Virus record (IMG/VR): IMGVR_UViG_3300043357_000064
Coordinates: 1 to 64,000 of that record
Reading direction: 5' to 3' (one strand)
Length of the DNA stretch: 64,000 nt
Source: a virus
The notes under the pieces: model-generated
Databases searched by the model: none
What the model saw: the letters and a program-made list of their open reading frames with translations, nothing else
Told to the model about the DNA's origin: nothing
Position numbers and translations under genes: made by a program
Shown: piece by piece, positions 1 through 64,000 of the stretch
How positions within the stretch are numbered: the stretch's first letter is position 1
Layout: each line of letters opens with the position of its first letter

Positions 1-368
1 AGCAGCGTCTTGCGCGGGTAGCCCATCCCGGAGCGGTCAAGCGCACGGAGGCCGAAACGCCGCGCCTCCGACTTCTCATCAGTACCGGTCGACGCGCCCT
101 TAGCGCTGTAGTACGAGTCGCCGAGGTTGACGAAGATCGACCCGGACGGCTTGAGCACCCGCATCCACTCGCGTGTACAGCCGATCAAAGCGGCGATAAA
201 TTCGGCTGGCGTCTTCTCGGCGCCGATCTGGCCGATGAAGTGCTCCCGCCCGTCGTCGTCGGTGTAGGAGCGGAGGCCAAAGTATGGCGGCGAGGTGACG
301 ATCAGATCCACCGACGCATCGGGGAGCGTCAGTTCGCGAGCATCGCCGCGCATGATGATGGCGGTCAC
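1..368 (-). CDS. DNA methyltransferase (N4-C/N6-A, beta-class), 5' part only, runs off window
   Basis: Not in ORF track. Manual translation from GTG at 368: VTAIIMRGDARELTLPDASVDLIVTSPPYFGLRSY...LKPSGSIFVNLGDSYY. TSPPY catalytic motif. GTGA overlap with the stop of the upstream gene at 365. Confidence 0.8.
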   Translation of the reverse strand, partial: MTAIIMRGDARELTLPDASVDLIVTSPPYFGLRSYTDDDGREHFIGQIGAEKTPAEFIAALIGCTREWMRVLKPSGSIFVNLGDSYYSAKGASTGTDEKSEARRFGLRALDRSGMGYPRKTL

Positions 369-1207
369 AGCTCTCCCTCGTAGTAGTTGCGTCCCTTATC
401 GGTGTACGACTGGTAGCCCTCTGGATTGTTCCGCTCGATGGCGCATGCAACCCAACCGGTCGGCGGATAGGGGACGTGGCCGCCACGGGTGCCGTGGACG
501 CACGCGGGCATGTCGTGCAGCGAGCGCGCGAAGTCGGCACGGCTGACATTGGGAGCCGGGGCAGAAGCGGCAGCGAGAAGGTCGGCAAGCACTTCGCACA
601 GTTCCGCGTCCGCCATCTTGCGGAGGTAGGCGCCGATGCTGTCGGGGTGGTGCCGATCCTTGATCTCTTGAATCAACAAAGAAGCGTCATCCTCATCGAG
701 GTCTAGGCGCTTGCAGACGTAGTCCAAGGTTGCCGTGCGGCCCGATGATGAATCTTTTTGTGTTTTCTTTTTAAGATCTTCTTCTTTGGGTGTCGTGGGT
801 GACACCCCGTCCGACCCTGTGTGACACCCCGTCTCGCCTTCCATGTCACCCCGCGCAGTGACATCCATGTCACCCCGCGAGGTGTCATAGGTGTCACCCC
901 GCCGGAGGTGCAGGGGGAGGTCGTAGATCGCCGGACGACGGTCGGCCGGAAACAGCTTCTCGACGATCCGGACGTCACCGGGCAGCAGAAGACCGAGTTG
1001 CCGCAGTTCGGCGAGATCTCGTTTCACCTGTCGCTCCGATTTCCGTGTGGCCGATGCGATCGTCGGAACGCTCGGGTAGGCGTTGCAACCTTCGTTGTTG
1101 GCGTGCCGCGCCACGGCGACGAGAGTCGACACGAGGGCGGCCGGGACCTTCGGCGCGTGATCTAGGACCCACGCCACGGCGTTCATGCCGAACCACTGCG
1201 GGCTCAC
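365..1207 (-). CDS. Replication-initiator-like protein with N-terminal winged HTH
   Basis: 280-aa ORF. N-terminus VAWVLDHAP...YPSVPTIASATRKSERQVKRDLAELRQLGLL resembles phage/plasmid replication wHTH proteins. About 50% identical by eye to the 6790-7293 product. Contains iterons and an AT-rich patch. Confidence 0.6.
   Translation of the reverse strand: MSPQWFGMNAVAWVLDHAPKVPAALVSTLVAVARHANNEGCNAYPSVPTIASATRKSERQVKRDLAELRQLGLLLPGDVRIVEKLFPADRRPAIYDLPLHLRRGDTYDTSRGDMDVTARGDMEGETGCHTGSDGVSPTTPKEEDLKKKTQKDSSSGRTATLDYVCKRLDLDEDDASLLIQEIKDRHHPDSIGAYLRKMADAELCEVLADLLAAASAPAPNVSRADFARSLHDMPACVHGTRGGHVPYPPTGWVACAIERNNPEGYQSYTDKGRNYYEGEL
748..790. promoter_or_regulatory. AT-rich patch inside rep gene (possible DNA unwinding element)
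   Basis: atgaatctttttgtgttttctttttaagatcttcttctttgg in otherwise high-GC coding DNA, directly abutting the iterons. Confidence 0.45.
799..902. repeat. Five iteron-like direct repeats RTGWCACCCCG
   Basis: Copies start at 799, 821, 843, 867 and 891 (spacing 22, 22, 24, 24 bp), with degenerate copies at about 858 and 882. They encode the peptide repeats GDTYD/GDMDV/GDMEG. Confidence 0.6.
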
Positions 1208-1298
1208 ATCACTCCGTTCGCGGAGGTCCGGTCGTGCTTGCTGACCCCAAGATCGGGCCTGCGATTGATGGTTGTCAGTGCCTGTCTAGATCCATTGA

Positions 1299-1421
1299 CC
1301 TTGTGTATGTCACGTACACCGGGCTATGCTCCACGGTACCTAATACACGTCACGTATACAAGGTGAGATACTCGAAACTGATCAACGGATCGCCTATCCT
1401 CGCGGTGTGACATACACGAGG
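1299..1421. promoter_or_regulatory. Three copies of a 14-15 bp operator-like motif CCTYGTRTAYGTSA in a divergent intergenic region
   Basis: ccttgtgtatgtcac 1299-1313 (+), gtcacgtatacaagg 1349-1363 (inverted), gtgacatacacgagg 1407-1421 (inverted). Confidence 0.55.
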
Positions 1422-1434
1422 TTGGCCCAAACGC

Positions 1435-1722
1435 ATGGCTGAGGGTGAGCTGCCCGTGTTGAGCACTGTTGAGGTCGGCAAGATCCTGGGCCAGGAGCGT
1501 CAGGACGGCAAAACCGGACCGCTTCCGGCGGCAACCGTGCGCCAGTACCTTGCCGACTCGCGCTCTGGCCGGCGCTTCAAGGGTCACGGATTCCCGGAGC
1601 CGAAGGGCAAGGTCGGCCGTAGCCCTGTCTGGCTACCCTCCCAAGAGCAGGAAATCCGGGAGTGGGCACGGACTCGCCTCGGCTCCGGCGCTCGTACCGA
1701 TCTGACCCGCGACACGGACTAA
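1435..1722 (+). CDS. Small HTH DNA-binding protein (excisionase/MerR-like)
   Basis: 95 aa. LSTVEVGKILG...ATVRQYLADSR...PVWLPSQEQEIREW pattern. Flanked on both sides by the same operator motif. Confidence 0.5.
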   Translation: MAEGELPVLSTVEVGKILGQERQDGKTGPLPAATVRQYLADSRSGRRFKGHGFPEPKGKVGRSPVWLPSQEQEIREWARTRLGSGARTDLTRDTD

Positions 1723-1726
1723 GAAA

Positions 1727-1781
1727 CCTCGTATACGTCATTGACACTAGGTTCACGACTGGGTAACCTCGTATATGTCAG
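1727..1781 (+). promoter_or_regulatory. Two more operator copies bracketing a sigma70-like promoter (TTGACA-17-TAACCT)
   Basis: cctcgtatacgtcat 1727-1741 and cctcgtatatgtcag 1767-1781. TTGACA 1741-1746, 17-nt spacer, TAACCT 1764-1769. About 40 nt upstream of the ATG at 1809. Confidence 0.5.
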
Positions 1782-1808
1782 ATAGACGAGGACGCAGGGG
1801 AGCCGGAC

Positions 1809-2405
1809 ATGAAGGCAGTGCGGATCGGACGCAAGCGGGCCAGCAGTGGCCTCGCCGTCCACCTCGAAATCGACGGCCGCTCGTGCTCGACCCTCCGCCC
1901 GGTCACCGTCGAGATTGTCACCGAGACCGGCACTGTCCGCCGCTGCCGCTCCTGCTGGACCCCGGCCCGCACCGCTATCGCCCGGGTCCTCGTCGAGGCA
2001 GCCCGGACCGCGAACGCAAAGCGGACGGAATGCAACCACCGGATCGTCATGGACAAGATCGAGGTCGCCGCTCGCTTGGACGACCTGTTCGCCTGGTTCC
2101 TGACCGACGCCGAGAAGGCCCGCGACGCCGAACTGGTCGCCCGCTACCACGCTCCCGTCGAGGCCGTCGAGGTGTTCCCGGTGGCCTACTCCGGCGCGAT
2201 CTTCAACCCGAAGCCGGTAGCAGTCCCGGTGGTTGTCGAAGACGACTTGCTCTCCCTGATCGACGACGCACCCGCCAAGCCGGTCAAGCAACTGTCCCGG
2301 CTCGGTGCACTGGCTATCGCACTCGGCGGATCACCGCAGGGTGCCGCGAAAGCCAGGGTCGCTGCTCGACTCGCAGCACGTAACTACCAGCCGAAGGCGG
2401 CCTGA
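1809..2405 (+). CDS. Hypothetical protein
   Basis: 198-aa ORF with high GC3 and a GGGGAG RBS-like sequence upstream. Confidence 0.5.
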   Translation: MKAVRIGRKRASSGLAVHLEIDGRSCSTLRPVTVEIVTETGTVRRCRSCWTPARTAIARVLVEAARTANAKRTECNHRIVMDKIEVAARLDDLFAWFLTDAEKARDAELVARYHAPVEAVEVFPVAYSGAIFNPKPVAVPVVVEDDLLSLIDDAPAKPVKQLSRLGALAIALGGSPQGAAKARVAARLAARNYQPKAA

Positions 2406-2406
2406 C

Positions 2407-2610
2407 ATGCCCTGTGACCGTTGCGGTGGAACTGGCCGCTTCCCGTCCAGCCGTTTCGACGGTGTCTGCCTCAAGTGCGGTGGCTCACGGGAGATCGCGG
2501 ACCGCCGGGCTCGGAAGCCTCGCGTTGTCAGCGTGGTCTCGCCGGAGCCGATCGTAACGCAGGCCGAGATCGACGAGGCCAGCGCTTTCCTCATGTCCTG
2601 GATGGGCTGA
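2407..2610 (+). CDS. Small Zn-finger protein (CxxCxGxG ... CxxCxG)
   Basis: Internal ATG at 2407 of track ORF 2305-2610: MPCDRCGGTGRF...CLKCGGSREI. Starts right after the previous stop. Confidence 0.5.
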   Translation: MPCDRCGGTGRFPSSRFDGVCLKCGGSREIADRRARKPRVVSVVSPEPIVTQAEIDEASAFLMSWMG

Positions 2611-2611
2611 C

Positions 2612-3085
2612 GTGTCGTCTGCCCCAACCTTTCACCCGCAGCCTGAAGGGTCAGAAGCCATGAACACCACAACCGACATGCCGCTCGACACCATCGACGA
2701 CGCCCACGGCGACGCGATCGACATGGAGTGCGAGCGGGCGCACGACGCGTTCATGAACGTCGGCGTAGATGCCGATGACGCCACCTTCCTTGCCGCGCGA
2801 GCAGAGGCTGAGCGGGCGGACCGTCAGCAGCTGCGGGCGTTCCGGATGTGGGTAAACCAGGACTACGTCGGCAGGGACTACGACGAGGCGATCATCGAGG
2901 ACTCTGCCCGGCGGGTGGCCGATCTGCTCTCCGGTGAGGTTGAACCCGAGTACTTCGACGACGGCATGATCGAGTTGTTCATCTCCGGTGCCACCGAGCC
3001 GTGTCCACAGTGTGGCGAGCTGGTGTTGAAGGGCTGCGGACGACACCTCGCGACGAAGCACGCCGGGGCAGTCGCCGCCACATGA
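2612..3085 (+). CDS. Hypothetical acidic protein with C-terminal CPQCG motif
   Basis: 157-aa ORF. Alternative start at 2660 (MNTTTD). Confidence 0.5.
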   Translation: MSSAPTFHPQPEGSEAMNTTTDMPLDTIDDAHGDAIDMECERAHDAFMNVGVDADDATFLAARAEAERADRQQLRAFRMWVNQDYVGRDYDEAIIEDSARRVADLLSGEVEPEYFDDGMIELFISGATEPCPQCGELVLKGCGRHLATKHAGAVAAT

Positions 3086-3168
3086 TCTCCGTCCGGGAGC
3101 GGCCATATGGGGGTGGGGCAGCTTCCGGACGGGCTTTACCAGAACACCTATGAACCGAGGAGAACGAC

Positions 3169-3387
3169 ATGGCTACGCGAACGGTCTACCTGACCACCAC
3201 AGCCTCGCTGTCGGTGGAGGTTGAGGTCGACGACGACCTCGACGAATACGAAGCGGGCGAGGACGCGATCGAGAAGGCGTTGGAGAAGGCGCCCAAGGAG
3301 GTCTGCGCCTCGTGCAGCGGCTGGGGCAAGAAGTGGAGTTTCGACCTCGGCCCGTGGGACGTCCTGGAGGACGAGAAGCCGGTCTGA
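3169..3387 (+). CDS. Hypothetical small acidic protein
   Basis: 72-aa ORF with GAGGAG-like RBS (ccgaggagaacgac ATG). Confidence 0.5.
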   Translation: MATRTVYLTTTASLSVEVEVDDDLDEYEAGEDAIEKALEKAPKEVCASCSGWGKKWSFDLGPWDVLEDEKPV

Positions 3388-3469
3388 CTCGCGTTCCGTG
3401 CAGACCGGTTGCCTCGGTACCCGGTTTGACGCGGTAGCAAGTCGGAACCACACCAACGAAGGGAACGCC

Positions 3470-3763
3470 GTGTACCAGTACCACCGCACCGAACCGGGTC
3501 TGTGGACCGTCTACGACACCGACGTCGAGAACACGGTCAGCGACCACGGCAGCGAGGCTGAGGCCCGCGACGAGGCGATCCGGCTCAACGGCGGAACGCC
3601 TGCGAGCGACATCGACGACCACGACGAGCGAATCGAGGCTCTGGAGGAAGAGGTGAAGGCTCTTCGCCTGCGCCTGGACGTGGTCATCCAGGCGAACGAC
3701 AAGTTCGAGAAGTGGTTCGAGATCCTGTCGGCCCGCATCGACGAGATGCCGTCAGCGGTCTGA
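3470..3763 (+). CDS. Hypothetical protein with C-terminal coiled coil
   Basis: In-frame GTG at 3470 in track ORF 3221-3763. The upstream part of that ORF is an Arg-rich shadow. Confidence 0.45.
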   Translation: MYQYHRTEPGLWTVYDTDVENTVSDHGSEAEARDEAIRLNGGTPASDIDDHDERIEALEEEVKALRLRLDVVIQANDKFEKWFEILSARIDEMPSAV

Positions 3764-3838
3764 CCTGTTCGTCGGGCACCGGGCAGAGATGTCCGGCGCC
3801 GGACGTGTTGGCCAGAACCAAACCGAAGGAGACGTGGA

Positions 3839-4216
3839 ATGAGCGAGGAACAGATCGCAGTCGGGCACCTGGACTGGTGGAGCATCGGCTCACCGATCCG
3901 GTTCATAGCGGACGCCGACGACCCGACGCTTCCGGGCGGTCGCGAGGTCGGTGGCACGCTCGCCGGCGTCAGCTTCGACCGCGACGGCGCGCTCTTGAAG
4001 ATCTACCAGGACGGTCCGGGCGACGAGTCGGAGTGGCCGCTGGACGTGTCGACGTATGTGGTGATCGGCCAGCAGTCGATGCACGACGTTGACTACGGTC
4101 CGGCGCGAATCGATCTGCGGCGGACCGAGGTTCACCGCTGTGACCACGACTGCCCGCCAGTCGGTGTAGCCGGAGCGGTTCCGACCGGTGAGGTCTGCAC
4201 GGGGGTGACCTCGTGA
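3839..4216 (+). CDS. Hypothetical protein
   Basis: 125-aa ORF with GGAGA RBS. 4-nt overlap with the next gene. Confidence 0.5.
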   Translation: MSEEQIAVGHLDWWSIGSPIRFIADADDPTLPGGREVGGTLAGVSFDRDGALLKIYQDGPGDESEWPLDVSTYVVIGQQSMHDVDYGPARIDLRRTEVHRCDHDCPPVGVAGAVPTGEVCTGVTS

Positions 4217-4695
4217 AGCTGCGACGCTGCACCTTCTGCCGAGGTGCCCGCTACCTCGACTGCCACCTCTGCGACGGCACCGGGACCGACTGCCCGCTGT
4301 GTGTAGGCGGCAAGGCGCCGTGCGGCTGCGCGAAGGACGTCCAGGACGGCAACCACGCCTACGCCAAGTACGCGGTGTCGCGCCTCGGGGTCATCTGGTC
4401 CGGGGCGCACTGGCGGTGCAGGCGTATCCACGTCGCCGTCGACCGGGCTGCCGACGTCCTGGCGGGTTCAACTGACCGGCGGGCAACGCTGGGCATCATC
4501 GTCGGCACGCATGTCGCAGGACGGCACGTCTGGTATCCGCACGACGCCGCCGAACTGGTGGCAGCCGGTCTGATCGCCGACGACGGGCCGGTGACGCCAT
4601 GCCCGGTTCGACGCTGGTATCGGCTGGTCGGCAACCCACGTCTACTCCCGTACCCGGAAGGCCGGGTAGTCCCGGCAGAGAAGAGCACCCGATGA
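4213..4695 (+). CDS. Zn-finger protein (DnaJ-type Cys repeats)
   Basis: 160 aa. CTFCRGARYLDCHLCDGTGTDCPLCVGGKAPCGC. Confidence 0.5.
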   Translation: MKLRRCTFCRGARYLDCHLCDGTGTDCPLCVGGKAPCGCAKDVQDGNHAYAKYAVSRLGVIWSGAHWRCRRIHVAVDRAADVLAGSTDRRATLGIIVGTHVAGRHVWYPHDAAELVAAGLIADDGPVTPCPVRRWYRLVGNPRLLPYPEGRVVPAEKSTR

Positions 4696-4913
4696 GCGGC
4701 CAGGTAGAGGTCCGGCTGCACGGGGTCAGGGCCGGTCACATCGGCTCCGACCGGATCGTCATGCCGACCGCGATGGCCGACGACCTGGAGCGCTGGTTCA
4801 ACGACCCGTCACGGGCCGACAGTCCGGCATACGTCACCCCCGCAGACGGCGGCGCCGAACTGGTGCTGAACCGGTCCGACTACTACGAATTTTCGCGACG
4901 GGCAGCCCGATGA
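4692..4913 (+). CDS. Hypothetical protein
   Basis: Internal ATG at 4692 (ATGA overlap) of track ORF 4599-4913. Confidence 0.45.
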   Translation: MSGQVEVRLHGVRAGHIGSDRIVMPTAMADDLERWFNDPSRADSPAYVTPADGGAELVLNRSDYYEFSRRAAR

Positions 4914-4949
4914 CCGGCGCGTCCCAACATCACCTGAGGGAGAACTGAC

Positions 4950-5090
4950 ATGGGCAAGAAGGTCAACAACGGCACGATCATCTACTCGCCAGGCAGCCAT
5001 TTCGGCACCGGGAACGTCACCAACACGACGGTCGTTAACGGCAAGGTCACGAAGACCGAGACCAAGAAGAGCGGGAAGGACAAGAAGTGA
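4950..5090 (+). CDS. Unannotated 46-aa Lys/Asn/Thr/Gly-rich peptide
   Basis: Below the track size cutoff. RBS GAGGGAGA 8 nt before the [49 protein letters not shown]. Its TGA overlaps the GTG of the Nudix gene (GTGA). Confidence 0.4.
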
Positions 5091-5650
5091 CCGTCACCGA
5101 AGACACCGTGCACGACACCGCCAGCATGGTCGTGTTCGACGGCAACTGGAACGACCCGCACGTCCTGCTGATCTTCCACAAGGCCGAGCAGCGCTGGCAG
5201 TTCCCCGGCGGCCACGTCGATCCGGGCGAGACGCCGCTCGACGCCGCGATCCGGGAAGTCCGTGAGGAGACCGGGGTGATCGTCACCGCGTGGTCCGGGC
5301 ATTTCCGTGGCGTCGCCCTACCGGACGGCGCGGTCGAGGAAGCGGCACCGCTGCACCTCGTCACCTATGCCGCGCCGCCGAAGCCGGACCGGCCCGGGAA
5401 GCCGGCCGAACCCGCCCACCGCCACCGCGACTCGCTGTTCGCCGGGATCGCCGACGCCGGGCCGCTGAACGCCGAACTGGCCGAGGTGGAAGGGGCGCGC
5501 TGGGTGCGGCTCCTCGACCTCGACGCAGACGGCATCCGCGTCGAGGTTCCCGGGATTGCCAGGGCCGCGTACGCACAGGTGGTTGAAGGAGTCCTGCCAC
5601 GGCGGCCGTACGGCACCCCCGGTGTGATGGCGGCGGGGGTCGGGCGGTGA
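5087..5650 (+). CDS. Nudix hydrolase
   Basis: Nudix box [24 protein letters not shown] (GX5EX7REUXEEXGU). Confidence 0.85.
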
Positions 5651-5970
5651 GCATCCTCGACCCCGACGAGCGTGAGCAGCAACTCGCCGCCGTCGTTGCC
5701 GGACGGATCCGGAAAGCAGCGGCGGACATGCGTGTCCTCTGCGCCCAGCTGGAGCGGCGCGCCGACCAGGTGTCAACGGTCGGTGGCGGGCGGAATTTCA
5801 GCTACACGATCCTCGTCGCCAGCATCCAGCACGACATCCGGGACGCATTTTTCACGGCCTGCCTCGACCAGCTCGTCCTGGCGGCGGGCGAGGCGGATCA
5901 GGTCCGTACGGCAAGGCTGGCCGTCGGCGTGGTGGCCGGCGACTACGCAGCGAAGGAGGCGTCGTCATGA
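5647..5970 (+). CDS. Hypothetical protein
   Basis: 107-aa ORF with 4-nt overlaps on both sides. Confidence 0.5.
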
Positions 5971-6263
5971 CGATCACAGCGGAGCGTCCGGTAGCCTTCC
6001 CGGCTATGACCGACGAGCCCAACGTCCTCGATCGAGCACGCGTTGCTCAGTTGATCGGCGTTCGGCCGGACACGATCACGATCTACATGCAGCAGTCCCG
6101 GCCCGGCGGACGATACGAGAAGACGCCGTTCCCGGCGCCGGATCCCGACCTGTCGATCGGCGGCTCGAAGGTGTGGCGCGCGTCCCGCAGGGACGAGATC
6201 CTGGCCTGGGCGCACGCCCGTCCCCGGCATGGCATTGGTGGCCGACCGCGCTCTGAGGGCTAA
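5967..6263 (+). CDS. HTH DNA-binding protein (excisionase/MerR-like)
   Basis: 98 aa. LDRARVAQLIGVRPDTITIYMQQ...KVWRASRRDEILAW. Same architecture as the 1435-1722 product. Confidence 0.5.
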   Translation: MTITAERPVAFPAMTDEPNVLDRARVAQLIGVRPDTITIYMQQSRPGGRYEKTPFPAPDPDLSIGGSKVWRASRRDEILAWAHARPRHGIGGRPRSEG

Positions 6264-6417
6264 CCACCCGTTTGCATGACGATCACATGTCTATTCGCGT
6301 CTGCCAGATTTAAAGGTCGAGCTGTATACTCGGCTCACAAGGTCGGCCCCCGAAGGTGGTTGCACACCAAGCGAGGGCCTAAGCCAACCCACCTGCCGTA
6401 AACAGGGAGTAGACCTA

Positions 6418-6789
6418 ATGGTCAACGTTACCAAGCCAGGAGTCTCAGAGCCGACCGAGGTTGGCGCCATCCGTAGCGGCATCGACTGCTGTATCGACTG
6501 CGGCGCGATCGTCCGGAAGCTCCGCCAGGGCGTCTGCCCCGAATGCTTCGACCCACGTCTCCGGCGTCTCCGCTGGCTCATCCGCCGCGTGCTCGTCGCC
6601 GTCTGGTCGCACCGTCCGGTCGTCACCACCAACCGACGGTGGAAGGACGCGATCGGCATCGAGGCCGGGAAGGCGTACCGGCTCGGCCGAACCTCGCTCG
6701 AGGTGGCACCCGTCCCGGCCAGCCCGGAGGTTCGCCAGCACGCAGAGCGCGTCACCTCGACCGGCGCCCGGCTGGTAGCCGTCATCTAA
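6418..6789 (+). CDS. Zn-ribbon protein
   Basis: 123 aa. CCIDCGAIVRKLRQGVCPECF. Stop abuts the rep start. Confidence 0.5.
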   Translation: MVNVTKPGVSEPTEVGAIRSGIDCCIDCGAIVRKLRQGVCPECFDPRLRRLRWLIRRVLVAVWSHRPVVTTNRRWKDAIGIEAGKAYRLGRTSLEVAPVPASPEVRQHAERVTSTGARLVAVI

Positions 6790-7293
6790 ATGAGCGAAGA
6801 CCAGACGTGGGTCAGCGTCGCGGCGGTCGCGTGGGTGCTCGACAGGGCACCCGTCCCGACTGAGTTGGCGCTGACCCTCGTAGCCATCGCACGCCGCGCC
6901 GACGCCAACGGGCGCGGCGCCCGTCCGTCTGTCGCAACCGTGGCGAAGGCGACCGGCAAATCACCGGACCAGACGCAGCGCGACATCGGGAAGCTTCGCG
7001 CGCTCGGTCTGCTCGTGCTGGGCGATCAGAGCCTCGTGGCGCACCTGCCCGCCCGGAACCGTCCCGTGGTCTACGACATGCCGCTGACGCTCGTGGGCGA
7101 CAAGCCTGCACGCGCGTCGAGGAACCCAACCGGCAAGGAGGGCGGCACCCGGTACGGCATCCATGCAGTATCGGAATCGGCCGACCGATCCGGCATGGAT
7201 GCAGGGTCTAGCACCGGCATGGATGCGGTATCGCGATCCGGCATGGATGCCGTACAGAAGAAGACCTTGAAAAAGACTTCTGAAAAAGACTAA
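6790..7293 (+). CDS. Replication-initiator-like wHTH protein, N-terminal part (ends at an in-frame TAA)
   Basis: 167 aa. Paralog of the 365-1207 N-terminal half. Contains SGMDA peptide repeats encoded by iterons. Confidence 0.6.
   Translation: MSEDQTWVSVAAVAWVLDRAPVPTELALTLVAIARRADANGRGARPSVATVAKATGKSPDQTQRDIGKLRALGLLVLGDQSLVAHLPARNRPVVYDMPLTLVGDKPARASRNPTGKEGGTRYGIHAVSESADRSGMDAGSSTGMDAVSRSGMDAVQKKTLKKTSEKD
7156..7250. repeat. Iteron-like repeats CCGGCATGGATGC (3 direct, 1 inverted)
   Basis: Direct copies at 7190-7202, 7214-7226 and 7238-7250 (24-bp spacing). Inverted ggcatccatgc at 7156-7166. Confidence 0.6.
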
Positions 7294-7345
7294 ACTTCTC
7301 TCTCAAGCTTTGACCTTGACTCACTAGAAGAACCGCCCGAGGACT
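7255..7345. promoter_or_regulatory. AT-rich patch next to the iterons (possible unwinding element), spanning the TAA
   Basis: agaagaagaccttgaaaaagacttctgaaaaagactaaacttctctctcaagctttgaccttgactcactagaagaa. Confidence 0.4.
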
Positions 7346-7362
7346 ACGACGAGAGAGAGGAT

Positions 7363-7917
7363 TTGCCTTTTCAAGATTCACAACCGGAAGAACCGAACCC
7401 GTCCTCGGTGCAACGCTCGTACCTACGGAAGTGCGGCATCGAGGACGAGACCCAACTTGCCGCCCTACCGTCGATCATCGAGCAGATGAACGACGTCAAA
7501 AGCCCGCGCGGATGGTGGTCCCACGCCTACGCCAACGGAACCCTGCCCGCCTGTATCGCCGACGCCAAGCCGTTCGTGTCCATGGCCGATATCTTCGGTG
7601 CCGGACCTTCGACCTCCAGCAGGAGCGACGTCTACGACGTCCCGTGGTGCACGAGTTGCGACGGCCGCAACACCCGGCGCGTCTACGTCGGCACCGGCCA
7701 CGACCTACGCAGCAACCCGTGCCCGACGTGCAGCCCGTTCCGGCAGCGAGCCGAGCTGGCGTACGACGGCCGACGCGTCTCGACCGAGCGCGAGATGGAC
7801 GCCTGGAACGCCAAGCCGTCAGGTCACAAGCCGTACCGCAATGAGCCGAACGCCGACTACACCGGAGACCTCGGAGCGCCGACCGGGCCGGAGAAGGACT
7901 ACGGCGGCGACCTGTGA
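7363..7917 (+). CDS. Rep C-terminal-half homolog (same frame as 6790-7293)
   Basis: 184-aa ORF from TTG. SVQRSYLRKCGIEDETQL aligns with DSIGAYLRKMADAEL of the 365-1207 product. Cys-rich C-terminus. Confidence 0.5.
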   Translation: MPFQDSQPEEPNPSSVQRSYLRKCGIEDETQLAALPSIIEQMNDVKSPRGWWSHAYANGTLPACIADAKPFVSMADIFGAGPSTSSRSDVYDVPWCTSCDGRNTRRVYVGTGHDLRSNPCPTCSPFRQRAELAYDGRRVSTEREMDAWNAKPSGHKPYRNEPNADYTGDLGAPTGPEKDYGGDL

Positions 7918-8029
7918 CACGGAAACGGCCCACACCTCGAGGATGCGGGCCGTCCGTATGTACTCGCGCGAAACGCCGAACACAATTCGGTGGAGTGGCC
8001 AGACGCCTGACCGGAGCACGTCTGCCGGC

Positions 8030-8299
8030 TCAATCCTGGATTGGGTCGGCATCTTCCTTGGGCTCGATGCCCTGGCGGATCTTCCCGTACTCGGCAAGTA
8101 GTCGACGTACGTCCTCGGGATTGCACTCTCGCTGATTGCCCGGTGTGCGCCGGTAGCCGAGCTTGCCGGCATTGAGCCAGTTGCGGACCGTGAACCGGCT
8201 CTTGCCGAATAACTCGCCAACCTCACCGGGTAGCAGCCACTCGTCGGCGTCGAGGCGCGCGCGCAAGGTTGCGACGTCGTCTCGACGTGGACGGATCAT
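8030..8299 (-). CDS. Excisionase-family HTH protein
   Basis: EWLLPGEVGELFGKSRFTVRNWLNAGKLGYRR. ATG at 8299 has a GGAGGG RBS; the track ORF extends to 8356. Confidence 0.55.
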   Translation of the reverse strand: MIRPRRDDVATLRARLDADEWLLPGEVGELFGKSRFTVRNWLNAGKLGYRRTPGNQRECNPEDVRRLLAEYGKIRQGIEPKEDADPIQD

Positions 8300-8418
8300 C
8301 GCACCTGCCCTCCGGGTCACCTTGTTGCAGGTGATCGTAGCTACCGCGACGCCCATGGTCGATTACCCGTCAATCTATCGATAACTCAATATGTGCCAGA
8401 CGTGCCGAGTGTGCCATC

Positions 8419-9807
8419 ATGGTACCCATGCGCGCATGGATCACCACCCTCACGGGACCGCTCGAAACCGTTACGCCGGTCGGTTGGACCGCGATCGGTA
8501 TCGCTGTGCTGCTGTTCGCGCTCTACGCGTGGATCAGCATCCGGCGCCGCCGATCCCTCGAGGCCGGGACATCCGTCGACAAAGCCGACCGTCTGCTGCT
8601 CTTCTTCGCGCTCGCGTTCGTCGCCGTCATCTTCGGCAGCTTCATGATCGGCACATTCGAAGGCAGCAGCGCGTTCGGCGTCGACAAACTCGGCTGGACG
8701 AACTGGCAGAAGGCCGTCCCGTGGGGATCACTCGACGCCGGATCCATCGGCTTCTCGCTCCTGGCAATCCGGGCCATCCGCAAGGAACGCTCACCGAAAC
8801 CGGCACTGCGGGTCGTGTTCCTGACCGCCGGCATGTCCGCCACCATCCAGATGATGGAAGGCGGCAAGGAGCACCACTGGCAGGCGGGGCTGTTCCTCGC
8901 CTTCCTCGCCGGCGTATCCGCCTATGCGCTGCACATCGTCATCGACCAGTTGCGCAAGGTCGGCCACGTCGCCGTCGACATGCGGGTGCGGAAGTACCCG
9001 CCGTTCGGCATGCGCTGGCTGACCTCGCTGCCGTCGACACTCTGCGCCTGGCTCGCCTGGGTCAACTACCCGCCGCTGCGAATCACCCCGACCGTCGCGA
9101 ACGCGCTCGTCCACCTCGACTCGGTACGGGCGGCGAAGCGGGCACGGATGGTGGAGCGGCCGATCTGGTGGATCGTCCAGCCGTGGCTCTACGCGAGCCG
9201 CACCGAACAGTCGCGAGCCGAACTGGTCGCGGAATCTGTTCGCCTGACCGAACAGGTCCGGGAGCGAACAGAATCTCTGTCCGCCGCGAACAGGGATCAC
9301 GAACACCGCGAACAGGAACTCCGCGAACAGGCCGAGCGAGATCTGTCCGCAGCCGTACAGGCCGCGCGAACAGAGACCGAACAGTTCGTACGCGGACAGG
9401 CGGAACAGACGATCGCCGGACTGCGCGAACAGATCGAACGCCTGGAGGTTCGACGGGCACCAGATCCGCGTCCGCAGCGGACGGGACAGGTTCCTGTCCG
9501 ACCAAAGGCCGAGGTCTCAGCTCTGATCGGCGACGAACAGATCGCCAAGGCCCTGTTCCGCGACTTCGCCGAACAGACCGAACAGGCCGCGCGGAACGGA
9601 ACGCGAACACCCGGACGCGGATGGGTCGAACGCAACGGCGGATGCCACATGCGCCAGGCGCTCCGAGTGCTGGACATGCTGGAGAACAGGTTCGCCGAAC
9701 AGAACAGAACCGGTCGCGAACAGGCGAGCGGACAGTTCGGTGAACCGAACAGCGAACAGTCCGGCGCCGACGATCCGGAGCGCGAACAGGTGGCGATCGC
9801 GCTGTGA
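8419..9807 (+). CDS. Multi-pass membrane protein with Glu/Gln/Arg-rich C-terminal half (Spd/DUF2637-like guess)
   Basis: 462 aa with about 5 hydrophobic helices in the first 200 aa. The C-terminal half carries the GAACAG array. Confidence 0.55.
   Translation: MVPMRAWITTLTGPLETVTPVGWTAIGIAVLLFALYAWISIRRRRSLEAGTSVDKADRLLLFFALAFVAVIFGSFMIGTFEGSSAFGVDKLGWTNWQKAVPWGSLDAGSIGFSLLAIRAIRKERSPKPALRVVFLTAGMSATIQMMEGGKEHHWQAGLFLAFLAGVSAYALHIVIDQLRKVGHVAVDMRVRKYPPFGMRWLTSLPSTLCAWLAWVNYPPLRITPTVANALVHLDSVRAAKRARMVERPIWWIVQPWLYASRTEQSRAELVAESVRLTEQVRERTESLSAANRDHEHREQELREQAERDLSAAVQAARTETEQFVRGQAEQTIAGLREQIERLEVRRAPDPRPQRTGQVPVRPKAEVSALIGDEQIAKALFRDFAEQTEQAARNGTRTPGRGWVERNGGCHMRQALRVLDMLENRFAEQNRTGREQASGQFGEPNSEQSGADDPEREQVAIAL
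9205..9789 (+). repeat. Array of 20 same-strand GAACAG hexamers (16 as SCGAACAG)
   Basis: Start positions 9205, 9250, 9266, 9288, 9310, 9325, 9368, 9379, 9403, 9427, 9535, 9571, 9580, 9684, 9697, 9702, 9718, 9747, 9754 and 9784. Only 2 reverse copies (9236, 9553). Confidence 0.8.
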
Positions 9808-9955
9808 GCATCCGAGCCTTCGCCTTCCTCCTCTTCGAGGTATGGCGTACACCGCGAAACCGCCGGCATGTTGTCCGGCTCTGCCTGGTCGCCTACCTCG
9901 AGGTGGCGGCCGTACAGCTTCGATCCAACCGCGAACTAGCAGCGAGGAGCACGAG

Positions 9956-10135
9956 ATGACCAGCACAGCCATGGTCCGGCACGAACCGGGCCCACGTCCC
10001 GGCACCGACCTTGTTCCGGCCAATCCGCAGCGTGAGCGCCGCGCACGTCCGGCGTTCGTCGTGTTCTTCCTTCTCGCCATCGCCGCGATCGTGGTCATGG
10101 CCGCGATATCCCTCGTGTCGACCTTCACCTCCTGA
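9956..10135 (+). CDS. Small single-pass membrane protein
   Basis: 59 aa from ATG 9956 (RBS GAGGAG). FVVFFLLAIAAIVVMAAISLV. Confidence 0.4.
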   Translation: MTSTAMVRHEPGPRPGTDLVPANPQRERRARPAFVVFFLLAIAAIVVMAAISLVSTFTS

Positions 10136-10164
10136 ACCTCTCCGACCAGCAGAAAGGCAGTGGC

Positions 10165-10431
10165 ATGCCACTGGCATTTCACGAAATCCGGACCGTCAAA
10201 CAGGGCCGCGACGTCCACCAGGCGCCGCCGTACCTGTACCGGATCGACATCGACGACCAGGCCGCCACCGCCGACCTCCTCGCCCGGCACATCTACGCCG
10301 TCGTCGACCGGGCCGGCGACGACCGCCGCAACGCCCACCTGTACGAACTGCGAGTCCACAAGGTAGACGGCCGCCAGCAGGGCTACGGCGAGCCGGTGTT
10401 CCGGTTCGCGCTCCCGGTGACACTGCCGTGA
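10165..10431 (+). CDS. Hypothetical protein
   Basis: 88-aa ORF. Confidence 0.45.
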   Translation: MPLAFHEIRTVKQGRDVHQAPPYLYRIDIDDQAATADLLARHIYAVVDRAGDDRRNAHLYELRVHKVDGRQQGYGEPVFRFALPVTLP

Positions 10432-10679
10432 CCGCCGCGACCAGCGTGAAGCTGAACCCGAGGGCCGCACGGTCGCTGCGCACACGTCAGGCGTTCCACC
10501 GGGACCTGATCGCGTCGGCGCCGACGTGGCGGATGCGCGCCGACCGGATCGCGGGCTGGATCACAGCCGAGGGCGTCCATCTCGGCGACGCCGACCGGGC
10601 CGAGATCGAACAGAAACTGACCGCGCTCGCATACGAGATGCACCGGCGGAACGGGGGAGAAGATGACCGGCCACAGTGA
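10428..10679 (+). CDS. Hypothetical protein
   Basis: GTG at 10428 (GTGA overlap) in track ORF 10011-10679. Confidence 0.4.
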   Translation: MTAATSVKLNPRAARSLRTRQAFHRDLIASAPTWRMRADRIAGWITAEGVHLGDADRAEIEQKLTALAYEMHRRNGGEDDRPQ

Positions 10680-11112
10680 CATGCCACCGGCCGATGCCAC
10701 TGTATTGGCACACGTCGACAGGGCGCGGGCGCGTGTGCGCACGCGCGCGATCGTAGCGGGCGCCGGGGAGGGCGGCAAGATCCCTCGCGTTCTCGTGACC
10801 GCGGTCGCGGACGTCCGTGCCGACGCCTGCCGGTGGTGGCTCTACACGTCCCGGCCACCGTCGCTGAAAACCTGGAACCGGACGCTGAAGGTCGGCGCAT
10901 CCCAAGTCCCCGGCGACAGCACCCTGCTGCGCCGAGCGTGGACCGTCGACAACCACACCACCGGACGCGTCTTCCGGTATGCCGCGACCGGGCTGCAGCT
11001 CGCCGCGGCCGGACTCGCCTGGCTCGCCTGCACGCCGGCACGCCGCTGGTTCGCACTCCTCATCGTCGCGGTCTTCACCGCGCCGATCGTCATCCACTCC
11101 CTCACCAGCTAG
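10663..11112 (+). CDS. Membrane protein (Spd-like position)
   Basis: 149 aa with a C-terminal pair of hydrophobic helices. Confidence 0.45.
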   Translation: MTGHSDMPPADATVLAHVDRARARVRTRAIVAGAGEGGKIPRVLVTAVADVRADACRWWLYTSRPPSLKTWNRTLKVGASQVPGDSTLLRRAWTVDNHTTGRVFRYAATGLQLAAAGLAWLACTPARRWFALLIVAVFTAPIVIHSLTS

Positions 11113-11123
11113 GAAGGATTCTC

Positions 11124-11525
11124 ATGTGGGAGCGTTTCGGATCCCTCATCCTCTGTTCCGCGTTCCTGTACGCGGCCGTCAAAATCCACAAGTCGACGGG
11201 TAGGCACGGCAAGGTCACGAAGCCCACCGGGATCGTCCTGTCGTTCCTCGCCGGCCTCATGTTCCTGGTGACCGTCACCGGCGCCTGGGTCGCCGCGTTC
11301 GCCCGGAACACCGGCGTCCTGGGTGCCGTGATCCTCATCGCCGTCATCGTCATCCTCGGCGCCGACTGGCTCCACGACCGCAAGCCGGACCGCGGCGCGT
11401 TCTGGGCGGCGTTCGCGCTCGGATTCGCGATCGTCGTCGGCCTACCCCAGATGCCCGCCGTCGGCCACCAGATCAACCGTGGCGGGCAGATGGTCATGAG
11501 TTCCATGTCGTCCGGCCGGAAGTGA
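11124..11525 (+). CDS. Four-helix membrane protein (Spd-like position)
   Basis: ATG at 11124 with GGAAGGA RBS, inside track ORF 10833-11525. Confidence 0.55.
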   Translation: MWERFGSLILCSAFLYAAVKIHKSTGRHGKVTKPTGIVLSFLAGLMFLVTVTGAWVAAFARNTGVLGAVILIAVIVILGADWLHDRKPDRGAFWAAFALGFAIVVGLPQMPAVGHQINRGGQMVMSSMSSGRK

Positions 11526-11529
11526 CACC

Positions 11530-12501
11530 GTGATCCTCGGAGCCCTCGTCATCGCCGCGTTCATCATGGTCGTCCCGTCGTGGGCTGCGGACGGGATCGC
11601 AGCCGTGCGAGCGGCCTGGACCAACGACCAGAAGTACCTGCGGGAGGATCAGGAACGCCGCCGCGCCCGCACGCAGCGGATCGCTGACGCCTGGTCGCAC
11701 CGGCGGGCGACCCGATCGCTGAACGCGGGCGGCGACGGCACCTACCGGGCCGGCATCGGCGCCTACATCGATGACCTCTACCACGGATTCTTCGAAGACC
11801 AGCTGGAGCGCTCGCAAGTCAAACGCGCCACCCGCGATCCGTACACCTACGACCCGGGGCGGCCCGGGTTCGCTGAGCGCTTCGCGAACCGAGTGGATGC
11901 CGTCATCGTCGGCCAGGCTGAACGGCTGCGACGCAAACGCGAAGGGTCGCTACCGGTCGAGGACTTCGACGACATCAAGCCGACTGCGAACCCGGTCGAT
12001 ACCGGGGAGGCGCCGCTCGTCCCCGTCGTGCGCCTGCGCATCGCCTGGCCGCCGGAACCATCCGACGACGATTCACCCTCACCCGAGCAGCCGGCTGCGG
12101 CTGCACCAACCGAAGGAGCACCAGCAGTGAGCACCGGAACCGTAGACGTGACGACCAACGAGGACGTCCGCAACAACGCGGCCGTAATCGCCGCAGCCGC
12201 GGCCAAGATGCAGGAGGGGCTCGCCATCTACGAGGCCGCCCGCGCGGAGGCACAGGCGGCGCAGGCGGCGACGGCCGACGCCATGTCGGGCGCAACCTTC
12301 GACGGCGGCGCCGTCGCGGCGACCGCTGATGTCGGCGACAGCCTCGACGTCGCGGCGATGTCGCACCTGGCCGAGGTCGCCGACAACGTCCATGCGGGTG
12401 CGCAGGCGATGTACCAGCACGTCGAGAAGTACCGCGACGCCGAGGACCTCGTCGCCCAGACCGGCGTCTCGCCGGAGACGCTTGCCGCGACCTCGTCCTG
12501 A
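11530..12501 (+). CDS. N-terminally anchored protein with Ala-rich C-terminal domain
   Basis: 323 aa. N-terminal TM ILGALVIAAFIMVV. Confidence 0.55.
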   Translation: MILGALVIAAFIMVVPSWAADGIAAVRAAWTNDQKYLREDQERRRARTQRIADAWSHRRATRSLNAGGDGTYRAGIGAYIDDLYHGFFEDQLERSQVKRATRDPYTYDPGRPGFAERFANRVDAVIVGQAERLRRKREGSLPVEDFDDIKPTANPVDTGEAPLVPVVRLRIAWPPEPSDDDSPSPEQPAAAAPTEGAPAVSTGTVDVTTNEDVRNNAAVIAAAAAKMQEGLAIYEAARAEAQAAQAATADAMSGATFDGGAVAATADVGDSLDVAAMSHLAEVADNVHAGAQAMYQHVEKYRDAEDLVAQTGVSPETLAATSS

Positions 12502-12540
12502 CCGATCACCGTCGGGCCGGATGGAAGGCCGGCCCGCGCA

Positions 12541-14940
12541 GTGAACGACCAGTACGCGCACAAATCCGACAGGAGCCTGATCGTGACCACGACCACCGAA
12601 CGGCCCGACACGGGTACGCCGATCGCCGTACCCGCGGTGCGCAACCGGCGTCCGCTGCCCGATGGTGCGGTGAAGTGGTCGAAGCTCTACATGGACGACC
12701 GCGGCGCGCACGAGTCCCCGTTCGATGTCCCGGTCGACGCCAACGACCGGCGGACCGCTCACCTCCGGGTCACGTGCCCGAAGGCGCCGGAGTGCACCCG
12801 CGATGCGTGGGTTGAGCCGCACGGCGTCGTCATCTTCTGTCGCGACCATGGGGCACCGATGTCGGCCGAGCGGACGAAGCGCGATCCGGTGCTGCCATGG
12901 TCTGCCATGTGGCAGACGATCGAGAAGCCGCTGCGCCCGGCGTGGGTACTCGCTGCGGAGGCCGCGGCCGGGCTCGGGATGTTCGAGGGCGAGTTCACTC
13001 CGCTGGCCGCCGTGCTCGCCGGCGGTTGTGCGACCGGCGCGGCATACGCGGGCACCCGGATCTACCTGACGAAGCGCGCGGTCCGGCGCAGCAAAATCGA
13101 GAAGGGCCAGACGACCGGCCGGCACGTGGAGACGATCCGGCGGCGGTCGCGGACCGCAGGCTACATCGGGGCGATCGGCACCGCGTGGCTGACCGCCGCC
13201 ACGACCGTGGATCCGGCGACCGTGCTGGGCCGGGTCGTGTGGGCGTCGCTGCCGATCGCGTGGGCGGTCAGCGCGGCGCCGTGGTGGCGCTACCTCGATG
13301 CCGACCGCAACCGGCCGGCGCCGGTGGTCGCGACGGCGCCCGTGCCGGTTGATGCCACGCCGAGCGACGATGCGATCGCCGCCGCCGATGCCGCGGCGAG
13401 CTGGACCGCTGACGTCGGGTTCGCCAACACCAGGCTCGACCCTGCCACGTGGCAGCGGACGGTTGCCGGGTGGCAGGCTGTCATCGTCGCCACCAAGAAG
13501 GGCGCCCTGGTCTCGCTCACCGACATCGAGCGGATGAAGTCGACGGTGGCGAAGATCGCCGCCGGGTATGGCGTGAAACGGGCCGCGATCACATGGATCA
13601 GTGAACACGACGACGACCCGAACCGGGCCCTGCTCCTCGTCCAGCCGAACAACCCGCTGAAGGACGGCCAGATCTGGGAAGGTCCGGACTCCGTCGACAT
13701 GGAGAAGGGCCGGGCCGTTTCGGGCCGGCTGATCAACGGGGATCCGCTTTACGAGGTGCTGTTCAAGCCGGGTTGGGGCGCCCCGAACAGGGTCACCCTG
13801 GGCACGACCGGCGGAGGTAAAAGCGAGCGCATCAGACAGCGGCTGATCATCGAGCGCTGGGCGCACTACACGGATGCCGTCACCGGCGCCAAACAGGGCG
13901 CGTTCATGTCGTTCCTCCACGACCCGAAAGACATGGACTCCTACGGCGAGTTCGTTGGCGCGCTCCACGCCTACGGAACGACCCGCGACGACGCCCACAT
14001 CATGGTCGACGCGTTCACTAGGGAAATGGACCGGCGGTTCGCGTTCAAACGGTCGATCACCTGGAGGGACAAGCGGCACGGCCGGGAGCGTTTCGGGTCG
14101 CTGCCGTGGGATCCGCGTGTTCACGGCCCGATCCTGTCGGCGATCTGGGACGAGTTCCACGAGATGGCAGGGGACAAGGAGTTCGTGACCAAGATCGAGC
14201 GCCTGGCCCGCAAGCAGCGCGCAGGCGGCATGACGCAGGAAGTCGCTTCGCACGGCGGGACGATCGGTGACATGGGGTCGCAGGTGCTCCGGGACCTCGG
14301 CGGCGGCATTACGACCCTGTTGCAGACGAAGAACGCGCTCAACGCTGCGCTCACTGCCGGCGGTGCGGCGGTCGGCGACCCGCGAACCCTACCGCGCGAT
14401 CCGGGCATGTGCTTCGTGGTCGATGGCGAGACGCAGTCGGCGATGATGGCCCGCGGATCGTGGATCCCGTACGACGAGGAGACCCACGAGGTCACGCTGT
14501 ACGACTACCTCTTCGACGAGCACAACCAGCCCATCGGATATCCGGCAGCGATTCCGCCGGAGACCGCCGAGGCATTCGGGAAGGAGTTCATGGAGTGGGC
14601 CGAGGCGGGCAAGAAGCCGGGTGGCCGGGACGCGAAAGCTATGCCGGGCGCGGCGTTCGTCCGGACGGCCGGTGCGCCTGCGGACGCGACCGCTGAGGCG
14701 GTGCTGCGGCGCATCCTATTCGACTCACCGAAGCCGCTGGCCCGTACGGAGATTGCCACGGACCGTCGCTGGACGTTCGGCGTGTCGACGATGACCAACG
14801 TTTTCCGCCGTGGCCAGGATGCAAAGCCGCCGTGGCTGATCCGCCGCCCCGAGGGCAAGGGCGCGTACGAGTTGACGCCTGCGGTGCGCGAGGAGATGGC
14901 CGGGACGGCAGACGAGGATTTCGAGGACCGGGCCGCGTGA
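12541..14940 (+). CDS. FtsK/SpoIIIE-family DNA translocase (TraB-like conjugal transfer protein)
   Basis: 799 aa. N-terminal TM helices. Walker A GTTGGGKS, Walker B-like ILSAIWDEFHE. C-terminal wHTH-like segment RTEIATDRRW...WLIRRPEGKGAYELT. Confidence 0.85.
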   Translation: MNDQYAHKSDRSLIVTTTTERPDTGTPIAVPAVRNRRPLPDGAVKWSKLYMDDRGAHESPFDVPVDANDRRTAHLRVTCPKAPECTRDAWVEPHGVVIFCRDHGAPMSAERTKRDPVLPWSAMWQTIEKPLRPAWVLAAEAAAGLGMFEGEFTPLAAVLAGGCATGAAYAGTRIYLTKRAVRRSKIEKGQTTGRHVETIRRRSRTAGYIGAIGTAWLTAATTVDPATVLGRVVWASLPIAWAVSAAPWWRYLDADRNRPAPVVATAPVPVDATPSDDAIAAADAAASWTADVGFANTRLDPATWQRTVAGWQAVIVATKKGALVSLTDIERMKSTVAKIAAGYGVKRAAITWISEHDDDPNRALLLVQPNNPLKDGQIWEGPDSVDMEKGRAVSGRLINGDPLYEVLFKPGWGAPNRVTLGTTGGGKSERIRQRLIIERWAHYTDAVTGAKQGAFMSFLHDPKDMDSYGEFVGALHAYGTTRDDAHIMVDAFTREMDRRFAFKRSITWRDKRHGRERFGSLPWDPRVHGPILSAIWDEFHEMAGDKEFVTKIERLARKQRAGGMTQEVASHGGTIGDMGSQVLRDLGGGITTLLQTKNALNAALTAGGAAVGDPRTLPRDPGMCFVVDGETQSAMMARGSWIPYDEETHEVTLYDYLFDEHNQPIGYPAAIPPETAEAFGKEFMEWAEAGKKPGGRDAKAMPGAAFVRTAGAPADATAEAVLRRILFDSPKPLARTEIATDRRWTFGVSTMTNVFRRGQDAKPPWLIRRPEGKGAYELTPAVREEMAGTADEDFEDRAA

Positions 14941-15479
14941 CGACGCAGACCACGGCACTGCCGATGTGGCGGCTCTACCGGTTCCGGGGCGTCGGCGAGT
15001 TGCTGTACGTCGGCCAAACCCGTCAGGTCGCGCTGGCGAGGCTGCAGCAGCACCTGGAATCGAAGTGGTGGTCGCCGCTGGCTACGTCGTGGACGGTGGA
15101 CGCCGAGGTCTACTACTCGCTCGCGGACGTCTTGGCGGCCGAGGCGGAGGCGATCCGGCGGGAGCGGCCGAGGTGCAACGACAAACACAACGGCGGCAAC
15201 TCTGGCCGGTGGCGGTCGATGGCCGATGTTCCGCTCGAACTGCGGCCACGCGGCTTGGCCGTGGCGCCGGTGCTTCAGCGGCCGGCTACTCGCACCCGGG
15301 TGGTGCCAGGCTTCTGGACGCGACAACGGGTGGCCGTCGTCGCAGTGGTCGTGATCTGGCTGGCAGCGTTCGAGACGATGCGCACGCTCGTCCACGATCC
15401 ACGGGCAGCGGCAGTGGCTACGGCCGTGCCGTTCACGGTCACGTGGAGCAAGACGCGACGGAGACGACAGCGCCGGTGA
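14937..15479 (+). CDS. GIY-YIG-like nuclease domain protein with C-terminal TM segment
   Basis: GTG at 14937 (GTGA overlap). LYRFRGVGELLYVGQTRQVALARLQQH...EAEAIRRERPRCN. Confidence 0.5.
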   Translation: MTTQTTALPMWRLYRFRGVGELLYVGQTRQVALARLQQHLESKWWSPLATSWTVDAEVYYSLADVLAAEAEAIRRERPRCNDKHNGGNSGRWRSMADVPLELRPRGLAVAPVLQRPATRTRVVPGFWTRQRVAVVAVVVIWLAAFETMRTLVHDPRAAAVATAVPFTVTWSKTRRRRQRR

Positions 15480-15564
15480 TCTGGCACGCCATCTGCTGCC
15501 GCTCCCGTCGCCGTAGGTTGTGACCGGTGGAATGCTGGGATCTTGCTGGCGGAGGGCGCAAAGC

Positions 15565-15608
15565 GAAGCGGGCTCGAACCTCTATGACGTGAGGTTCGAG
15601 CCCGCTTC
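15565..15608. terminator. 18-bp perfect-stem hairpin, bidirectional terminator between convergent genes
   Basis: gaagcgggctcgaacctc-tatgacgt-gaggttcgagcccgcttc followed by TTT. Confidence 0.7.
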
Positions 15609-15629
15609 TTTGCCCAGCGGGAAACAACG

Positions 15630-15857
15630 TTATCCGGCAGCCTTCTTGGCTGGCTCCTTCGCCTCGCCAGTAATCACGCGGACCTGCTGGATCGTCTTGT
15701 AGCCGCTACGGATCATGATGTCGCTCTGGGTGGTCTTGTGACTGCCGTCCTGGTTGAACCGCTCAGCGCGCATTGCCGCGTGCAGGTCGTCCTTGATGGC
15801 TGCGATTTCGGCGAGTGCTGCCTTGTGGCGGGTGCCGAGTTCGTCGAGTGTGCTCAT
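15630..15857 (-). CDS. Small regulator-like protein (coiled coil + possible HTH)
   Basis: 75 aa. TQSDIMIRSGYKTIQQVRVITGE. Diverges from the AT-rich operator region. Confidence 0.45.
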   Translation of the reverse strand: MSTLDELGTRHKAALAEIAAIKDDLHAAMRAERFNQDGSHKTTQSDIMIRSGYKTIQQVRVITGEAKEPAKKAAG

Positions 15858-15859
15858 GC

Positions 15860-15951
15860 GCTAATGCTAGCACTATCACTAGTCCTAGAAGTATGACCGA
15901 AAGTACTAGCCTTATCAGTGGCACTATGCTAGTCCTAGTGCTAGTATTAGC
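15860..15951. promoter_or_regulatory. AT-rich divergent control region with nested direct and inverted repeats
   Basis: Direct repeats gcactatcactagtcctag 15870-15888 and gcactatgctagtcctag 15921-15938. Outer inverted pair gctaatgctagcac 15860-15873 / gtgctagtattagc 15938-15951 (13/14). Confidence 0.6.
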
Positions 15952-15984
15952 ATATAAGGAAGCGGGACAACGAAGGAGCCGGAC

Positions 15985-16176
15985 ATGTACAAGCCCACCG
16001 CAGACGAGATCTTCGAAGCCGAACTGAACATGACCTACCGTCAGGACCTGCAGTCGCAACTCCGGGTCCAGCAGCACGCAACCCACCGGACTTACCGCAA
16101 GATCGCCGACGAGAGCGAGCGGCCGAAGGCCTGGGGCGAACTGGTCGGCGCGACGGCGGACATCGGCCGGAACTGA
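15985..16176 (+). CDS. Hypothetical small protein
   Basis: 63 aa with GAAGGAG RBS. Confidence 0.4.
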   Translation: MYKPTADEIFEAELNMTYRQDLQSQLRVQQHATHRTYRKIADESERPKAWGELVGATADIGRN

Positions 16177-16185
16177 AGACGCCAC

Positions 16186-16206
16186 GGGCTCCCGGACCGG
16201 GAGCCC
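16186..16206 (+). promoter_or_regulatory. 10-bp palindrome/hairpin between two small genes (attenuator-like)
   Basis: gggctcccgg-a-ccgggagccc. Confidence 0.35.
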
Positions 16207-16243
16207 ACCCGACCCAACCATCCGATCCCCGAAAGGAAACACC

Positions 16244-16432
16244 ATGGCGCTGCGCGAATCAGACGGCCCGCTTGCCGGATACGGCGTGACCCACGAGAAG
16301 TACGGCCACGGGCGCATCCTCATCGACATGAGTGACCGCGAGACCCACACCATGGGCGAGATGCGCGTTGAATTCAACCGCACGCGCCGCTGGGTTCGGG
16401 CCCGCAATCTCACGATCGCGAAGGCGTCCTGA
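16244..16432 (+). CDS. Hypothetical small protein (possible HTH)
   Basis: 62 aa. RBS-like GAAAGGAAA upstream. Confidence 0.35.
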   Translation: MALRESDGPLAGYGVTHEKYGHGRILIDMSDRETHTMGEMRVEFNRTRRWVRARNLTIAKAS

Positions 16433-16433
16433 C

Positions 16434-16718
16434 GTGGTCAGCGACCGCTGGGGGCGCCTGGTTGCCTCGCTGGCCGCAGACGGCATCACCGCCAAGGCCG
16501 ATCGGCAGAGCGAGTCGTACTCGATCTCCATCCGCACCGGGGACGTCTGGGTCGAGATCCACGACAAGTGGTGGTCCAAGAACACTGACGTCTGGATCGG
16601 CTGGCAGGTCCACACCGAGACGGCCGACAGCATCGTCCGGAACGTGTGGCCGCTCACCAAGAAGCGCGGTCAGGTTGTCGCCGATGTGCGCGAGGCGGTC
16701 GGGGCGTACGTCGCCTGA
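16434..16718 (+). CDS. Hypothetical Trp-rich protein
   Basis: GTG at 16434, one nt after the previous stop, in track ORF 16332-16718. Confidence 0.4.
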   Translation: MVSDRWGRLVASLAADGITAKADRQSESYSISIRTGDVWVEIHDKWWSKNTDVWIGWQVHTETADSIVRNVWPLTKKRGQVVADVREAVGAYVA

Positions 16719-16733
16719 CCGCAGACACAGAAA

Positions 16734-16772
16734 AGCGGCCTCGCAAACTCCCGAAGGAGATGCGAGGCCGCT
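16734..16772. terminator. 12-bp-stem hairpin at the junction of the plus-strand block and the phage minus-strand block
   Basis: agcggcctcgca-(15-nt loop)-tgcgaggccgct, with A-run upstream and T-rich downstream. Confidence 0.6.
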
Positions 16773-16909
16773 TCCGTTTGGTCGTGAGCAGTGAGTTGAT
16801 CCTATGCCTAGCCTGCTGCCACCAACTCCCAGGCTGGGAGCAACTAGCCGATCAGTTGAGATCCGGACGTGCGCCAAGTGTCACCCGACATGGCCGAACG
16901 GATGAGTAC

Positions 16910-17773
16910 TTAGGCGCGCGGTCCGAGTGCAAGCATCGTCCGTACGGTCGCGACCTCGGCAGGTGTCGTGAACGTCGAGCCCGTCTGCGTCTCGTACTCC
17001 CACAGACAGACGTACTCAGCGCCCGACTGCTGGAATTTGCCCGCCCAGTAGGTCAGCCACGCCGCCCGGCCGGAGCCGTCAGCATCGTTCGTAAGCCGGT
17101 TGGCGCCGAACTCCGGCACGCCCCACGTCAAGCCGTGGGCCTTCGCGAACGCGACGACGGCCTTCAACGCGGCACTGTAGTCGTGGTAGGACGTGCCGCC
17201 GCTGATCCCGTCGAAGTCGACACCGAGATGGGTTACGCCCGGCACGAGATAGTCGGCCGGGTTCTGGCCACTCGCCGGGTCGAAGCAGTACGCGGTGAGG
17301 CAGACACCGAGACCGGGAAGGTTGAGGGCGGCGAGAACAGCCATGTCCTTCTGCCACTGCAGCAGAGTGATGGCGCCCTTCTTGACCTTCGAGTTGATCT
17401 CGTGCTGGTAGAACAGCCGCCAGTACGCACCGAAGTTGGCCGTCGAGCCCGGCATCGTCTTGAACGAGCCGATGACCTTCCGGTCGGTGACGGCCGGCGC
17501 GGCCAGCGCGGTCGAGCAGTACAGCCGGATCACCTCACCGGCCACACCGTAGTCAGCGTCCACGGCCGCGACACCTGCCGCAGTGCTCGCGGTGCGCGGC
17601 GTGTCGCCGAACAGTGTCTGTATCGACGTCGCCACGGCCGGAACCGGGGCTGGCGTCCACGTGTACGTCGCGTCTCCTACGGTCACGACCGGTGGAGCGA
17701 CGGTGACGACCGGATCCGGGATGACGATGGTGGACGTGGAGCCGTCCGGGTTGGTGTATGTCGTTGTGCTCAT
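16910..17773 (-). CDS. Glycoside-hydrolase-like (clan GH-A pattern) protein, last gene of the phage late strand
   Basis: 287 aa. FYQHEINS (acid/base-like HE) and LTWGVPEFG (nucleophile-like E). Same pattern as the 22489-23457 product. Confidence 0.45.
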   Translation of the reverse strand: MSTTTYTNPDGSTSTIVIPDPVVTVAPPVVTVGDATYTWTPAPVPAVATSIQTLFGDTPRTASTAAGVAAVDADYGVAGEVIRLYCSTALAAPAVTDRKVIGSFKTMPGSTANFGAYWRLFYQHEINSKVKKGAITLLQWQKDMAVLAALNLPGLGVCLTAYCFDPASGQNPADYLVPGVTHLGVDFDGISGGTSYHDYSAALKAVVAFAKAHGLTWGVPEFGANRLTNDADGSGRAAWLTYWAGKFQQSGAEYVCLWEYETQTGSTFTTPAEVATVRTMLALGPRA

Positions 17774-18210
17774 GCGCGACCGGCCACAATGCAGGTGACG
17801 GCCGTACGCTCGCCGATCTCAATCGACTCACCCGAGATGAGGGTTCCCTCGGACTTTGGGCCGTTCGCGCGCCGGTAGGTGACGGTCGGGTTGTGGCCCG
17901 GGTCGATGTTGGCAAGGTTCGAGATCTCGTCGTACGACACGATCGGCGACGCCATCGTCCGGGTCTCACCGTTCAGCGTGAACGTCGCCGGACCGACTCG
18001 ATGCGCCTCGACGGCCGCACGGACAAAACAGTCCTTGGCCTCGAGGAGCTTCCGCAGACCTGCGGACAACTCCGGACCGTCCGGCAGGGCTTCGATCATG
18101 GCGCTCGCCAGATCTCCACACGGCTTGCTGACGGCCGCGAGATGGTCCGGCAGGTGGCTTCTCGTGAAGTGGCCTGCGAGTTGCGTGGTTGATGGGTGCC
18201 GGTCGATCAT
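17770..18210 (-). CDS. Hypothetical two-domain protein (helical N-terminus, small beta-rich C-terminus)
   Basis: 146 aa with ATGA overlaps on both sides. C-terminus FTLNGETRTMASPIVSYDEISNLA...TVTYRRANGPKSEGTLISGESIEIGERTAV. Confidence 0.5.
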   Translation of the reverse strand: MIDRHPSTTQLAGHFTRSHLPDHLAAVSKPCGDLASAMIEALPDGPELSAGLRKLLEAKDCFVRAAVEAHRVGPATFTLNGETRTMASPIVSYDEISNLANIDPGHNPTVTYRRANGPKSEGTLISGESIEIGERTAVTCIVAGRA

Positions 18211-18410
18211 GCTGTCCGTCCTTCCAGGTTGATCGTGATCGACGACAGCGGAACCGTGTCGTCTCTGGTCTCAGACAGCCACGGTGTACGGGCGAAGAGT
18301 CCGCGACGGGCGAGCATGTCGGCGGTCATCCGCTCGCACATCTCGCCGCGCGATGGCTCGGCGAACTGGTAGCGAGGGCTGGGCTCCTCGGCGGCGGCTG
18401 CGGTGATCAC
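18207..18410 (-). CDS. Hypothetical small protein
   Basis: GTG at 18410 (GTGA overlap with the upstream stop). 67 aa. Confidence 0.35.
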   Translation of the reverse strand: MITAAAAEEPSPRYQFAEPSRGEMCERMTADMLARRGLFARTPWLSETRDDTVPLSSITINLEGRTA

Positions 18411-18706
18411 GACATGCTGCCCGGACGCTTCAGCAGATCGTCGGCGGTGGCCATCGTCTTCTGCGCGCTGACCGGCGGCAAGATCACCGGTGGACTCGAC
18501 TGGTGAGGTGCCAGCCATCCGCCGAGGAAGGCCAGGACCGGCGGTGCGGCGACCGTGAGCGCGAACTCGAACCATGCGTGTGGCGACTGCGGGATCACCG
18601 AACCGTTGAGCAGGGCGTTGATCGCTGCGACGACGATCGTCGCAGCGAGGGTGTAGAGACCGGCGGCCTTGACCTTCGCTTCGACGCGGGACCAGAACGA
18701 TTTCAC
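18407..18706 (-). CDS. Holin-like membrane protein (2 TM)
   Basis: GTG at 18706 (GTGA overlap). VKSFWSRVEAKVKAAGLYTLAATIVVAAINALL...FALTVAAPPVLAFLGGWL. Confidence 0.5.
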   Translation of the reverse strand: MKSFWSRVEAKVKAAGLYTLAATIVVAAINALLNGSVIPQSPHAWFEFALTVAAPPVLAFLGGWLAPHQSSPPVILPPVSAQKTMATADDLLKRPGSMS

Positions 18707-19044
18707 GGCGCATCCTCCGTTTCGACGGCGTTGACCGGCGGTTTGTGCTGCCGGTAGAGGCGCCACAGGATCCACAGACGCCAGCCCAAAACCCACGGCA
18801 CGCCCAAAAACACGACCAGCCGCAGCAGGGCGAACCAACCCGTGTCCAGTGACGCCCCGCCGATCGCCCGGATTACCGCCAGCCCGAACACGCCCGCGTC
18901 GACGGCGACGAACGCCATCACGTGGCGTCCCATCGGATCCCTGCGCCATATGCCACGGGAGGCCAGGTGGTAGCCGACGACGAACGTCAACGCCTCCAGT
19001 GCGGACATGCCGACCAGCAGCGTCCCGAGGAATACGACACTCAT
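18703..19044 (-). CDS. Holin-like membrane protein (about 4 TM)
   Basis: 113 aa, hydrophobic throughout, charged C-terminus. Confidence 0.55.
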   Translation of the reverse strand: MSVVFLGTLLVGMSALEALTFVVGYHLASRGIWRRDPMGRHVMAFVAVDAGVFGLAVIRAIGGASLDTGWFALLRLVVFLGVPWVLGWRLWILWRLYRQHKPPVNAVETEDAP

Positions 19045-19217
19045 CGACGGATCCCCATCGCACGCCGCAGTTCGTTGGCAAGCCGGTCAACGTCGGCGGA
19101 GCGTTGGATTGCGTCCATCAGCCGCTGATGGGCCTGCTCCCGGTCCTCGTGTGCAGCATGGCCGCCGCCCGGTTGTAGTACGACACGCCGGGGTTCCCGG
19201 CGCCGCCACGGCCACAT
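19041..19217 (-). CDS. Hypothetical small basic protein
   Basis: ATG at 19217 (ATGA overlap). 58 aa. Below the track cutoff from this start. Confidence 0.3.
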   Translation of the reverse strand: MWPWRRREPRRVVLQPGGGHAAHEDREQAHQRLMDAIQRSADVDRLANELRRAMGIRR

Positions 19218-19477
19218 CAGGATGCCGGCTTCGATCGGCGTAGTGCTTCGGTCAGTTCGGCCATCAACTTCAACAAATCGCCCTGGATGACGTCGGACCG
19301 TTGACGTTCCAGCGCCGCCGCGTCCTTGTGCAAGTCGGTGATCTGCTGCTGCTGGGTACGTACCAGCTCCAAAAGACTCCAAGGCACAATCCACTTCTTT
19401 GCGAACGCAGTGACAATCAGGACGACGAGGCTGCCGACAACACCCCACGGGCCGTAGGTGGCGACAAGCGGGCCCAC
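19217..19477 (-). CDS. Membrane-anchored coiled-coil protein (lysis cassette)
   Basis: 86 aa. N-terminal TM WGVVGSLVVLIVTAF, then QQQQITDLHKDAAALE. Confidence 0.5.
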   Translation of the reverse strand: MGPLVATYGPWGVVGSLVVLIVTAFAKKWIVPWSLLELVRTQQQQITDLHKDAAALERQRSDVIQGDLLKLMAELTEALRRSKPAS

Positions 19478-19483
19478 CGGTCG

Positions 19484-20503
19484 CTACTTCGCGGACAGCG
19501 CGGCGGCTTCGGCGGTCAGCGCATTCGCGAGCGCGTGCTCGAGGTCGACGATTCGCTGATTCGCGGCCGCGACCTGAGCCGCCAGAGTTGCGACGGCTGC
19601 GGACTCCTGGTCGCCGAGAGCCTTGATCTGAGCTGCCAGGGCGGCGAGTGCAGCTGCGTCGCCGGACGTGGATCCGGACGACAGGGCAAGTTGGATGGCG
19701 GCCTCGGTCTTGACGATCCCGGCCAGCGACGCGGCGTTCGCAACCGCCTGATCGCGGGCGGCTCTGGCGAAGTTACGGCCGTCCTGAACGGCGCCCTTCA
19801 TGCTCTCGCCGTCGTACGTCTTGGTCTGAACCCAGAGAAGGTCGCTGTCGGCTTGGGTCACGGGCATGGAGGTCCTCCACCAGATTGGTGCCGAAGTTTG
19901 GATGTGGCCGATGTCGATGTTGCCGCCGTAGGCGTTGACACCGTTGTGTTCCTGCCGCCAGAAGACATGCGGCCGGTCGTAACCCGCCTTGCCGTCCGGA
20001 TCCCACGAGTAGGCGGCGGTCGCGAAGATCCCGCCGATCAGGCCGTCGGCGTACAGCGCCTCGCCGACGTCGGGCTCGATGTACGCCCACGACAGGCAGG
20101 TGTCCGACTTCCAGCCGGTCGCATACTCACGCAGGGCGGGCAGGTCGGACGACGAGACGTTCGTGTCCATCGCCCACGTGATCATGCAGCTGTCGGGCAT
20201 GCCGAGCGACCGCCAGTAGGCACGGGAAGCCTTCGCGTCCGCAGCGCCACCGGAGCGGCCGGCGGACAGCGCACGAGCGGCAGTCGCCTCGAACAGGGCG
20301 GCGATACCGGTGTCCGGGCCCTGCGCGAACCAGGCTTCCGCCCGAGCACGCGTCAAGGTCTTCGGCGAGTTGGTGCCGCCGTAGGAGGACAGCACCCGGT
20401 AGCCGGCCTTGTAGGCCGTTGCGTCATCGGTGATCGGCTGGAAGGACTCATCGAAGTACGGGACTTCGGGCGTCGCGACTGGCCGCTTGACGGGGATAGG
20501 CAC
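19484..20503 (-). CDS. Endolysin candidate, DUF1906 (Rv2525c-like glycoside-hydrolase-like) domain + Ala-rich coiled coil
   Basis: 339 aa. YKAGYRVLSSYGG...LTRARAEAWFAQG...GAADAKASRAYWRSLGMP...ITWAMDTNV pattern. Sits immediately upstream of the holin-like genes. Confidence 0.6.
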   Translation of the reverse strand: MPIPVKRPVATPEVPYFDESFQPITDDATAYKAGYRVLSSYGGTNSPKTLTRARAEAWFAQGPDTGIAALFEATAARALSAGRSGGAADAKASRAYWRSLGMPDSCMITWAMDTNVSSSDLPALREYATGWKSDTCLSWAYIEPDVGEALYADGLIGGIFATAAYSWDPDGKAGYDRPHVFWRQEHNGVNAYGGNIDIGHIQTSAPIWWRTSMPVTQADSDLLWVQTKTYDGESMKGAVQDGRNFARAARDQAVANAASLAGIVKTEAAIQLALSSGSTSGDAAALAALAAQIKALGDQESAAVATLAAQVAAANQRIVDLEHALANALTAEAAALSAK

Positions 20504-21405
20504 TAGACCACCTGCCCGTTCTTCGCGGAGTAGATGGCGACCCGCCGGATGTTGCCGCCCTGCGCCACCGAGATGCCCGACTTGCCTGGGCTGCCTGCCG
20601 GGAGCGGCGCGGTCAGTGACGCCTGGACAATCCGGGCCGTCTTGCCGCCTGACGGTGCCGGGGTCGTCAGAGACGCCTGCGTGATCCGGGCGCGCAGCGG
20701 CGGGAGGGCTTGCGGCGCGGTCAGGTAGCCCTGGGTGATCCGGCCTTTGAGCGTCGCGGGCGTCGCGGGCTTGAGGGCGACGATGATCCAGGCGATCGCG
20801 TTCTCGGAGCCGGTGCTGATCGTCAGCGTGCGACTCGCGGCGACGGCGGCGAGGTCACGGTTGGCGATCCAGATCCCGTAGCAGTAGTCGAAGCCGCTAC
20901 CCGAACTTGACCCGTGCGCTAGCAGGCTCGCGTCGGAGCCGTCGGAGTTCGACAGTGACCGGGCGGCGGCGAACCCGTGCCGGCCGAGGCCGACGACCAG
21001 GGTCTGCGCACCTGCGGTCGCGACGGTCAGGGAGGGAGCCACCGATGTGACCGAGCTCGTCGAGTTGCCGGAGTTGCTGGCGTCCTCAGGCGTGGTGGTG
21101 TTGACACCCGACGTCGGGATGCAGGCGATGAACCCTTTGGTTGACCCTGACGGCGTGACCGTGAACGTTGAGCCTTCGCTGCCGTCGATAACCCGTCGGA
21201 AGCAGTACAGCTTCACGTTCGTGTCGCCGACTGCCGGTGACACCGACGTAAACCCGGCCGGTGTCGTCATCGTGACCGCGCCCGTGCCGCCGGCGAAGAT
21301 GTCGATCGTGTCGCCGATGGACACGGTCGGCTTCGAGACGACCATGCTCGAGGTGGACGTGTCGTAGTTGGTGACCGTCGCCGTACCGTGGCTGATCGCG
21401 GTCAT
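20503..21405 (-). CDS. Minor tail/fibre-like protein with three C-terminal 18-aa repeats
   Basis: 300 aa. Repeats (LKG/LRA/KTA)RI(T/V)Q(G/A)(Y/S)LT(A/T)P. N-terminus resembles that of the next gene. Confidence 0.5.
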   Translation of the reverse strand: MTAISHGTATVTNYDTSTSSMVVSKPTVSIGDTIDIFAGGTGAVTMTTPAGFTSVSPAVGDTNVKLYCFRRVIDGSEGSTFTVTPSGSTKGFIACIPTSGVNTTTPEDASNSGNSTSSVTSVAPSLTVATAGAQTLVVGLGRHGFAAARSLSNSDGSDASLLAHGSSSGSGFDYCYGIWIANRDLAAVAASRTLTISTGSENAIAWIIVALKPATPATLKGRITQGYLTAPQALPPLRARITQASLTTPAPSGGKTARIVQASLTAPLPAGSPGKSGISVAQGGNIRRVAIYSAKNGQVV

Positions 21406-21406
21406 G

Positions 21407-22474
21407 TCACGACACCGACGTGAGCGAGAACTTCAGCCTGAGGTTTGTCGCCGTGCCGGAGGTGAAGACGACGTTGGCCACGTTCGTCGGGTTGAGGGCG
21501 TGGATCTGCGAGTCGTTGTCGGCCGACTGGGTATGGTTCCAGGTCTCGATGCTGGTCGTGCCCTGGTAGAACGTGACCGCCCACACCGCGCCGACGGTCA
21601 GAGTCCCGAACGCGCCCGTGTAGTTGGCCGCCCATCCGCTCGTGGTTCCGGGATCGGACAATGTCGCTACGCCGACCTCGAAATAACCGGTCGCGGTCAT
21701 CTCGACGTAGTCCGACGGGTCGGCGCTTCCGGCCTCGTCAATGTTGGCGTACAGGTGAGTCGCGTCGGCGACGCCGGTGGCGCTTGTCGACGACACGTCC
21801 GACGTTGGCCGTACCGTCTGCGTCGTCACGATCGGCGTCAGCGCGACCGTGAAGACACCGACAGTGCCCGGCGTTGCATCTGTCGCCCACGCGTCGGCGC
21901 CGTAGTTGCCGGCCGAACCACCAGCCTTCGACGCGATCACCGAGTCGGTTTTTCCGGTGCCGCTCGACGGGACAGCGGACGCCCGCGTGGTGTAGCCGGA
22001 CGGCGGCGTGAAGTTGATCGGGTTGACCGAGTTCTTGTCGACGATCGCCGTCAGGATGTCGCAGCCGTCAACAGTCGTCGTTACGCTCGGCCCGGTCCAC
22101 GATGTGGTTCCCGACGTGTAGGCGACGAAGTTGGACACGTTTATCGGTGCCGTCGGATCGACGCCACGCCATGCGACCAACGACGCAGCCGTATGGATGC
22201 CTGCGGTTCCGGGTGCCACGGCGATCGCCGCGCCGATGTCGCTCGACGGCGAACCGGCCGAACCTGCGGCGACCTTCTTGTAAAGGGTCGCGGTCAAGCC
22301 GGTCGACGGGGTCTCGGTGCGGACCAGGTCCCAGCCGGCCGGTGTCGTGATCGACGTCGTTGCCGCCGACGCGACCATGACCAGAACATCCTGGCCTTGA
22401 ACACCGGTCGGAACCGTCAGGTTGACGGTCCCGGAGGTGGATCCGGCGGCCTGATTGACATAGCTTTCGGACAT
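21407..22474 (-). CDS. Minor tail/fibre-like protein
   Basis: 355 aa, Thr/Ser/Gly/Ala-rich. Shares a TTPAG(W/F) segment with the 20503-21405 product. Confidence 0.5.
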   Translation of the reverse strand: MSESYVNQAAGSTSGTVNLTVPTGVQGQDVLVMVASAATTSITTPAGWDLVRTETPSTGLTATLYKKVAAGSAGSPSSDIGAAIAVAPGTAGIHTAASLVAWRGVDPTAPINVSNFVAYTSGTTSWTGPSVTTTVDGCDILTAIVDKNSVNPINFTPPSGYTTRASAVPSSGTGKTDSVIASKAGGSAGNYGADAWATDATPGTVGVFTVALTPIVTTQTVRPTSDVSSTSATGVADATHLYANIDEAGSADPSDYVEMTATGYFEVGVATLSDPGTTSGWAANYTGAFGTLTVGAVWAVTFYQGTTSIETWNHTQSADNDSQIHALNPTNVANVVFTSGTATNLRLKFSLTSVS

Positions 22475-22488
22475 GCCGGGCCGCCTCT

Positions 22489-23457
22489 CTAAAGCACGAA
22501 CGTCGTGTACGGCAGGTAGTGGGCTGTGCTGATGGCTGCCGATGCCGTGACCAAGGCGCTGTTACCGCTCGGGGTGGGCGTGACGCCGCCGACGTTGATG
22601 TCGAACCACGTCAGGAATGCCGCCGAGTTGGCGTGATGGCCCGCGCCGTGAGTGGCCGCATAGGTGGCCTGCGTGCCCATCCACGTCGCGCCGGCCGAGA
22701 AGTCGGTGACGGCGCTGCCCATGCCGATCTCGGCAATGGCCCAGCCGACACCTTTCGCCGCGGCGTACGCGACGACCGGGGCGAAATAGTAGGCGCCGGT
22801 GTGCTGCGTATTGCTCTCCATGTACTGGTCGACGGAGATAACATCGACCAGGCCGGAGCCCGGCCACAGCGTGTCCATGGTCACGGCCGTCCCGCCGAGG
22901 AACGTCCAGTTGCTTACGCACAGATGCGTGTACATGTGCGGCTTGCCGACCTCGCGGACAAGCTCACAAAACCGCGTGAACGCCGGGATGAACAGTTCCG
23001 GGGTCATGGGTCCGCTGCCCGTTTGGCTGGCCTTGCGCATCTTGACGTCGGCTTCGTGCCAGATCGTCACCCAGCCGATGTGCGAATCCGGCCACGCCTG
23101 CAGCCACGCCCGAACAGGAGCGTCGAGGGCGCCGGAGGCCATGTCAGCCAGGTTCGGCTTGGCCGAGAAGACCGAAGCCCGCTTGCCGATGTCCGGCCCG
23201 CACGCGTCGAGCTGCGGCGTCGCCGCGAACATGCCCGAGTTGTAGGAGCGGGTCACACTCCACGGGCCTGCTGTCGCCTGGATCGCGTCGTAGGCAGTCT
23301 GGCCGCGTGAGACGGATGCGCCGACAAGGAGCCCGGTACCGCCCGGTGTTGGCGGCGCTGGCGGGGCGACCGTTGCCCCCGCCGGTGCGATCGGGGTACC
23401 ACCGTCGAGCGGATACAGCAGGCCGTGCTTGTAGGTGTAGACGCGTACGCCCGCCAT
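22489..23457 (-). CDS. Tail-associated glycoside hydrolase (clan GH-A pattern)
   Basis: 322 aa. TIWHEADV (acid/base-like) and GWAIAEIGMG (nucleophile-like). Confidence 0.55.
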   Translation of the reverse strand: MAGVRVYTYKHGLLYPLDGGTPIAPAGATVAPPAPPTPGGTGLLVGASVSRGQTAYDAIQATAGPWSVTRSYNSGMFAATPQLDACGPDIGKRASVFSAKPNLADMASGALDAPVRAWLQAWPDSHIGWVTIWHEADVKMRKASQTGSGPMTPELFIPAFTRFCELVREVGKPHMYTHLCVSNWTFLGGTAVTMDTLWPGSGLVDVISVDQYMESNTQHTGAYYFAPVVAYAAAKGVGWAIAEIGMGSAVTDFSAGATWMGTQATYAATHGAGHHANSAAFLTWFDINVGGVTPTPSGNSALVTASAAISTAHYLPYTTFVL

Positions 23458-23999
23458 CAGGGCGCCGTATCGAAGTAGAGGTCACCGGTGACGAGACCAC
23501 CCGTACCGGCTGAAGGCGTGTCGTCGCCGACCCAGCCGACGATCCGGGAACCGGCGTTGCCGGGACGGGCCGGATAGGTGCCGGTGACTTCGATGTTCAT
23601 GACCATCATGAGGGCGCACAGATCGAGGAGGTTCGCGACCTGGTTTTCCAGGGCTTCGATGCGGGTCTCGTGATCGTTGACGTCGTTGCCGAGATCGGTT
23701 GCAACGATGTGCAGCCGTCCGCCGGCGCCGCCGTCGATCCACATGTCGCGGATGCCGTCGGGGCCGAAGAACTCCTCGACGGTTCCGGCGATATAACCGT
23801 CGGATCCGTCCGAGGCCGTCACAAAGGTGATCGGCTCCAGGCCGCCGGAGTCGAGCGCGAGATCGGTGTACTGGGTGCCGCTGGACGCCTGGTTCCACAA
23901 CGTGAAGGTCGCGGAGGCTGCGAGTTGGGGCGTCAAGCCGTCGATCGCGACCGTGAATGCCCAGTCCGCCGCAGTTAGGCCGAAAGAGTGGCGGGCCAT
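23457..23999 (-). CDS. Minor tail protein
   Basis: ATG at 23999 (MARHSFG) inside track ORF 23457-24503. The upstream part of that ORF is an Arg/His-rich shadow. Confidence 0.5.
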   Translation of the reverse strand: MARHSFGLTAADWAFTVAIDGLTPQLAASATFTLWNQASSGTQYTDLALDSGGLEPITFVTASDGSDGYIAGTVEEFFGPDGIRDMWIDGGAGGRLHIVATDLGNDVNDHETRIEALENQVANLLDLCALMMVMNIEVTGTYPARPGNAGSRIVGWVGDDTPSAGTGGLVTGDLYFDTAP

Positions 24000-24001
24000 G
24001 G

Positions 24002-24985
24002 TCAGCCCCCGATCGCGTAAGCGGGAATGCTCGGGATGACGATTGCGCCGGTCAGGAGTTTCGCGCCGGGGACGAGGACGACCTTGGAGCTGATCGTGAC
24101 CGTGTCGACCAGGTTGTAGGCGACGATCGTGATTGCCCCGGACGTCTCCACATGGCCGCGGATGACACTGCCGGGGAGTGCGGTGTCGCCGCTGACGAAT
24201 CCGGTCCAGTGCATGAACCGGGACGGCGCGAAACCTGCCGGAAGCGTCGCGATCGTCTCCACCGTGTTCGGGGCCAGAGCGGCGCCGGTGCGGATAACCT
24301 CTAGCCGGATCTCGACGATGCCGTTGACGCGACGTGCGGTGTCGACGGAGAGACTCCACCCGGACGTGGACGTCAGGGCGACGTAGCCGGTGTCTTCGTT
24401 CGGGTTGATCCAGTTCGCACCGTCCGACGTGTACGAGTTGGTGGTGTCCGTCTCGTAGATGTCGAGACCGACGGCGTGCGGCGGCCGGGTCGTCGAGGTG
24501 CACACGATCTTCTGTGGTGCGACGAAGTAGGCGAGTTGCTTGACGTCGGTCGACGCGATGGTCGTCGCACTGTGGACGACGGTCACCTGAGCGAGCGCGA
24601 TCTGGTAGACGCCGGTCGTACCGGTGTTCGTCGTCAGGGACGGCGGACCTGATCCGGGCGTTCCGGTGACGACGATGACGTTGGCGATCAGCGTGGCCCG
24701 GTCGAACTGGGCGACGATGAGGTCGTAGCGGGTCGCGCCCGAGTTTGAGGCGATCGCGTACGTCGTGTCGGTGCTACCCGACCAGGCGAGTTGGCCGCGG
24801 ATCAGCACGAACTTCCCGGCACGCGACTTGACCTGCCGGCCGGACGAGTCGCCGTAGATGAGCGTCGAATCCGACGGCTTCCCGATGACACCTGACGGCG
24901 TGTACGGGGCGACGAGTTGTTCGAGTTCGATGTCGGTGACGGCGCCGGAGTTGTGGTTCGAGTTCGGCCAGTTGGACCAGGCCAT
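24002..24985 (-). CDS. Minor tail protein
   Basis: 327-aa ORF in the tail-tip region. Confidence 0.5.
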   Translation of the reverse strand: MAWSNWPNSNHNSGAVTDIELEQLVAPYTPSGVIGKPSDSTLIYGDSSGRQVKSRAGKFVLIRGQLAWSGSTDTTYAIASNSGATRYDLIVAQFDRATLIANVIVVTGTPGSGPPSLTTNTGTTGVYQIALAQVTVVHSATTIASTDVKQLAYFVAPQKIVCTSTTRPPHAVGLDIYETDTTNSYTSDGANWINPNEDTGYVALTSTSGWSLSVDTARRVNGIVEIRLEVIRTGAALAPNTVETIATLPAGFAPSRFMHWTGFVSGDTALPGSVIRGHVETSGAITIVAYNLVDTVTISSKVVLVPGAKLLTGAIVIPSIPAYAIGG

Positions 24986-24988
24986 GGG

Positions 24989-26155
24989 TCAACTCCTCTC
25001 GAGCGGGTCGATGCGGGCGCCGAGACTTCGGAGTTCGCGGAGGATGCGGGAATCTTTGATCGCCGCGTCGGTGCCGATCAGCGGTGTGAGAACCTCGCCG
25101 GTCGTCGGATCAGCGGTCAGGGTGACGGCACGTACGACCGCCGAGATGTCGAAGCCCGGCCAGACTTCGACCGTGACCTGATCGCCGAGGGCGTAGTTGA
25201 CGCCGTATTGGTTGACGTCGGTGTCGATCGCCGAGAACGTGACCTGGGCCGATTCGGCGCCGTCGGCGAGGGCTTGGTCTCCGGCCTGATCCATGACCGT
25301 CGTGTCCGCCGTGGATCCCTGGTTGATCCACTTGACGATCCGGCCGTACCTCGTCACGGCCGAACTGTTAACACGCTCCCGGATGGTGCGGCTTGATCCG
25401 GTGCCGTCGCCGCCGACGATCGCGACCGTGCACGTCGGTGCCTGCGGCGCGTATTTGAGCATCTGCAGGTTCGACAGACCGCGGCTGAACCGGATCGACG
25501 CCGTGAGATCCGACGGCTGGTAGACGACGAACTCGATCCCTGCGGTGCTCTGCACGGTTCGGAAACCGAGACCGCCGCCTGCGATAGCCGCACGGCGCAA
25601 CGCGTCGCCGAGCGGGTCGAACCGTCCCGTGAAGTTGATGCTGGTGCCGACCGACGCCAGCCCGCCGAGGACGAGTTGCGGCACCCGCCGGGCGGCGATC
25701 GCACCCGGGCCGACGTTGAGGTTGACGAGGTCGCGGAGGACGACTTCCGCGTTTGTCGCGGTCAGCACATAGTTCGCGGTCGTCTGCCCGGTCGCGGCGT
25801 GGGCCACATCCGGGTAGACGACCTCGTTGGCGATCCAGGCGAAGTCGTCGGCGAAGTTGACGGTGAGTAGCCCGGGTTCGGACTGGTCGCCGCTGCCACC
25901 GCTGCCGGACTGCTGGGTCCAGTCGAAGCCACCCTGAACGATCGGGCCACCCATGAAGTACCGGTCGTCGCGGTAGACGACGAGGCGTGCCCGGTCGATC
26001 CCCAGTTGTTCGCGGATCGCGGCAGTAGCCGGCATCGTCACGGTGCCGGTGCCGACCGTGTTGAAACTCGGTGTCGCGACGACGCTTGTCCAGCCCGATA
26101 TCTGGTCGCCGACCGGGATCAGGTTGCCGTCGGTGACCAGAAGCTTGATTGCCAT
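24989..26155 (-). CDS. Tail tip protein (siphovirus Gp37-like guess)
   Basis: 388 aa. Position right after the distal tail protein. Confidence 0.5.
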   Translation of the reverse strand: MAIKLLVTDGNLIPVGDQISGWTSVVATPSFNTVGTGTVTMPATAAIREQLGIDRARLVVYRDDRYFMGGPIVQGGFDWTQQSGSGGSGDQSEPGLLTVNFADDFAWIANEVVYPDVAHAATGQTTANYVLTATNAEVVLRDLVNLNVGPGAIAARRVPQLVLGGLASVGTSINFTGRFDPLGDALRRAAIAGGGLGFRTVQSTAGIEFVVYQPSDLTASIRFSRGLSNLQMLKYAPQAPTCTVAIVGGDGTGSSRTIRERVNSSAVTRYGRIVKWINQGSTADTTVMDQAGDQALADGAESAQVTFSAIDTDVNQYGVNYALGDQVTVEVWPGFDISAVVRAVTLTADPTTGEVLTPLIGTDAAIKDSRILRELRSLGARIDPLERS

Positions 26156-26161
26156 CGGCGG

Positions 26162-27130
26162 TCAGGCCGTCTCGTACCGGGGCGAGTAGGTGAGCACGAT
26201 CGAACTCCCGGTTCCGGCGCCGGTGATCGCGAGAGTGACGGGATTGTCGCCGGGCTGCAGCGCCCAGAGGACAGCGGACGGAAAGTTCAGTGCGGCGGTC
26301 CAGATCGATCCGTCCGGGCCGCGCACCGCAGGCGGATTAGTTGTGATCGTGACGGTTTCGCCGAGGACAAGGTTCCCGTAGGCGAGGCCGGTGGCGTTCG
26401 GGTCGATGCTGAACGTTTCGCCGGTCAGGTTGTTGGTCAACTCGGCACCGGACGCCGGGCCGTGGATCTTGATGATCGGCCACGCCTCGACATCGCCCGG
26501 ATTGGTGACCGTCGTATCGCCGAGGGTCCCCGACGTGGAGACCGTCATGTACGGGGACAGGAAGCTTGCCGGGCTGCCGCCGACGAACCCCCGCGTAACC
26601 GGCGGTTCGGCCGGCCCGACCCAGAACGGCGACGGGCAGAACAGGGTCAGGACCATGACGCCGTACAGCCAGCCGGACATGTCACCGGACGCCGGGTCGA
26701 AACCGCCCTGGTAGTACGCCTGGATGCTGCGTGATGTTCCGTCCGGGCGGAGGATCGTCAGTGTTCCCGGGCCGAGACGGCGGGTCTGCGCGAACGCCAG
26801 ACCGAGAGCCCGGGACCGCGAGCGGTAGTCGGCTTCGCCGGGTCCGTCGATTTTGATCGGCCACGTGATCAGCCGGGCTTCCGGCTGGATGTGCCGGACG
26901 ATCGAGCCTTCACGTGAGTAGGCGTCGGCAGTCAGGGTGATCGGTGCGGCGCCGAGTGCGCCGGCGATCGCGTCCAGGGTGTGCCAGCCGACCGACGGGT
27001 CGGTCAGAGGCCAAACGGAACCGTCCGGGGCGGTCCAGGTGACCTGGTACGCCTCGGACGGTGTGTACGTCGGGAGAATGAGCGTAGGCGGCGGTGTCAG
27101 CGGTGGCGCTGATCCGTAGGGAATGGGCAT
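26162..27130 (-). CDS. Distal tail protein
   Basis: 322 aa, immediately downstream of the tape measure gene. Confidence 0.55.
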   Translation of the reverse strand: MPIPYGSAPPLTPPPTLILPTYTPSEAYQVTWTAPDGSVWPLTDPSVGWHTLDAIAGALGAAPITLTADAYSREGSIVRHIQPEARLITWPIKIDGPGEADYRSRSRALGLAFAQTRRLGPGTLTILRPDGTSRSIQAYYQGGFDPASGDMSGWLYGVMVLTLFCPSPFWVGPAEPPVTRGFVGGSPASFLSPYMTVSTSGTLGDTTVTNPGDVEAWPIIKIHGPASGAELTNNLTGETFSIDPNATGLAYGNLVLGETVTITTNPPAVRGPDGSIWTAALNFPSAVLWALQPGDNPVTLAITGAGTGSSIVLTYSPRYETA

Positions 27131-29953
27131 CTAGAACGCCCTCCCCACCTGCATCATCGCCTCGGCCGTGGCCTGCAGAGCCATCTGGTCGTGGACGGAC
27201 CAGTTGGCCTGCTGCGGGTTGACGACGAAGCTGATCGACGGCGAGTACGTGGAGTGCGAACCGCCGCCGCTTCCGCCGCCGCCGTTGGCGACAAACCTTC
27301 CGCCGTACCAGCGGGCTTCCTGGTCGATGATCGACGTCGATCGCCGGTAGTTGCCGTACTTCGGTACGAACCCCTCGCCGCCGGTCGACGGCTCGGCGAA
27401 CGCGTACCGCGCCCCGGAGGAGACGGCACCGTAGACGTTGGCATCGCGTAGCGCGCCGGTAGCGGCGTGCGTGTAGACGCCGCCCCAGCGGTTGACACTG
27501 CCGAGACCGTGATTGCTGAGTTGGTCGAGGACCTTCTGTCCGTGGATTGTTAGGTCGAACTGGATCGGTTTGGTCTTCTGGATGTCGTAGATCAGGTCGT
27601 GGAGAGTCTTGGCCTTATTGATCGCGTCGTCTGCGCCCGGCGTCGTGATCGGCACGGCTTTGGCTGGGGGCATCTTCCCGAACGTGCCGATCAGATTGTT
27701 GATCTGCGTGTCTGTCAGTCCGGCGTCGTGCAGCACCTTCCGGAGTGCCTTGGTATACAAGTCATAAGTCGCCGAAGCCTTTTCCACGGACCCGGTCTGG
27801 ACCCTGACCGCTTCGGCTGCCTTGTTGGCCTTGTCGATCGTGTCGAGAATTCCGGTGTTGTTGTCGCGCCCGGCCTGACTGTTGATGTCGAGGGCCTTGC
27901 CGCTTCTCAGCGCAGCCTTGGTGCTCTTGCCGAGAAGAGTCGTCAAGTCGTCGAGCGACTGGTTGAACGCGATCCCCGTTTCCTCGACCGAGATGTTCGC
28001 GCCGTTCAGTTCGTTGAAGACAGTGACAAGGGTTTCGCCGCGAGCAATGGCGATCTGCAATCCCTCGTTCATGATCGACAGCTTCGCTGACGATGATGCA
28101 AAGCCGAGGGCAAGCGCCGTGTTGCTCTGCGCTGCGTCGTCGGCGGCGGCCGTGTATTTCGGGAACAGCTTCGCGGCTTCAACCGACGTTAGGCCCAGTG
28201 TCTTTATCAGGTCCTGGAACTCGAGGTTGGCCTGACTTACACCGCCCTGCGTTGCCAGTTGGCTGAACAGGGTGTCGAGGTTGCCAATATCTGCTTTGCC
28301 CTGCGCCTGGAGATTATGGAGAGCCTCGTTGAGTTCAGCGAGCGCGGTGGCGTTTTTGACGACCCCCGCAGCAGTGAAGTCCGGCATGTGGAGGCCTTGG
28401 ATTTCCCTCGACAGGGTTCCCAGCTTCGGGCCGAAGTCCGACAGCAGTTCACCGGTGATCTTCCCGGTGTCGGCGAGGCCACGGAGGCTCTTCGACAGGG
28501 CGTCGGTGTTCCGCTCGATCGGCTTGAAGTCGTCCTGCGACGTGTGAAGGACGAGTTCCGCACCGGCCACGAACGCCGCCACACCGAGCGCCACGAGTCC
28601 GGCCACTCCGGCGAACCTGCCGAACGTCCCGAGAAGCGTCGCCGCCTTCTCGCCCGCAGGGCCGATGTCCGTCAGGGTCTTGAAGAACTCAGTGCCGGCG
28701 GCATGGGCCTTCGTGAAGGCAACTGCGGCCAGAAGGGTCACGCCGGTGATGCCAGCAATGTCGACGATGCCCGACTGGATCGCGTTGGGCATCGCGGTGA
28801 AGGCGTTTGTCAGTTGCGTAACGCCTTGGGTCAGGAATCGCAGCGCAGGCATGGCGCTCTCACCAGTTTTGATGGCGAGCGTCTCGACCGATCCCTTCAG
28901 TTGCTCAACGTCACCGGAGAGGTTGTTCATCTTCTGCGCGGCAGTTGTCGCGGCAGCCCCGGACTGGTTCGACTTGTCGATCCAGGACTGAATCCCGACC
29001 GCTCCCTGCGTGAACAGAATGTCGGCGGAGCGGACGGCATCGTTGCCGAAGATCTGCGCAAGGGCCTGATCGCGCTGCGCCTGCGTAAGGCCGCCGAGCT
29101 TGTCCTGAAGGTTCTGCGCGAGCGCCGTGATGCCGATGAACTTGCCGCTGGTGTCGTAGGCGTTGATGCCGAGTTGCTTCATCAAGTCGGCGGTCTTCTG
29201 CGATGGTGCCTGCAACTGCTGCAGCATGACCTTGAACGAGGTGCCAGCGTCGGAGCCGACAAGGCCGTTCTGCGCGAAGGCCGCCAGGGTGCCGACGGTG
29301 TCCTCGAGCGACAGGCCCGTCTGGTGTGCGACGAGACCGGCCTGGTTGAGCGCCTGCCCGAGTTGACTGACGTCGGTGGCTGATGTGTTCGCGCCTGCGG
29401 ACAGTTCGTCGGCGATGTGTCCGACGTCCTTGCCCGACAGGCCGAAGATGTTCATGGCCTGCGCGGAGATCGTCGCTGCGTTCGCCAAGTCGATCGAGCC
29501 GGCCGAGGCCAGAGCCATCGAACCCTTGAGCGCTCCGCCGAGGATGTCCGCAGCAGATACTCCGGCCTTGGCGAGTTCGGCCTCAGCCTTCGCGGCTTCC
29601 GTCGCGGAGAAGACGGTGTCCCGTCCGGCGTTGATCGCAGCCGTTCGAAGTGCGTCCATCTGGTCGGCGACCTGCTGAACAGACATGCTGGCGTCGGTCG
29701 TGACCGCCTGCACTTCGCTCATCTGCTTGTCGAACTTCATCGTCGCGTAGACGACGCCCGCGAATACGGCGGTCAGAGCCAGGCCAAACTTCGCCGTCTG
29801 GCCGGTGATGGTGCCGAACTTTTCCTTCGACGTTTCCGACAGTGTCTGGATCTCGCCCGCGAGTTCCTTCGTCGCAAGGCCCGCCTGTCGCATGTTGGCG
29901 ACGTAGCTCGACATCTTCGCCGACAGTTCGACAGAAATGCTTCGGATCGACAT
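27131..29953 (-). CDS. Tape measure protein
   Basis: 940 aa, Ala/Gly/Leu-rich helical with central hydrophobic segments. Follows the G/G-T chaperones. Confidence 0.85.
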   Translation of the reverse strand: MSIRSISVELSAKMSSYVANMRQAGLATKELAGEIQTLSETSKEKFGTITGQTAKFGLALTAVFAGVVYATMKFDKQMSEVQAVTTDASMSVQQVADQMDALRTAAINAGRDTVFSATEAAKAEAELAKAGVSAADILGGALKGSMALASAGSIDLANAATISAQAMNIFGLSGKDVGHIADELSAGANTSATDVSQLGQALNQAGLVAHQTGLSLEDTVGTLAAFAQNGLVGSDAGTSFKVMLQQLQAPSQKTADLMKQLGINAYDTSGKFIGITALAQNLQDKLGGLTQAQRDQALAQIFGNDAVRSADILFTQGAVGIQSWIDKSNQSGAAATTAAQKMNNLSGDVEQLKGSVETLAIKTGESAMPALRFLTQGVTQLTNAFTAMPNAIQSGIVDIAGITGVTLLAAVAFTKAHAAGTEFFKTLTDIGPAGEKAATLLGTFGRFAGVAGLVALGVAAFVAGAELVLHTSQDDFKPIERNTDALSKSLRGLADTGKITGELLSDFGPKLGTLSREIQGLHMPDFTAAGVVKNATALAELNEALHNLQAQGKADIGNLDTLFSQLATQGGVSQANLEFQDLIKTLGLTSVEAAKLFPKYTAAADDAAQSNTALALGFASSSAKLSIMNEGLQIAIARGETLVTVFNELNGANISVEETGIAFNQSLDDLTTLLGKSTKAALRSGKALDINSQAGRDNNTGILDTIDKANKAAEAVRVQTGSVEKASATYDLYTKALRKVLHDAGLTDTQINNLIGTFGKMPPAKAVPITTPGADDAINKAKTLHDLIYDIQKTKPIQFDLTIHGQKVLDQLSNHGLGSVNRWGGVYTHAATGALRDANVYGAVSSGARYAFAEPSTGGEGFVPKYGNYRRSTSIIDQEARWYGGRFVANGGGGSGGGSHSTYSPSISFVVNPQQANWSVHDQMALQATAEAMMQVGRAF

Positions 29954-29959
29954 CGGGGA

Positions 29960-30882
29960 TCACCCCCGCTGCGCTCGGAATTCCGCTCGGTGCAGTACGG
30001 CCTGCGGATGCTGTGCCGGCATCGGACCCTTGGTCAGCGCATCAGCGGACTTGGCGAGCGCGGTGCATTTGAAGCACCGGATCGAGTCCGCGTGATAGGC
30101 GAACTCGTTCGCCGGATCGGTCGTCTCATGGAGCGCCCCGCCGCAGTGCGGACAGTGCGCGGCACGGTAGGCGGAGAGGGCGAGCATCCATGCCCGGTCG
30201 TGCTCGTCATACTCCGGTTCGGTGACTGTGATCGTCTTCTTGATCCGGCCGTCCTTGCGATACCGGTAGACGGTGACCGTCTGTGGTTCCCAGCCGTCGA
30301 ATCGGCGGACGGAGATTCCTAGGCGTTCAGCCGCTTCGACTCGGGCTCGGATCTCAGGGTTTTCGAGGCGGCTTGCGAGAAAGGGATGGACACGCTGCCC
30401 GCGTTCGCCTGCCATGCCCCGTTGCACAGTTCGTCGTACTGGCGCTGGCTGATGACGGTGAGCAGTTCTGCCCAGTCCTCCTCGTCGAGGATCGGTTCGA
30501 CGACCGACCGCCTGAGTAGCGCCTCCGCAAAGTCGTCGCGGTTGTAGCCGGACGCGACGTCCTCCGGATCATCCGCGCGCGGTGGATGGGCTGCCTGTAG
30601 CGCGGTCCAGTCGCCGTGAGGTATCGCCCGGATCGTGAAGTCCTGCGTCTCGTCGGCCATCTGCTCCTGCAGCGCCTTGATCTGCGTCGCGAGGTTGACG
30701 GCCTCGACGTTGCCGACCATGCGCCCGTCGGTAGAGTTCGCATCGAGGTGGCGCAACTCGACGTCGAGCCGCTCGACCTCGGCGAACAGGTCGCCGCGGA
30801 GACAGACTTTGACGTTGCGTTGCGGCAACTTGGCGGTCTTGAGTCGATCCTTGAAGCTCTTGGTTTTCTTCGTGTTGCTCAC
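29960..30882 (-). CDS. Tail assembly chaperone G-T fusion via programmed -1 frameshift
   Basis: The zero-frame codons atC CCT TTC shift to CCC TTT and continue as PFLASRLENPEIR..., which matches track ORF 29960-30427. Confidence 0.6.
30319..30882 (-). CDS. Tail assembly chaperone (G)
   Basis: 187 aa between the major tail and tape measure genes. Overlaps a -1 frame ORF. Confidence 0.7.
   Translation of the reverse strand: MSNTKKTKSFKDRLKTAKLPQRNVKVCLRGDLFAEVERLDVELRHLDANSTDGRMVGNVEAVNLATQIKALQEQMADETQDFTIRAIPHGDWTALQAAHPPRADDPEDVASGYNRDDFAEALLRRSVVEPILDEEDWAELLTVISQRQYDELCNGAWQANAGSVSIPFSQAASKTLRSEPESKRLNA
30379..30385 (-). promoter_or_regulatory. Slippery heptamer C CCT TTC (X XXY YYZ)
   Basis: Plus strand gaaaggg at 30379-30385. 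Codon phase verified against both ORFs. Confidence 0.6.
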
Positions 30883-30978
30883 GTCGTGGCCCTTCGCGTG
30901 CGTGGCCCGGATATGGCGAAGGAGCGGCGATCCGGGCCACCAGATCGCCGCTCCAGACAGGAATTGGCGTGCGGTGGA

Positions 30979-31491
30979 CTACGAGATGACGACCACGTCA
31001 CGCTGGACGTTGTTGGAGATCCGCACGTTCTGCGCGATCTTCTGCATCTCGTTCGATGCGCCCGTGACGGGAACCTGCGTGTCGAACACGGCCGGATAGA
31101 CGTTGACGACGTCACCCGCGGCGATGTCAGGCTCGAATGCCGTGCCGGCCCTCGTCACGAAGAAGCCGGTCGAGAACTTCCGGAACTGGATGTACGCCTT
31201 GTTCGTCGCCGACGCCATGTCCTGCTGCCGGTATACGTACTTGATCGCAAGCTGGTTGGTGGACGTGCCGACGCCTTCGAAGACTTCGCGCGAGCACAAC
31301 CGGCCGTCGGTGACGACGTTTTCGTTCACCGTCGCAGCCCAGCCATCGTCGGTGAAATAGCACGACACGTCGAAGCCGGAGACGGACGTGCATTCGGCGA
31401 CGGTCGGATTCGACGGGTCGGCGATCGTCGGCGTGAAGAAAACCTTGAGGTTGCCGTCACTGACAACGGCTGCTGGCACCGGACTGGTCAT
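30979..31491 (-). CDS. Major tail protein
   Basis: 170 aa. Position upstream of the chaperones. Confidence 0.7.
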   Translation of the reverse strand: MTSPVPAAVVSDGNLKVFFTPTIADPSNPTVAECTSVSGFDVSCYFTDDGWAATVNENVVTDGRLCSREVFEGVGTSTNQLAIKYVYRQQDMASATNKAYIQFRKFSTGFFVTRAGTAFEPDIAAGDVVNVYPAVFDTQVPVTGASNEMQKIAQNVRISNNVQRDVVVIS

Positions 31492-31724
31492 TGCGGCAGG
31501 GCTCCTTCTGGTTCAGGGTCGGTCGGGGCGACCGTTTGCTGCGGTCGGCGGGCGGATCGTTTGCCGTCCTTGGTGGTGCGGTGCTTCGGCGGTCGTGGAC
31601 GCGCGCCCGGACCGGAGTTGGGTGGATAGCCGGCGACTTGATCCATCTCGGGGGTCAGCGACTGCTCGTCGATGTCGAATTCGTGGCCGGTCAAGGCATC
31701 TCGGACGCGGATGTAGACGGGCAT
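31488..31724 (-). CDS. Hypothetical protein with basic/Pro-rich tail
   Basis: ATG at 31724 (MPVYIRV) in track ORF 31488-31958. Confidence 0.4.
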   Translation of the reverse strand: MPVYIRVRDALTGHEFDIDEQSLTPEMDQVAGYPPNSGPGARPRPPKHRTTKDGKRSARRPQQTVAPTDPEPEGALPQ

Positions 31725-31788
31725 GTGTCGCCTCCCGGACAGGTCGCGGCGAGTGCGGAGATTGATGGCGGCCTGTACGGTCGGGCGC

Positions 31789-32205
31789 ATGTCGGAAGCC
31801 CCTGCGCCGAGGCGCAAAGACTCAGAGTCCGCATTCGTGTTGCCGGACGTGCCGGCGAAGAAGGAGGACCACAGTTCGTTTTGGATTGGCCTGGGCGTTG
31901 CCGCTGTGATCGCCCTGGTACTGGTGTGTTCGTTACACGGGACCGGCGCCAGCGGCACGGAAGGCGACCGGTCGAACGCCGCAATCTCGGCGTGCGAGAA
32001 CGCGGTGAAGGATCAGCTGAAGGCGCCTTCGACAGCGAAATTTAGCAACGAGCGGTACACGGACAGCGATCCGTCGTGGCGCGCGACCGGTGATGTCGAC
32101 GCCGAAAACTCGTTCGGCGCGATGATCCGCAGCCACTTCGACTGCGACCTGACGCGGGGAACGGGCGACACCGACTTCACAGTCGACTCGGCGGTCGTGA
32201 CCTGA
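31789..32205 (+). CDS. Opposite-strand membrane-anchored protein (moron)
   Basis: Track ORF 31723-32205; ATG at 31789 preferred. TM FWIGLGVAAVIALVLVCSL followed by a roughly 100-aa Cys-containing extracytoplasmic domain. Confidence 0.55.
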   Translation: MSEAPAPRRKDSESAFVLPDVPAKKEDHSSFWIGLGVAAVIALVLVCSLHGTGASGTEGDRSNAAISACENAVKDQLKAPSTAKFSNERYTDSDPSWRATGDVDAENSFGAMIRSHFDCDLTRGTGDTDFTVDSAVVT

Positions 32206-32532
32206 TCAGCCCTTGACGCTGGCCCGGGTCACGGTCGTCGTGGACGAGTAGGTGACGTGCGCGCGACCGTCGGTCGGGTCGGCTAGGTAGTCGTAGAGCG
32301 GGATCCACTTCTCGCCGGTCGTCGCTGGAATCGTGTAGACGACCGAATCGTTCGCGGCGCCGCTCACCTGCGTGCCGGGTACGGCGACGGTGACGGTCAT
32401 CGACGAGCCGGCACCGTTGCGCACGATCAGCTTGTGTGCGGTGCCGACCTCGTACGTGTCACCGGTCGCCGCGGCGGCGAACGTTGGGGCGGTGCCGTCG
32501 AGCTTGACGGTCTGGGTTGCTACGGCGGTCAT
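32206..32532 (-). CDS. Hypothetical structural protein
   Basis: ATG at 32532 with GAGGAGAA RBS, in track ORF 32206-32781. Confidence 0.5.
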   Translation of the reverse strand: MTAVATQTVKLDGTAPTFAAAATGDTYEVGTAHKLIVRNGAGSSMTVTVAVPGTQVSGAANDSVVYTIPATTGEKWIPLYDYLADPTDGRAHVTYSSTTTVTRASVKG

Positions 32533-32554
32533 GGTTTCTCCTCGAGATGCTGGG

Positions 32555-32998
32555 TCAGGCCGCCGAGGCGGTGGAGTTGAGCCGGTATTGGATGACGCCC
32601 TGGTAGGTGGCTTGGCCATCCGTGGTGTGGACGTCGTCCGACGGGATGACGTAGGGGTTCGCGGATACTTGGCGGGGGCGCCCCGGATTGCGGCCGGTGA
32701 TCGTGACCGGCTTGCCTTCCAGGAGTTCCGCAACCCGGTCGAGCGCGGCGAGTACCTCGTCCTCGTCGCGGCCGGTGGCACTGACCTGGGTCACGGTTGC
32801 GACGGCGGAGACGTTGCCAGGCAGGTTGACCGGCGTGCGGTCCGCCGGTGTCGACCAGACGGTCAGGTAGGGATATTCGAGGTCAGAATCAGAGCCGACG
32901 ACCTTGGCCGTGAAGATCTGATAGGACGTCGGTGGGGACTCCAACGGCGCGAGCAATGCGCGGATTGCATCGCGGTGGAGCCGGGAGATGTCGCTCAT
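32555..32998 (-). CDS. Tail terminator/completion protein candidate
   Basis: 147 aa. Called by position between the gp10-like and major tail genes. Confidence 0.45.
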   Translation of the reverse strand: MSDISRLHRDAIRALLAPLESPPTSYQIFTAKVVGSDSDLEYPYLTVWSTPADRTPVNLPGNVSAVATVTQVSATGRDEDEVLAALDRVAELLEGKPVTITGRNPGRPRQVSANPYVIPSDDVHTTDGQATYQGVIQYRLNSTASAA

Positions 32999-33381
32999 TG
33001 CAGTGCTTTCGGAATTGCCGCCGCGTTGCAGGCGGCGACGAAATCAGGCTCATACCGGTCGTACGCAGGGCCGATATACGGCTGTGGCGCCATGAACTTG
33101 GTTCCCAATTCGACGTGATCGCCGTAATTGACCGTCGGCCCGATCACCGCGGTTGCGCTGTATCCGTCACCGGATCCATCGCGGGTGAAGTCCATGCCGA
33201 TCGACGACCGCAACGCGCCGGTGTCGACGGGTGCTCGCTGCTTCGCGTCGGCTTCGATCAGGAGGCCGAACGCGCGGACGTTCCTGTCGAGTTGTGCGGC
33301 AACGAGAGGTCCGCTCGTCTCGAATGCCAGGGCGATCGCGTGAAGTTCCTCGAATGCCTTCAGGAAGCTGTCGTCACCCAC
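32995..33381 (-). CDS. HK97 gp10-family head-tail joining protein
   Basis: 128 aa. AKQRAPVDTGALRSSI...GPTVNYGDHVELGT signature. Confidence 0.65.
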   Translation of the reverse strand: MGDDSFLKAFEELHAIALAFETSGPLVAAQLDRNVRAFGLLIEADAKQRAPVDTGALRSSIGMDFTRDGSGDGYSATAVIGPTVNYGDHVELGTKFMAPQPYIGPAYDRYEPDFVAACNAAAIPKALQ

Positions 33382-33391
33382 GGCGCACCGC

Positions 33392-33823
33392 CTACCGTGT
33401 TGTCGGTGTGGGTTCCTCGCAGATGAGGTCGCGTTCCCAGATCAGCGAGCCGAGCCGGACTTCGCGGACCCGCATCAACTTGCCGATGAGCTTCGGATCG
33501 TCGGCAGCCGCGGCAACGTAGATCTGGTCGTCGATCTGCGCCTCGGGCACGTCGGCGGGTAGCGACACCTGGTACATCTGGACGATCGCGAACCGGTCGC
33601 CGACCAACTTGTCGCCGCCACGGCGCGAGATCCGCTGCACCCGTGCGACGCCGGACCAGAGGACCGCGGGTGTCGTGTAGACCGACTTCCCGCCGGACTC
33701 GTCGAACGTCTTTCCGCTCGACGGCCGCCGGAGTTCAACGGCTGCAGTCATCCCGCCTTCGGCGACAGGCCGGTGATGCCCCGACCAGTTGACCGGGATG
33801 ACCTTCGTACCCGGGCGCGGCAT
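33392..33823 (-). CDS. Head closure/adaptor candidate
   Basis: ATG at 33823 (TGATG overlap) in track ORF 33392-33868. Confidence 0.45.
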   Translation of the reverse strand: MPRPGTKVIPVNWSGHHRPVAEGGMTAAVELRRPSSGKTFDESGGKSVYTTPAVLWSGVARVQRISRRGGDKLVGDRFAIVQMYQVSLPADVPEAQIDDQIYVAAAADDPKLIGKLMRVREVRLGSLIWERDLICEEPTPTTR

Positions 33824-34500
33824 CAGCAGACCCAGATCGGGTCTTCGGCCAACTCGGCGCCACGCCACCAGGTTTCGGGCCGGAAGTCGACGATGCCCAT
33901 CCCGAACAGCGTTCCGTCGGGCAGGTAGTTGTCAGCGTCCGCACGCAGCTGGGCGGCGGCGGCCCGGAGTTCGGCCGCGACTTTCGCGCCGTCGGTCTGG
34001 AGGTCCAGGGTCCGGATGACCTTGGAGACCATGACTTCGTTGGCGGCGATTGTGTCCATGGCCCGCGCTGCGGCAAGCCGGACGTTGGACGCCGACATCA
34101 GATAGAAGGCGTTGATCTCCGCGTCGGAGAACACGGGAGCCGTCACGTCGACATCGGAGATCAGAAGGCGGACCAGGCCGGTCGAGGTTGTCGGATCGGT
34201 CGTGATCGTCGGCGCGCCTTGCAGCGACGGCCGGACGATGAACGTGCCCTCGTCGGCGTCATCAACGGTGCCGGTCGCAACCGTCCGGTAGGCGTGGAGT
34301 CCCGCGGTAGATGGTTCAAATGTGAGCCGGTACGGGTCGCCGGACGTCGCCGGGACGGTGACCGCCATCGGCGTGGTGGTGCCGTCCGGAAGCGTCACGA
34401 CGCCGGTGACGGTGGCGTCGGTGACCGGTGTTCCGTTGAGCAGGGTAAGCGGCCATTCGACGACCGCAACGGATCCGATCCAGTACTGTCGGCTGCTCAT
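33823..34500 (-). CDS. Head-tail connector (gp6-like) with N-terminal beta domain
   Basis: ATG at 34500 (ATGA overlap). Only the C-terminal 225 aa of track ORF 33823-35844 are taken as real. Confidence 0.5.
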   Translation of the reverse strand: MSSRQYWIGSVAVVEWPLTLLNGTPVTDATVTGVVTLPDGTTTPMAVTVPATSGDPYRLTFEPSTAGLHAYRTVATGTVDDADEGTFIVRPSLQGAPTITTDPTTSTGLVRLLISDVDVTAPVFSDAEINAFYLMSASNVRLAAARAMDTIAANEVMVSKVIRTLDLQTDGAKVAAELRAAAAQLRADADNYLPDGTLFGMGIVDFRPETWWRGAELAEDPIWVC

Positions 34501-35918
34501 GCCAGGGTCGCCCCCGCTCCGGTTCGGATGGTGCTGCGGGGTCGATCGGCGAGCGCCGTTCCTGCACGGGCACCCAGACGTGACGGGCTCGGACCGGGCG
34601 CGTGGCCAGCCCCGGGAATGTACGCGGAGTCGGCGTCGTCGTCGATACCGATCGTCTCGGCGGCGGCCCGCTGGAGTGTGACTCGCGCGGCGGCCGAATC
34701 GGCGAGGGTGATCAGTTCGGCGACGGTACGGACTGCCGCGAGCGAACGCATCGCATCGTCGATGATCGTCGTTGTTGTCGCTGCCGATCGGCTCATCGCC
34801 TGCGCGCCGGCTGCCGTGTCGCCGATCGTGGTCGTGTCGGACTGCGTGCGGCTCATCGCCTGGGAGCGCGTCACCGAGTCGGCGATGCCGATCGTCTCCG
34901 GGGTGGTTCGTGCTGTGACCAGGGCGCGGGTGACGGCGTCGTCGATTCCGGTCGTCGTTGCGGCGGTTCGCGCAGTGGCTTCGGTGCTGGTGGCGCCATC
35001 GCTGATCGTTGTCGTATCGCCGGCTGACCGTATCGCTGCGAACGCCCGGAGCGCCGCGTCCGAGATGCCGATCGTCTCGGCATCCGTCCGGGCCGTGGCG
35101 AGTGCTCGAACAGCAGCGTCGGAGATCGTCGTGCTGTCGGCCGCCGTACGTGCTGCCGCCATCACACGCGCCGCCGCGTCGGTGATCGTCGTCGCGTCGG
35201 CAGCGGTTCGGGCGGTCGCCAGCGCGGTGACGGCAGCGTCGGAGATGGTGATCGTCTCGGCGGCCGATTGGCCCTGGATGACGGGGCCAACGAACGCCGT
35301 CGGGGAATACGCGCAGTCGTCGAGCCAAAATCCGGTGACCGACGCCGCCGCTGCGGTGATGAAGAACCGCAACTCGTCGAAGTTCCCGGCGAGGAAGTTC
35401 CCGGTCCCGGTCTTCGTCTCGGTCGCGGTCGTCGACTCCAGGCTCGTGTAGAGCCGGACGTCGTATGCGCCGGCCGTGCCTGCCGTGACGGAGCCCTCGA
35501 CCCGGAACTGGGCGTTGAGCGGCAGTGTCGTCGTTGAGGTGAACAGGCTTGTGTTCGCGTTGTCGCGCAGGTGGAGTTTGCCGTCCGTCTCGAAGCCGAG
35601 CCGAAACTTCTGCGCCGACGACGCCAGCCCGCGGACCGGGTTGATTCCGGCGACGGGTGTCGCGTTGAGGTAGGCGCTGATCCGCCAGAACAGGGTGGGT
35701 TGGGTGCCGCCGAGGCCGGTCGACGTCCATGCGGCGTAGCAGGCGACCGACGTGGATGTCGTGGCCTTGCCGCCGAGGCTGCCATGCGCCGGATGGGTGT
35801 TGTCCCAGGTCAATGTTCCTGAACCGGTCGAGATGGTGTCCCACTTGGTTCCCGAACCGGTGTCGGCGGTGGTGATCGTGTTGCCGTTGACGCCGCCCTC
35901 GAAGTTGTTCGCGGCCAC
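34497..35918 (-). CDS. LamG/concanavalin-like N-terminal domain + ten 20-aa tandem repeats
   Basis: 473 aa. Repeat unit Tx(A/S)(D/E)T(T/I)xIxDxAxRxxAxxR, with the unit-ending R at residues 237, 257 ... 417. Confidence 0.6.
   Translation of the reverse strand: MAANNFEGGVNGNTITTADTGSGTKWDTISTGSGTLTWDNTHPAHGSLGGKATTSTSVACYAAWTSTGLGGTQPTLFWRISAYLNATPVAGINPVRGLASSAQKFRLGFETDGKLHLRDNANTSLFTSTTTLPLNAQFRVEGSVTAGTAGAYDVRLYTSLESTTATETKTGTGNFLAGNFDELRFFITAAAASVTGFWLDDCAYSPTAFVGPVIQGQSAAETITISDAAVTALATARTAADATTITDAAARVMAAARTAADSTTISDAAVRALATARTDAETIGISDAALRAFAAIRSAGDTTTISDGATSTEATARTAATTTGIDDAVTRALVTARTTPETIGIADSVTRSQAMSRTQSDTTTIGDTAAGAQAMSRSAATTTTIIDDAMRSLAAVRTVAELITLADSAAARVTLQRAAAETIGIDDDADSAYIPGAGHAPGPSPSRLGARAGTALADRPRSTIRTGAGATLA
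34620..35267 (-). repeat. 10.8 tandem copies of a diverged 60-bp (20-codon) unit
   Basis: Derived from the exact 20-residue periodicity of the encoded protein (aa 218-433). Confidence 0.75.
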
Positions 35919-35979
35919 GGCGCCACCTCCCGCCAGCGATCAGGAGGTGACATAACGAGGTCCTAGGCGTATGTCCGCT

Positions 35980-36372
35980 TTAGGATATTGTGCCCGTAAA
36001 TGTCGTGGTGATCGCGTCGCCAGACAGGCTCAGCGTCGCCGTGGTGCCGTAGAGCCATTGAAAGGCGAGCGTTCCCGACGATGAAGCGTTGAGCAGCCCG
36101 GCCGAGGCGATGACAACCGACAGCGTGTCATTGCCGTTCGCGGTGTGCGTCGCCGTCTCCGTGTAAGTCGATGTGCTCGTCGTGTGGGCGAAGACGCACT
36201 GCTTGCGGATGAGTCCACCGCTCGCCGTGACGATCTCGCCAGCCAGTGTCGTGTCCGTGGCGTTGCGGGTCGCGGTCGATGCCGACAGCGCCAGATAGTT
36301 CGCCGCGGCCGGTTGGGTCGCGGTGTCACCGATCGCCTTGCAGACGAGGTCCGTTCCGGCGTTGGTTCGCAT
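35980..36372 (-). CDS. Hypothetical Thr/Ser/Ala-rich structural protein
   Basis: 130-aa ORF. Confidence 0.5.
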   Translation of the reverse strand: MRTNAGTDLVCKAIGDTATQPAAANYLALSASTATRNATDTTLAGEIVTASGGLIRKQCVFAHTTSTSTYTETATHTANGNDTLSVVIASAGLLNASSSGTLAFQWLYGTTATLSLSGDAITTTFTGTIS

Positions 36373-36375
36373 CGT

Positions 36376-36687
36376 TTAGCCCTCCGACGGTTCGGGCTGG
36401 CGGAGTTCGCAGCCCCAGTGCTCGGCGAGCGCGGATGCGAGTGCCGGCCAGTCGGAGGCAACCCAGGCGGGTGTGTCGGCGTCGGAGTGGTGTCCCCAGA
36501 CGCCGGACTGGTGGGTGATGTTCGTGAGCGCCTCGACGAGCGGCATACCGTCCGGGATGCTGGCCGTGGTGCATTGCTTGCCTGGGACTGGTCGCCGGTC
36601 CTGCCCGGTGATCATCCCGTTGTCGTCTTCGATGTTGCGGACCTCGACGGCCTGCCGGTTGCCGAGATAGACCTTGCGTGCGGGCAT
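36376..36687 (-). CDS. Hypothetical protein
   Basis: ATG at 36687 with GGAAGGAGA RBS in track ORF 36376-36840. Confidence 0.5.
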   Translation of the reverse strand: MPARKVYLGNRQAVEVRNIEDDNGMITGQDRRPVPGKQCTTASIPDGMPLVEALTNITHQSGVWGHHSDADTPAWVASDWPALASALAEHWGCELRQPEPSEG

Positions 36688-36772
36688 GCCGTCTCCTTCC
36701 GGATGCTGAACAGCGGTCACGCGCCCTCGCATATGAAGCCGAGAGCGCGTGAGCTGCTGCGTGGGTTGTGGG

Positions 36773-37108
36773 CTACGGGGCGAGGAGTGTGGCGGTTCGC
36801 AGCGACGCCAGTAGGGCGTTGAGCTTCGTACGCTCCACACCGAGGTCTACGACCACTGCCGCCAGGGTCGTACGCAGGGCAACCACGTCGGCAACGGTCT
36901 TGTCGTACTCCACCTTCGTCGGCGGGTTTGTGGCCGCAGCCGCACCCGTCAGCGCGGCGGGAGCCGTTGCTGTCAGCGCGGCCTGATCGGCGACCGCCGC
37001 AGCCTGCGCCCCGAAGCCGGACGGCAGTTGGCCGGACGGCAGCAGGCCGCTCGCGTCCAGGGTGGCCAGGCCGCTCGGCTTGGCCTTGCTTGTCAGTCCC
37101 ATGGTCAA
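36773..37108 (-). CDS. Fibre-like small protein
   Basis: 111 aa. N-terminal GLATLDASGLLPSGQLP motif, as seen at phage fibre N-termini. Confidence 0.5.
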   Translation of the reverse strand: MTMGLTSKAKPSGLATLDASGLLPSGQLPSGFGAQAAAVADQAALTATAPAALTGAAAATNPPTKVEYDKTVADVVALRTTLAAVVVDLGVERTKLNALLASLRTATLLAP

Positions 37109-37368
37109 CTCTCCTTGCTGGGGGCGCGTTTCGCGGGCGCCCTACGTACGGGCTTGGCTGGCTCTCGGATGTCGACCGCTACCGGTCCATCGCCGGCGGA
37201 CTCCTCCGGCTCGGGAGCGGAGGACTCCGGACGTGCTGACGTTGCCGCCAGGTCTGTCCGGAGTCCTCTCAACTCGTCGATGACCAGTTCCAGGAGTTCG
37301 TCCGTCGTGGTGATCGGGTGCGGCCCGTGACGGCCGGCCACGTCAGGACAGCGTCGAGTTCGACGCAA
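37105..37368 (-). CDS. Hypothetical protein (start uncertain)
   Basis: 87-aa track ORF overlaps the capsid gene end. A GTG near 37341 would remove the overlap. Confidence 0.35.
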   Translation of the reverse strand: MRRTRRCPDVAGRHGPHPITTTDELLELVIDELRGLRTDLAATSARPESSAPEPEESAGDGPVAVDIREPAKPVRRAPAKRAPSKES

Positions 37369-38545
37369 CGGCGCTCTTGGGGTCCATGAGCACGCCGCCG
37401 AGGACGTGGCGGACCCGGTAGCGGATGCCGTCGGTGGCGAAGTCGCCGTCCTCCGGGCCGACCATGCCGCCGCCGACGCGCATGGCGTCGGGAGCCTTCA
37501 TCCACAGGTCCGGCACCTCGTGACCCGTCAGGAAGCCCATCTCCATCGCCGGGCGGCCCTCGTTCGGGTTCGCGACGAGATACCACGACTGGTTGCCGTG
37601 GGTGGTGTCGATGATCGGCAGCCACGGGTTGACGACGACGGTGACCTTGTTCTGCATCCAGTTCGCGACACGCAGGACATCGTTTCCGGTCAGGTCGCCA
37701 CCACCGGTCGCACCGATGATCTCGGTCGCGTTGATGATGTTGTTCGCGGTGACCTCGAGCGCGGGCGGAACCACGAGGGTGACGCCGTTGATGTAGATCG
37801 GGCCGCCGTCGGAGTCGACCTGCGCCGCGAGGACCGTGAACGCCGTCTGCAGGCCGGACACCGACAGAGCCGGGTTCGCGGTGACGATGTTCTTGTTCCC
37901 CGAGGAGAAGAACGTCGCGTTCGGACCGGTCGAAGAGGCGAACAGTGCCGTGGCGAAGTTCTCCTCCGTGCGGCGGGCGGCGAGCGCAAGTGCGTTCGGA
38001 AGTTCGGCGAACGCGTCGAGGTCGTCGTTAATGACCGACTCCCACGAGATGTCGATCTCGGCGCCGTACTTCGTCAGCGAGTACTCGTACTTGCCGTCGG
38101 CGACCGCTCGCGCCGTGTACGGGGCGAGTTCCTTGACCGCAGACAGGAGTGCCTTGCCGCCGTCGAGGGTGAACCGGCGGACGAGACGGAAGTCCCGGAC
38201 CCGGCCGCGCTTCGCCCACGCATCCCAGCGGATCGGCATCGTGCTGTACGCGGCGAGCATCTGCCGGTCGATGACGTCGGCGAAGATGTAGGAGAAGTCC
38301 GACCGGGACAGATTCTCCTGGAAGTCGAGCGCGGCCCGCCGGTTACCCGTCAGGACGTTCTCGTACATCCGCATGACCCGCAGGACGTCCGCCCGGTGCT
38401 GCGGGCTTTCGTTGCTGCGGCCACCGACGCGCCGGCCTTCACCGGCGAAGATGTTGGTGGTAGCGGCGGCATCAGTGCCCGCCTCGTACGAGGCGATCCG
38501 GCTGAGACCGGAACCCACGGCGGGAGCCATTGTGGTAACAGACAT
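37343..38545 (-). CDS. Major capsid protein (HK97-fold type)
   Basis: 400 aa. Position after the scaffold/protease and DUF2190 genes. Confidence 0.8.
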   Translation of the reverse strand: MSVTTMAPAVGSGLSRIASYEAGTDAAATTNIFAGEGRRVGGRSNESPQHRADVLRVMRMYENVLTGNRRAALDFQENLSRSDFSYIFADVIDRQMLAAYSTMPIRWDAWAKRGRVRDFRLVRRFTLDGGKALLSAVKELAPYTARAVADGKYEYSLTKYGAEIDISWESVINDDLDAFAELPNALALAARRTEENFATALFASSTGPNATFFSSGNKNIVTANPALSVSGLQTAFTVLAAQVDSDGGPIYINGVTLVVPPALEVTANNIINATEIIGATGGGDLTGNDVLRVANWMQNKVTVVVNPWLPIIDTTHGNQSWYLVANPNEGRPAMEMGFLTGHEVPDLWMKAPDAMRVGGGMVGPEDGDFATDGIRYRVRHVLGGVLMDPKSAVASNSTLS

Positions 38546-38895
38546 CAGCGAGTCACCTCGACCTTGATTGTGGCGGTGGCGCCGCTGGAGACGTTCTCCA
38601 ACGCGATGCCGAACAGGACGCCCGATGTCGTGACCGACAGCTTCGGGGTGTCGCCGGTGACGTAGTAGATCTTGTCTCCGGCGGTGATCGCGGCGTTGGA
38701 GCCGCTGGTGCCCTTGACGGACAGCTTGAAGACGCCGTCCAGCGCCACCGTCGTGTTACCGGCCGCATCCTCGGTCGTCAGGGCGACGCCCGGAAGCTGA
38801 CCGAACAGAACCGGATCTCCGGTAGCCGGCACGGCCGGGTCGGTGCAGGCGAGTGGACGCGTCTTCGTCCACTTGTAGACCATGTTCGCAGCCAT
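38545..38895 (-). CDS. DUF2190-type head decoration/cement protein
   Basis: 116 aa. GDPVLFGQLPGVALT...DGVFKLSV...AGDKIYY...GIAL pattern. Confidence 0.6.
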   Translation of the reverse strand: MAANMVYKWTKTRPLACTDPAVPATGDPVLFGQLPGVALTTEDAAGNTTVALDGVFKLSVKGTSGSNAAITAGDKIYYVTGDTPKLSVTTSGVLFGIALENVSSGATATIKVEVTR

Positions 38896-40733
38896 CAGTA
38901 CCGCCCTCCCGCCGCGATCTTCGCGGCTGCATCGCTGTGCCCGAGACGCTTGAAGCTCTCGGCCATCGCGGTTTCGAATGCGTTCTTGTCGGCCTCGCTG
39001 GCACCGAACTCCGTGCTCGTGCCAGACCCGAGTCCGGACACCGAACCGGCACCAGCGGCCTGGCGGGCTTCGGCGAGGACGGTTTCCATCTCGGTGATCG
39101 CCGTCGCCGTCGCGGCCCGGAACGCCGTCTCGTCGAGGACGTTCGCCTCCGTCAGCGGCACCGATGCCGTGACCTGGGCCATGACGCGCGACTGTGCGAC
39201 CGGCGTGGTGACCTGGGATTCGGCCAGCAGGGCGGTGACGATCGGGCGTGCGGCTTCGACGGCGCGGAATCGGGCGAGTTCGGTTTCGGCGACGAGCCGC
39301 TGCCGGTTGGATTCGTCGAGCGCAAGTTCGGCCGCTCGCCGTCCGTTCTGTGCTTCGGTGACGGCTGTCGACACTGCCGCGTCGCTCGTCCCCGCCGCGT
39401 CCGGCGTGGTGCCGGTGTTCTGAGGTCCGGTCATCCCGGTCCCCTCCTCTACGGTTTGGGTTGAAACGGTCGGCGGGGTGCCGTCCGCTACATCTGTGGT
39501 GGTGGCCGCCCGGCCGGCGGATTCGCCGATGCCGAAGTCCTTGGCCGACGCGGCGATTCGGTCCTTGACCTTCTTCAGGTCCGCGGCCGAGTACAGGGCG
39601 GCGTTGTCGGACTGGCCGAGGTATGAGAGCGCAGCCTTGACGTGGGCAGCTGAATCGATGGGATACCTGGCTTTTTTGTCGTCCTGATATCCGGGATCGG
39701 CGTACTTCACATCGCCGTACGGCTTCTTGGCGTCGCCGCCGTCCGCCTCGGCGACGATCGCCGCATCGGCCGCTGCGTCCTCCGGGTCATCCGGCGGCGC
39801 TGGGCTGTAGACCGTCCGGGCAATGACCTCGGTCCGGGCGCCGGTCAGGGTTACGGAAAGGTCGGCGTCGACCGTGTACGACTGCTGCCACGTGTCGGTG
39901 TCGGTGGTGTCGCGCATGTCGAACCACACGACCTGCTGGTCGGGGTCGTAGTCGCGGACCCACAGGCAGCCGTTGACGGCTTGGTCGCCGTAGGCGTCAC
40001 TGACGGCGTCGTTCAACGCCCGGAACATGTCGGCGGTCGCGGCCTCGTGGATTCGGCGGAACCGCGACAGCGGCATTCCGAGCGCCTCGGAGATGGCAGG
40101 GTTCAGCCGTGCGGCCTCGGCCAGCGACATGATCTTTCCGCCCGCTCCGGCGCGGGTGACGAAGTCGACGGAGGAGCCGTACGTCAGGGACTCGATGATC
40201 GGGCCGGTGCGTCCGGCGATAGTGCCGGTCTCCGCCGTGCCGCCGCCGCGAATGGACAGGCCGATCGCGCTGCCGATGGACTCGATCAGCGGCTGGGCGT
40301 GCGGGAAGACTTCGATGGTGGCGTAGAGTCCGTCACCTTCGTAGGCGGGCGTGGTGACCACTGTCCCGGCGAGGTCGCGGACGTCGCGCTCGGGGCGCTC
40401 GGCTTCCTCTGTGTCGGTCGGGTGATTTAGGTACATTTGGGTACCTGCGGGCCATACCTTCGGCCCGTCGCGTTCAATGACCTTCTTCGGCCAGTACCCG
40501 CTCGTGCCCCATCGATCGCCCTCGATTAGTCGAGCCTTGTAGCGTCGGCCACCCGACGACGTCATGCCGCCAGTGCTCGCCTCGGAGATCGTGATCCGAG
40601 TCGCCGTCGACGGTCCGGTGGTGACATCGACGTCTTCGCGCTCGGCGACCGCCGTGGCGGACTCGCGCAGCAGTACAGTCCTGGCGCGACTGTTGAGCCG
40701 GTCCGGCGCCCGAAGGTGTGGTCGGTTGGACAT
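38895..40733 (-). CDS. Capsid maturation protease/scaffolding fusion candidate
   Basis: 612 aa. Central YGDVKYADPGYQDDKKARYPIDSAAHVKAALSY motif common in actinophage scaffold proteins. Ala-rich helical C-terminus. Confidence 0.5.
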   Translation of the reverse strand: MSNRPHLRAPDRLNSRARTVLLRESATAVAEREDVDVTTGPSTATRITISEASTGGMTSSGGRRYKARLIEGDRWGTSGYWPKKVIERDGPKVWPAGTQMYLNHPTDTEEAERPERDVRDLAGTVVTTPAYEGDGLYATIEVFPHAQPLIESIGSAIGLSIRGGGTAETGTIAGRTGPIIESLTYGSSVDFVTRAGAGGKIMSLAEAARLNPAISEALGMPLSRFRRIHEAATADMFRALNDAVSDAYGDQAVNGCLWVRDYDPDQQVVWFDMRDTTDTDTWQQSYTVDADLSVTLTGARTEVIARTVYSPAPPDDPEDAAADAAIVAEADGGDAKKPYGDVKYADPGYQDDKKARYPIDSAAHVKAALSYLGQSDNAALYSAADLKKVKDRIAASAKDFGIGESAGRAATTTDVADGTPPTVSTQTVEEGTGMTGPQNTGTTPDAAGTSDAAVSTAVTEAQNGRRAAELALDESNRQRLVAETELARFRAVEAARPIVTALLAESQVTTPVAQSRVMAQVTASVPLTEANVLDETAFRAATATAITEMETVLAEARQAAGAGSVSGLGSGTSTEFGASEADKNAFETAMAESFKRLGHSDAAAKIAAGGRY

Positions 40734-40763
40734 CCTGACCTCCTTCTTTTGGGCATGCGAAAA

Positions 40764-40787
40764 GCCCCGACCGGATGTGGTCGGGGC
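40764..40787 (-). terminator. Rho-independent terminator after the (original) HNH gene
   Basis: Minus strand gccccgacc-acatcc-ggtcggggc followed by TTTTCG. Confidence 0.65.
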
Positions 40788-40808
40788 TTCGTGAGGTGGG
40801 CTGTGAAG

Positions 40809-40864
40809 TTAGAAGAGCAGCGGTTGGTAGGTCGGCGCGGCGCGGATTCCCTTGCGGCTATTAC
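40809..40864 (-). pseudogene. Displaced 3' end of the HNH endonuclease gene
   Basis: Reads (C)NSRKGIRAAPTYQPLLF* and joins in frame to 42547 to restore ...NIVPACRSCNSRKG. Confidence 0.7.
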
Positions 40865-41000
40865 TTAACGGCTCCCCACGGATAAATCCGGGGGATTCCC
40901 AGCTCAGACCGCACCCGATCCACCGCCCCGGAGGGAGGCAATCGAATGTCTGATGTCGTCAGCACTGGCACGGTTACGCTCAGCCGTGGCGAGGATCGTC
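40865..41000 (-). ncRNA. Predicted omega/reRNA scaffold of TnpB (extent approximate)
   Basis: By analogy with characterised TnpB systems: overlaps the tnpB 3' end and RE. Not directly demonstrable from sequence. Confidence 0.35.
40874..40894 (-). repeat. RE subterminal hairpin
   Basis: ccccacgga-taaa-tccggggg (plus strand), 9 nt from the element end. Confidence 0.65.
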
Positions 41001-42046
41001 CTCGCGGCGTTCAGGTCTCGACCGGCGGTATACCCGCAGTCGTCGCACCTGAAAGTCCGTACACCCAACCCGAGACGCGACTTGGTTCTCGCCGCACACT
41101 CGGAGCAGGTCATCGTGGTGTAGGCGGGCGGAACCAGCACCACCGTTCGGCCCGCCCGCGTGCCACGTTCGATCAATTCCCGTTTCGCTGCACCGATCGC
41201 CGCGTCGGCAGCCTTGCGTGCCATGGTGGATTTGGCAAGGAACTTCGGCTTGAAGTCCTCGATAGCGATCAACTCATGGTTGTCGACGATGCCTTTGGCC
41301 CACTGTCGCGATGCGTGAGTGTTCTGGCGCGCGGCTTTCTTGTGCAGCTTCGCGGCCGTGCGCTTCGCGTCCCGGTAGCCGTTCGACTGTGCTTGACCTC
41401 TCGGCCTACGTCGGCGGGCCATCTTCCGCTGCGCCTTGGCAAGTTCGGCGGCACACCGCTTCCGATAGCCAAGGTGCGGCAGGTCGTAGGCCGGGTCGGT
41501 GGTCGTGGCGGTCGTGGTGACGCCCCAGTCGATACCGATGGAACCATCGGTATCGGGCGCTGTCGTCGATTCGCGGCGGACCACGAACGACGCGTACCAG
41601 TCGCCGAGCGAGTCCTGGTAGATACGAACACTGGTCGGGATCGACGGCAGCTCGCGCGACCATACGACTGGAATGCTCAGACCGCCCGCGAGGCGCAGCC
41701 GGCCGTCACGCACAGCGAAACCCCGAACCGTGTATTCAAGACTCGGCAGCGTCTTCTTGCGCGCCTTGATGGCGGGCCGTCCGCGACCTTTGACCTTGAA
41801 CGAGTGGTTCAGCGCGAGCGCATAGTTGCGCAGCGTCTGCTGTTGGGCGACCTGCGAGCCGTCGCGCAGCCATGTGAATTGGGCTCGGGCCGCAGTGAGG
41901 AGTTTCGACAGGCTGCACAGGGTGGGCTTGTTGCCGATTTTCTGCTGGTGGACGGCCTCGTTCCAGAGGAACCGGCAGCGTCCCCACTCGGCGACCAGCG
42001 CGGCAACCGCCGTCGCGCCTGGGCGCAGACGGTAGGTGTACCGCAT
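40904..42046 (-). CDS. tnpB: TnpB RNA-guided endonuclease (IS200/IS605 OrfB)
   Basis: MRYTYRLRPG start. RuvC motifs IGIDWGV, IAIEDFK, GRDLNAARTI. Zn finger CSECAA...CDDCGY. Confidence 0.9.
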   Translation of the reverse strand: MRYTYRLRPGATAVAALVAEWGRCRFLWNEAVHQQKIGNKPTLCSLSKLLTAARAQFTWLRDGSQVAQQQTLRNYALALNHSFKVKGRGRPAIKARKKTLPSLEYTVRGFAVRDGRLRLAGGLSIPVVWSRELPSIPTSVRIYQDSLGDWYASFVVRRESTTAPDTDGSIGIDWGVTTTATTTDPAYDLPHLGYRKRCAAELAKAQRKMARRRRPRGQAQSNGYRDAKRTAAKLHKKAARQNTHASRQWAKGIVDNHELIAIEDFKPKFLAKSTMARKAADAAIGAAKRELIERGTRAGRTVVLVPPAYTTMTCSECAARTKSRLGLGVRTFRCDDCGYTAGRDLNAARTILATAERNRASADDIRHSIASLRGGGSGAV

Positions 42047-42096
42047 GGTTTCTTCCACATCGTCAACTATACAGCACTGCGCCATATACTGTTGCC

Positions 42097-42492
42097 ATGG
42101 ACGAGGTCAGATCGAACAACAACGTCGTATACCGCTGCAGCTATCACGTCGTGTGGTGCCCCAAATACAGGCGGAAGGTCATCACGGGAGTGGTTGACGA
42201 AAGACTCAAGGAGATCATCCGCGCGGTCTGCGCCGAACGTGACGCGCCCATCGTGGCGATCGAGACGATGCCCGACCACGTACATCTGCTCGTGGTGTGC
42301 GATCCCCAATTCGGCATCCACCGTCTCGTCAAACAGATCAAGGGCCGCTCGTCACGACTGTTGCGGGATGAGTTTCCGCACCTTAAATCCCGGCTTCCAA
42401 CGCTATGGACCAACTCATATTTCGTCGCCACAACGGGTGGCGCAACATTGGAGGTCATCAAACGCTATGTGGAAAACCAGCGAAACGCTTAG
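42097..42492 (+). CDS. tnpA: IS200/IS605 Y1 (HUH) transposase TnpA
   Basis: 131 aa. YHVVWCPKYRRKV, MPDHVHLLV (HUH), SYFVATTGG (catalytic Tyr region). Confidence 0.9.
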   Translation: MDEVRSNNNVVYRCSYHVVWCPKYRRKVITGVVDERLKEIIRAVCAERDAPIVAIETMPDHVHLLVVCDPQFGIHRLVKQIKGRSSRLLRDEFPHLKSRLPTLWTNSYFVATTGGATLEVIKRYVENQRNA

Positions 42493-43639
42493 AGCACACC
42501 CTTACCTCCCCACGGCTAAAGCCGGGGGTTTCTCGGGAGTCTCTCGATGATCTGCAAGCTGGGACAATGTTGGAAGCGGTATGCGGTCCGCCTCTGAACA
42601 GTGGAATCACGTGGTCCATAGTCAGCGGTCGGCGGCGCTTGCAGTACGCGCAGAGGAAGCGGTATGCGGCTTTGATCTCGTACCACTGACGCGCGGTCAG
42701 ATCGTTTACCGGTGATCTTGCTTTGCGGAACCGACGCGTTTGACCATGAAGATGCATGCAACTGCGACACACGCGGCGCCCTGGACCGCCGAGTGTGTTC
42801 TTTTTGTCGTAAGGGTGCCCCGATGGGCATGAAGTCTTCCTCGCGTTCAACGCGAACGGAGTTGTGCCAGCAAGCGCAATTTCTCGGCGGCTTGCAATCT
42901 TGAAGTGTGATTCGAAGTTCACGCACAAGGGGCGTCCGCAGAGCCGAATCGGATGAAAACCGGCCGTGACAGGTTCTACGAAATGGTTGTAGGCCCACAG
43001 TCCGGCATGGTTCGAACCCGAACCGACGCGCATCACGGGGTAACCATCAGCGCCGGTTAAACCCGTCCAAAGCCAGCAACGACCGATGTCGGGCTGTGTA
43101 GCCGAGGTCGGACCGTCTTTGTCGACATACGACCAGAAACGGGCTTCATCGTTGCCGACAATCCGGCTTGTGGCTAGCGGATCGCCGTGGCGTCGCCAGC
43201 GGCGGTAGTGGATGTAGCACCAGCCATGGCCAGCGTTTCCACGCTTCTCGCATTCCGGAGCGATGCACTCACCAGCGGCCGGGCGGCGACCTTTCAATGG
43301 ATCACCGCTTCGATGCCAGCGGCTCCAGTGGAGCGAGCAGTAACCATGACCAACGGCAGGGTTCTGGCAATCGTTGATGCTACAGATTGAGCGTTCCTTC
43401 TTGACCAGCTCCAGCAGCGGATCGCCCGTCTTCTTCCACCGGCTGTAGTGCAGGCTGCACCAGCCACGTGCTAGGTGTCGACCGCCGCAGCCAACTATCG
43501 AGCAGATCCCAGGCTTGGCGCTTCGACTCGGCGCAAGTGGGTCGCCATAGAGGCGCCAGCGATTGTAGTGCGCGCCACACCAACCCCGAGATAGCAGCTT
43601 GGTCGTACAACCGTCGATTGAGCAGATACGCTCTGACAT
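42458..43639 (-). CDS. HNH endonuclease with four N-terminal Cys/His repeat modules; native C-terminus replaced by 29 IS-derived codons
   Basis: Repeats C-x2-C-x(8-10)-G-x-C-x2-H-(Y/W)-x-R-W-x4-GDP, four times. HNH core TMDHVIPLFRGGPHTASNIVPACRS, then reading enters the IS at 42546. Confidence 0.75.
   Translation of the reverse strand: MSERICSIDGCTTKLLSRGWCGAHYNRWRLYGDPLAPSRSAKPGICSIVGCGGRHLARGWCSLHYSRWKKTGDPLLELVKKERSICSINDCQNPAVGHGYCSLHWSRWHRSGDPLKGRRPAAGECIAPECEKRGNAGHGWCYIHYRRWRRHGDPLATSRIVGNDEARFWSYVDKDGPTSATQPDIGRCWLWTGLTGADGYPVMRVGSGSNHAGLWAYNHFVEPVTAGFHPIRLCGRPLCVNFESHFKIASRREIALAGTTPFALNARKTSCPSGHPYDKKNTLGGPGRRVCRSCMHLHGQTRRFRKARSPVNDLTARQWYEIKAAYRFLCAYCKRRRPLTMDHVIPLFRGGPHTASNIVPACRSSRDSRETPGFSRGEVRVCSKRFAGFPHSV
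42508..42528 (-). repeat. LE subterminal hairpin
   Basis: ccccacggc-taaa-gccggggg (plus strand), 18 nt from the element end. Confidence 0.65.
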
Positions 43640-43727
43640 GTCGGTCCTTCGAGAGAGGATTGGCCATGCCTCGGGGCCGTTGACGCGGTCGCCGAGGTCT
43701 ATTCATTATCGCAGATGAGAGCCGGTT

Positions 43728-44807
43728 TCACCCATTCGCCTTGGCTTTCGCCACGTTACGGAGATCCGCCAGTGAGCGCGGCGCGTACGACTGGCGCCAG
43801 TTGGGATTCGGTCGCAGTTGCGGAATGTCATCCCACGAGATCGCCGAGGACTTGAGCAGGTCGAGTCGGCCAGCGCCAAGGATCTGCCTCTGCGTCTCGG
43901 CCGGTTGTTCGGCGAACCAAGCGCGGGCGTCGGGGATTGTGGATGCCGGTTCGGGGATATCGATGCCGAGATCGGCCCACGATCTGGTGAGCGGCATGCG
44001 CGTACAGCGACCTTGTTGATGGTCATCCGGTCCACTGGCCGACAGCGGGAACTCTCGGCCATTCATTGCCAGGCATGAGGAACATGTCCGAGGACTCAAA
44101 GTGCAGAGCCACAGCCAGCCCCGAAGGACATCGGCATTCGATTGATGCGCATACATTGAGGTTTCGCGATAGGCCCCAATTATCTCTGTGCGAGCCACGT
44201 TGACCGCCCGATCGAGACCGCCATTGAACCCGTTCTCCAGCCCGGTCAGCATCTGCGCACCCGCTTGCCGCGGCCCGGTCCCAAGCACCACGCCGCGAAC
44301 CAACTCCCGGTTCATGGCGTCGACCGCGTCAGCCGACAGCGGCTTCAGCGTCGAGGTGATCTGCTGCGACGTGCGGGCGACGATCACGTCCAGCGCCGAC
44401 GGCGGGATGTTGGCCGCGTACCGGAGTGCCGCCTCTTCGCGCATCGCCGCCGGTAGTTGTGAGGCGATCAGGAACGGCTCGGCAGCGACCGTCGCCTTCA
44501 CGGCCAGCCCGGCGGCGTCGGTGATAGTCACGCCGGCGCGGGTGCCGAGGTTGACGAGCGCCGACTGTGCGTTGAGCAGGGCCTGCGTCAGGCGCGGAAT
44601 ACGGCGGAGTTCGTATGCAGACGGCCAGCGGCCGAGTTGCCCGCCGAGAGTCAGCGCGGCGAGGACTGCCGCCTCCATGTCGGCAGACAGCAGATCCCAC
44701 GCTTTGACCCATGCCGCGGCCAGTTTCCGTGTGGCGTTGTCGGCCTCACGACCTACAGCGGCACGCAACTGCCGGCCGAGTAGGAGTGTGCCGCTGCGGA
44801 TGGCCAC
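43728..44807 (-). CDS. Head morphogenesis protein (SPP1 gp7 / Mu F family)
   Basis: 359 aa. NVARTEIIGAYRE...CTLSPRTCSSCLAMNGREF. Confidence 0.75.
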   Translation of the reverse strand: MAIRSGTLLLGRQLRAAVGREADNATRKLAAAWVKAWDLLSADMEAAVLAALTLGGQLGRWPSAYELRRIPRLTQALLNAQSALVNLGTRAGVTITDAAGLAVKATVAAEPFLIASQLPAAMREEAALRYAANIPPSALDVIVARTSQQITSTLKPLSADAVDAMNRELVRGVVLGTGPRQAGAQMLTGLENGFNGGLDRAVNVARTEIIGAYRETSMYAHQSNADVLRGWLWLCTLSPRTCSSCLAMNGREFPLSASGPDDHQQGRCTRMPLTRSWADLGIDIPEPASTIPDARAWFAEQPAETQRQILGAGRLDLLKSSAISWDDIPQLRPNPNWRQSYAPRSLADLRNVAKAKANG

Positions 44808-44809
44808 GG

Positions 44810-46522
44810 CTAGCCGCCGCTGGCGGCCGGCGCTTTGTCGCCCGGCTGCGCCCCGTCGTCCGTCGTATTGTCGGGCTGTTCGTCGCCGGCCATCGGCCCG
44901 GTTCCGGCCTGTGCCGGGTCGGCGCCGAGTTTCGACAGCAACGCCAGTTGGCTACCGGCCGGCATCGGTGCACCCTTGGGCCAGATGAAATCGCCGTCCT
45001 CGTCGGTCATGCGTTCAACAATTTCGTCGACGCCGCGCACACCGAAGGCGGTCAGGATCAGACGCAGGACCACCTCTGGGGGCATGGTGCCCGTCGAGTT
45101 GGCTTTCATGATCGCGTCAGAGATGACGTCGACCGAGGTGTCGGTCAGATCCGGCCAAGTGATGTCGACCGTGTCCGTTGTGTCGCCGGCAAGGGTCACA
45201 TATTCGCGGCCCGATGTCGGGTCCTTGCGGACCATTCCCTTGAGGCTGCCCTTCGGTGCCCGCACAGACTCGGTGATGACGTAGCGCAGTATGTCGCCGT
45301 AGAACGTTGTCCACACCTCGCGGCGCTGCTTCATCGCATTCTCGGTCGGCTGGTCCAGGGTTTCCGCCGTTGCACGGGCACCGGTCTGGCCCGGGTCGGA
45401 CAGCAGCATCGTCACCGGGACGTCGAGGGCCGAGGCAACCATGGTGGCGAGCGGCCGGCCGGAGTCGGCGTCAATCGTCGCCCCGGACTTGTTCATCGCC
45501 TCAAGTGCGACATCCGGCGAAATGATGGCTGTGCCGCCGGCCGCGTCCGGGTGCTCGGTGTAGCGGTTACGGCCAGGTGCGGCCTGCATCGCGGCCCGCA
45601 CCTGCGCAGCCTTCGAACCCGGCGCGGTCGCCTTGAATGCAAACCGTGACAGCGACTTGACGAGTTTTGCCCAGTCCTCCAGGAAGTCCTTGTAGGCCCG
45701 CGCCCAGTCGATCGCGGCATAGGCGTCGGGGACGCCGAAGTCCCAGTGCAGCGGCCGGTTGACAGCGACGTGCTTGATCGGCGCATCCCAGCGGACCGGC
45801 CAAGAGTTGATCACACGCGGTTTCGCGGCACCCGTCGGCCGGTAGTTCATCGCCGGGTAGTAGCACTCCTGCTCCGTGGGCATGACCGTGCCAGTGGAAA
45901 CGTTGAACACGTTCTTGAACCAACGGCGGTGGTAAAACCACGGCTCCGACTGGTCGTCGGGGTTCGAGATGACCTGCACGATTTCGTCGCGGGGGATGAC
46001 ACGGATCGACACCTGGCCGGTGACCGGCAGCGTGAAGCACGACACGAACACGTCGCCGTCGGTCCCGAGGGCGTGCTCAAGTTGGTCGCGTGCCTCGGGG
46101 CCGGTGACGGCACGGACGTTGCCTGGGTCGGTGAGGAAGTCGTTGACGACCGCCTGGACGTCCTGCTCGCCGGTTTCGCGGCCGTTGGCGCGGGCGGTGA
46201 TCTCAACGCCCGCACCCCACACGTAGGCGGATTTGAGGTTGAGCCCGCGCTTTATTAGGGGGCTTATGATATTGAAGATCCGGCAGGCCCTGCGGATCTG
46301 CCGCATCCCCTCCGGCGAGAACTGGCGGTCCGCCAGCGCAGTCATCCGGATCCAGCCCGGGTCCATCATTGAGCGCTCAAGGTCGAGGAGCGACTCTTCG
46401 AGGATCTCAATCGTGTCGTCGCGCTGCTGCAACTGCTGCTCGTGCAGCGTCTGCGAGTACGGCGTCGGAACTACCAGCGTGCCCGAAGTGCGGGCTGGCT
46501 TGCGTGCGGCCATCGCGGACAC
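44810..46522 (-). CDS. Portal protein
   Basis: 570 aa, directly downstream of TerL. Confidence 0.8.
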   Translation of the reverse strand: MSAMAARKPARTSGTLVVPTPYSQTLHEQQLQQRDDTIEILEESLLDLERSMMDPGWIRMTALADRQFSPEGMRQIRRACRIFNIISPLIKRGLNLKSAYVWGAGVEITARANGRETGEQDVQAVVNDFLTDPGNVRAVTGPEARDQLEHALGTDGDVFVSCFTLPVTGQVSIRVIPRDEIVQVISNPDDQSEPWFYHRRWFKNVFNVSTGTVMPTEQECYYPAMNYRPTGAAKPRVINSWPVRWDAPIKHVAVNRPLHWDFGVPDAYAAIDWARAYKDFLEDWAKLVKSLSRFAFKATAPGSKAAQVRAAMQAAPGRNRYTEHPDAAGGTAIISPDVALEAMNKSGATIDADSGRPLATMVASALDVPVTMLLSDPGQTGARATAETLDQPTENAMKQRREVWTTFYGDILRYVITESVRAPKGSLKGMVRKDPTSGREYVTLAGDTTDTVDITWPDLTDTSVDVISDAIMKANSTGTMPPEVVLRLILTAFGVRGVDEIVERMTDEDGDFIWPKGAPMPAGSQLALLSKLGADPAQAGTGPMAGDEQPDNTTDDGAQPGDKAPAASGG

Positions 46523-46536
46523 CTCCGAGCAGTGGG

Positions 46537-48993
46537 TCAGTAGCTCGGGCCGATGTGGAAGTCGGCGTCGTCGTCATCCTCGAAGATCTCGTCATCAAAG
46601 AGCAGCGGATTCAGCAGCAGCCGGTTCAGGGCCTGCGACGACGTATCCACCTGGTCGTCGTTCGAACCGTTCGGGAAGCTGGCGTGCTCCTCGATGAAGT
46701 CGCCGATCCACGGGGCAATCTCGGGCGCCGGCAGGAACACGTTCCCGGCCTCGACGAACGGCGAGACTGCGCGCGCACGGGCAACCTTGGAACCTTCCGG
46801 CTCGACGCCGATGAGCCCGGCGACGATACGCCGCAACTGGTTCATCACGGCGGTGCCGTTGGCCTTGTCCTCGACGTACTTGGCGATCGCCTGCGGCCAG
46901 CGTGCGGCCAGCGTGCGAACCTCGGTGCAGGTGTTGACGAAGGAGAACCGGCCGCGGACCTGATCGAGGAGGAAAGCTTCGACGCCGCGACGTCCCCAGA
47001 CCTGACCGACAACCCAGTCCGACGAGTCCAGGTCCTTGAACGCCATGTCCCAGGAGATGCAGATCTCGTCGAAGCCGACCGCCCAGCGAGTGCCGTCGGG
47101 TCGTTCGATCCACTGCGGCGACTCGTAGCTCTGCCACCATTCGCGGTTGAAGATGTTGCCGCCGGCAGGCGATGGGCGCCCCTGGTAGAGGGCGTTCCAC
47201 GAGCGGGAGCCGACTTCGCGTTTCTTCTCGTCCCAGTCGGCCGGGGTCCGGTCGCGGGTTGAGACCAGGTATTCGCCGGGCTCGCGGCCGAGTGGATCAG
47301 TCTCGCCCTTCGCCGGGTCGTGGTCGGCTTGGGCCGGGATGTTGATGACGCGCCAGTCGATGCCGTCGTTGCGCTTCTGGAGCCAGCCGGACAGGTCATC
47401 GTCGCGCCATCTGGTCTGAATTATGACGACTGCGACGCCGGGGCCCAGGCGTGGGATCGCGACCTCGGTCCAGAAGTCCTCGACCGTTTCCTGCCACGCC
47501 TCCGAGTCGGCCTGTTCGCCGTCCTTGTACGGGTCGTCGATGATCAGAAGATCGACGGGGCGTGACGTGAGCGAGCCGCGGAGACCGACACAGTAGACGC
47601 TGCCCGCATGGCCGAGGAGTTCCCACTCGTGGGCAGCTGCGCTCGACGGGTTGATGGTGAGGTTGAGCGTCTTGCCGTGGTCATTGATGTCGTCGCGGAT
47701 CGCCCGTCCCCAACGGCGGGCGATGCTGTGGGCGTAGGAGACGATCGCGATCCGAAGATCCGGGTTACGCCTCAACATCCACAGCGGGAACCGCCGGGAC
47801 GTGCGCTGGCTGTTGTGCGTTGGCAGCAGTGAGCGGCCAGCCAGAAACGTGTGATCCAGACTGTCGACTTCGATGCAGCGGGTCGGCACGCTCTCCGTCT
47901 GCTCGGCCCATGTGTAGCGGACGCGGGCCACCGAAGAGTCGGTGCACTTCGCGGCCTTTCGAGGAAGCCAAGCCGCATTGGCCATGAAGAATCGAACGCG
48001 ATATTTCGGTCCGCAATCCTTGCCAGCGATGGTTGCGCGGCCTTCGCGGGTGGATGCCTTGGCGCCGAGCGAGAACACCAACTCGCGGACATCGTCCGCC
48101 AGGCGCTTATTCGTCGCGCAGAACTCGACCTGCCCCCGCGGATCCACGTATCCGTCGGTGTCGACAAGGCCCTGCAGCAACGCGAGACGCTGTGCGCGAG
48201 AGGCACGGTGGTAGATGGCGGGGACGTGCTTGTTTCCCCACACGCCGAGTTCGACCAGCGCCTTGCGGATCGGACTGCACGCAGTCGTTCCCGCGGGCGC
48301 AAGGCTCCATGCGTATTCGGCGCGGCCCTTGCGGCATGGAACGCCAGCCGAGCGGATGCGCTCGACAATCTCAATGTCAGCCGATGTGATCGCTGCGGCG
48401 TTGGTGTGGCCGTCGCCGAGCCATGCGCCAAGGACGTACGGGTCCAGCGGCAGTACGGCATCAGGCAGGTTGAGCCCTGAGGATCCAGTGATCTGGGCAT
48501 TCTTGCTGCGAGGCTTCGCGAGCAGTTCGGAGGTGACGAGACGCTCGCTGCTGGTGCGATCCAGCCGCGCAGGCCAATCGTGGCGAGCGTCGGCAACAAT
48601 CGCCTCACCGTCGCCTGTTCGCACGATGTAGCAGGGTCGGTTAGTCCATGTCGGCGACGTCCACGTGACTCGGCACGGTTTTCCGTGACGATCGAAGACC
48701 TCGTCGCCGACGGATAGAGCACCCATGGTCGTCCAGCCATCGGGCGTCGCGATCGGGGTATCGAGCGCGAGCGCCTTTCCCTCCTGTGGTGGCAGGGCAA
48801 TCATCAGGCGCTTACATCGGCCTTCTGCGACGTCTACAAGCGCGGCGTCGATGAGGTCGAGCGCCGCGGTCTGCTTCGTCGTCGGGTCGAGGAACTTCGC
48901 GAGCGCGCCCGGCGTCGGGAATTCGGTGTCAGCCGGGCGCGGCATGAACGAGGCGACGCAGGCTTGCCACGCCATCTGTTCGAGAGTCGGCAC
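46537..48993 (-). CDS. terL: Terminase large subunit, interrupted by an intein
   Basis: GTG at 48993 with GGGAGG RBS. The track ORF extends further upstream as an Arg/Ser/Pro shadow. The Walker A PPQEGK|S is split by the intein. C-terminal nuclease-like region. Confidence 0.85.
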   Translation of the reverse strand: MPTLEQMAWQACVASFMPRPADTEFPTPGALAKFLDPTTKQTAALDLIDAALVDVAEGRCKRLMIALPPQEGKALALDTPIATPDGWTTMGALSVGDEVFDRHGKPCRVTWTSPTWTNRPCYIVRTGDGEAIVADARHDWPARLDRTSSERLVTSELLAKPRSKNAQITGSSGLNLPDAVLPLDPYVLGAWLGDGHTNAAAITSADIEIVERIRSAGVPCRKGRAEYAWSLAPAGTTACSPIRKALVELGVWGNKHVPAIYHRASRAQRLALLQGLVDTDGYVDPRGQVEFCATNKRLADDVRELVFSLGAKASTREGRATIAGKDCGPKYRVRFFMANAAWLPRKAAKCTDSSVARVRYTWAEQTESVPTRCIEVDSLDHTFLAGRSLLPTHNSQRTSRRFPLWMLRRNPDLRIAIVSYAHSIARRWGRAIRDDINDHGKTLNLTINPSSAAAHEWELLGHAGSVYCVGLRGSLTSRPVDLLIIDDPYKDGEQADSEAWQETVEDFWTEVAIPRLGPGVAVVIIQTRWRDDDLSGWLQKRNDGIDWRVINIPAQADHDPAKGETDPLGREPGEYLVSTRDRTPADWDEKKREVGSRSWNALYQGRPSPAGGNIFNREWWQSYESPQWIERPDGTRWAVGFDEICISWDMAFKDLDSSDWVVGQVWGRRGVEAFLLDQVRGRFSFVNTCTEVRTLAARWPQAIAKYVEDKANGTAVMNQLRRIVAGLIGVEPEGSKVARARAVSPFVEAGNVFLPAPEIAPWIGDFIEEHASFPNGSNDDQVDTSSQALNRLLLNPLLFDDEIFEDDDDADFHIGPSY
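47812..48774 (-). mobile_element. Intein (321 aa) with LAGLIDADG homing-endonuclease domain; class-3 signature
   Basis: Starts ALALDTPI (Ala1) and ends THN followed by Ser+1. Block B ARHDW, block F RCIEVD...HTFLAG, i.e. the W/C/T triplet. LGAWLGDGH and LLQGLVDTDGYV motifs. Confidence 0.75.
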
Positions 48994-49009
48994 GGCGCCT
49001 CCCGAAGGG

Positions 49010-49045
49010 TGCAGCCCGCAGCGGGGAGGTGTGCTGCGGGCTGCA
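49010..49045 (-). promoter_or_regulatory. 13-bp perfect-stem hairpin just upstream of the TerL RBS
   Basis: tgcagcccgcagc-ggggaggtgt-gctgcgggctgca. Confidence 0.5.
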
Positions 49046-49057
49046 GTCGATCGGGTG

Positions 49058-49411
49058 TTACGCGGTCGGTGCGGCGGGTGCCGGGTCCTCGGCGACCGCT
49101 TCGGCGTCGGCGCCGTTGATGGCGGTGTCGAGCGCGTCGATCTGCGCCTGGACGTCAGCCGGGATTCCGCCAGCGGCGTCGATCGTGGCCTGGAGTCGCG
49201 CGAAGGCGTCGGTGACATCGCCCTTGTACTTGTCGAAGTCCGCGGCGAGCGTGGTGACGTCGGTCATGATCGTTCCCTCTTTCGTGATGACGGTGCGCAA
49301 GTCGCGCTGGATGTCGGCCACGGCTGCGGCCATGTGTTGCAGGCTGTGCTGGATTTCGTCGAGCTGGCGCCCGTCGTGTCCAGGGCAGCGCGGGAAGATG
49401 CAGGCGAGCAT
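49058..49411 (-). CDS. Small coiled-coil protein immediately upstream of TerL
   Basis: 117 aa with high GC3 throughout. An internal ATG at 49267 has a strong RBS (GAAAGAGGGA). Confidence 0.45.
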   Translation of the reverse strand: MLACIFPRCPGHDGRQLDEIQHSLQHMAAAVADIQRDLRTVITKEGTIMTDVTTLAADFDKYKGDVTDAFARLQATIDAAGGIPADVQAQIDALDTAINGADAEAVAEDPAPAAPTA

Positions 49412-49604
49412 TCGCGCCGCCCTTCATGGATTAGTGGGCGCGCAGGTACACCGGCAGGGGAGTTGCGCTCGCTGCCTTAGGGGTGTCCTTCGCCGAATGA
49501 GTGCGGCGTTGACGCGCACCGTGGATCGCCGGGTGATCGAAACCCGCACGAGATCCATGCCGAGGATCCCCGCACACCAGTGACGTGCGACCCGTGCTTG
49601 GGCA

Positions 49605-49633
49605 ACAAAAAACCCGCCGTGTTTATCGGCGGG
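49605..49633 (-). terminator. Rho-independent terminator
   Basis: Minus strand cccgccg-ataaaca-cggcggg followed by TTTTTT. Confidence 0.75.
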
Positions 49634-49675
49634 TAGGCGGACTGGCTCCGTGTGCAGCTTGAGTGTGCGTGCAGG

Positions 49676-49930
49676 TCAGAGCGTTGTCAAGTCGCCAGCG
49701 TAAAAGCCCATCGCGAACTTCTCCAACTCGTTGAGCGAGTAGAGCGCGGCGCGGCCATGCCAACCAATACGGTGGACATGGCCGCGCGATTCCCATCCGC
49801 GAATCGCGGCCGATGTGACCGTCCGATCGCAAACGCGCGACAGGTGAACGGCTGCGACTACGGCTTCGGCAACGAAGTCGTCTTGGGGTCGCTCAGCTTG
49901 GACGGTCGCGTCTTCAAGTAGGCCAGCCAC
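49676..49930 (-). CDS. Small MerR/excisionase-like DNA-binding protein
   Basis: 84 aa. HLSRVCDRTVTSAAIRGWESRGHV...ALYSLNELEKF. Confidence 0.45.
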   Translation of the reverse strand: MAGLLEDATVQAERPQDDFVAEAVVAAVHLSRVCDRTVTSAAIRGWESRGHVHRIGWHGRAALYSLNELEKFAMGFYAGDLTTL

Positions 49931-49984
49931 TCATCCAGGGTAGATCCGAATTCGGCATCGAAGCGAGCCGCGATCCCTGGCCGA

Positions 49985-50176
49985 CTAGCTTCGTTCGATC
50001 CGCCTGTAGAGCGTTGCCTTCGCGACGCCGACTGCCTTCGCCGCAGAGGGCACGCTATGGCCGTTGGCGATGAGCGCCAGTGCGGCCTCCAACTTGTCCG
50101 GCGTCAGCGCGATCGGCGCAGATGATCGCGGACCTAGCTTCCGCTTTCTCCGTGCTGCAGTCTCGGACCATCGCAC
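49985..50176 (-). CDS. Resolvase-type HTH (HTH_7-like) ORF overlapping the endonuclease VII gene end
   Basis: RRKRKLGPRSSAPIALTPDKLEAALALIANGHSVPSAAKAVGVAKATLYRRIE resembles the linker + HTH of small serine recombinases. Confidence 0.45.
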   Translation of the reverse strand: MRWSETAARRKRKLGPRSSAPIALTPDKLEAALALIANGHSVPSAAKAVGVAKATLYRRIERS

Positions 50177-50567
50177 CTAGCCCGATCATCCAGCGCGATA
50201 TCTCGTCCCACTGTTCGGCGCTCACGTCGTCTGGCTTCAGCGGCATCCCCTCATGGGCAACTCGCGCCAGCATCCGCTCCAACTCCCAATGGCGGCCCTT
50301 CAACTTCCCGGGGTTGGGAATTGCCCCCGGGTGGTGGCTGCCATATATGACGGTAAGACCGAGCGACAGCGCCGGTGGGTTCGCCCGGTAGGCAACGATC
50401 CACGGGAAGTCGTGCTTGCCCTCGTCGTTATTGCACCGAGTGCATAGCAGTCCGCGGACAAGTCCCGTCTCATGGTCGTGGTCAACGACGGGGATCCGTT
50501 CTCGGGTGCAGATGGCGCACTTGCCAGCCTGAAGGTCGCGCAACTTCTGTAGCGGGTCTCTCATCAT
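50055..50567 (-). CDS. Endonuclease VII-type (T4 gp49-like HNH-fold) nuclease
   Basis: GKCAICTRERIPVVDHDHETGLVRGLLCTRCNNDEG. ATGA overlap with the recombinase stop. The last roughly 20 codons have poor GC3. Confidence 0.7.
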   Translation of the reverse strand: MMRDPLQKLRDLQAGKCAICTRERIPVVDHDHETGLVRGLLCTRCNNDEGKHDFPWIVAYRANPPALSLGLTVIYGSHHPGAIPNPGKLKGRHWELERMLARVAHEGMPLKPDDVSAEQWDEISRWMIGLGAMVRDCSTEKAEARSAIICADRADAGQVGGRTGAHRQRP

Positions 50568-51124
50568 TCCGACTTGCCCCCGATGTGTCGGTAGATGCTT
50601 GCCCGGCTAACGCCGATGGTCATCGAGATGACGTCCAGCGTGTACTTCTTGGATTCGTACATCTCTCGTGCGATAGCAATCTTCGCGGGTGTCATTTTCA
50701 CCGGGCGACCGCCGACGCGACCGCGAGCGCGGGCGGCTTCGAGCCCGTCGTGCGTTCTCTCCGAGAGCAGTTCGCGTTCAAACTCAGCCATCCCGGCGAG
50801 GATGACGAAGAACAGACGTCCGCCTGGAGTCGACGTATCGATGCCCTGATCGAGTACTCGAAGATCCACGTTGCGGTCGCGGAAGTCGTCGGCCAACTCG
50901 CACAGGTTGCGCACCGAGCGGCCGAGACGGTCGAGCCGCGTGATCACCAACTCGTCGCCTTCGCGGAGGTAGTCGAGCGCCTTGTCGAGTTCGGGTCGTC
51001 TCGCAAGCTTGCCGGATGCGTGGTCGGTAAAGATCCTTGCGCACCCACTCGCGGTCAGTGCATCGTGTTGGGCTTCCGGATGTTGGTCGCGGGTCGAAAC
51101 CCTCGCGTAGCCAATCTTCGTCAT
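50564..51124 (-). CDS. Small serine recombinase (resolvase/invertase family)
   Basis: 186 aa. IGYARVSTRDQ catalytic Ser motif, VITRLDRLGRS, C-terminal HTH ISMTIGVSRASIYRHI. Confidence 0.9.
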   Translation of the reverse strand: MTKIGYARVSTRDQHPEAQHDALTASGCARIFTDHASGKLARRPELDKALDYLREGDELVITRLDRLGRSVRNLCELADDFRDRNVDLRVLDQGIDTSTPGGRLFFVILAGMAEFERELLSERTHDGLEAARARGRVGGRPVKMTPAKIAIAREMYESKKYTLDVISMTIGVSRASIYRHIGGKSE

Positions 51125-51232
51125 GAATACATTGTGTCATAAACGGTATCTAGTTGCCAGCCGAGACGATGATTAAGTACACGACTTGTGCAAGCGTCCT
51201 GACCGGAATCTCGGCCTCTTGACTCGGCTATC

Positions 51233-51409
51233 TCATGGACGATCGTTTTCGGGCGCTGGCCAACGCTCGGCGATGGCGTCCAGTGCGACGGCGGCGCCCT
51301 CGATGCGACGGGCCGTGGCTCGTTCAAGCGGCGTCGACGCGGGTAGATCGGCAAGGACCATGCGCAGCATCCTGGCTGCGCTCTCGATATCTGCCGGCTC
51401 CGTCGCCAT
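51233..51409 (-). CDS. Unannotated small ORF (58 aa)
   Basis: MATEPADIESAARMLRMVLADLPASTPLERATARRIEGAAVALDAIAERWPAPENDRP. High GC3. Below the track cutoff. Confidence 0.35.
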   Translation of the reverse strand: MATEPADIESAARMLRMVLADLPASTPLERATARRIEGAAVALDAIAERWPAPENDRP

Positions 51410-51425
51410 GGGTCAATGATCGCAC

Positions 51426-51869
51426 TCATCGGTTCAACCGTTCGATCTCCTCCGGTACCCAGATGTTGCCGTCCAACAGCACGTACCGCGTCTCCGGTTC
51501 CACCGGCTCGCCGTTTACGAACTCGACCGGTACACCTTCGCGGACGAACCCGTCATAGTGGGCAATCGCCGACAGGCGTTCCGGAATCGTCATCGAGGTC
51601 AGCCGTTCTACCAACTCGTTGACGGTCGCCATCTCGTCCGGGCCGTCGTCGCCGAGCCACCACGGCACGATGTGCTCATCTTCTACGTTGTAGTCGTCGA
51701 GGACGGCGTGGAGTTGTCCGCCGTTCGAGTGGCCGAGGTCTTCGTAGAGGTGGCGGATCAGCTCGACGACCTTCGCCACGTCCGGGTTCCAGTCAGTCGG
51801 CGAGCCCTTGTCGGTCCAGCAGGTGATGCACATGGTCAAACCCTCGCCTTCGCCGGTCGCGGTGACCAT
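51426..51869 (-). CDS. Hypothetical acidic protein
   Basis: 147 aa. Alternative ATG at 51833. Confidence 0.5.
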   Translation of the reverse strand: MVTATGEGEGLTMCITCWTDKGSPTDWNPDVAKVVELIRHLYEDLGHSNGGQLHAVLDDYNVEDEHIVPWWLGDDGPDEMATVNELVERLTSMTIPERLSAIAHYDGFVREGVPVEFVNGEPVEPETRYVLLDGNIWVPEEIERLNR

Positions 51870-52027
51870 GGTCCGAGTATCCTCGATCTGCCAGCCGGTA
51901 AGGGTAAGCCGGCGGTAGGGGAACCCGTGGGTCAGTGGATATGCCGAATGCGAATGAGCTAACGCCCTGATCTGCTTCCAACACCAGTCGCGTTTGTACG
52001 AGCCCTACCGCAATGCTGGCGTCGCCC

Positions 52028-52468
52028 TCATCTCGCGCGACCGAGCATGTCGAGAACCCGGTCGCGCCAGACCTGATCGGCGCGCTCCTCGGCAATATGA
52101 ACCTCGTACGTCGCCTCGACCGGCCGGACCGAGAGCACGCCCTTGATCTGGCGGATCGCGGCGAGCGTGGCTTCCGAGTCGTCTTCACGCCGGTCGGTGT
52201 TGAGGACTACAACGTAGCCCGCGTGTCGATCTGTCATGGCGCTCTCCTTTTTGGGTGCCGGCGTGTCGATCAGGTCAACTTGGATGCAGCCGGAGTGGAA
52301 TTCGTGGCGTGGCCGCTCGTCGGGCTTCTCGTCGAAGTCGATCTCGAAGAGGTTGAAGTCCCATGCACCATCCGGGCCGGATGCTGCCTTGACGTTGTAC
52401 CGGTGACCGCACTTCGCGTGGATGGTCAATTCGATCTTCGTGGGAGCGTCGATCATGCTGGCCTCCAA
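52028..52468 (-). CDS. Hypothetical protein (possible two products)
   Basis: 146 aa. In-frame internal ATG at 52237 preceded by AAGGAGAG. Confidence 0.5.
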   Translation of the reverse strand: MEASMIDAPTKIELTIHAKCGHRYNVKAASGPDGAWDFNLFEIDFDEKPDERPRHEFHSGCIQVDLIDTPAPKKESAMTDRHAGYVVVLNTDRREDDSEATLAAIRQIKGVLSVRPVEATYEVHIAEERADQVWRDRVLDMLGRAR

Positions 52469-52950
52469 GTCGGGTCAAAGTCTGAGTGTGTTTCCCAACG
52501 CAGCGCGATCATCCGCACTACGGAGTCGATCGCCCACGCCACGGCGACCTGCCGTTCTACCTCGTCCTGGTCGCGACCGTCGGCGTACTCGTACCGCTGG
52601 CCGTTCTCGTCGAGTGCCCAGCAGTTCTCGACCTGGTCCGGGTCGCGCCACATGGCGAGGACTAGGCGAGTGGAGGCGACGTCAGCAAGCGTCTGGGCTG
52701 GATCCTGGCGAGCGATATGCCGAGCCGTCGCGCGCTGCTGATTGCTGCTGAGGCACACCACATCGGCAATCACCGTGCCCGCGAACACGTCGTGCGGCGG
52801 CTCGTCACCGGGGTCAATGACCTCGTACTCCTCGGCGCTGGTCGCCCAAGGTCCGGGCCATGCGGCCAGCGCAGTCTTCTCATCCTCGCCTACGCGTGCC
52901 TCGACGAAAGCGGCTGCCGTAATGCGGACGAAGGCTTCGATGTCAGCCAC
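52453..52950 (-). CDS. Hypothetical early protein (ead/Ea22- or DUF6221-like guess)
   Basis: 165 aa. AAWPGPWATSAEE motif. Confidence 0.45.
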   Translation of the reverse strand: MADIEAFVRITAAAFVEARVGEDEKTALAAWPGPWATSAEEYEVIDPGDEPPHDVFAGTVIADVVCLSSNQQRATARHIARQDPAQTLADVASTRLVLAMWRDPDQVENCWALDENGQRYEYADGRDQDEVERQVAVAWAIDSVVRMIALRWETHSDFDPTWRPA

Positions 52951-53153
52951 TAGTCCAGCCCCAATTCATTCCGGAGCGAGCTAGCGATGTCGGAGAGGTC
53001 CCGGTCCGTCAGGTTGACCACGAGCATCACGTCCGCCACCGCCCGGTCGCTGTCGATGAGAAGCGCGTAGGTGCCGTCGGAGTTGCGTTCGATGCGCACC
53101 TCGTTGGCGCCGTCGCGGTTCCAGTAGATCTCGTCATCGCTCCTGCCGGTCAC
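52950..53153 (-). CDS. Hypothetical small protein
   Basis: GTG at 53153 (GTGA overlap) in track ORF 52950-53612. Confidence 0.4.
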   Translation of the reverse strand: MTGRSDDEIYWNRDGANEVRIERNSDGTYALLIDSDRAVADVMLVVNLTDRDLSDIASSLRNELGLD

Positions 53154-53590
53154 GGTGCGATCTCCTCGGCGAGCGCGGTGAGGCTCGTGTAGGTGTTGCC
53201 TTCGGCAATCCATGCGTCGAGCGCCCGCAGAACCTCGGCCGTGACATGGGCGGCGATCGGCTCCGGATGTCCGAACGCGTGCCGTCGGACGCCGTCGTCG
53301 GTGCGTTCCGCCGTGAACGTCTGCCCGCATGAGTCGACGGGGAGCGTGCGGTAGGCGGCTTCGGCGATCGGATGCATGTCCCAGGCTGGCCCGATGTGGC
53401 CGTCGGCGGCAGCCCTGTAGGAACCGGCGAGCTCGGCCAGCGGTTCGACGCTCCACAGCCCGCACATCGGCCACGACTCCAACTTGGCCATCGCCACCTT
53501 GGCGGCCTCCTCGTTGTCGAACGGTCCCCAGATCTTCTGGACGCCGCTCTGGTCGCCGTACTGGAGCAGCACCACAAACGCCTCGTTCAC
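53150..53590 (-). CDS. Hypothetical protein
   Basis: GTG at 53590 (GTGA overlap) in track ORF 53150-53938. Confidence 0.45.
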   Translation of the reverse strand: MNEAFVVLLQYGDQSGVQKIWGPFDNEEAAKVAMAKLESWPMCGLWSVEPLAELAGSYRAAADGHIGPAWDMHPIAEAAYRTLPVDSCGQTFTAERTDDGVRRHAFGHPEPIAAHVTAEVLRALDAWIAEGNTYTSLTALAEEIAP

Positions 53591-54696
53591 CCTGCCATCC
53601 TCTCGTCTGCACCCAGCATGAGCGCCTCCATTTCCTTGACGTGCGTCCGCCACCGGCCGCGTGCGTCGAGTTTGACGCCGCGCACCTGCTCCGACCACTG
53701 CCCGCAGTTGCAGCGGGTCGCCCAATACCGGTCGACTTCGATCGGCCCGTTCGGTCCCGGCTTCTCGGCGTAGATGACGGTCAACTTGCCCTCGAATGCG
53801 TGCACCTGCGCCTCGGTCGGCCGCTGTGCCCTGATCCGGGCTCCGAGCGCCAGCCATTCCTTGTCCGGCCAGTCGTGCTTGCACCGCGGGCAGCGGATGA
53901 GGCTGACGTAGGCGTCCTGCCAGATGGCGCCGCCGCACGGACCTTCACTGCCGGTCTCCCGGTCGATGCGGCGTTCGGGACATGGGCCGATGAAGGTCAG
54001 GTTCGATCGTTCGCCCAGCACTGCCCGGCAGGCACCGAGCATGATCCGCAGTCCGGTCAAGAAGTCGGCGATGTCGTCGCCGTCGTCGCAGGCGGCGTCC
54101 AGCCGGGAGGCGAGCGCGGCGATCATGTCGACGAGCGCGGTTGCGGGTGGCCGGCCGAACCGGGCGGCGTATTCGGCGTCGGTGGTGTCGGCGATGTTGG
54201 CTGTGACCTTGTAGCCGTCGCCGGGGCCGTGGTGCATCTCCACCACGATCTTCGAAGCGGTGAGAAGGCGCCGCATCAGGGCTGCGCTGCCGCCTGGTGC
54301 TGCCGAGTGCTTCACCGCCGGGATGTTGACCCGCGGTGCCACGCGGGGCCCGAAGTGGTAGCGCTCGGCCCACGCCTCGTACCACTCTTCGAGCCAGACG
54401 CGTAGCGGCACGATCCCGACCTGACTGGCACCTTCGCGCAAGTCAGGGTCGAAAGTTCCGGCAGCGAGGAGCGAGAACGCGTCGAGCCGCAGCGGTAGGG
54501 GTGCGCTGTCGGACTTGGTCGTCTTCACCCCGCCACTGTCACGGGTCGCGCCGGGGATCAGCGCCATCGGCAGGAGCGGCGCGTGCCTGGCGAGTTCGGC
54601 GAGTTGTTCGGCGGCGCGCTGGCGGCAGTTTTCGCAAACGTGCGGCGCTCCGCTATTGGTACGGCCGCAGCCGTGGCAGGTGGTGTCATCGGTCAT
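53587..54696 (-). CDS. Hypothetical protein with several Zn-ribbon-like Cys pairs
   Basis: 369 aa. CHGCGRTNSGAPHVCENC at the N-terminus, CPRCKHDW, CNCGQW. Confidence 0.55.
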   Translation of the reverse strand: MTDDTTCHGCGRTNSGAPHVCENCRQRAAEQLAELARHAPLLPMALIPGATRDSGGVKTTKSDSAPLPLRLDAFSLLAAGTFDPDLREGASQVGIVPLRVWLEEWYEAWAERYHFGPRVAPRVNIPAVKHSAAPGGSAALMRRLLTASKIVVEMHHGPGDGYKVTANIADTTDAEYAARFGRPPATALVDMIAALASRLDAACDDGDDIADFLTGLRIMLGACRAVLGERSNLTFIGPCPERRIDRETGSEGPCGGAIWQDAYVSLIRCPRCKHDWPDKEWLALGARIRAQRPTEAQVHAFEGKLTVIYAEKPGPNGPIEVDRYWATRCNCGQWSEQVRGVKLDARGRWRTHVKEMEALMLGADERMAG

Positions 54697-54732
54697 GTTG
54701 ATCTCCCGTCGTGCAGGTGGCGCGAAGCTGAC

Positions 54733-54763
54733 AATTTCATCAGGCTTTCTCTAATTTCATCAG
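54733..54763 (+). repeat. Direct repeat AATTTCATCAG x2 (20-bp spacing) in an AT-rich left end
   Basis: 54733-54743 and 54753-54763, just upstream of the HTH ORF. Confidence 0.55.
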
Positions 54764-54776
54764 CTATACTCAGTGC

Positions 54777-54998
54777 GTGAAGCTGTCGGAATGGGCAAGA
54801 CGGAATGGTGTGCACTACCAGACCGCCTGGCAGTGGGCACGCGACGGGAAGATGCCGGTGCCTATCACCAAGACCGAGACCGGGCGGTACTTGGTTCTCG
54901 TGCCAGAGCCAAGCGTTGACAAAACGACGGTTGGATATTGCGTCTGTGGACGCCGGATCGAGGTCTCCGATTTCGTGACGGCGCCAGTGGTCCAATGA
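54777..54998 (+). pseudogene. tnpA: IS607-type TnpA reduced to its N-terminal MerR-like HTH
   Basis: MKLSEWARRNGVHYQTAWQWARDGKMPVP matches the IS607 TnpA N-terminus. Only 73 aa; the serine-recombinase catalytic domain is absent. ATGA overlap with tnpB. Confidence 0.6.
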
Positions 54999-56212
54999 GC
55001 CGCGTCAAGCAAGGATTCCGGGTCGAGTTGCGGCCAACTGTTGATCAGCGAGGTCGGCTCGGCCAGCATGCCGGACTTTCGCGAGCTGTCGAGAACTTTT
55101 GCCTTCAGCGGGTGAAAGACGCACTCGATCAGCGCGACGCTGAGCGCACCTACGGCGTACCCGCCGAGGCGCTGACGACGGTGCCGTGGTCGGCGCCCGC
55201 AATGGAGCGAGCCTGGCGCGTTGCCCACCCGGCCCGGTATCCGTGGTTTATGGCGGCCGACATGTCCTCGCGGATTCCCAAAGAGGCGTGCCGAGTCAGA
55301 GCTGCTGGCTTGAAGAACTGGGCCGAGTCCCGTAGCGGCAAACGCAAGGGCCGCAGAGTCGGTTTCCCGGCATGGCGGAAGCGCAAAGATGGTTCTCGCT
55401 TCAGCTATGACGGCCACCAGGCGCATCCGGATGGACCTCGCGTAGTGCACCTTCCGAAGATCGGCAAGGTCCACACGCTCGAAGACATGTCCTGGCTGCT
55501 CGAACGCATTAGCGATGGCCGTGCGCGGGTCATTGGTACAACCATCAAAGAGCGGGCCGGACGCTGGTGGGTGTCGTTCCAACTCGACATCGACCGCACC
55601 GATGTTAACGCGCGTCACGCCGTGACGCCTGATCGGCCAGCGTGCGGTATTGATCTCGGCGTGAAGACGTTCGCGGTCGTATCCGACGACAACGGCGGCA
55701 TCACCGAGATCAACGCGCCGCGTGCACTGAAGGCGGCGCAGCGCAAGCTCCGCAAGGCAAACAAGGCGCTGGCCCGCACGCGGCGGGGATCGGCGAACCG
55801 GGCGAATGCCGTCCGAGTCGTCGCCCAGGTTCACCTGACCGTTGCGAACCGTCGCAACGACTTCCTGCACAAGACGACCACGATGCTCGCGAGAACCAAG
55901 CGGGCAATCGCGGTCGAAGATCTGAACGTCGCTGGCATGGTCAAGAACCGGCGGCTCGCACGCGCCATCTCCGATGCGGGATTCGGCGAGTTCATCCGCC
56001 AACTGGAATACAAGGCGGCCTGGTACGGATCGAAGGTGTGGGCGGCGGACCGCTGGTACCCGAGCAGTAAAACGTGCTCGTCCTGCGGAGCGGTCCACTC
56101 CGGGCTGACGTTGTCCGATCGGATCTGGCTGTGCGCCTGTGGCGTAGAGCACGACCGGGACATCAACGCGGCCCGGAACCTGCTCGCACAGATGACTCTC
56201 GCAACGACCTAG
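54995..56212 (+). CDS. tnpB: TnpB RNA-guided endonuclease
   Basis: MSRVKQGFRVELRPT start. CGIDLGV, IAVEDLNV, DRDINAARNL. Zn finger CSSCGA...CACGVEH. Confidence 0.9.
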   Translation: MSRVKQGFRVELRPTVDQRGRLGQHAGLSRAVENFCLQRVKDALDQRDAERTYGVPAEALTTVPWSAPAMERAWRVAHPARYPWFMAADMSSRIPKEACRVRAAGLKNWAESRSGKRKGRRVGFPAWRKRKDGSRFSYDGHQAHPDGPRVVHLPKIGKVHTLEDMSWLLERISDGRARVIGTTIKERAGRWWVSFQLDIDRTDVNARHAVTPDRPACGIDLGVKTFAVVSDDNGGITEINAPRALKAAQRKLRKANKALARTRRGSANRANAVRVVAQVHLTVANRRNDFLHKTTTMLARTKRAIAVEDLNVAGMVKNRRLARAISDAGFGEFIRQLEYKAAWYGSKVWAADRWYPSSKTCSSCGAVHSGLTLSDRIWLCACGVEHDRDINAARNLLAQMTLATT

Positions 56213-56340
56213 CAGCACGTCGCCCGGCGGGTCTCGGGAGACGGTAAACGCCCGTGGAGGCGACGTAAGACCTCGGCTTGCCGGGGCGGATGCCAATGAA
56301 GCAGGAAAGAGAATCACTATGATTCTCCGAGCAGGGATGC
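56100..56340 (+). ncRNA. Predicted omega/reRNA region of the second TnpB (extent approximate)
   Basis: By analogy only: tnpB 3' end plus about 130 nt of non-coding downstream sequence. Confidence 0.3.
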
Positions 56341-56355
56341 CGGCCGTTTCGCTTT

Positions 56356-56829
56356 TCACGTGTTGGTGCCGTCGTCGTCAGGCCAGCCGCCGAGCAGCCG
56401 GTAGCGGTCCGGGTAGGCACGGGCTGCCGCTTGACGGAGGATCCGGTGCTGGATGCGATGGATGTCGGCGGCGAGTTCCGCCCGGTCCTGCCGCGCGCCC
56501 GCTCCTTCCGTGATGATCTCGTTTCGGATCACGTTCCGGAGTTCGACGGTAAGATCCATCGCCCGATGCTCTGCGGGAGTTAAAGGCTCAGCCGGGCCGG
56601 ATGCCGAATCGTCGACTAGCGACCACGGCGGCACATCGAAGATCACGCCGAGCGCGATCATTTCGTCGACGGTGACGGACTGGCGACGGCCGCCCTCGAA
56701 ATTGGCCACGACCGAACGGTCCCAGGCGCAACCGGCTTCGGTCATGCGTGCCCCGAGATCTGGTTGCGACCATTCACGGGCGCGGCGGAGAGTGCGTATA
56801 CGTCTGGCAAGCCCCGGTGTCGTCGTCAT
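56356..56829 (-). CDS. XRE-family HTH regulator with C-terminal extension
   Basis: 157 aa. LARRIRTLRRAREWSQPDLGARM...TVDEMIALGVIFDVPP. Confidence 0.7.
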   Translation of the reverse strand: MTTTPGLARRIRTLRRAREWSQPDLGARMTEAGCAWDRSVVANFEGGRRQSVTVDEMIALGVIFDVPPWSLVDDSASGPAEPLTPAEHRAMDLTVELRNVIRNEIITEGAGARQDRAELAADIHRIQHRILRQAAARAYPDRYRLLGGWPDDDGTNT

Positions 56830-57116
56830 GCCGTGTCGCCCACTCTCGGAATCATCGGCAACGTGGCCATCGGCTTGAGCAACTCGGCCGGTTCGATGCC
56901 GAAGACGTTGGCGAATGCAACCAGATCGTCGGCGTCAACTCGACGCCCTAGGTTCTCGATGCGATGGATAGCCATTCGCTCAAGTGGCCTGCCGGCGGCA
57001 GTCAGTCGCGCGGTCAACTCCTTCTTGGTCATCCGGTTGACATCGCGAATCGCCGCAATATTCGCGGCCACCGCGCGTCCGGCCGCCTCGATGGTGATCC
57101 TCTTTTCGGTCTCCAT
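56826..57116 (-). CDS. XRE-family HTH regulator
   Basis: ATG at 57116 with GGGAGAGG RBS. AANIAAIRDVNRMTKKELTARL...DDLVAFANVFGIEP. Confidence 0.65.
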   Translation of the reverse strand: METEKRITIEAAGRAVAANIAAIRDVNRMTKKELTARLTAAGRPLERMAIHRIENLGRRVDADDLVAFANVFGIEPAELLKPMATLPMIPRVGDTA

Positions 57117-57273
57117 CAGCCTCTCCCGATCATGAGCGTGATACCGAATAGGTTGATCTCGATCGCGTCGGCGGCGAAGTTTCGGCGGGCGCCGATCCAC
57201 CATTCGCCGCGACGCAGCCCGAAGACCCACGTGTAGCCCCACCGGTGCCTCTGCCAGCGCATGATTCGTGGCT

Positions 57274-57642
57274 TCACAGCACGAACTGCCCGTCGAACGG
57301 TTCGCTCCGACTCGACTGGACGACTCCAGGCTCGGCAACTTCACCGTCGATGATGCGGTGGCCGTCGCGATATCGCGGTCGGTCGACCTCCTGCCAGATG
57401 GCGACGAACGGGAGCATCGAGTCGATCGTGACCGGCAGCTCCGGCTGCGGGAATACGACGCCCTGCTCGTACTGCCGACGAGCTTCGTCGGCGCTGAACT
57501 GTGATCCAGTGCGGGATGCTCGCCGAGGCCCGATGGAGAATGTGCCCCCGACGAGGTGGTCGGTCAGATCGACCGCCCGGCTGTGATCGAGCGTGCGCCC
57601 GTCGTCGAGGTAGGGAGTCCAGGTCGCGTGCTGCCCGGTCAT
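57274..57642 (-). CDS. Hypothetical protein
   Basis: ATG at 57642 with GAAGGAGAG RBS in track ORF 57274-57726. Confidence 0.5.
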   Translation of the reverse strand: MTGQHATWTPYLDDGRTLDHSRAVDLTDHLVGGTFSIGPRRASRTGSQFSADEARRQYEQGVVFPQPELPVTIDSMLPFVAIWQEVDRPRYRDGHRIIDGEVAEPGVVQSSRSEPFDGQFVL

Positions 57643-57652
57643 TGACTCTCCT

Positions 57653-57853
57653 TCAGGCATATTGGCCGATCCCGGCCGGTTCCGTTGTCGCGGCTCGTTC
57701 GGTCCACATGTAGTCGCAGCGCCCACAGTTGCGTTGCAGCGCAGGCCCGATGTCGGCGTAGTGGACGCATCGCGTGCTCGCGCCGGCGTGACCGCACTGT
57801 AGGCAGGCGACCATCGGCCCGGTGTACGGCGGTGCGATCAGGACTGGTTTCAC
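57653..57853 (-). CDS. Small Zn-ribbon protein
   Basis: 66 aa. CLQCGH...CGRCDY. Confidence 0.45.
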   Translation of the reverse strand: MKPVLIAPPYTGPMVACLQCGHAGASTRCVHYADIGPALQRNCGRCDYMWTERAATTEPAGIGQYA

Positions 57854-58137
57854 TCGGGCGCGGCTTGCCCTGGCTCGCGTGCTGCCGCGCCGTCTTCAAT
57901 GCGAGCCAGGTAGCGCGCATACGCGGCCACGTTCCGGCCGAGCGGACGACGCAGACCGTGCTCCCACCGGTGGACCGTGCTTGCGGCGACCCGCAGCCGC
58001 CGCCCGGCTTCCTCGCAGGAATGGCCGGCCACCTCGCGTAGCTCGGTGGCCTTGCCCGTATCGACTAGACCCGCGATATATGCCGCGCGGCCAGCGTTCG
58101 TTTGCTGGCGTGGCGTGGGCTCAGGCGTTGTCGACAT
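57850..58137 (-). CDS. HTH (XRE-like) protein
   Basis: ATG at 58137. LREVAGHSCEEAGRRLRVAASTVHRWEHG. Confidence 0.55.
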   Translation of the reverse strand: MSTTPEPTPRQQTNAGRAAYIAGLVDTGKATELREVAGHSCEEAGRRLRVAASTVHRWEHGLRRPLGRNVAAYARYLARIEDGAAAREPGQAAPE

Positions 58138-58447
58138 TGGCCACCCCCAGCCGTGAAGCTGGTACGCCGAGATAGTCGGCGAGCGCGACGGTAGCCCTGA
58201 TGCGATCAGCCAGGACCGCACCGACATCTTGTGTGATGCCGACCTCACACCCCTGGTCGACCAGCTCCGACCACTGCGCCTTGTGGTGTTCGGCAATCGC
58301 ATCCCGGACGGCTTCGACGCCGGCGAACAGCGCCGGGTCGTGCTGGCTGCCGATCCAACGCCACTCCGTACCGGTGCGGCGCGAAGCCTCCGCCTCGAAC
58401 GCGTCGAGGAACACGCGGGCAAGGTCAACTGGTCGTATCTCGCCCAT
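58121..58447 (-). CDS. Hypothetical protein
   Basis: ATG at 58447 (the track uses TTG at 58450). 108 aa. Confidence 0.45.
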   Translation of the reverse strand: MGEIRPVDLARVFLDAFEAEASRRTGTEWRWIGSQHDPALFAGVEAVRDAIAEHHKAQWSELVDQGCEVGITQDVGAVLADRIRATVALADYLGVPASRLGVANVDNA

Positions 58448-58629
58448 CAAGCACCCCTTCGGAGTTCGACTGGCAGCGCATTCAAATCGCGGTGTTGGGC
58501 CGGTGACGATGTGAGACTTTCCGCAGGTCCACGAGTTTTGGCTTTATCGAAGATCACCAATCCCAGCCGTCGCAATTCCCCGGCAACGGTCTCGACGACA
58601 ACGCCCTTCTCTTGCTCAACGAGTTTCAC
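58447..58629 (-). CDS. Small protein carrying a copy of the IFD-x-A-x-T-x2-PAESLTSSPA segment
   Basis: GTG at 58629 (GTGA overlap). 60 aa. Confidence 0.35.
   Translation of the reverse strand: MKLVEQEKGVVVETVAGELRRLGLVIFDKAKTRGPAESLTSSPAQHRDLNALPVELRRGA
58498..58558. repeat. Direct repeat copy A (61 nt)
   Basis: The 32-nt core ggccggtgacgatgtgagactttccgcaggtc matches 59486-59517 at 31/32. The tail atcgaagatcacc is identical. Confidence 0.8.
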
Positions 58630-59309
58630 GCCGTCAGCCCCAACTGACGTCCGGCCGCAGCCATCAACGCCGGAACCTGCTCCCACTGCTCCGGCGTCAA
58701 CGCCAAACCGCCGAGAATGAACCTGACGAACGCCGCGAGCTGGCTCCCGAACTGCTCCGCCACCCGCACCTTGCGCTCCTCAATCCCCGCACCGATCGCC
58801 GCCTTACACACATCCACCAGGTGTTTACGCTCCTGCTGGTAGAGGACAAGCCAGATGTTCGGCTTCGCCTCCTTGTCGACGTTGACACCCTCGAACTCGG
58901 TCGCCTGCTGGTCGGACTCCTTCGTCACACCCCACACGAGATCCTTCGCTTCGATTGCCCGGACCTGCTCGGCAAGGAAGTCGACAGCACCGGCCGTGCG
59001 GTACACCTCCTCGAGGAGGGCGTCCCGCGGATCGACCTCACGAGACAGGCCGTAGGTGACGACTGCTTGGGCTGCGATCGCCTTCTCTGCCGCCTTGGCG
59101 TGGGACTGGGTGGCGCCACCGTGGTTCTTGCATCGACCGAATCCCAGGTGTGACGTGCCCTTACCTGCGGGATTGCGGCACAGGAAGCCTTCGCCCTTGT
59201 CGCCGTTGCACTTGCCGTCCATCGGCTTCTTTGCTTCTTCTGGCCCGAATTCAACCTCTTGCTTGGTCGGTCGCCGGACTCGGGCCTTCCGGATCTCGTC
59301 GTCGGTCAC
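58626..59309 (-). CDS. Possible terminase small subunit-like protein (Cys...HGG motif)
   Basis: GTG at 59309 (GTGA overlap). CNGDKGEGFLCRNPAGKGTSHLGFGRCKNHGG resembles a motif I recall from actinophage small terminases. Weak, from memory. Confidence 0.3.
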   Translation of the reverse strand: MTDDEIRKARVRRPTKQEVEFGPEEAKKPMDGKCNGDKGEGFLCRNPAGKGTSHLGFGRCKNHGGATQSHAKAAEKAIAAQAVVTYGLSREVDPRDALLEEVYRTAGAVDFLAEQVRAIEAKDLVWGVTKESDQQATEFEGVNVDKEAKPNIWLVLYQQERKHLVDVCKAAIGAGIEERKVRVAEQFGSQLAAFVRFILGGLALTPEQWEQVPALMAAAGRQLGLTA

Positions 59310-59845
59310 TCGCCACCACCCTGCGCCGATTCGTCCTTGATGACCATGAATGTGCGTCCGCAGTCGTCGTTCGGGCAGCGGACGATGTCGCTCCAGGCGT
59401 GCCGGCTCGGAGGCATCTCGCGCATCGTCACACCGTCGGGGATGTCGCACTGCTGCGCGCAGTCGATGTGACGTAGCTCCTTGCCGGCCGGTGACGATGT
59501 GAGACTTTCGGCAGGTCGCGGCGTTTCCGCTTCATCGAAGATCACCGTTGTCGACGACCGTTCGGCATCCCATGCTTCGACCACATTCCGTACGTACGTG
59601 ATCCCGATGGCCTGGGGAAGGGTCAACAACTCGTGCTCCGGGTCGTTGTCAATGGCGTCGAGGTACATCCGCCCGACCGGCAACAGGACACCGAGCTCGT
59701 CACGGGCGTTCTCGGCCTTCGCGAGCAGGTCGACCAGCCCTTCCAGCTTGCCGGCGGCTTCGCACAGAAGGTCCAGCGTGGCGTCGCTGAGTTCTGTTTG
59801 CCGTCGAAGGTCGGCGGCAATGTCGTACGCCAAGCGCTCAGCCAT
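59306..59845 (-). CDS. Hypothetical protein with C-terminal Zn-ribbon
   Basis: ATG at 59845. 179 aa. Confidence 0.5.
   Translation of the reverse strand: MAERLAYDIAADLRRQTELSDATLDLLCEAAGKLEGLVDLLAKAENARDELGVLLPVGRMYLDAIDNDPEHELLTLPQAIGITYVRNVVEAWDAERSSTTVIFDEAETPRPAESLTSSPAGKELRHIDCAQQCDIPDGVTMREMPPSRHAWSDIVRCPNDDCGRTFMVIKDESAQGGGE
59486..59546. repeat. Direct repeat copy B (61 nt)
   Basis: 988 bp from copy A. About 53/61 identical overall. Confidence 0.8.
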
Positions 59846-59847
59846 GG

Positions 59848-60363
59848 TCACACTCCCTGCTTCGATTGATGCGGGTCGTCCCACCACGCCAAGCTCGCGC
59901 GCGTCAGCAACTCGTCGTCCGGGTCGGCGGACTTCATCGACCGGTCGTAGCGCAGCACTGCAGCGACTGCAGCCTCTCGCGCTTCGGTGGTCATCTTCGA
60001 GGTCGTCCACCGCCATTTGCCGCTGTCGAGCCAGACGGTGTGCATGGCTTCGTCGAGAGCGGCTTGCCCGGCTCTGGCTTCTTCGAGAGCAGCCACGACA
60101 GCCGGAAGCCACGTGCGGGCGCCGACAATGAACGCGGCGTCAGCAGGGAGCGGCCAGTATTCGGCGTAGTTCGTGCCCGACTTTGGCGCCTTCAAGATCT
60201 GGTGGTTGATGATCTGCTCCGGGATGATGCCGCCCTGGGCTGGGATCACACCGCCAACGCCGTGGAGACGCCACATCAGGTCGTCTTCGTCGAACCACCA
60301 CGGGCCATCGGTAGCAGCCTCGATGGCGACTCGGATTGCTTCGATATCCAAGGCTTCGGTCAT
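59848..60363 (-). CDS. Hypothetical early protein (ead/Ea22-like guess)
   Basis: ATG at 60363 (ATGA overlap). IEAATDGPWWFDEDD. Confidence 0.5.
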   Translation of the reverse strand: MTEALDIEAIRVAIEAATDGPWWFDEDDLMWRLHGVGGVIPAQGGIIPEQIINHQILKAPKSGTNYAEYWPLPADAAFIVGARTWLPAVVAALEEARAGQAALDEAMHTVWLDSGKWRWTTSKMTTEAREAAVAAVLRYDRSMKSADPDDELLTRASLAWWDDPHQSKQGV

Positions 60364-60917
60364 GACTCGCTCTCTTCGATCGGAATCACCAAGGCGCCCG
60401 TGAGGGGACAGCGCCGCTCCTGGATGCCATGGGGCTCGTATCTGCAGTCGGACGTGATCACGGCAACCTGCTCGCAGAGCGGGCATTTCACCCGGTTGCC
60501 GTTCCGCGCCGCGAACTCTTTGGCCAGTCGGAGGCGTTCGGGTCGCGCTGCCTCGACCTGATAGTCGGAGATCTGCGCTCGGAGACGTAGCACCTCGTCG
60601 GCAAGTTTCGGAATGCACTCCAAAGCCGTCGCCAACACCAGGTCGCTGTCCCGCCACGGCTCGGCCGGGATGTGCATCGTCCACTTTCGGGTGCCGTCCG
60701 CGAGTCCTTCTACCTCGACGATCGCGACGGTGTACCTGTCGATCGCAGCGAAGATGTCGACCGACACGCTGCCGTCTTCGTCTTTGATCTCGATGCTGCG
60801 GGCTCGGATGGCTTCGAGGTCGAGACTCACCCGAGGTACGCCGGCAGAAGTGTCGAAGGCGTGCTCAGGCTGCGGGCGGCGCGACGTGGCGATCTCCACC
60901 GGCACCGGGCTAGACAT
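60360..60917 (-). CDS. Hypothetical protein with C-terminal Cys cluster
   Basis: ATG at 60917. 185 aa. Confidence 0.5.
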   Translation of the reverse strand: MSSPVPVEIATSRRPQPEHAFDTSAGVPRVSLDLEAIRARSIEIKDEDGSVSVDIFAAIDRYTVAIVEVEGLADGTRKWTMHIPAEPWRDSDLVLATALECIPKLADEVLRLRAQISDYQVEAARPERLRLAKEFAARNGNRVKCPLCEQVAVITSDCRYEPHGIQERRCPLTGALVIPIEESES

Positions 60918-61242
60918 CGGCCGCTGCCTCGACGACGTGAGCCAACGCCAGCAGATCGACGTCAACCCACCGTGGTGCCGTCTGCGCGAGTATCCGCAGC
61001 AGGCGGCCGACAAGCAGCGCAACGCCGGGTGTCGGATCGCCCGGCCGCAGGATGAAACCGCCGTCTTCCTCGTTGCTGACGACCTCCAGCGGGCGATCCG
61101 TGATTCCGGCCAGTGCACGGACCAGTGCCTTCGCGTCGATCTCGCCCTGCGATCCGACGCGCAGGTCGATCCAGCGGTATGGGCCGTCCGGGAGACGGAC
61201 GATCAGCGGGTCGACCGCGAGCATGTCCATGTCGTCGCTCAT
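60910..61242 (-). CDS. Hypothetical protein
   Basis: ATG at 61242 (ATGA overlap). Confidence 0.45.
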   Translation of the reverse strand: MSDDMDMLAVDPLIVRLPDGPYRWIDLRVGSQGEIDAKALVRALAGITDRPLEVVSNEEDGGFILRPGDPTPGVALLVGRLLRILAQTAPRWVDVDLLALAHVVEAAADV

Positions 61243-61649
61243 TCGGGCACAACCTTCCCGTACTCCAGCCGCGAGCGGATGCCCTGCGGGTCGACGATGT
61301 AGACCTTCGGCTGGCACCGGTGATCGGTTGCCACGGCCATGGCGTCAGGTGCGTCGAGGATCGGCTCGTCGTCGTCCTCTGTCGACACCCAGTCGCAGGT
61401 GGAGCAGCCGACCGTCCAGACTTCGCCGGCGTCGACCGGTGTCGCGGTGCCGGAGCAGATCGGGCAGATGACGTCGTCGAGGTCCTTGCCGGTCACCGAC
61501 TTGCCCTGGAACGTCCGCCAGCCCTCGGCCCGTGCGACGTCCCGGCTCGAATAGGTACGGCGGTTGCAGTGCTTACAGGCGAGTGGCTTCACCACCGGCA
61601 CCGGAATGACGGTGGGTACGTGGATCGCCTCCTCGGCGGGCGCGGTCAA
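61239..61649 (-). CDS. Hypothetical Zn-binding protein
   Basis: 136 aa. CKHCN...CPICSG...CSTCDW. Confidence 0.5.
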   Translation of the reverse strand: MTAPAEEAIHVPTVIPVPVVKPLACKHCNRRTYSSRDVARAEGWRTFQGKSVTGKDLDDVICPICSGTATPVDAGEVWTVGCSTCDWVSTEDDDEPILDAPDAMAVATDHRCQPKVYIVDPQGIRSRLEYGKVVPE

Positions 61650-61942
61650 GACGCACGCTCACACGACGTCGAGGTGATCTTCACGAGGTGCCAGACGAGC
61701 GGGCCGACCAGCGCGGAGCCGACGTGGCTGATCTCGCCGTCGACATCGATCGGGTGGCCGGTGCCGAACACGCGCAGCGTCACGCTCTCCTCGGGCTGAC
61801 CAGGGTTGTTGTACGCCCAGAACTCGACGACATCCGGACGGCGCGACGCCACATGGACGATCGGGCCGGACAACTCGAACTCATGGCACCGGTCATCCAC
61901 CGGTACCTCGTAGCGGTAGACGGAACTCGGCTGCTCAAGCAT
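61646..61942 (-). CDS. Hypothetical protein
   Basis: ATG at 61942 with GAAGGAGAA RBS. YRYEVPVDDRCHEFELSG. Confidence 0.5.
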   Translation of the reverse strand: MLEQPSSVYRYEVPVDDRCHEFELSGPIVHVASRRPDVVEFWAYNNPGQPEESVTLRVFGTGHPIDVDGEISHVGSALVGPLVWHLVKITSTSCERAS

Positions 61943-62010
61943 CGGTTGTTCTCCTTCGTTGAGATCTGGTTCGGGCCGTACTGCTTGCGGCGAAGACGGC
62001 GGCTTACTGC

Positions 62011-62781
62011 TCACGCCACACCGCCCAGCTCGAGGACGCCCTGGCTCAACCGCACCGCGGCCTTCTCGCACGTCTCTTCGTCGGCTTCGACCAGCACGGC
62101 CCGGCGTCCGAGGATCTTCGCCGCGACGCCGGTCGTACAGGCGCCGGCGAAACAGTCGAGGACGAGACCACCCGGCGGCACGCACTCTCTGACAAGCGGC
62201 AGCACCGTGGCCAGCGGTTTCTCGTCCTGGTGGCGCTTCTCAAACCGCACCGACGGTGCTTCGACGACACTCCGGCGAAGACGCATACCGTCATCCGTCC
62301 AAGCGCTCAGGCGGCCTTCGCGGCGGTGCTCTGCAGCGGGAGCCAGACGGCGGACATAGCCCTTGTCCGGGCCGTCGACCGGTTCCCGCTCCCACTCGTG
62401 GTGAAGATCCGACCAGCGACCGCGGTACCAGTGGACCGCCCACTCGTGAACCTTCGACAGCCGGTCACGGGAGCCGGGACCGGTGCCGTTGCGCTTGATC
62501 CACAGTTGTTCCTGCGCGTACTTCCAGCCCTCGAAGTCCTGGGCGTGCTCCAAGAACATGCGGGTCGAGCCGAAACACCACAGCGACGCCGACGACGGCA
62601 GCACCGAGCCGACGACAGCAGGCCAGCCGTCAACCCAGCGATCCCACGAAGCGCTGGTCTCGCCATACGGCGGGTCGAGAACGGCGGCATCAGGCGTGAC
62701 GTCGAGTCGCGGCAGGACTTCGCGCATGTCGCCGAGGAGGAGACGGACGCTCTCGTCCTCGTAGAACGGCTCGACGCTCAC
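62011..62781 (-). CDS. DNA methyltransferase (beta-class, DPPY)
   Basis: 256 aa. LDPPYG (motif IV) precedes LDCFAGACTTGVAA (motif I). Confidence 0.85.
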   Translation of the reverse strand: MSVEPFYEDESVRLLLGDMREVLPRLDVTPDAAVLDPPYGETSASWDRWVDGWPAVVGSVLPSSASLWCFGSTRMFLEHAQDFEGWKYAQEQLWIKRNGTGPGSRDRLSKVHEWAVHWYRGRWSDLHHEWEREPVDGPDKGYVRRLAPAAEHRREGRLSAWTDDGMRLRRSVVEAPSVRFEKRHQDEKPLATVLPLVRECVPPGGLVLDCFAGACTTGVAAKILGRRAVLVEADEETCEKAAVRLSQGVLELGGVA

Positions 62782-62830
62782 TCGCCGTCTCCTTGCTTGG
62801 AAGGAACACCGACAACGGAGCGGGCGGCCA

Positions 62831-63538
62831 TCAGTTCGCCGCCCTTCGCCAGTCGCGACCGTCGAGGATGATCCGCGTGCACGTCTCGGCTAGCCGGCCG
62901 GAGATGCGATCTCCGAGCGCGGACCGGAGTTCGGTCACGGTCAGGTTGGTCGTGCAGATCGTCGGCCGCATCGACTCGTACCGGCCGTTGATCAGGCGAT
63001 ACGTGATTTCCTCAACCCACTCGGAGTTCTTCGCGACGCCGATGTCGTCGAGCAGCAGCAGATCGGCGGTGCGGAAGCGGTCCATCTCGGCCTCGCTGTC
63101 GACGCCCGGTCGCGGCCGGAGGGCGGCGGCGAAGTCCGGGAAGGTGCTCGCCACCCACGTGGTCACCGGGTGGATGTAGAGCGCGGCCCGCATCGCCGCG
63201 TACGCCTGGTGGGTCTTGCCGGTGCCGGGATTGCCGAAGAACAGCAGCGACGGCGAGCGGCGTGTGGTCTCGGTGAGTTGCTCAAGCCAGGCGAGGACTT
63301 CCGGCACGTCCGGTACGGCGTCGATGAACCGCATCGGGAAGATCGCGTCACAGCGGTCCATGGCGATGAGCCGGGCGTGGCCGTGGCGCGCGTCGGGACC
63401 GGCTTCCTGCCGGTCGATCGCGCACTCGGAGCAGGCCATGGCGTTGCGTTCGCCGTGCTTCGGACAGACGGCCAGTTCGCGAAGCTGCCGTGCTTCGGCG
63501 ACGGCCGCAGTGATCGCGGCGGCGGCACGGTTGGCCAT
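62831..63538 (-). CDS. DnaC/IstB-like AAA+ helicase loader
   Basis: 235 aa. Walker A GNPGTGKTH, Walker B LLLLDDIG, N-terminal Cys pairs. Confidence 0.8.
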   Translation of the reverse strand: MANRAAAAITAAVAEARQLRELAVCPKHGERNAMACSECAIDRQEAGPDARHGHARLIAMDRCDAIFPMRFIDAVPDVPEVLAWLEQLTETTRRSPSLLFFGNPGTGKTHQAYAAMRAALYIHPVTTWVASTFPDFAAALRPRPGVDSEAEMDRFRTADLLLLDDIGVAKNSEWVEEITYRLINGRYESMRPTICTTNLTVTELRSALGDRISGRLAETCTRIILDGRDWRRAAN

Positions 63539-64000
63539 CAGAGTTCCCCATCGTTGAAGTTGCGTTTCGGGTCGGCCTGGAACGACTGGTGACCGGTTGG
63601 AGACCGCGCGCCGTTGGATTTCGAGATGTCGTCGTTCCAGTGCTCGCCGTTGAGCCAGGTCGTGGGCAGCAGAATGTGCTCTCGATCGCGCCCCTTGACG
63701 TACTCGCGGTAGGCGAAGGCATCGGCAACGAGTTGCCCGGCGGGCCGCTTCTTGAGGGCTTTGGCGTAGGCGGCGCGAGCATCAAGTCGGCCCTGCTTGC
63801 GCGGGTATGCCTGGTCGTAGAACTCGGCGAATCGCTCTGGCTCTTCGTCCGCTGCGGATGCGCGCTGCTTCTTCGGCGGCGGCTCCGCAACCGTCTCCAG
63901 TTCGAACAGCGAAGCGTTCGAACTAGGTAGTTCTTTAAGTTCTTCTAGGTACGGGTCGGGTCGGGTCGGGGGGACCGTTACTGACGGTGTGACTAACGCG
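63538..64000 (-). CDS. Replication organizer-like protein, 3' part only (runs off window)
   Basis: Not in the track (no start in the window). Manual translation is open to the window edge and ends ...FAEFYDQAYPRKQGRLDARAAYAKALKK...NFNDGEL*. ATGA overlap with the DnaC-like gene. Confidence 0.5.
   Translation of the reverse strand, partial: ALVTPSVTVPPTRPDPYLEELKELPSSNASLFELETVAEPPPKKQRASAADEEPERFAEFYDQAYPRKQGRLDARAAYAKALKKRPAGQLVADAFAYREYVKGRDREHILLPTTWLNGEHWNDDISKSNGARSPTGHQSFQADPKRNFNDGEL

Follow-up and report, generated by a model that had tools for sequence, protein, structure and literature searches.

A short word repeated in three reading frames over a membrane-protein gene of a phage TraB-like module

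The first gene of a spd/traB-like module in a siphovirus-like genome is densely written over with one short DNA word, which raises the question of what maintains the word and what reads it. The window is the whole 64,000-nucleotide stretch of viral DNA that was analysed. An earlier reading, made from the sequence only, had proposed the array as a candidate clt locus recognized by the TraB-like translocase encoded downstream. The features of the locus are as follows.

6790 to 7293: O-like HTH_36 initiator gene
8030 to 8356, minus strand: small HTH_17 (Xis/MerR-like) gene, divergent, a conserved neighbour in many related loci
8419 to 9807, plus strand: host gene, 462 aa, polytopic membrane protein, first gene of the spd/traB-like module
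9160 to 9453, plus strand: predicted long helix of the host protein (residues 248-345, pLDDT 63-80), with the first ten word copies
9205 to 9789, plus strand: SCGAACAG array, 20 direct GAACAG copies (counts, codon permutations and a 7-mer scan)
9532 to 9723, plus strand: predicted C-terminal three-helix bundle (residues 372-435, pLDDT 81-88), with seven word copies
10833 to 12501, plus strand: two genes (230 aa and 323 aa) that separate traB from the membrane gene, in a spd-like position
12541 to 14940, plus strand: TraB-like dsDNA translocase, 799 aa, 2.7 kb downstream of the array
14692 to 14874, plus strand: C-terminal winged-helix-like unit of the TraB-like protein, putative recognition helix VSTMTNVFRRGQDA

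The word array and its host gene

The array has 20 copies of GAACAG on the plus strand and two in reverse (9236 and 9553) within the 585 bp from 9205 to 9789. Seventeen of the 20 read CGAACAG and 16 read SCGAACAG (nine GCGAACAG and seven CCGAACAG). The consensus is S-C-G-A-A-C-A-G, usually followed by a purine, which gives a candidate word of 8-9 bp, SCGAACAG(R). Copies are irregularly spaced (5-108 bp) and use all three reading phases; relative to the ORF start at 8419 there are 14, 2 and 4 copies in phases 0, 1 and 2, i.e. six off-frame copies, and the order along the gene begins 0,0,1,2,0,0,1,0. Both strands of the 64-kb window contain 62 matches to GAACAG, compared to 24.9 +/- 4.9 in dinucleotide shuffles, and 22 of these fall within the array, which is by far the strongest in the window in an unbiased sliding 7-mer scan. 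The array is not a tandem repeat. Its periodicity is local and short (9, 15 and 24 bp), and an origin by tandem repetition or slippage was rejected for this reason. The composition of the region is odd (A 25%, T 10.6%, G+C 64.5%), with no AT-rich flank.

Synonymous-codon permutation preserves the protein and the codon usage of the gene, which is already rich in GAA. It yields a mean of 10.7 GAACAG (maximum 16) versus 20 observed, a mean of 0.59 off-frame copies (maximum 4) versus 6, and a mean of 4.9 SCGAACAG (maximum 12) versus 16; the observed totals are attained in 0 of 5000 permutations. When corrected for the post hoc choice of word, by taking the highest count of any non-simple 7-mer, the host gene has 17 copies, while 500 synonymous permutations average 6.1 and never exceed 11. 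All 14 Glu-Gln pairs in the array are spelled GAA-CAG; in the rest of the window GAA accounts for 34% of Glu codons and GAACAG for 5 of 29 Glu-Gln pairs. The off-frame copies are spelled with the rare codons CGA (10%) and ACA (7%). The word array is confirmed as real, and the word is kept by selection on the DNA and not only as Glu-Gln codons. The copy numbers and the 14/2/4 phases of the sequence-only reading agree with the recount, and the codon-preserving shuffle it had suggested gives the expectations above. Its claim of maintenance at the DNA level is borne out by the permutations, the rare codons and the retention of words in orthologs (below), while the null explanation it had kept, a plain Glu-Gln-rich coiled coil with codon bias, does not reproduce the counts.

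The host protein is predicted to consist of an N-terminal polytopic membrane domain, a long helix, a linker, a small C-terminal three-helix domain and an acidic tail. The three-helix bundle (64 residues) is the confidently predicted part of the model. The protein has no family match in Pfam, PHROGs or NCBIfam and none above the gathering score to DUF2637 (PF10935). Foldseek with the low-confidence model gave no match, nor did nucleotide searches or tblastn with the host protein against annotated phage and plasmid records. A Pfam search of nine C-terminal domains of this gene type gave no match, and exhaustive HMMER searching with the last 91 aa of the host protein found only 6 relatives in 1.84 billion representatives, none informative. 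A DNA-binding family was not detected in the C-terminal domain by Pfam, Foldseek or exhaustive HMMER. The domain looks like a helix-turn-helix in a model from a shallow alignment and in a reading of the sequences by eye. The proteins of TraB/spd-like modules in actinobacterial phages generally match no family model.

Words in related modules

In a sample of about 18 loci, several of them interrelated, 14 of 17 related modules have an excess multi-frame word of their own in the equivalent gene, compared to 0 of 27 control genes taken from these loci. The words include CGAACYG, CCGAGCAG, GCGGAGCG, CCGGACAC, CGGACAG, GTTGCGG, CCCCGACAGGGT, ACCGTCAC, CGACAAC and CCGGAACCCC. Short of significance are the equivalent genes of L022 (P 0.066) and L024 (P 0.056), which are borderline, and of L034 (P 0.2), which has no excess. 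Pfam matches to DUF2637 occur among the equivalent genes in L007 (E 3e-51), L027, L030 and L034 (precomputed), with a weak one in L022 (E 0.0018). The DUF2637-type or equivalent genes of four Streptomyces/Kitasatospora plasmids have mainly single-frame top words (P 0.03-0.98); they encode A/E/R-rich coiled coils and largely fit the codon-bias null. The lack of a signal in these coiled-coil genes speaks for the specificity of the multi-frame word test.

Between orthologs of L001, L004 and L020, words are kept in 45-80% of cases versus 19-34% for background 7-mers in the same coding region, which is 2-3 times more often (P 1e-4 to 1e-2). Third-position identity is 0.79-0.86 inside words versus 0.66-0.72 outside. 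Individual word sites turn over between orthologs. The comparison indicates that the words are under purifying selection. Where relatives have C or T instead of A as the sixth base of the word, Glu is followed by Pro or Leu instead of Gln, within a predicted helix. Since this residue changes along with the sixth base, the protein follows the DNA.

The arrays differ in their extent and orientation. In L005, a distant locus whose word is CGTCAC/GTGACG, the array extends about 500 bp beyond the stop codon and into the ORFs that follow in this transcription unit; therefore, the array is not tied to one ORF. A sense-strand bias is found in the window (20:2), L001 (20:4), L003 (16:2) and L007 (9:1), both orientations are used in L021 (16+/11-) and L006 (14+/6-), and the word of L022 is nearly palindromic. 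L006 also has three tandem 8-bp units, which place the word in three frames by a single in-frame step of 24 bp. As judged by eye, every cassette type ends in a helix, G-x-S/G-x-x-R/K-A and a further helix. Helical phasing of the sites was considered and set aside; a periodogram over 14 arrays peaks at 11.5-11.7 bp (30 versus 14 expected), which is marginal after multiple testing and confounded with alpha-helix periodicity.

What the word follows and what may read it

The sequence-only reading had described an FtsK-family, TraB-like protein with a C-terminal winged helix, and this description is upheld. The protein has four membrane helices (120-256), an FtsK-fold motor with invariant Walker A (G421-K427) and Walker B (D537-E538) motifs, and a winged-helix-like unit made of helices 718-728, 735-739 and 748-760 and strands 766-769 and 775-778. 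The AlphaFold model (pLDDT 81) matches the FtsK motor 2iut (E 5e-13) and TcpA. The protein was missed by Pfam, including its FtsK_SpoIIIE model, by NCBIfam and by a PDB sequence search. A tblastn search with TraB of annotated phage and plasmid records gave distant Streptomyces-plasmid matches only, and TraB-profile scans of genomes and metagenomes gave only distant or short loci.

If the array were a clt, the winged helix would read the 8-bp words as pSVH1 TraB reads TRS, and the translocase would load there and pump the element. The fold, membrane helices and winged-helix-like unit of the translocase favor this, and in the clt loci that are known the Tra protein binds arrays of direct repeats of 5-9 bp (PMC3583192, PMC4447253). 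Several words resemble known clt repeats (e.g. CCGGACAC and ACCGTCAC), and the arrays are mostly co-oriented with traB. However, an indirect, comparative analysis of TraB and word across 11 loci argues otherwise. L022 and L023 have 100% identical TraB proteins and 7152 bp of identical DNA, but the membrane-gene cassette is swapped and the words are different; the two words have a GGAC core in common, which would be compatible with a loose TraB preference. The putative recognition helix is the same in L024 and L026, whose last 95 TraB residues are 92% identical, but their words are unrelated, and L020 and L021 differ by one residue in this helix and also differ in their words. Conversely, L024 and L025 have a word in common despite only 40% identity between their TraB C-termini, the words of L006 and L023 are similar although their TraB proteins are 30% identical, and L003 has the word of the window, yet its translocase is not relatable by BLAST to that of the window. 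TraB was therefore rejected as the main explanation. Direct reading of the array by TraB is unlikely, and we give the full clt scenario little weight. Since the word fails to covary with TraB, the array is a cis-acting DNA feature of the transfer module but probably not a TraB recognition array in the pSVH1 sense. Thus, the part of the original clt proposal that stands is a cis-acting repeat array near a real TraB-like protein; the winged helix as its reader does not, given L022/L023, L024/L026 and L020/L021.

The membrane genes of L006 and L023 have only the C-terminal domain in common (67% identical), and each has about 20 copies of CGGACA, including in the non-homologous 5' ends; in L023 two copies are upstream of the start codon in non-coding DNA. 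A scan of viral contigs for further C-terminal domains of this type returned only L006 itself. The HTH_17 gene does not covary with the word across related loci and was rejected as the reader: the window and L021 differ in their words at 51% identity of the HTH_17 protein, and the window and L003 have one word in common at 25% identity. There is no word excess in the 230-aa and 323-aa genes. By this comparison of sequences the word tracks the 3' half of the membrane gene itself, and not TraB or the HTH_17 neighbour. The covariation of word and C-terminal domain is in part trivial, since the array lies in or beside the DNA of the domain and is co-inherited with it regardless of any interaction.

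A trans factor from outside the cassette, such as a regulator, partition or nucleoid protein of host or phage, might bind the array as a centromere, silencer or sponge. Selection on the DNA and word retention between orthologs would be expected of such sites, and short-repeat centromere-like arrays are common in plasmids (the omega heptads of pSM19035, the StbA sites of R388 and ParR-parC). CGAAC is also one half of the LexA box of Gram-positive bacteria and mycobacteria; however, the array has no GAAC-N4-GTTC, i.e. no full LexA palindrome, and the words of other elements are unrelated, so a LexA half-site was rejected. An outside factor is also difficult to reconcile with L022/L023, where the word differs although only the cassette differs between otherwise identical backbones in presumably the same host, or with the HTH_17 neighbour that does not covary; we consider it unlikely. 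The words could also act in the mRNA, where a small RNA or an RNA-binding protein might bind them or a structure formed by them might control expression of the downstream spd/traB operon. The strong sense-strand bias of most arrays (the 20:2 of the window fits the RNA level equally well) and the L005 array that runs on into the next ORFs of its transcription unit are consistent with this, and the 601-nt array stretch folds better than shuffles, with z = -4.35 from only 20 shuffles. However, L021, L006 and L022 use both orientations, palindromic pairs such as CCGTCACCGGTGACG resemble the sites of a dimeric DNA-binding protein, and the cassette encodes no candidate RNA-binding reader. An Rfam search of the array gave no family match; its single sub-threshold match is on the opposite strand, for which reason a known RNA family was rejected. 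A role in the mRNA is therefore improbable.

The array could also be a functionless by-product of a weakly constrained low-complexity coding region, shaped by slippage or duplication and by compositional and codon bias. The odd base composition, the local 9-, 15- and 24-bp periods, the turnover of word sites between orthologs and the tandem units of L006, which give the word in three frames at once, all point in this direction. However, in-frame duplication cannot shift the frame of a word, and the phase order in the window would need many compensated frameshifts. In addition, the words are more conserved than the surrounding coding sequence, the low-complexity coiled-coil equivalents on plasmids have no signal, the same word is found in non-homologous and non-coding contexts, and the array overlaps a conserved, folded C-terminal domain. 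The absence of function is thus quite unlikely.

Our preferred explanation, held tentatively and at somewhat less than even chances, is a site-plus-binder cassette in which the C-terminal domain of the host gene product binds the array and tethers the DNA of the element at the membrane. The reader would be the membrane protein itself, with a small three-helix domain that would bind SCGAACAG(R), a word of 8-9 bp. Since there are about 20 sites, many protein copies could coat about 600 bp of the element and tie the coated dsDNA to the membrane beside the TraB-like pore. In this way the array would label the DNA as 'self', to be transferred between cells or compartments, spread or stably inherited. 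The site and its binder would move as one cassette, which would be why each related element has its own word. From the joint inheritance of gene and array and from the L006/L023 pair we infer DNA binding by the C-terminal domain, and with it a putative preference for SCGAACAG and a putative role in tethering or hand-over. More generally, although it is rather doubtful, tailed phages of high-GC actinobacteria may have a TraB-type dsDNA module whose specificity comes from an exchangeable cassette instead of TraB. The cassette would be a membrane-anchored DNA-binding protein with 10-25 of its recognition words written over its gene, and it would mark the phage genome as 'self' and deliver it to the pore.

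If the site-plus-binder cassette is correct, it would be a clear example from nature of a protein-binding code packed densely into all three frames of a coding sequence, with a constraint strong enough to determine amino acids (the sixth base sets Gln, Pro or Leu). It would also supply the missing determinant of DNA specificity for a large unannotated TraB/spd-like group in actinobacterial phages. Spd/TraB homologues on actinophages have been suggested to move phage DNA between cells without virions (PMC4447253), and the array, the putative binder and the natural L022/L023 cassette swap offer handles for testing this. With an exchangeable cassette, phage DNA could spread without virions between cells or hyphal compartments, or be inherited while tethered to the membrane, and an element would take on a new identity by swapping its cassette. 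More such cassettes could be sought with the selection-corrected multi-frame word test, and the array is a caution to be heeded in codon optimisation of such genes.

Comparison with known systems

The array resembles the KOPS of FtsK and the SRS of SpoIIIE in its asymmetric 8-bp word, its strong strand bias and its position near an FtsK-family motor with a C-terminal winged helix. KOPS occur throughout the chromosome and their skew reverses at dif, whereas here the word is concentrated in one gene. A KOPS-like genome polarity was rejected; outside 9205-9789 the density is ordinary and the orientation follows the coding strand because CTGTTC spells Leu-Phe. In phage lambda, the soluble replication initiator O has four 19-bp ori iterons inside its gene, in the part between the domains, with an adjoining AT-rich region, and site and binder of this type co-vary as a cassette among related phages. 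The likeness is in repeated sites within a gene that in part encode an inter-domain segment; the differences are 8-bp words, about 20 copies, a membrane protein and no AT-rich flank. An iteron-type origin in an initiator gene was rejected since the word is 8-9 bp and not 17-22, the AT-rich flank is absent and the HTH_36 initiator is encoded elsewhere (6790-7293).

The known clt loci have nine CCGCACA[C/G][C/G] repeats in pJV1, TGACACC in pWTY27 and 8-bp TRS in pSVH1, with 3-9 repeats in 50-175 bp of mostly non-coding DNA beside or overlapping the end of tra, bound by the winged helix of the Tra protein itself (PMC3583192, PMC4447253). The array is similar in its short (5-9 bp) direct repeats, in an element that would move as dsDNA through an FtsK-like TraB, and in element-specific words of similar style (CCGCACA and TGACACC in clt, CCGGACAC and CGTCACC here). 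It differs in having about 20 copies in 585 bp, all of them within a different gene that lies 2.7 kb upstream, and in three phases, and in a word that does not covary with TraB. The host gene can also be compared, by description, with spdB2 of pSVH1, which is upstream of traB in the same operon and encodes an oligomeric integral membrane protein. SpdB2 binds dsDNA non-specifically and interacts with TraB, and homologues have been reported on actinophages (PMC4447253). Both genes encode a membrane protein upstream of traB, but no site array has been described for SpdB2.

A parallel to the proposed cassette is SpdA2 of pIJ101, which binds sps sites inside its own coding region, where the motif constrains the encoded peptide (PMC4170104). 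The sps is a single 12-bp palindrome, CGTCACGTGACG, which occurs 1-3 times and varies very little from plasmid to plasmid, and SpdA is small (117-163 aa) and soluble and has a conserved DNA-binding region of 50 aa at its N-terminus (PMC4170104). The window does not use this palindrome as its word and has SCGAACAG direct repeats instead. The array has 10-25 mostly direct copies of cassette-specific words in related modules, and the host protein, compared by architecture, is membrane-anchored, 462 aa long and has its putative binding domain at the C-terminus. Both are spd-type modules with a short motif inside a gene, and CGTCAC, used only by the distant locus L005, is the half-site of sps. By analogy, SpdA2 would be a precedent for the proposed cassette, as a protein from a module of the same kind that binds sites in its own gene.

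The word array and its gene

The plus strand at 9205-9789 carries 20 copies of GAACAG, with two reverse copies (9236, 9553). Seventeen of the 20 are CGAACAG, nine taking the form GCGAACAG and seven CCGAACAG, and their phases relative to the open reading frame 8419-9807 are 14/2/4. These counts and phases reproduce exactly those of the sequence-only reading. The spacing is irregular (5 to 108 bp), Tandem Repeats Finder detected short local periods only, and an unbiased sliding 7-mer scan of the full 64 kb found no comparable array elsewhere.

The excess was judged by permuting synonymous codons within the gene (n = 5000), which holds constant the protein and the GAA-rich codon usage. GAACAG is expected 10.7 times (maximum 16), and its six off-frame copies compare with 0.59 expected (maximum 4). 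SCGAACAG is observed 16 times against 4.9 expected (maximum 12). No permutation reached the observed totals of GAACAG or SCGAACAG, so the null that had been kept in reserve, an EQ-rich coiled coil with codon bias, fails for the window under the codon-preserving shuffle suggested with it. Since choosing the best word after the fact inflates word tests, the highest count of any non-simple 7-mer was also compared with 500 permutations; the observed value is 17, and the permutations average 6.1 and peak at 11. All 14 Glu-Gln pairs in the gene are spelled GAACAG, versus 5 of 29 elsewhere in the window, where GAA supplies 34% of Glu codons. The off-frame copies are spelled with the rare codons CGA and ACA.

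Frame 8419-9807 is the real gene and encodes a membrane protein with high third-position G+C. An overlapping reading frame at 8391-9743 (+, 450 codons) spans nearly the whole gene; its product is Arg/Thr/Pro-rich nonsense, and it is taken as spurious because stops are rare at such a low T content (10.6% in the array). Family-model searches matched the host protein to no family, and it has only four relatives among 5.8 billion clusters. Its predicted structure is poor overall (pLDDT 52), with two segments of higher confidence:

residues 248-345, long helix (pLDDT 63-80)
residues 372-435, three-helix bundle (pLDDT 81-88)

The array overlies residues 263-457, which comprise the helix, a linker and the bundle.

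Genome context and related modules

The window is siphovirus-like, a phage or prophage from a high-GC (65.6%) actinobacterium. Embedded in this siphovirus-like genome (phage part 16000-50000) is a TraB/spd-like module for double-stranded-DNA transfer (1-16000), and the early genes are on the plus strand at 1.4-15 kb.

5087-5650, NUDIX hydrolase gene
6790-7293, O-like HTH_36 initiator gene
8030-8356, divergent, HTH_17 Xis/MerR-like gene
27131-29953 (-), tape-measure protein
37343-38545 (-), capsid protein
phage part (-), also a Gp37-like tail protein, a Mu-F-like protein and the large terminase

The terminase (Terminase_6C, 46537-49218 (-), 893 aa) contains a LAGLIDADG_3 domain at residues 343-393, which is probably an intein or inserted homing endonuclease. 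The phage genome also has two IS605-family TnpB / Cas12f-like genes (OrfB_IS605 plus TNB domain; 40904-42085 (-) and 54938-56212 (+)), one of them between capsid-assembly and head-morphogenesis genes, and an N6/N4 DNA methyltransferase gene (62011-62781 (-)) with no obvious restriction partner nearby.

The 799-aa product of 12541-14940 (+) was unmatched by Pfam, NCBIfam and PDB sequence search. Walker A and B motifs are invariant in its 36 relatives. Matches of its AlphaFold model (pLDDT 81) include FtsK motor domains (2iut, E 5e-13), EccC and the coupling protein TcpA, as well as phage proteins named FtsK translocase. The protein contains four membrane helices and, at its C terminus, a helix-helix-helix-strand-strand unit. 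The earlier description, a TraB-like translocase carrying a winged helix, is thus correct. Neither this protein nor the membrane protein is present in any annotated phage of INPHARED. Transfer module and phage genes are paired in relatives too, as in L022 (with Acb5 and structural-looking genes) and the IMG/VR contigs L005-L007.

Further loci (L-numbers) were reached via TraB homologues. Each has a membrane-protein gene of ~310-520 aa located 2.5-5 kb upstream of traB, and some of these genes match DUF2637. For 14 of 17 equivalent genes, the count of the most frequent 7-mer is above that in all, or almost all, synonymous permutations, with copies in two or three frames. The 27 control genes from these loci, which include the TraB genes, are all free of a word excess (P >= 0.175 for each).

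Words in the equivalent membrane-protein genes
L001, L004, L020: CGAACYG
L002: CCGAGCAG and CGGCTCG
L003: CGARCAG
L005: ACCGTCAC
L006: CGGACAG
L007: CGACAAC
L021: GCGGAGCG
L023: CCGGACAC
L025: GTTGCGG (L024 borderline)
L026: CCCCGACAGGGT
L032: CCGGAACCCC

Four Streptomyces/Kitasatospora linear plasmids, in which a DUF2637-type or equivalent gene precedes a TraB-like gene, served as the negative control. Their genes encode long A/E/R-rich coiled coils, the top words are mainly single-frame, and the excess is not clear (P = 0.18, 0.08, 0.03 and 0.98). Therefore, a charged coiled coil with codon bias alone does not yield the signal, and the null largely holds for these plasmids. The sequenced linear plasmids L027-L030 of these genera share the module order: a GntR and/or WhiB regulator gene, a DUF2637-type coiled-coil membrane protein, 3-5 genes, then a TraB-like gene with winged helix. 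Their annotation does not go beyond 'hypothetical' or 'helix-turn-helix domain-containing protein', and in PLSDB three of the four are typed as non-mobilizable.

A membrane domain unrelated to that of 8419-9807 is common to L020 (2-1405) and L021 (2702-4189), at 88% identity. The C-terminal half and word of L020 are of the window/L001 type, and those of L021 are of another type. Compared with the window, these sequences indicate that the membrane gene undergoes internal domain shuffling.

The homologue comparison proposed in the sequence-only reading was made as a codon alignment of L001, L004 and L020, in which 9 of 31 word positions are common to all three. Pairwise, 45-80% of words are retained versus 19-34% of background 7-mers of the same coding region (P 1e-4 to 1e-2), and third-position identity is 0.79-0.86 within words and 0.66-0.72 outside. 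CGAACAG (Glu-Gln) in the window corresponds to CGAACCG or CGAACTG (Glu-Pro or Glu-Leu) in relatives, which are radical replacements in a predicted helix; the protein sequence follows the word. The L005 array continues ~500 bp past the stop codon, and L023 has two copies upstream of the start codon. Selection on the word explains the pattern better than slippage, since in-frame duplications keep frame and the phase order in the window would need many compensated frameshifts. It is improbable that the array is a non-adaptive by-product.

Candidate readers of the word

If the TraB winged helix read the word, as had been proposed, word and recognition helix should co-change as they do in pSVH1 (PMC3583192). 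They do not. L022 and L023 are metagenomic contigs identical over 7152 bp (4262-11413), the whole TraB gene included, with the membrane-gene cassette replaced and the word changed from YGGACCR (L022) to CCGGACAC (L023). This natural swap (L022 3219-4261, L023 3205-4261) involves an unrelated membrane-protein gene with 36-78 bp upstream and a different array; the contigs also differ at ~1372-2147, the 3' end of a GntR-like regulator gene. With unrelated membrane genes and words, L024 and L026 still agree fully in the putative recognition helix (TSTMTAAIKANE) and are 92% identical in the final 95 residues of TraB. L020 and L021, with their common membrane domain, are one residue apart in this helix, and their C-terminal halves and words differ. 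Conversely, L024 and L025 share a word despite 40% identity in those 95 TraB residues, L006 and L023 share CGGACA despite 30% identical TraB, and in L003 the word of the window stands next to a P-loop protein for which BLAST finds no relation to the window TraB. Direct reading by TraB is therefore unlikely. The HTH_17 neighbour was considered as well and rejected for lack of covariation with the word.

The only part that co-changes with the word in these comparisons is the 3' half of the membrane gene, and the L022/L023 swap replaced solely this gene and its short upstream leader. Since the array is itself part of that DNA, some of this link is trivial. It is not trivial for L006 and L023, where homology is confined to the C-terminal domain (67% identity) and each has ~20 CGGACA copies distributed across the entire gene, also in the non-homologous 5' ends and in non-coding DNA. 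Judged by eye, all cassette types close with a short helical domain of the pattern helix, G-x-S/G-x-x-R/K-A, helix. The window's version of it is the three-helix bundle, which is predicted with confidence; no DNA-binding family model or fold match was found for that bundle.

It is tentatively proposed that the cassette encodes a site array and its binder together. The polytopic anchor would keep the C-terminal domain at the membrane, and the ~100-residue helix would extend it outward. The domain may then bind the words, covering ~600 bp and tethering the double-stranded DNA of the element next to the TraB pore, which could serve transfer, spreading or stable inheritance. Another trans-acting factor is a rather doubtful reader. 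A role at the RNA level would fit the sense-strand bias and the predicted fold of 9200-9800 (+) (-273 versus -236 kcal/mol for dinucleotide shuffles, z = -4.35, n = 20 shuffles only); the good fold may come from repeated words pairing with the few reverse copies. Arrays in both orientations or with palindromes speak against such a role, which is quite improbable.

Comparison with known systems

Full-text literature on DUF2637, on SpdB2 with phage and on clt/TraB yielded no description of such arrays. What appears to be new is the density (10-25 copies) together with the overlap with coding sequence in several frames, words specific to each cassette, and the location in TraB modules of tailed phages. 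A more distant analogue of the cassette is lambda O, whose gene contains the ori iterons.

The window resembles the pSVH1 operon (spdB3-spd79-spdB2-orf108-traB) in its order of membrane protein, several small genes and translocase last (PMC4447253). The membrane protein SpdB2, with homologues on actinophages, binds both double-stranded DNA and TraB and is a precedent in this kind of module (PMC4447253). Another precedent in such a module is SpdA2 of pIJ101, whose phenotype is segregational stability; it binds sps palindromes located within its own coding sequence, and these shape its SRDD/E motif (PMC4170104). The sps palindrome recognised by SpdA2 is CGTCACGTGACG (PMC4170104), and its half-sites, CGTCAC/GTGACG, make up the L005 array (4030-5010, IMG/VR contig); this array contains CCGTCACCGGTGACG and extends through the next two small ORFs. 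Like clt and sps, the window array is a short-repeat cis site in an actinomycete transfer and spread module. It differs from sps in word, in direct-repeat copies and in protein. Covariation with the TraB recognition helix, the defining clt feature testable by comparison, is lacking.

Follow-up and report, generated by a model that had tools for sequence, protein, structure and literature searches.

The window, a 64,000-nt stretch of viral DNA, very probably carries an intact-looking insertion sequence (IS) of the IS605 type, which was inserted by single-strand transposition 3′ of a TCAT tetranucleotide into an HNH endonuclease gene that appears to be dispensable and was likely just inactivated. 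The IS200/IS605-family element is complete (1682 bp, positions 40865–42546, minus strand as top strand), and its two ends coincide with the limits of similarity to about 80 related elements. Look-ups with the identical TnpA, TnpB and chimeric HNH sequences returned the present contig only, with neither a second copy of the element nor an empty-site allele of the same phage. In place of a second copy, which would have defined the ends directly, relatives of 68–80% identity were used to judge them.

On the minus strand the left flank terminates with ...GCTTGCAGATCAT at 42547. The insert, read from 42546 down to 40865, opens with CGAGAGACTCCC... and closes with ...GGGGAGCCGTTAA, and the right flank begins with GTAATAGCCGCAAGGG at 40864. 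The position of the junction is unambiguous, since the first base of the IS is C and that of the right flank is G, and the last base of the left flank is T and that of the IS is A. Target duplication is absent. Joining 42547 to 40864 creates a 382-aa in-frame HNH ORF, which ends with PACRSCNSRKGIRAAPTYQPLLF followed by the stop codon. At the DNA level the joined flanks align across the junction without a gap with the syntenic ortholog L081, in which the HNH gene lies uninterrupted in the order MuF–HNH–protease. A preliminary description of this DNA had placed a 1682-bp IS at 40865–42546, splitting the last Zn-finger of the HNH protein, and all its coordinates and sequences proved correct on recheck. 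It had also predicted that excision would restore ACRSCNSRKG and had proposed a comparison with uninterrupted orthologues: the joined C-terminus agrees with that of uninterrupted homologues, and L081 is colinear across the predicted junction. These comparisons support CAGATCAT/GTAATAGC as the predicted precise-excision junction, at which seamless excision would restore the CxxC pair of the HNH protein. An exact search of viral contigs with the empty-site 24-mer gave no match. The degenerate empty-site search of metagenomes gave 17 matches, none of them an allele of the present phage; they were rejected as empty-site alleles because they are distant HNH genes in which S-C-N is coded as TCATGTAAY by chance.

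The 5′ part of the interrupted gene (42547–43639, minus strand) contains codons 1–364 and the first base of Cys365. It encodes four N-terminal Cys/His repeats, a middle domain and the HNH motif through ...PACRS, and it is colinear with the homologues P0002 and P0003. On the other side of the IS a 56-nt 3′ remnant (40809–40864, minus strand) completes the codon of Cys365 with its first two bases and continues with NSRKGIRAAPTYQPLLF up to the stop codon, in agreement with the C-termini of uninterrupted homologues (e.g. P0043, ...ACRSCNSRKGARAAPAYQPLLF). Chance resemblance of the remnant was rejected on the basis of the homologue alignment and the gap-free DNA alignment to L081. In its present state the gene forms a chimeric ORF of 393 aa (42458–43639, minus strand), made up of 364 HNH codons, one split codon and 28 IS codons. 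The IS-derived tail (42458–42546, minus strand), which overlaps the 3′ end of tnpA on the opposite strand, comprises 29 codons if the split one is included, the number given in the preliminary description, and has a counterpart in none of the homologues. The interrupted protein scored 32.6 bits with Pfam HNH (profile positions 1–39 of 47) and, below the cut-off, 26.4 bits with HNH_5, whereas the joined protein scored 46.8 bits (positions 1–45 of 47) and 42.1 bits, respectively. The full HNH motif with the second CxxC pair is present only after joining the flanks, and the interrupted form loses the nearly invariant Cys365, Asn366 and Lys369.

The ends of the element have the features characteristic of the IS200/IS605 family: subterminal imperfect-palindrome hairpins on the same strand with no terminal inverted repeats, insertion 3′ of a specific tetranucleotide with no target duplication, and asymmetric presumptive cut sites, 18 nt from the left hairpin and 9 nt from the right one. 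The left end (LE, 42487–42546, minus strand) consists of an 18-nt spacer terminating with GAAA (guide-like bases), followed by the hairpin CCCCCGGCTTTAGCCGTGGGG (42508–42528). In the right end (RE, 40865–40894, minus strand) the hairpin CCCCCGGATTTATCCGTGGGG (40874–40894) is followed by the 9-nt AGCCGTTAA, whose terminal TTAA occupies 40865–40868. Both hairpins, which are near-identical and lie on the minus strand, have an 8-bp stem with a bulged T. The hairpin motif has exactly two matches in the 64 kb, where shuffled sequences lead one to expect 0.06, and two or more matches occurred in 0/100 shuffles. Folded as single-stranded DNA, LE gave −12 kcal/mol (z −2.26) and RE −8.7 kcal/mol (z −2.23). 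The LE hairpin, which in the relatives is kept with compensatory changes, sits within a partly paired outer helix that is imperfect in the present copy.

The tetranucleotide TCAT (42547–42550, minus strand) stands directly 5′ of the left end and is the presumptive left cleavage site of TnpA and TAM of TnpB. Among 29 hairpin-anchored left ends of relatives, TCAT was found at equal distance in 25 and TCAC in two (background probability 0.033), and the sequence upstream of the target was unrelated between loci. The last base of the target and the base 5′ of the hairpin foot formed the combinations T:A (24), C:G (2) and T:G (1), which amounts to two informative changes only, the other positions being invariant. 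At the opposite end, the sequence beyond the equivalent hairpin terminates with TAA in 79 relatives (five have CTAA, the others TTAA), and the flanks further out are unrelated. The distance between hairpin and cut in the relatives is 18–19 nt on the left and mostly 8–10 nt on the right. In IS608 the cuts are made 19 nt 5′ of the hairpin at the left end and 10 nt 3′ of that at the right end, the cleavage site is recognized through pairing with a guide tetranucleotide situated 5′ of the foot of the hairpin, and excision is seamless (PMC3201880). The earlier proposals of an IS608-type LE/RE geometry with the tnpB strand as top strand, of TCAT as target and probable TAM, and of GTTAA as the terminus of the element are all borne out by these comparisons, TCAT being a presumptive TAM in view of its conservation at the insertion sites.

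Two divergent genes, tnpA and tnpB, occupy the interior of the element, as had been described. The plus-strand tnpA (42097–42492) encodes a 131-aa Y1/HUH single-strand DNA transposase, which was recognized by Pfam Y1_Tnp (E 3e-45) and by NCBIfam transpos_IS200 (155 bits, cut-off 55). Aligned with IS608 TnpA (2a6m, E 3e-51), it conserves the HUH motif (H61, H63) and the catalytic Tyr124. On the minus strand tnpB (40904–42046) encodes a RuvC nuclease of the RNA-guided type, 380 aa if counted from Met14 of the longest ORF (40904–42085, starting at 42085); the public gene call likewise has 380 aa. TnpB matched Pfam OrfB_IS605 and Cas12f1-like TNB as well as NCBIfam guided_TnpB (220 bits, cut-off 100). 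The comparison with ISDra2 TnpB (8bf8/8exa, E 2e-21) revealed conservation of D173, E263 and D344 and of both CxxC pairs (C314/C317 and C334/C337).

A region resembling an omega RNA (40865–41037, minus strand) covers the 3′ end of tnpB and RE and has nine helices, the RE hairpin included. Covariation was assessed for 38 pairs in a 70-sequence alignment (A2), with slid partners and 500 shuffles as controls. Paired combinations were found in 95% of the cells, compared with 31–48% with slid partners, changes on both sides were seen in 25 of the 38 pairs, and the observed values were reached by 0/500 shuffles. G-U pairs were tolerated on the sense strand of tnpB. These results support a strongly covarying structure in the last ~170 nt of the element, as expected of an omega RNA. 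Single-sequence folds of the ends and of the RNA were modestly better than those of shuffled sequences (z −1.4 to −2.3). Scanning of positions 40000–43800 with Rfam (E ≤ 1) returned zero matches, thus no curated family covers the proposed omega RNA.

According to the mechanism described for TnpB, including the logic of reRNA and TAM (PMC8612924, PMC13565253), the guide would be read from the right flank into the omega RNA, starting with GTAATAGCCGCAAGGG. The predicted guide, GTAATAGCCGCAAGGGAATC (40845–40864, minus strand), reproduces the empty HNH site when TCAT is put in front of it. This flank has one match in the window, the occupied junction, where it is preceded by TTAA, not TCAT. The strong covariation of the region supports the earlier proposal of an omega RNA, whose guide would correspond to the empty HNH site.

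Taken together with what is known of IS608 and ISDra2, these features suggest the following scenario. The IS605-type element very probably arrived by single-strand 'peel and paste' transposition. It landed directly 3′ of the TCAT that is formed where the second CxxC pair of the HNH protein is encoded, by the codons for Ser and Cys (TCA TGT). TnpA would bind the two hairpins, cleave after TCAT and after TTAA, and excise the element seamlessly to restore ...ACRSCNSRKG..., and processing of tnpB transcripts would yield an omega RNA with the 3′ guide GTAATAGCCGCAAGGG... TnpB with this RNA would cut any empty TCAT+GTAATAGCC... site, among them the donor joint that remains once the element is excised and uninterrupted alleles of co-resident genomes, and the element would return when the break is repaired on a template that contains the IS.

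An element of this appearance might also be a dead fossil, an old insertion that neither excises nor forms a working TnpB–omega RNA complex and has left the split HNH gene as a fixed pseudogene. We consider this unlikely. Both ORFs are full length in comparison with the family profiles and keep all catalytic residues, and the hairpins, spacers, TCAT and TTAA agree with the family consensus; on the other side stand the single known copy and the imperfect outer helix of LE. Moreover, the 56-nt remnant is still in frame and matches the homologues residue for residue, which argues for a recent insertion.

The effect of the insertion on the phage depends on the function of the HNH gene. The preliminary description had suggested that HNH proteins of this type often work with terminase, and that the insertion may cripple packaging unless the altered C-terminus is tolerated. 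In this scenario cos cleavage would require the HNH protein as a partner nuclease of terminase and the phage would be defective, which we regard as very unlikely, even though the gene belongs by its position to the head and packaging module (TerL, portal, MuF, HNH, protease, capsid) and is kept intact by the closest syntenic relative, L081. The gene is located between a MuF-like minor head gene and a protease gene, and the portal and MuF genes separate it from TerL. Packaging HNH proteins such as HK97 gp74 have roughly 100–130 aa, whereas the joined protein has 382 aa and several domains. In the syntenic phages TripleJ and LuckyBarnes MuF directly precedes the protease gene, with no HNH gene between them. 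The HNH gene failed the codon-position GC filter that its neighbours passed, and upstream of the terminase gene, at a distance of ~0.8 kb, there is a separate endonuclease VII-like gene. The gene thus departs from the pattern of a terminase-associated HNH (small, located beside terminase and conserved with it), and disabled packaging is not expected.

Between MuF and protease an HNH gene is present in the window and in L081, and in a shorter form in the syntenic phage MinS1. Such sporadic presence between conserved head genes suggests a dispensable free-standing homing endonuclease gene, and the gene does look like one of this type. For this reason the insertion most likely just inactivates it. 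The MuF-like protein of L081 is 70% and its HNH protein 71% identical to those of the window, and L081 also shares the downstream hairpin, the RBS and the start of the protease gene. As L081 keeps its HNH gene intact at this level of identity, the gene may be of some use to phages of that lineage. The shared hairpin follows the HNH stop codon; the terminator scan did not report it, its T-run being too short for the rule of the tool. The sporadic occurrence of this multi-domain HNH gene between two conserved head genes follows the pattern described for free-standing homing endonuclease genes of phages (intronless homing, PMC13565253); the present gene, however, is disrupted, and its spread by cleavage of gene-free alleles and subsequent repair is putative.

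Domestication of tnpB for a phage function, as a guide-RNA-directed repressor or an anti-competitor nuclease no longer serving the transposon, is highly improbable. The phage has two different tnpB genes and the present one is co-oriented with the late operon, but the intact RuvC triad shows that TnpB is not of the nuclease-dead TldR type, the element retains an intact tnpA and its two ends, and the guide region is simply the insertion flank. Although the contig comes from automated assembly of a public sequencing run, a misjoining of the IS into a phage contig at a repeat, with the HNH gene really intact, is scarcely credible, as the joins are exact to the base at a TCAT typical of the family, nothing was duplicated or lost, each junction falls in unique sequence, and the IS is located inside an 88.9-kb contig and not at its end.

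The preferred reading, an IS605-type insertion that inactivated a dispensable homing-type gene, describes a neat but unexceptional example of a selfish element that landed within another, and it leaves the knowledge of IS200/IS605 and TnpB systems unchanged. A further-reaching interpretation, which we put forward tentatively and hold to be less probable than not, sees the IS as an RNA-guided hyperparasite that lives on a homing endonuclease gene, itself protein-guided. The IS would then be a gene drive within the phage population, built upon an older selfish element. If so, the guide would spell the catalytic CxxC-N motif of the HNH protein, and TnpB would cut intact HNH alleles carrying TCATGTAATAGCC... 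at co-infection or at an encounter between prophage and phage, converting them to the IS-bearing allele. The locus offers target/TAM, LE, RE, candidate omega RNA and predicted guide in one place, where they can be checked against ~80 relatives, and it provides a concrete proposal of TAM (TCAT) and omega-RNA scaffold for the actinobacterial TnpB lineage.

The relatives of this lineage (L001–L080, from Micromonospora, Actinoplanes, Nocardia, Rhodococcus and Corynebacterium) have TnpB proteins 68–80% identical to the present one, none exceeding 80%. They share with it the LE and RE hairpins, the TCAT target, the ...GTTAA end and the RNA structure. All are chromosomal and occupy unrelated sites, none of which is in an HNH gene, and many are without tnpA. 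That the relatives repeatedly target HNH genes was rejected, since 0 of 79 right flanks resemble GTAAY...

Of 50,697 sequenced phage records, 198 contain TnpB genes and 115 contain Y1 transposase genes. Megablast of the locus against these records found no related phage; the sole match was 45 bp in the LE hairpin region, in Gordonia phage Powerball. Among sequenced phages, the TnpB nearest to the present one (66.7% identity) is that of Propionibacterium freudenreichii phages (Anatole gp50, E1, B3, E6). Their element has the same RE hairpin and ...CCGTTAA end as the present one, has tnpB only, and is located outside HNH genes, in the midst of the early genes; inspection of the 120 nt upstream found no tnpA and no recognisable LE hairpin.

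Among the characterized systems the element is most readily compared with IS608 of Helicobacter pylori and ISDra2 of Deinococcus radiodurans. TnpA aligns with its IS608 counterpart over the full length, and both elements have same-strand hairpins with a bulged T and are inserted 3′ of a tetranucleotide with no duplication. The cuts are 19 and 10 nt from the hairpins in IS608 (PMC3201880) and 18 and 9 nt here, the targets are TTAC and TCAT, and the right ends TCAA and TTAA, respectively. The tnpA and tnpB genes are co-oriented and overlapping in IS608, whereas they are divergent here (the IS605 arrangement), and unlike IS608 the present element resides in a high-GC phage of the actinobacterial type. 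With ISDra2 it shares the D/E/D residues and the Zn finger of TnpB and, as far as can be judged from the sequence, a structured RNA extending over the 3′ end of tnpB and RE, followed by a flank-derived guide. The TAM would likewise coincide with the target motif of the transposon, as in ISDra2 (PMC8612924, PMC13565253). The TAM of ISDra2 is TTGAT, in contrast to the presumptive TCAT, and the omega RNA sequences are unrelated, the present one having no Rfam match.

The terminase gene of the same phage contains an intein, and its genome has a second tnpB element, which is of the IS607 type. Together with the IS inside the homing-type HNH gene, these make a set of nested selfish elements in one phage head module. 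As to signs of a prophage, no tRNAs, no host flank and no integrase among the ORFs scanned were found. A small serine recombinase is encoded at 50564–51124.

The insertion of the IS200/IS605-type element and the split of the phage HNH endonuclease gene are located, upon re-reading of the window sequence, exactly where the preliminary description had placed them. The minus-strand HNH frame extends from 43639 as far as ...CCAGCTTGCAGATCAT at 42547. The 1682-bp insert (42546 to 40865) starts with CGAGAGACTCCCGAGAAA and ends with GGGGAGCCGTTAA, after which the HNH sequence picks up again as GTAATAGCCGCAAGGGAATCCGC.... The interrupted ORF (42458-43639, 393 aa) does terminate with 29 codons derived from the element, and joining 42547 to 40864 restores a 382-aa protein ending with PACRSCNSRKGIRAAPTYQPLLF and the stop codon. 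The empty site obtained in silico by removing the element reads CAGATCAT joined to GTAATAGC, and an intact HNH allele with the target would contain TCATGTAAT. Different bases flank the junction on its two sides, so its position is unique, and even a one-base shift either way is impossible; there is no duplication.

Restoring the gene increased the Pfam HNH score from 32.6 to 46.8 bits, and raised HNH_5 from below the cut-off to 42.1 bits. Uninterrupted homologues end with ...ACRSCNSRKGARAAPAYQPLLF (P0043) and ...ACRTCNSRKNNRAAPTYQPLLF (P0002, 382 aa, 71% identical); past ACRS only the window protein deviates from the homologues. The comparison with an uninterrupted ortholog bore out the proposed junction: the restored sequence aligns without gaps across it to L081, the contig encoding P0002. 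Local gene order in L081 is as in the window, the gene upstream encodes a protein sharing 70% identity with the MuF-like protein, and the downstream hairpin, the ribosome-binding site and the protease start codon match. The L081 ortholog lacks the target, since ACCTGC stands in place of TCATGT.

The hairpin between the HNH stop codon and the protease ribosome-binding site (GCCCCGACC-n6-GGTCGGGGC followed by TTTTC, window 40759-40787, minus strand) keeps its stem in L081 (~1790-1820) with a different loop. It resembles a terminator or attenuator placed midway through the head operon, but its short T-run kept it out of the terminator scan's output.

The two hairpins sharing a motif, described earlier from inspection, are at 42508-42528 and 40874-40894. 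They are the sole matches to the motif in the 64 kb (0.06 expected from shuffles), and folding gave each an 8-bp stem with a bulged T. To map the ends we scanned one genome per species and obtained 80 related loci, whose TnpB proteins show 68-80% identity; most belong to Micromonospora, Actinoplanes, Nocardia, Rhodococcus and Corynebacterium. The ends of the element are defined by these independent insertions; outside either end they share no similarity. With the count anchored solely on the hairpin, TCAT precedes 25 of 29 related left ends and TCAC two more, at a distance of 16-21 nt (background probability 0.033). The right ends of 79 relatives finish with TAA soon after the hairpin, as CTAA in five and TTAA in the others, usually with a G in front. 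The likeness to the end geometry of IS608 also held: the hairpins lie 18 nt (left) and 9 nt (right) from the ends here vs 19 and 10 nt in IS608 (PMC3201880). In IS608 the guide bases are located 5′ of the hairpin foot, and excision is seamless (PMC3201880). Both TCAC elements carry G instead of A immediately 5′ of the hairpin foot, and these two informative cases hint at guide-target pairing of the IS608 kind.

The left-end hairpin is flanked by an outer helix (...CTCCC/GGGTG... in window 42487-42546, minus strand), which covaries among the relatives (left ends of L003, L004, L016 and others; CCGCCC/GGGCGG in L004). It is located just past the tnpA stop codon, on the opposite strand, and may double as the tnpA terminator.

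Both genes of the element appear well preserved. The Y1/HUH transposase gene tnpA (42097-42492, plus strand; Pfam Y1_Tnp 3e-45, NCBIfam transpos_IS200 155 bits) encodes a protein that matches IS608 TnpA over its full length (E 3e-51), and retains H61 and H63 of the HUH motif and the catalytic Y124. The tnpB gene (40904-42046, minus strand; 380 aa from Met14, NCBIfam guided_TnpB 220 bits) matches ISDra2 TnpB (E 2e-21), with D173, E263, D344 and both CxxC pairs kept. TnpA and TnpB are presumably active.

An alignment of the last 240 nt of the element with 69 relatives was folded with RNAalifold, which gave a multi-helix structure across the 3′ end of tnpB (omega-RNA-like structure with covarying helices, 41037-40865, minus strand). 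With the right-end hairpin included, 95% of cells were paired vs 31-48% when the partners were slid. Changes on both sides occurred in 25 of 38 pairs, and none of 500 shuffles reached the observed values. The sense strand of tnpB tolerates G-U pairs in the structure, which would fit an RNA, or a top DNA strand, made in the tnpB orientation. Rfam held no family matching the region. The omega RNA is presumably expressed and processed. By the known mechanism of TnpB (PMC8612924, PMC13565253) the flank GTAATAGCCGCAAGGG would serve as the guide and TCAT as the TAM, the latter being the probable cleavage TAM. At the occupied junction GTAATAGCCGCAAGGG is preceded by TTAA, not by TCAT, and TTAA in front of the guide match would leave the resident copy uncut.

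The idea of a packaging defect caused by the insertion found no support, because the HNH gene occurs sporadically between the conserved MuF and protease genes, in the manner of a homing gene; in addition, an endonuclease VII-like gene (50055-50567, minus strand) lies ~0.8 kb upstream of the terminase gene. The genes of the module follow one another as TerL, portal, MuF-like protein, HNH, protease/scaffold, decoration protein, capsid, ... tape measure. TripleJ and LuckyBarnes, two syntenic phages, have the protease directly after MuF, and Microcystis phage MinS1 has at the same spot a 186-aa HNH protein that shares ~40% identity with the N-terminal part of the window HNH. With its several domains and its sporadic presence between conserved genes, the HNH gene looks like a free-standing homing endonuclease gene, whose activity would have been lost through the insertion.

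HNH residues 6-160 (window ~43160-43624, minus strand) form four tandem repeats of ~40 aa (C-x3-G/D-C...G-W/Y-C-x2-H-Y/W-x-R-W...G-D-P). They look like a repeated zinc-binding DNA-recognition module and are also found in many homologues with various nuclease domains (HNH, HNH_3, GIY-YIG, endonuclease VII).

The element belongs to a well-known family and occupies a known kind of place. Among 50,697 phage records 198 contain TnpB genes and 115 Y1 transposase genes; the closest phage TnpB, from Propionibacterium freudenreichii phages, is 66.7% identical, with the same right end as in the window element. The source contig (88.9 kb) comes from a public run assembly, and apart from this contig no identical TnpA and TnpB were present in the collection searched. 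A bolder reading, which we consider rather unlikely, is that TnpB drives the element into intact HNH alleles during co-infection; if true, an RNA-guided element would be parasitizing a homing gene that is itself protein-guided.

Propionibacterium phage Anatole (L106, 1450-1470 and 2672-2690) carries a relative with tnpB only, in which the 8 nt that follow the right end (TTAA followed by CTGCGGCC) recur immediately after TCAT just upstream of tnpB (TTCAT followed by CTGCGGCC), therefore a TAM and a partial guide match stand at the expected position of the left end. The repeat may be fortuitous, or may record the loss of the left end. Gordonia phage Powerball (MN234218, 25279-25335; L086, 2500-2556) contains an isolated structure of the left-end type, in which an 11-bp outer helix (GGAGACCGCCC/GGGCGGTCTCC) surrounds the same CCCCCGGCTTTAGCCGTGGGG hairpin. 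This copy, located in the 70-bp gap between the convergent genes 27 and hicB, has no tnpA, tnpB or upstream TCAT; either a transposon remnant or a bidirectional terminator put to new use could account for it.

The whole window contains no tRNA genes. A plus-strand ORF block at 1-15500 (including ORFs of 462, 323 and 799 aa), which may be either early phage genes or host DNA, had no Pfam or PHROG matches except a NUDIX hydrolase and an HTH protein. The sole recombinase-like gene found (50564-51124, minus strand), again ~0.8 kb upstream of the terminase gene, encodes an invertase/resolvase-type serine recombinase (186 aa, PHROG E 1.5e-64), which may serve in integration or inversion or may belong to another mobile element. 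A second TnpB element, unrelated to the first and on the opposite strand to its neighbours, spans 54777-56212 (plus strand), probably extending to ~56355. Its tnpB (54995-56212, plus strand; 405 aa, NCBIfam IS607_TnpB 325 bits) shows by eye the D/E/D triad and the Zn finger. The preceding 73-aa ORF (54777-54998, plus strand) resembles the IS607 transposase model only over the model's N-terminal 60 residues, and so may be a serine-recombinase tnpA that has been truncated.

The terminase large subunit ORF (46537-49218, minus strand) is 893 aa long vs ~500 aa in the relatives TripleJ and MinS1. It matches PHROG terminase in two separate parts (aa 121-369 and 470-870), and Pfam LAGLIDADG_3 matches aa 343-393 (window ~48040-48192). 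Two NCBIfam models of large proteins, a replicative DNA helicase and a ribonucleotide reductase, match weakly at aa 305-394. TerL probably harbours a homing-endonuclease intein.
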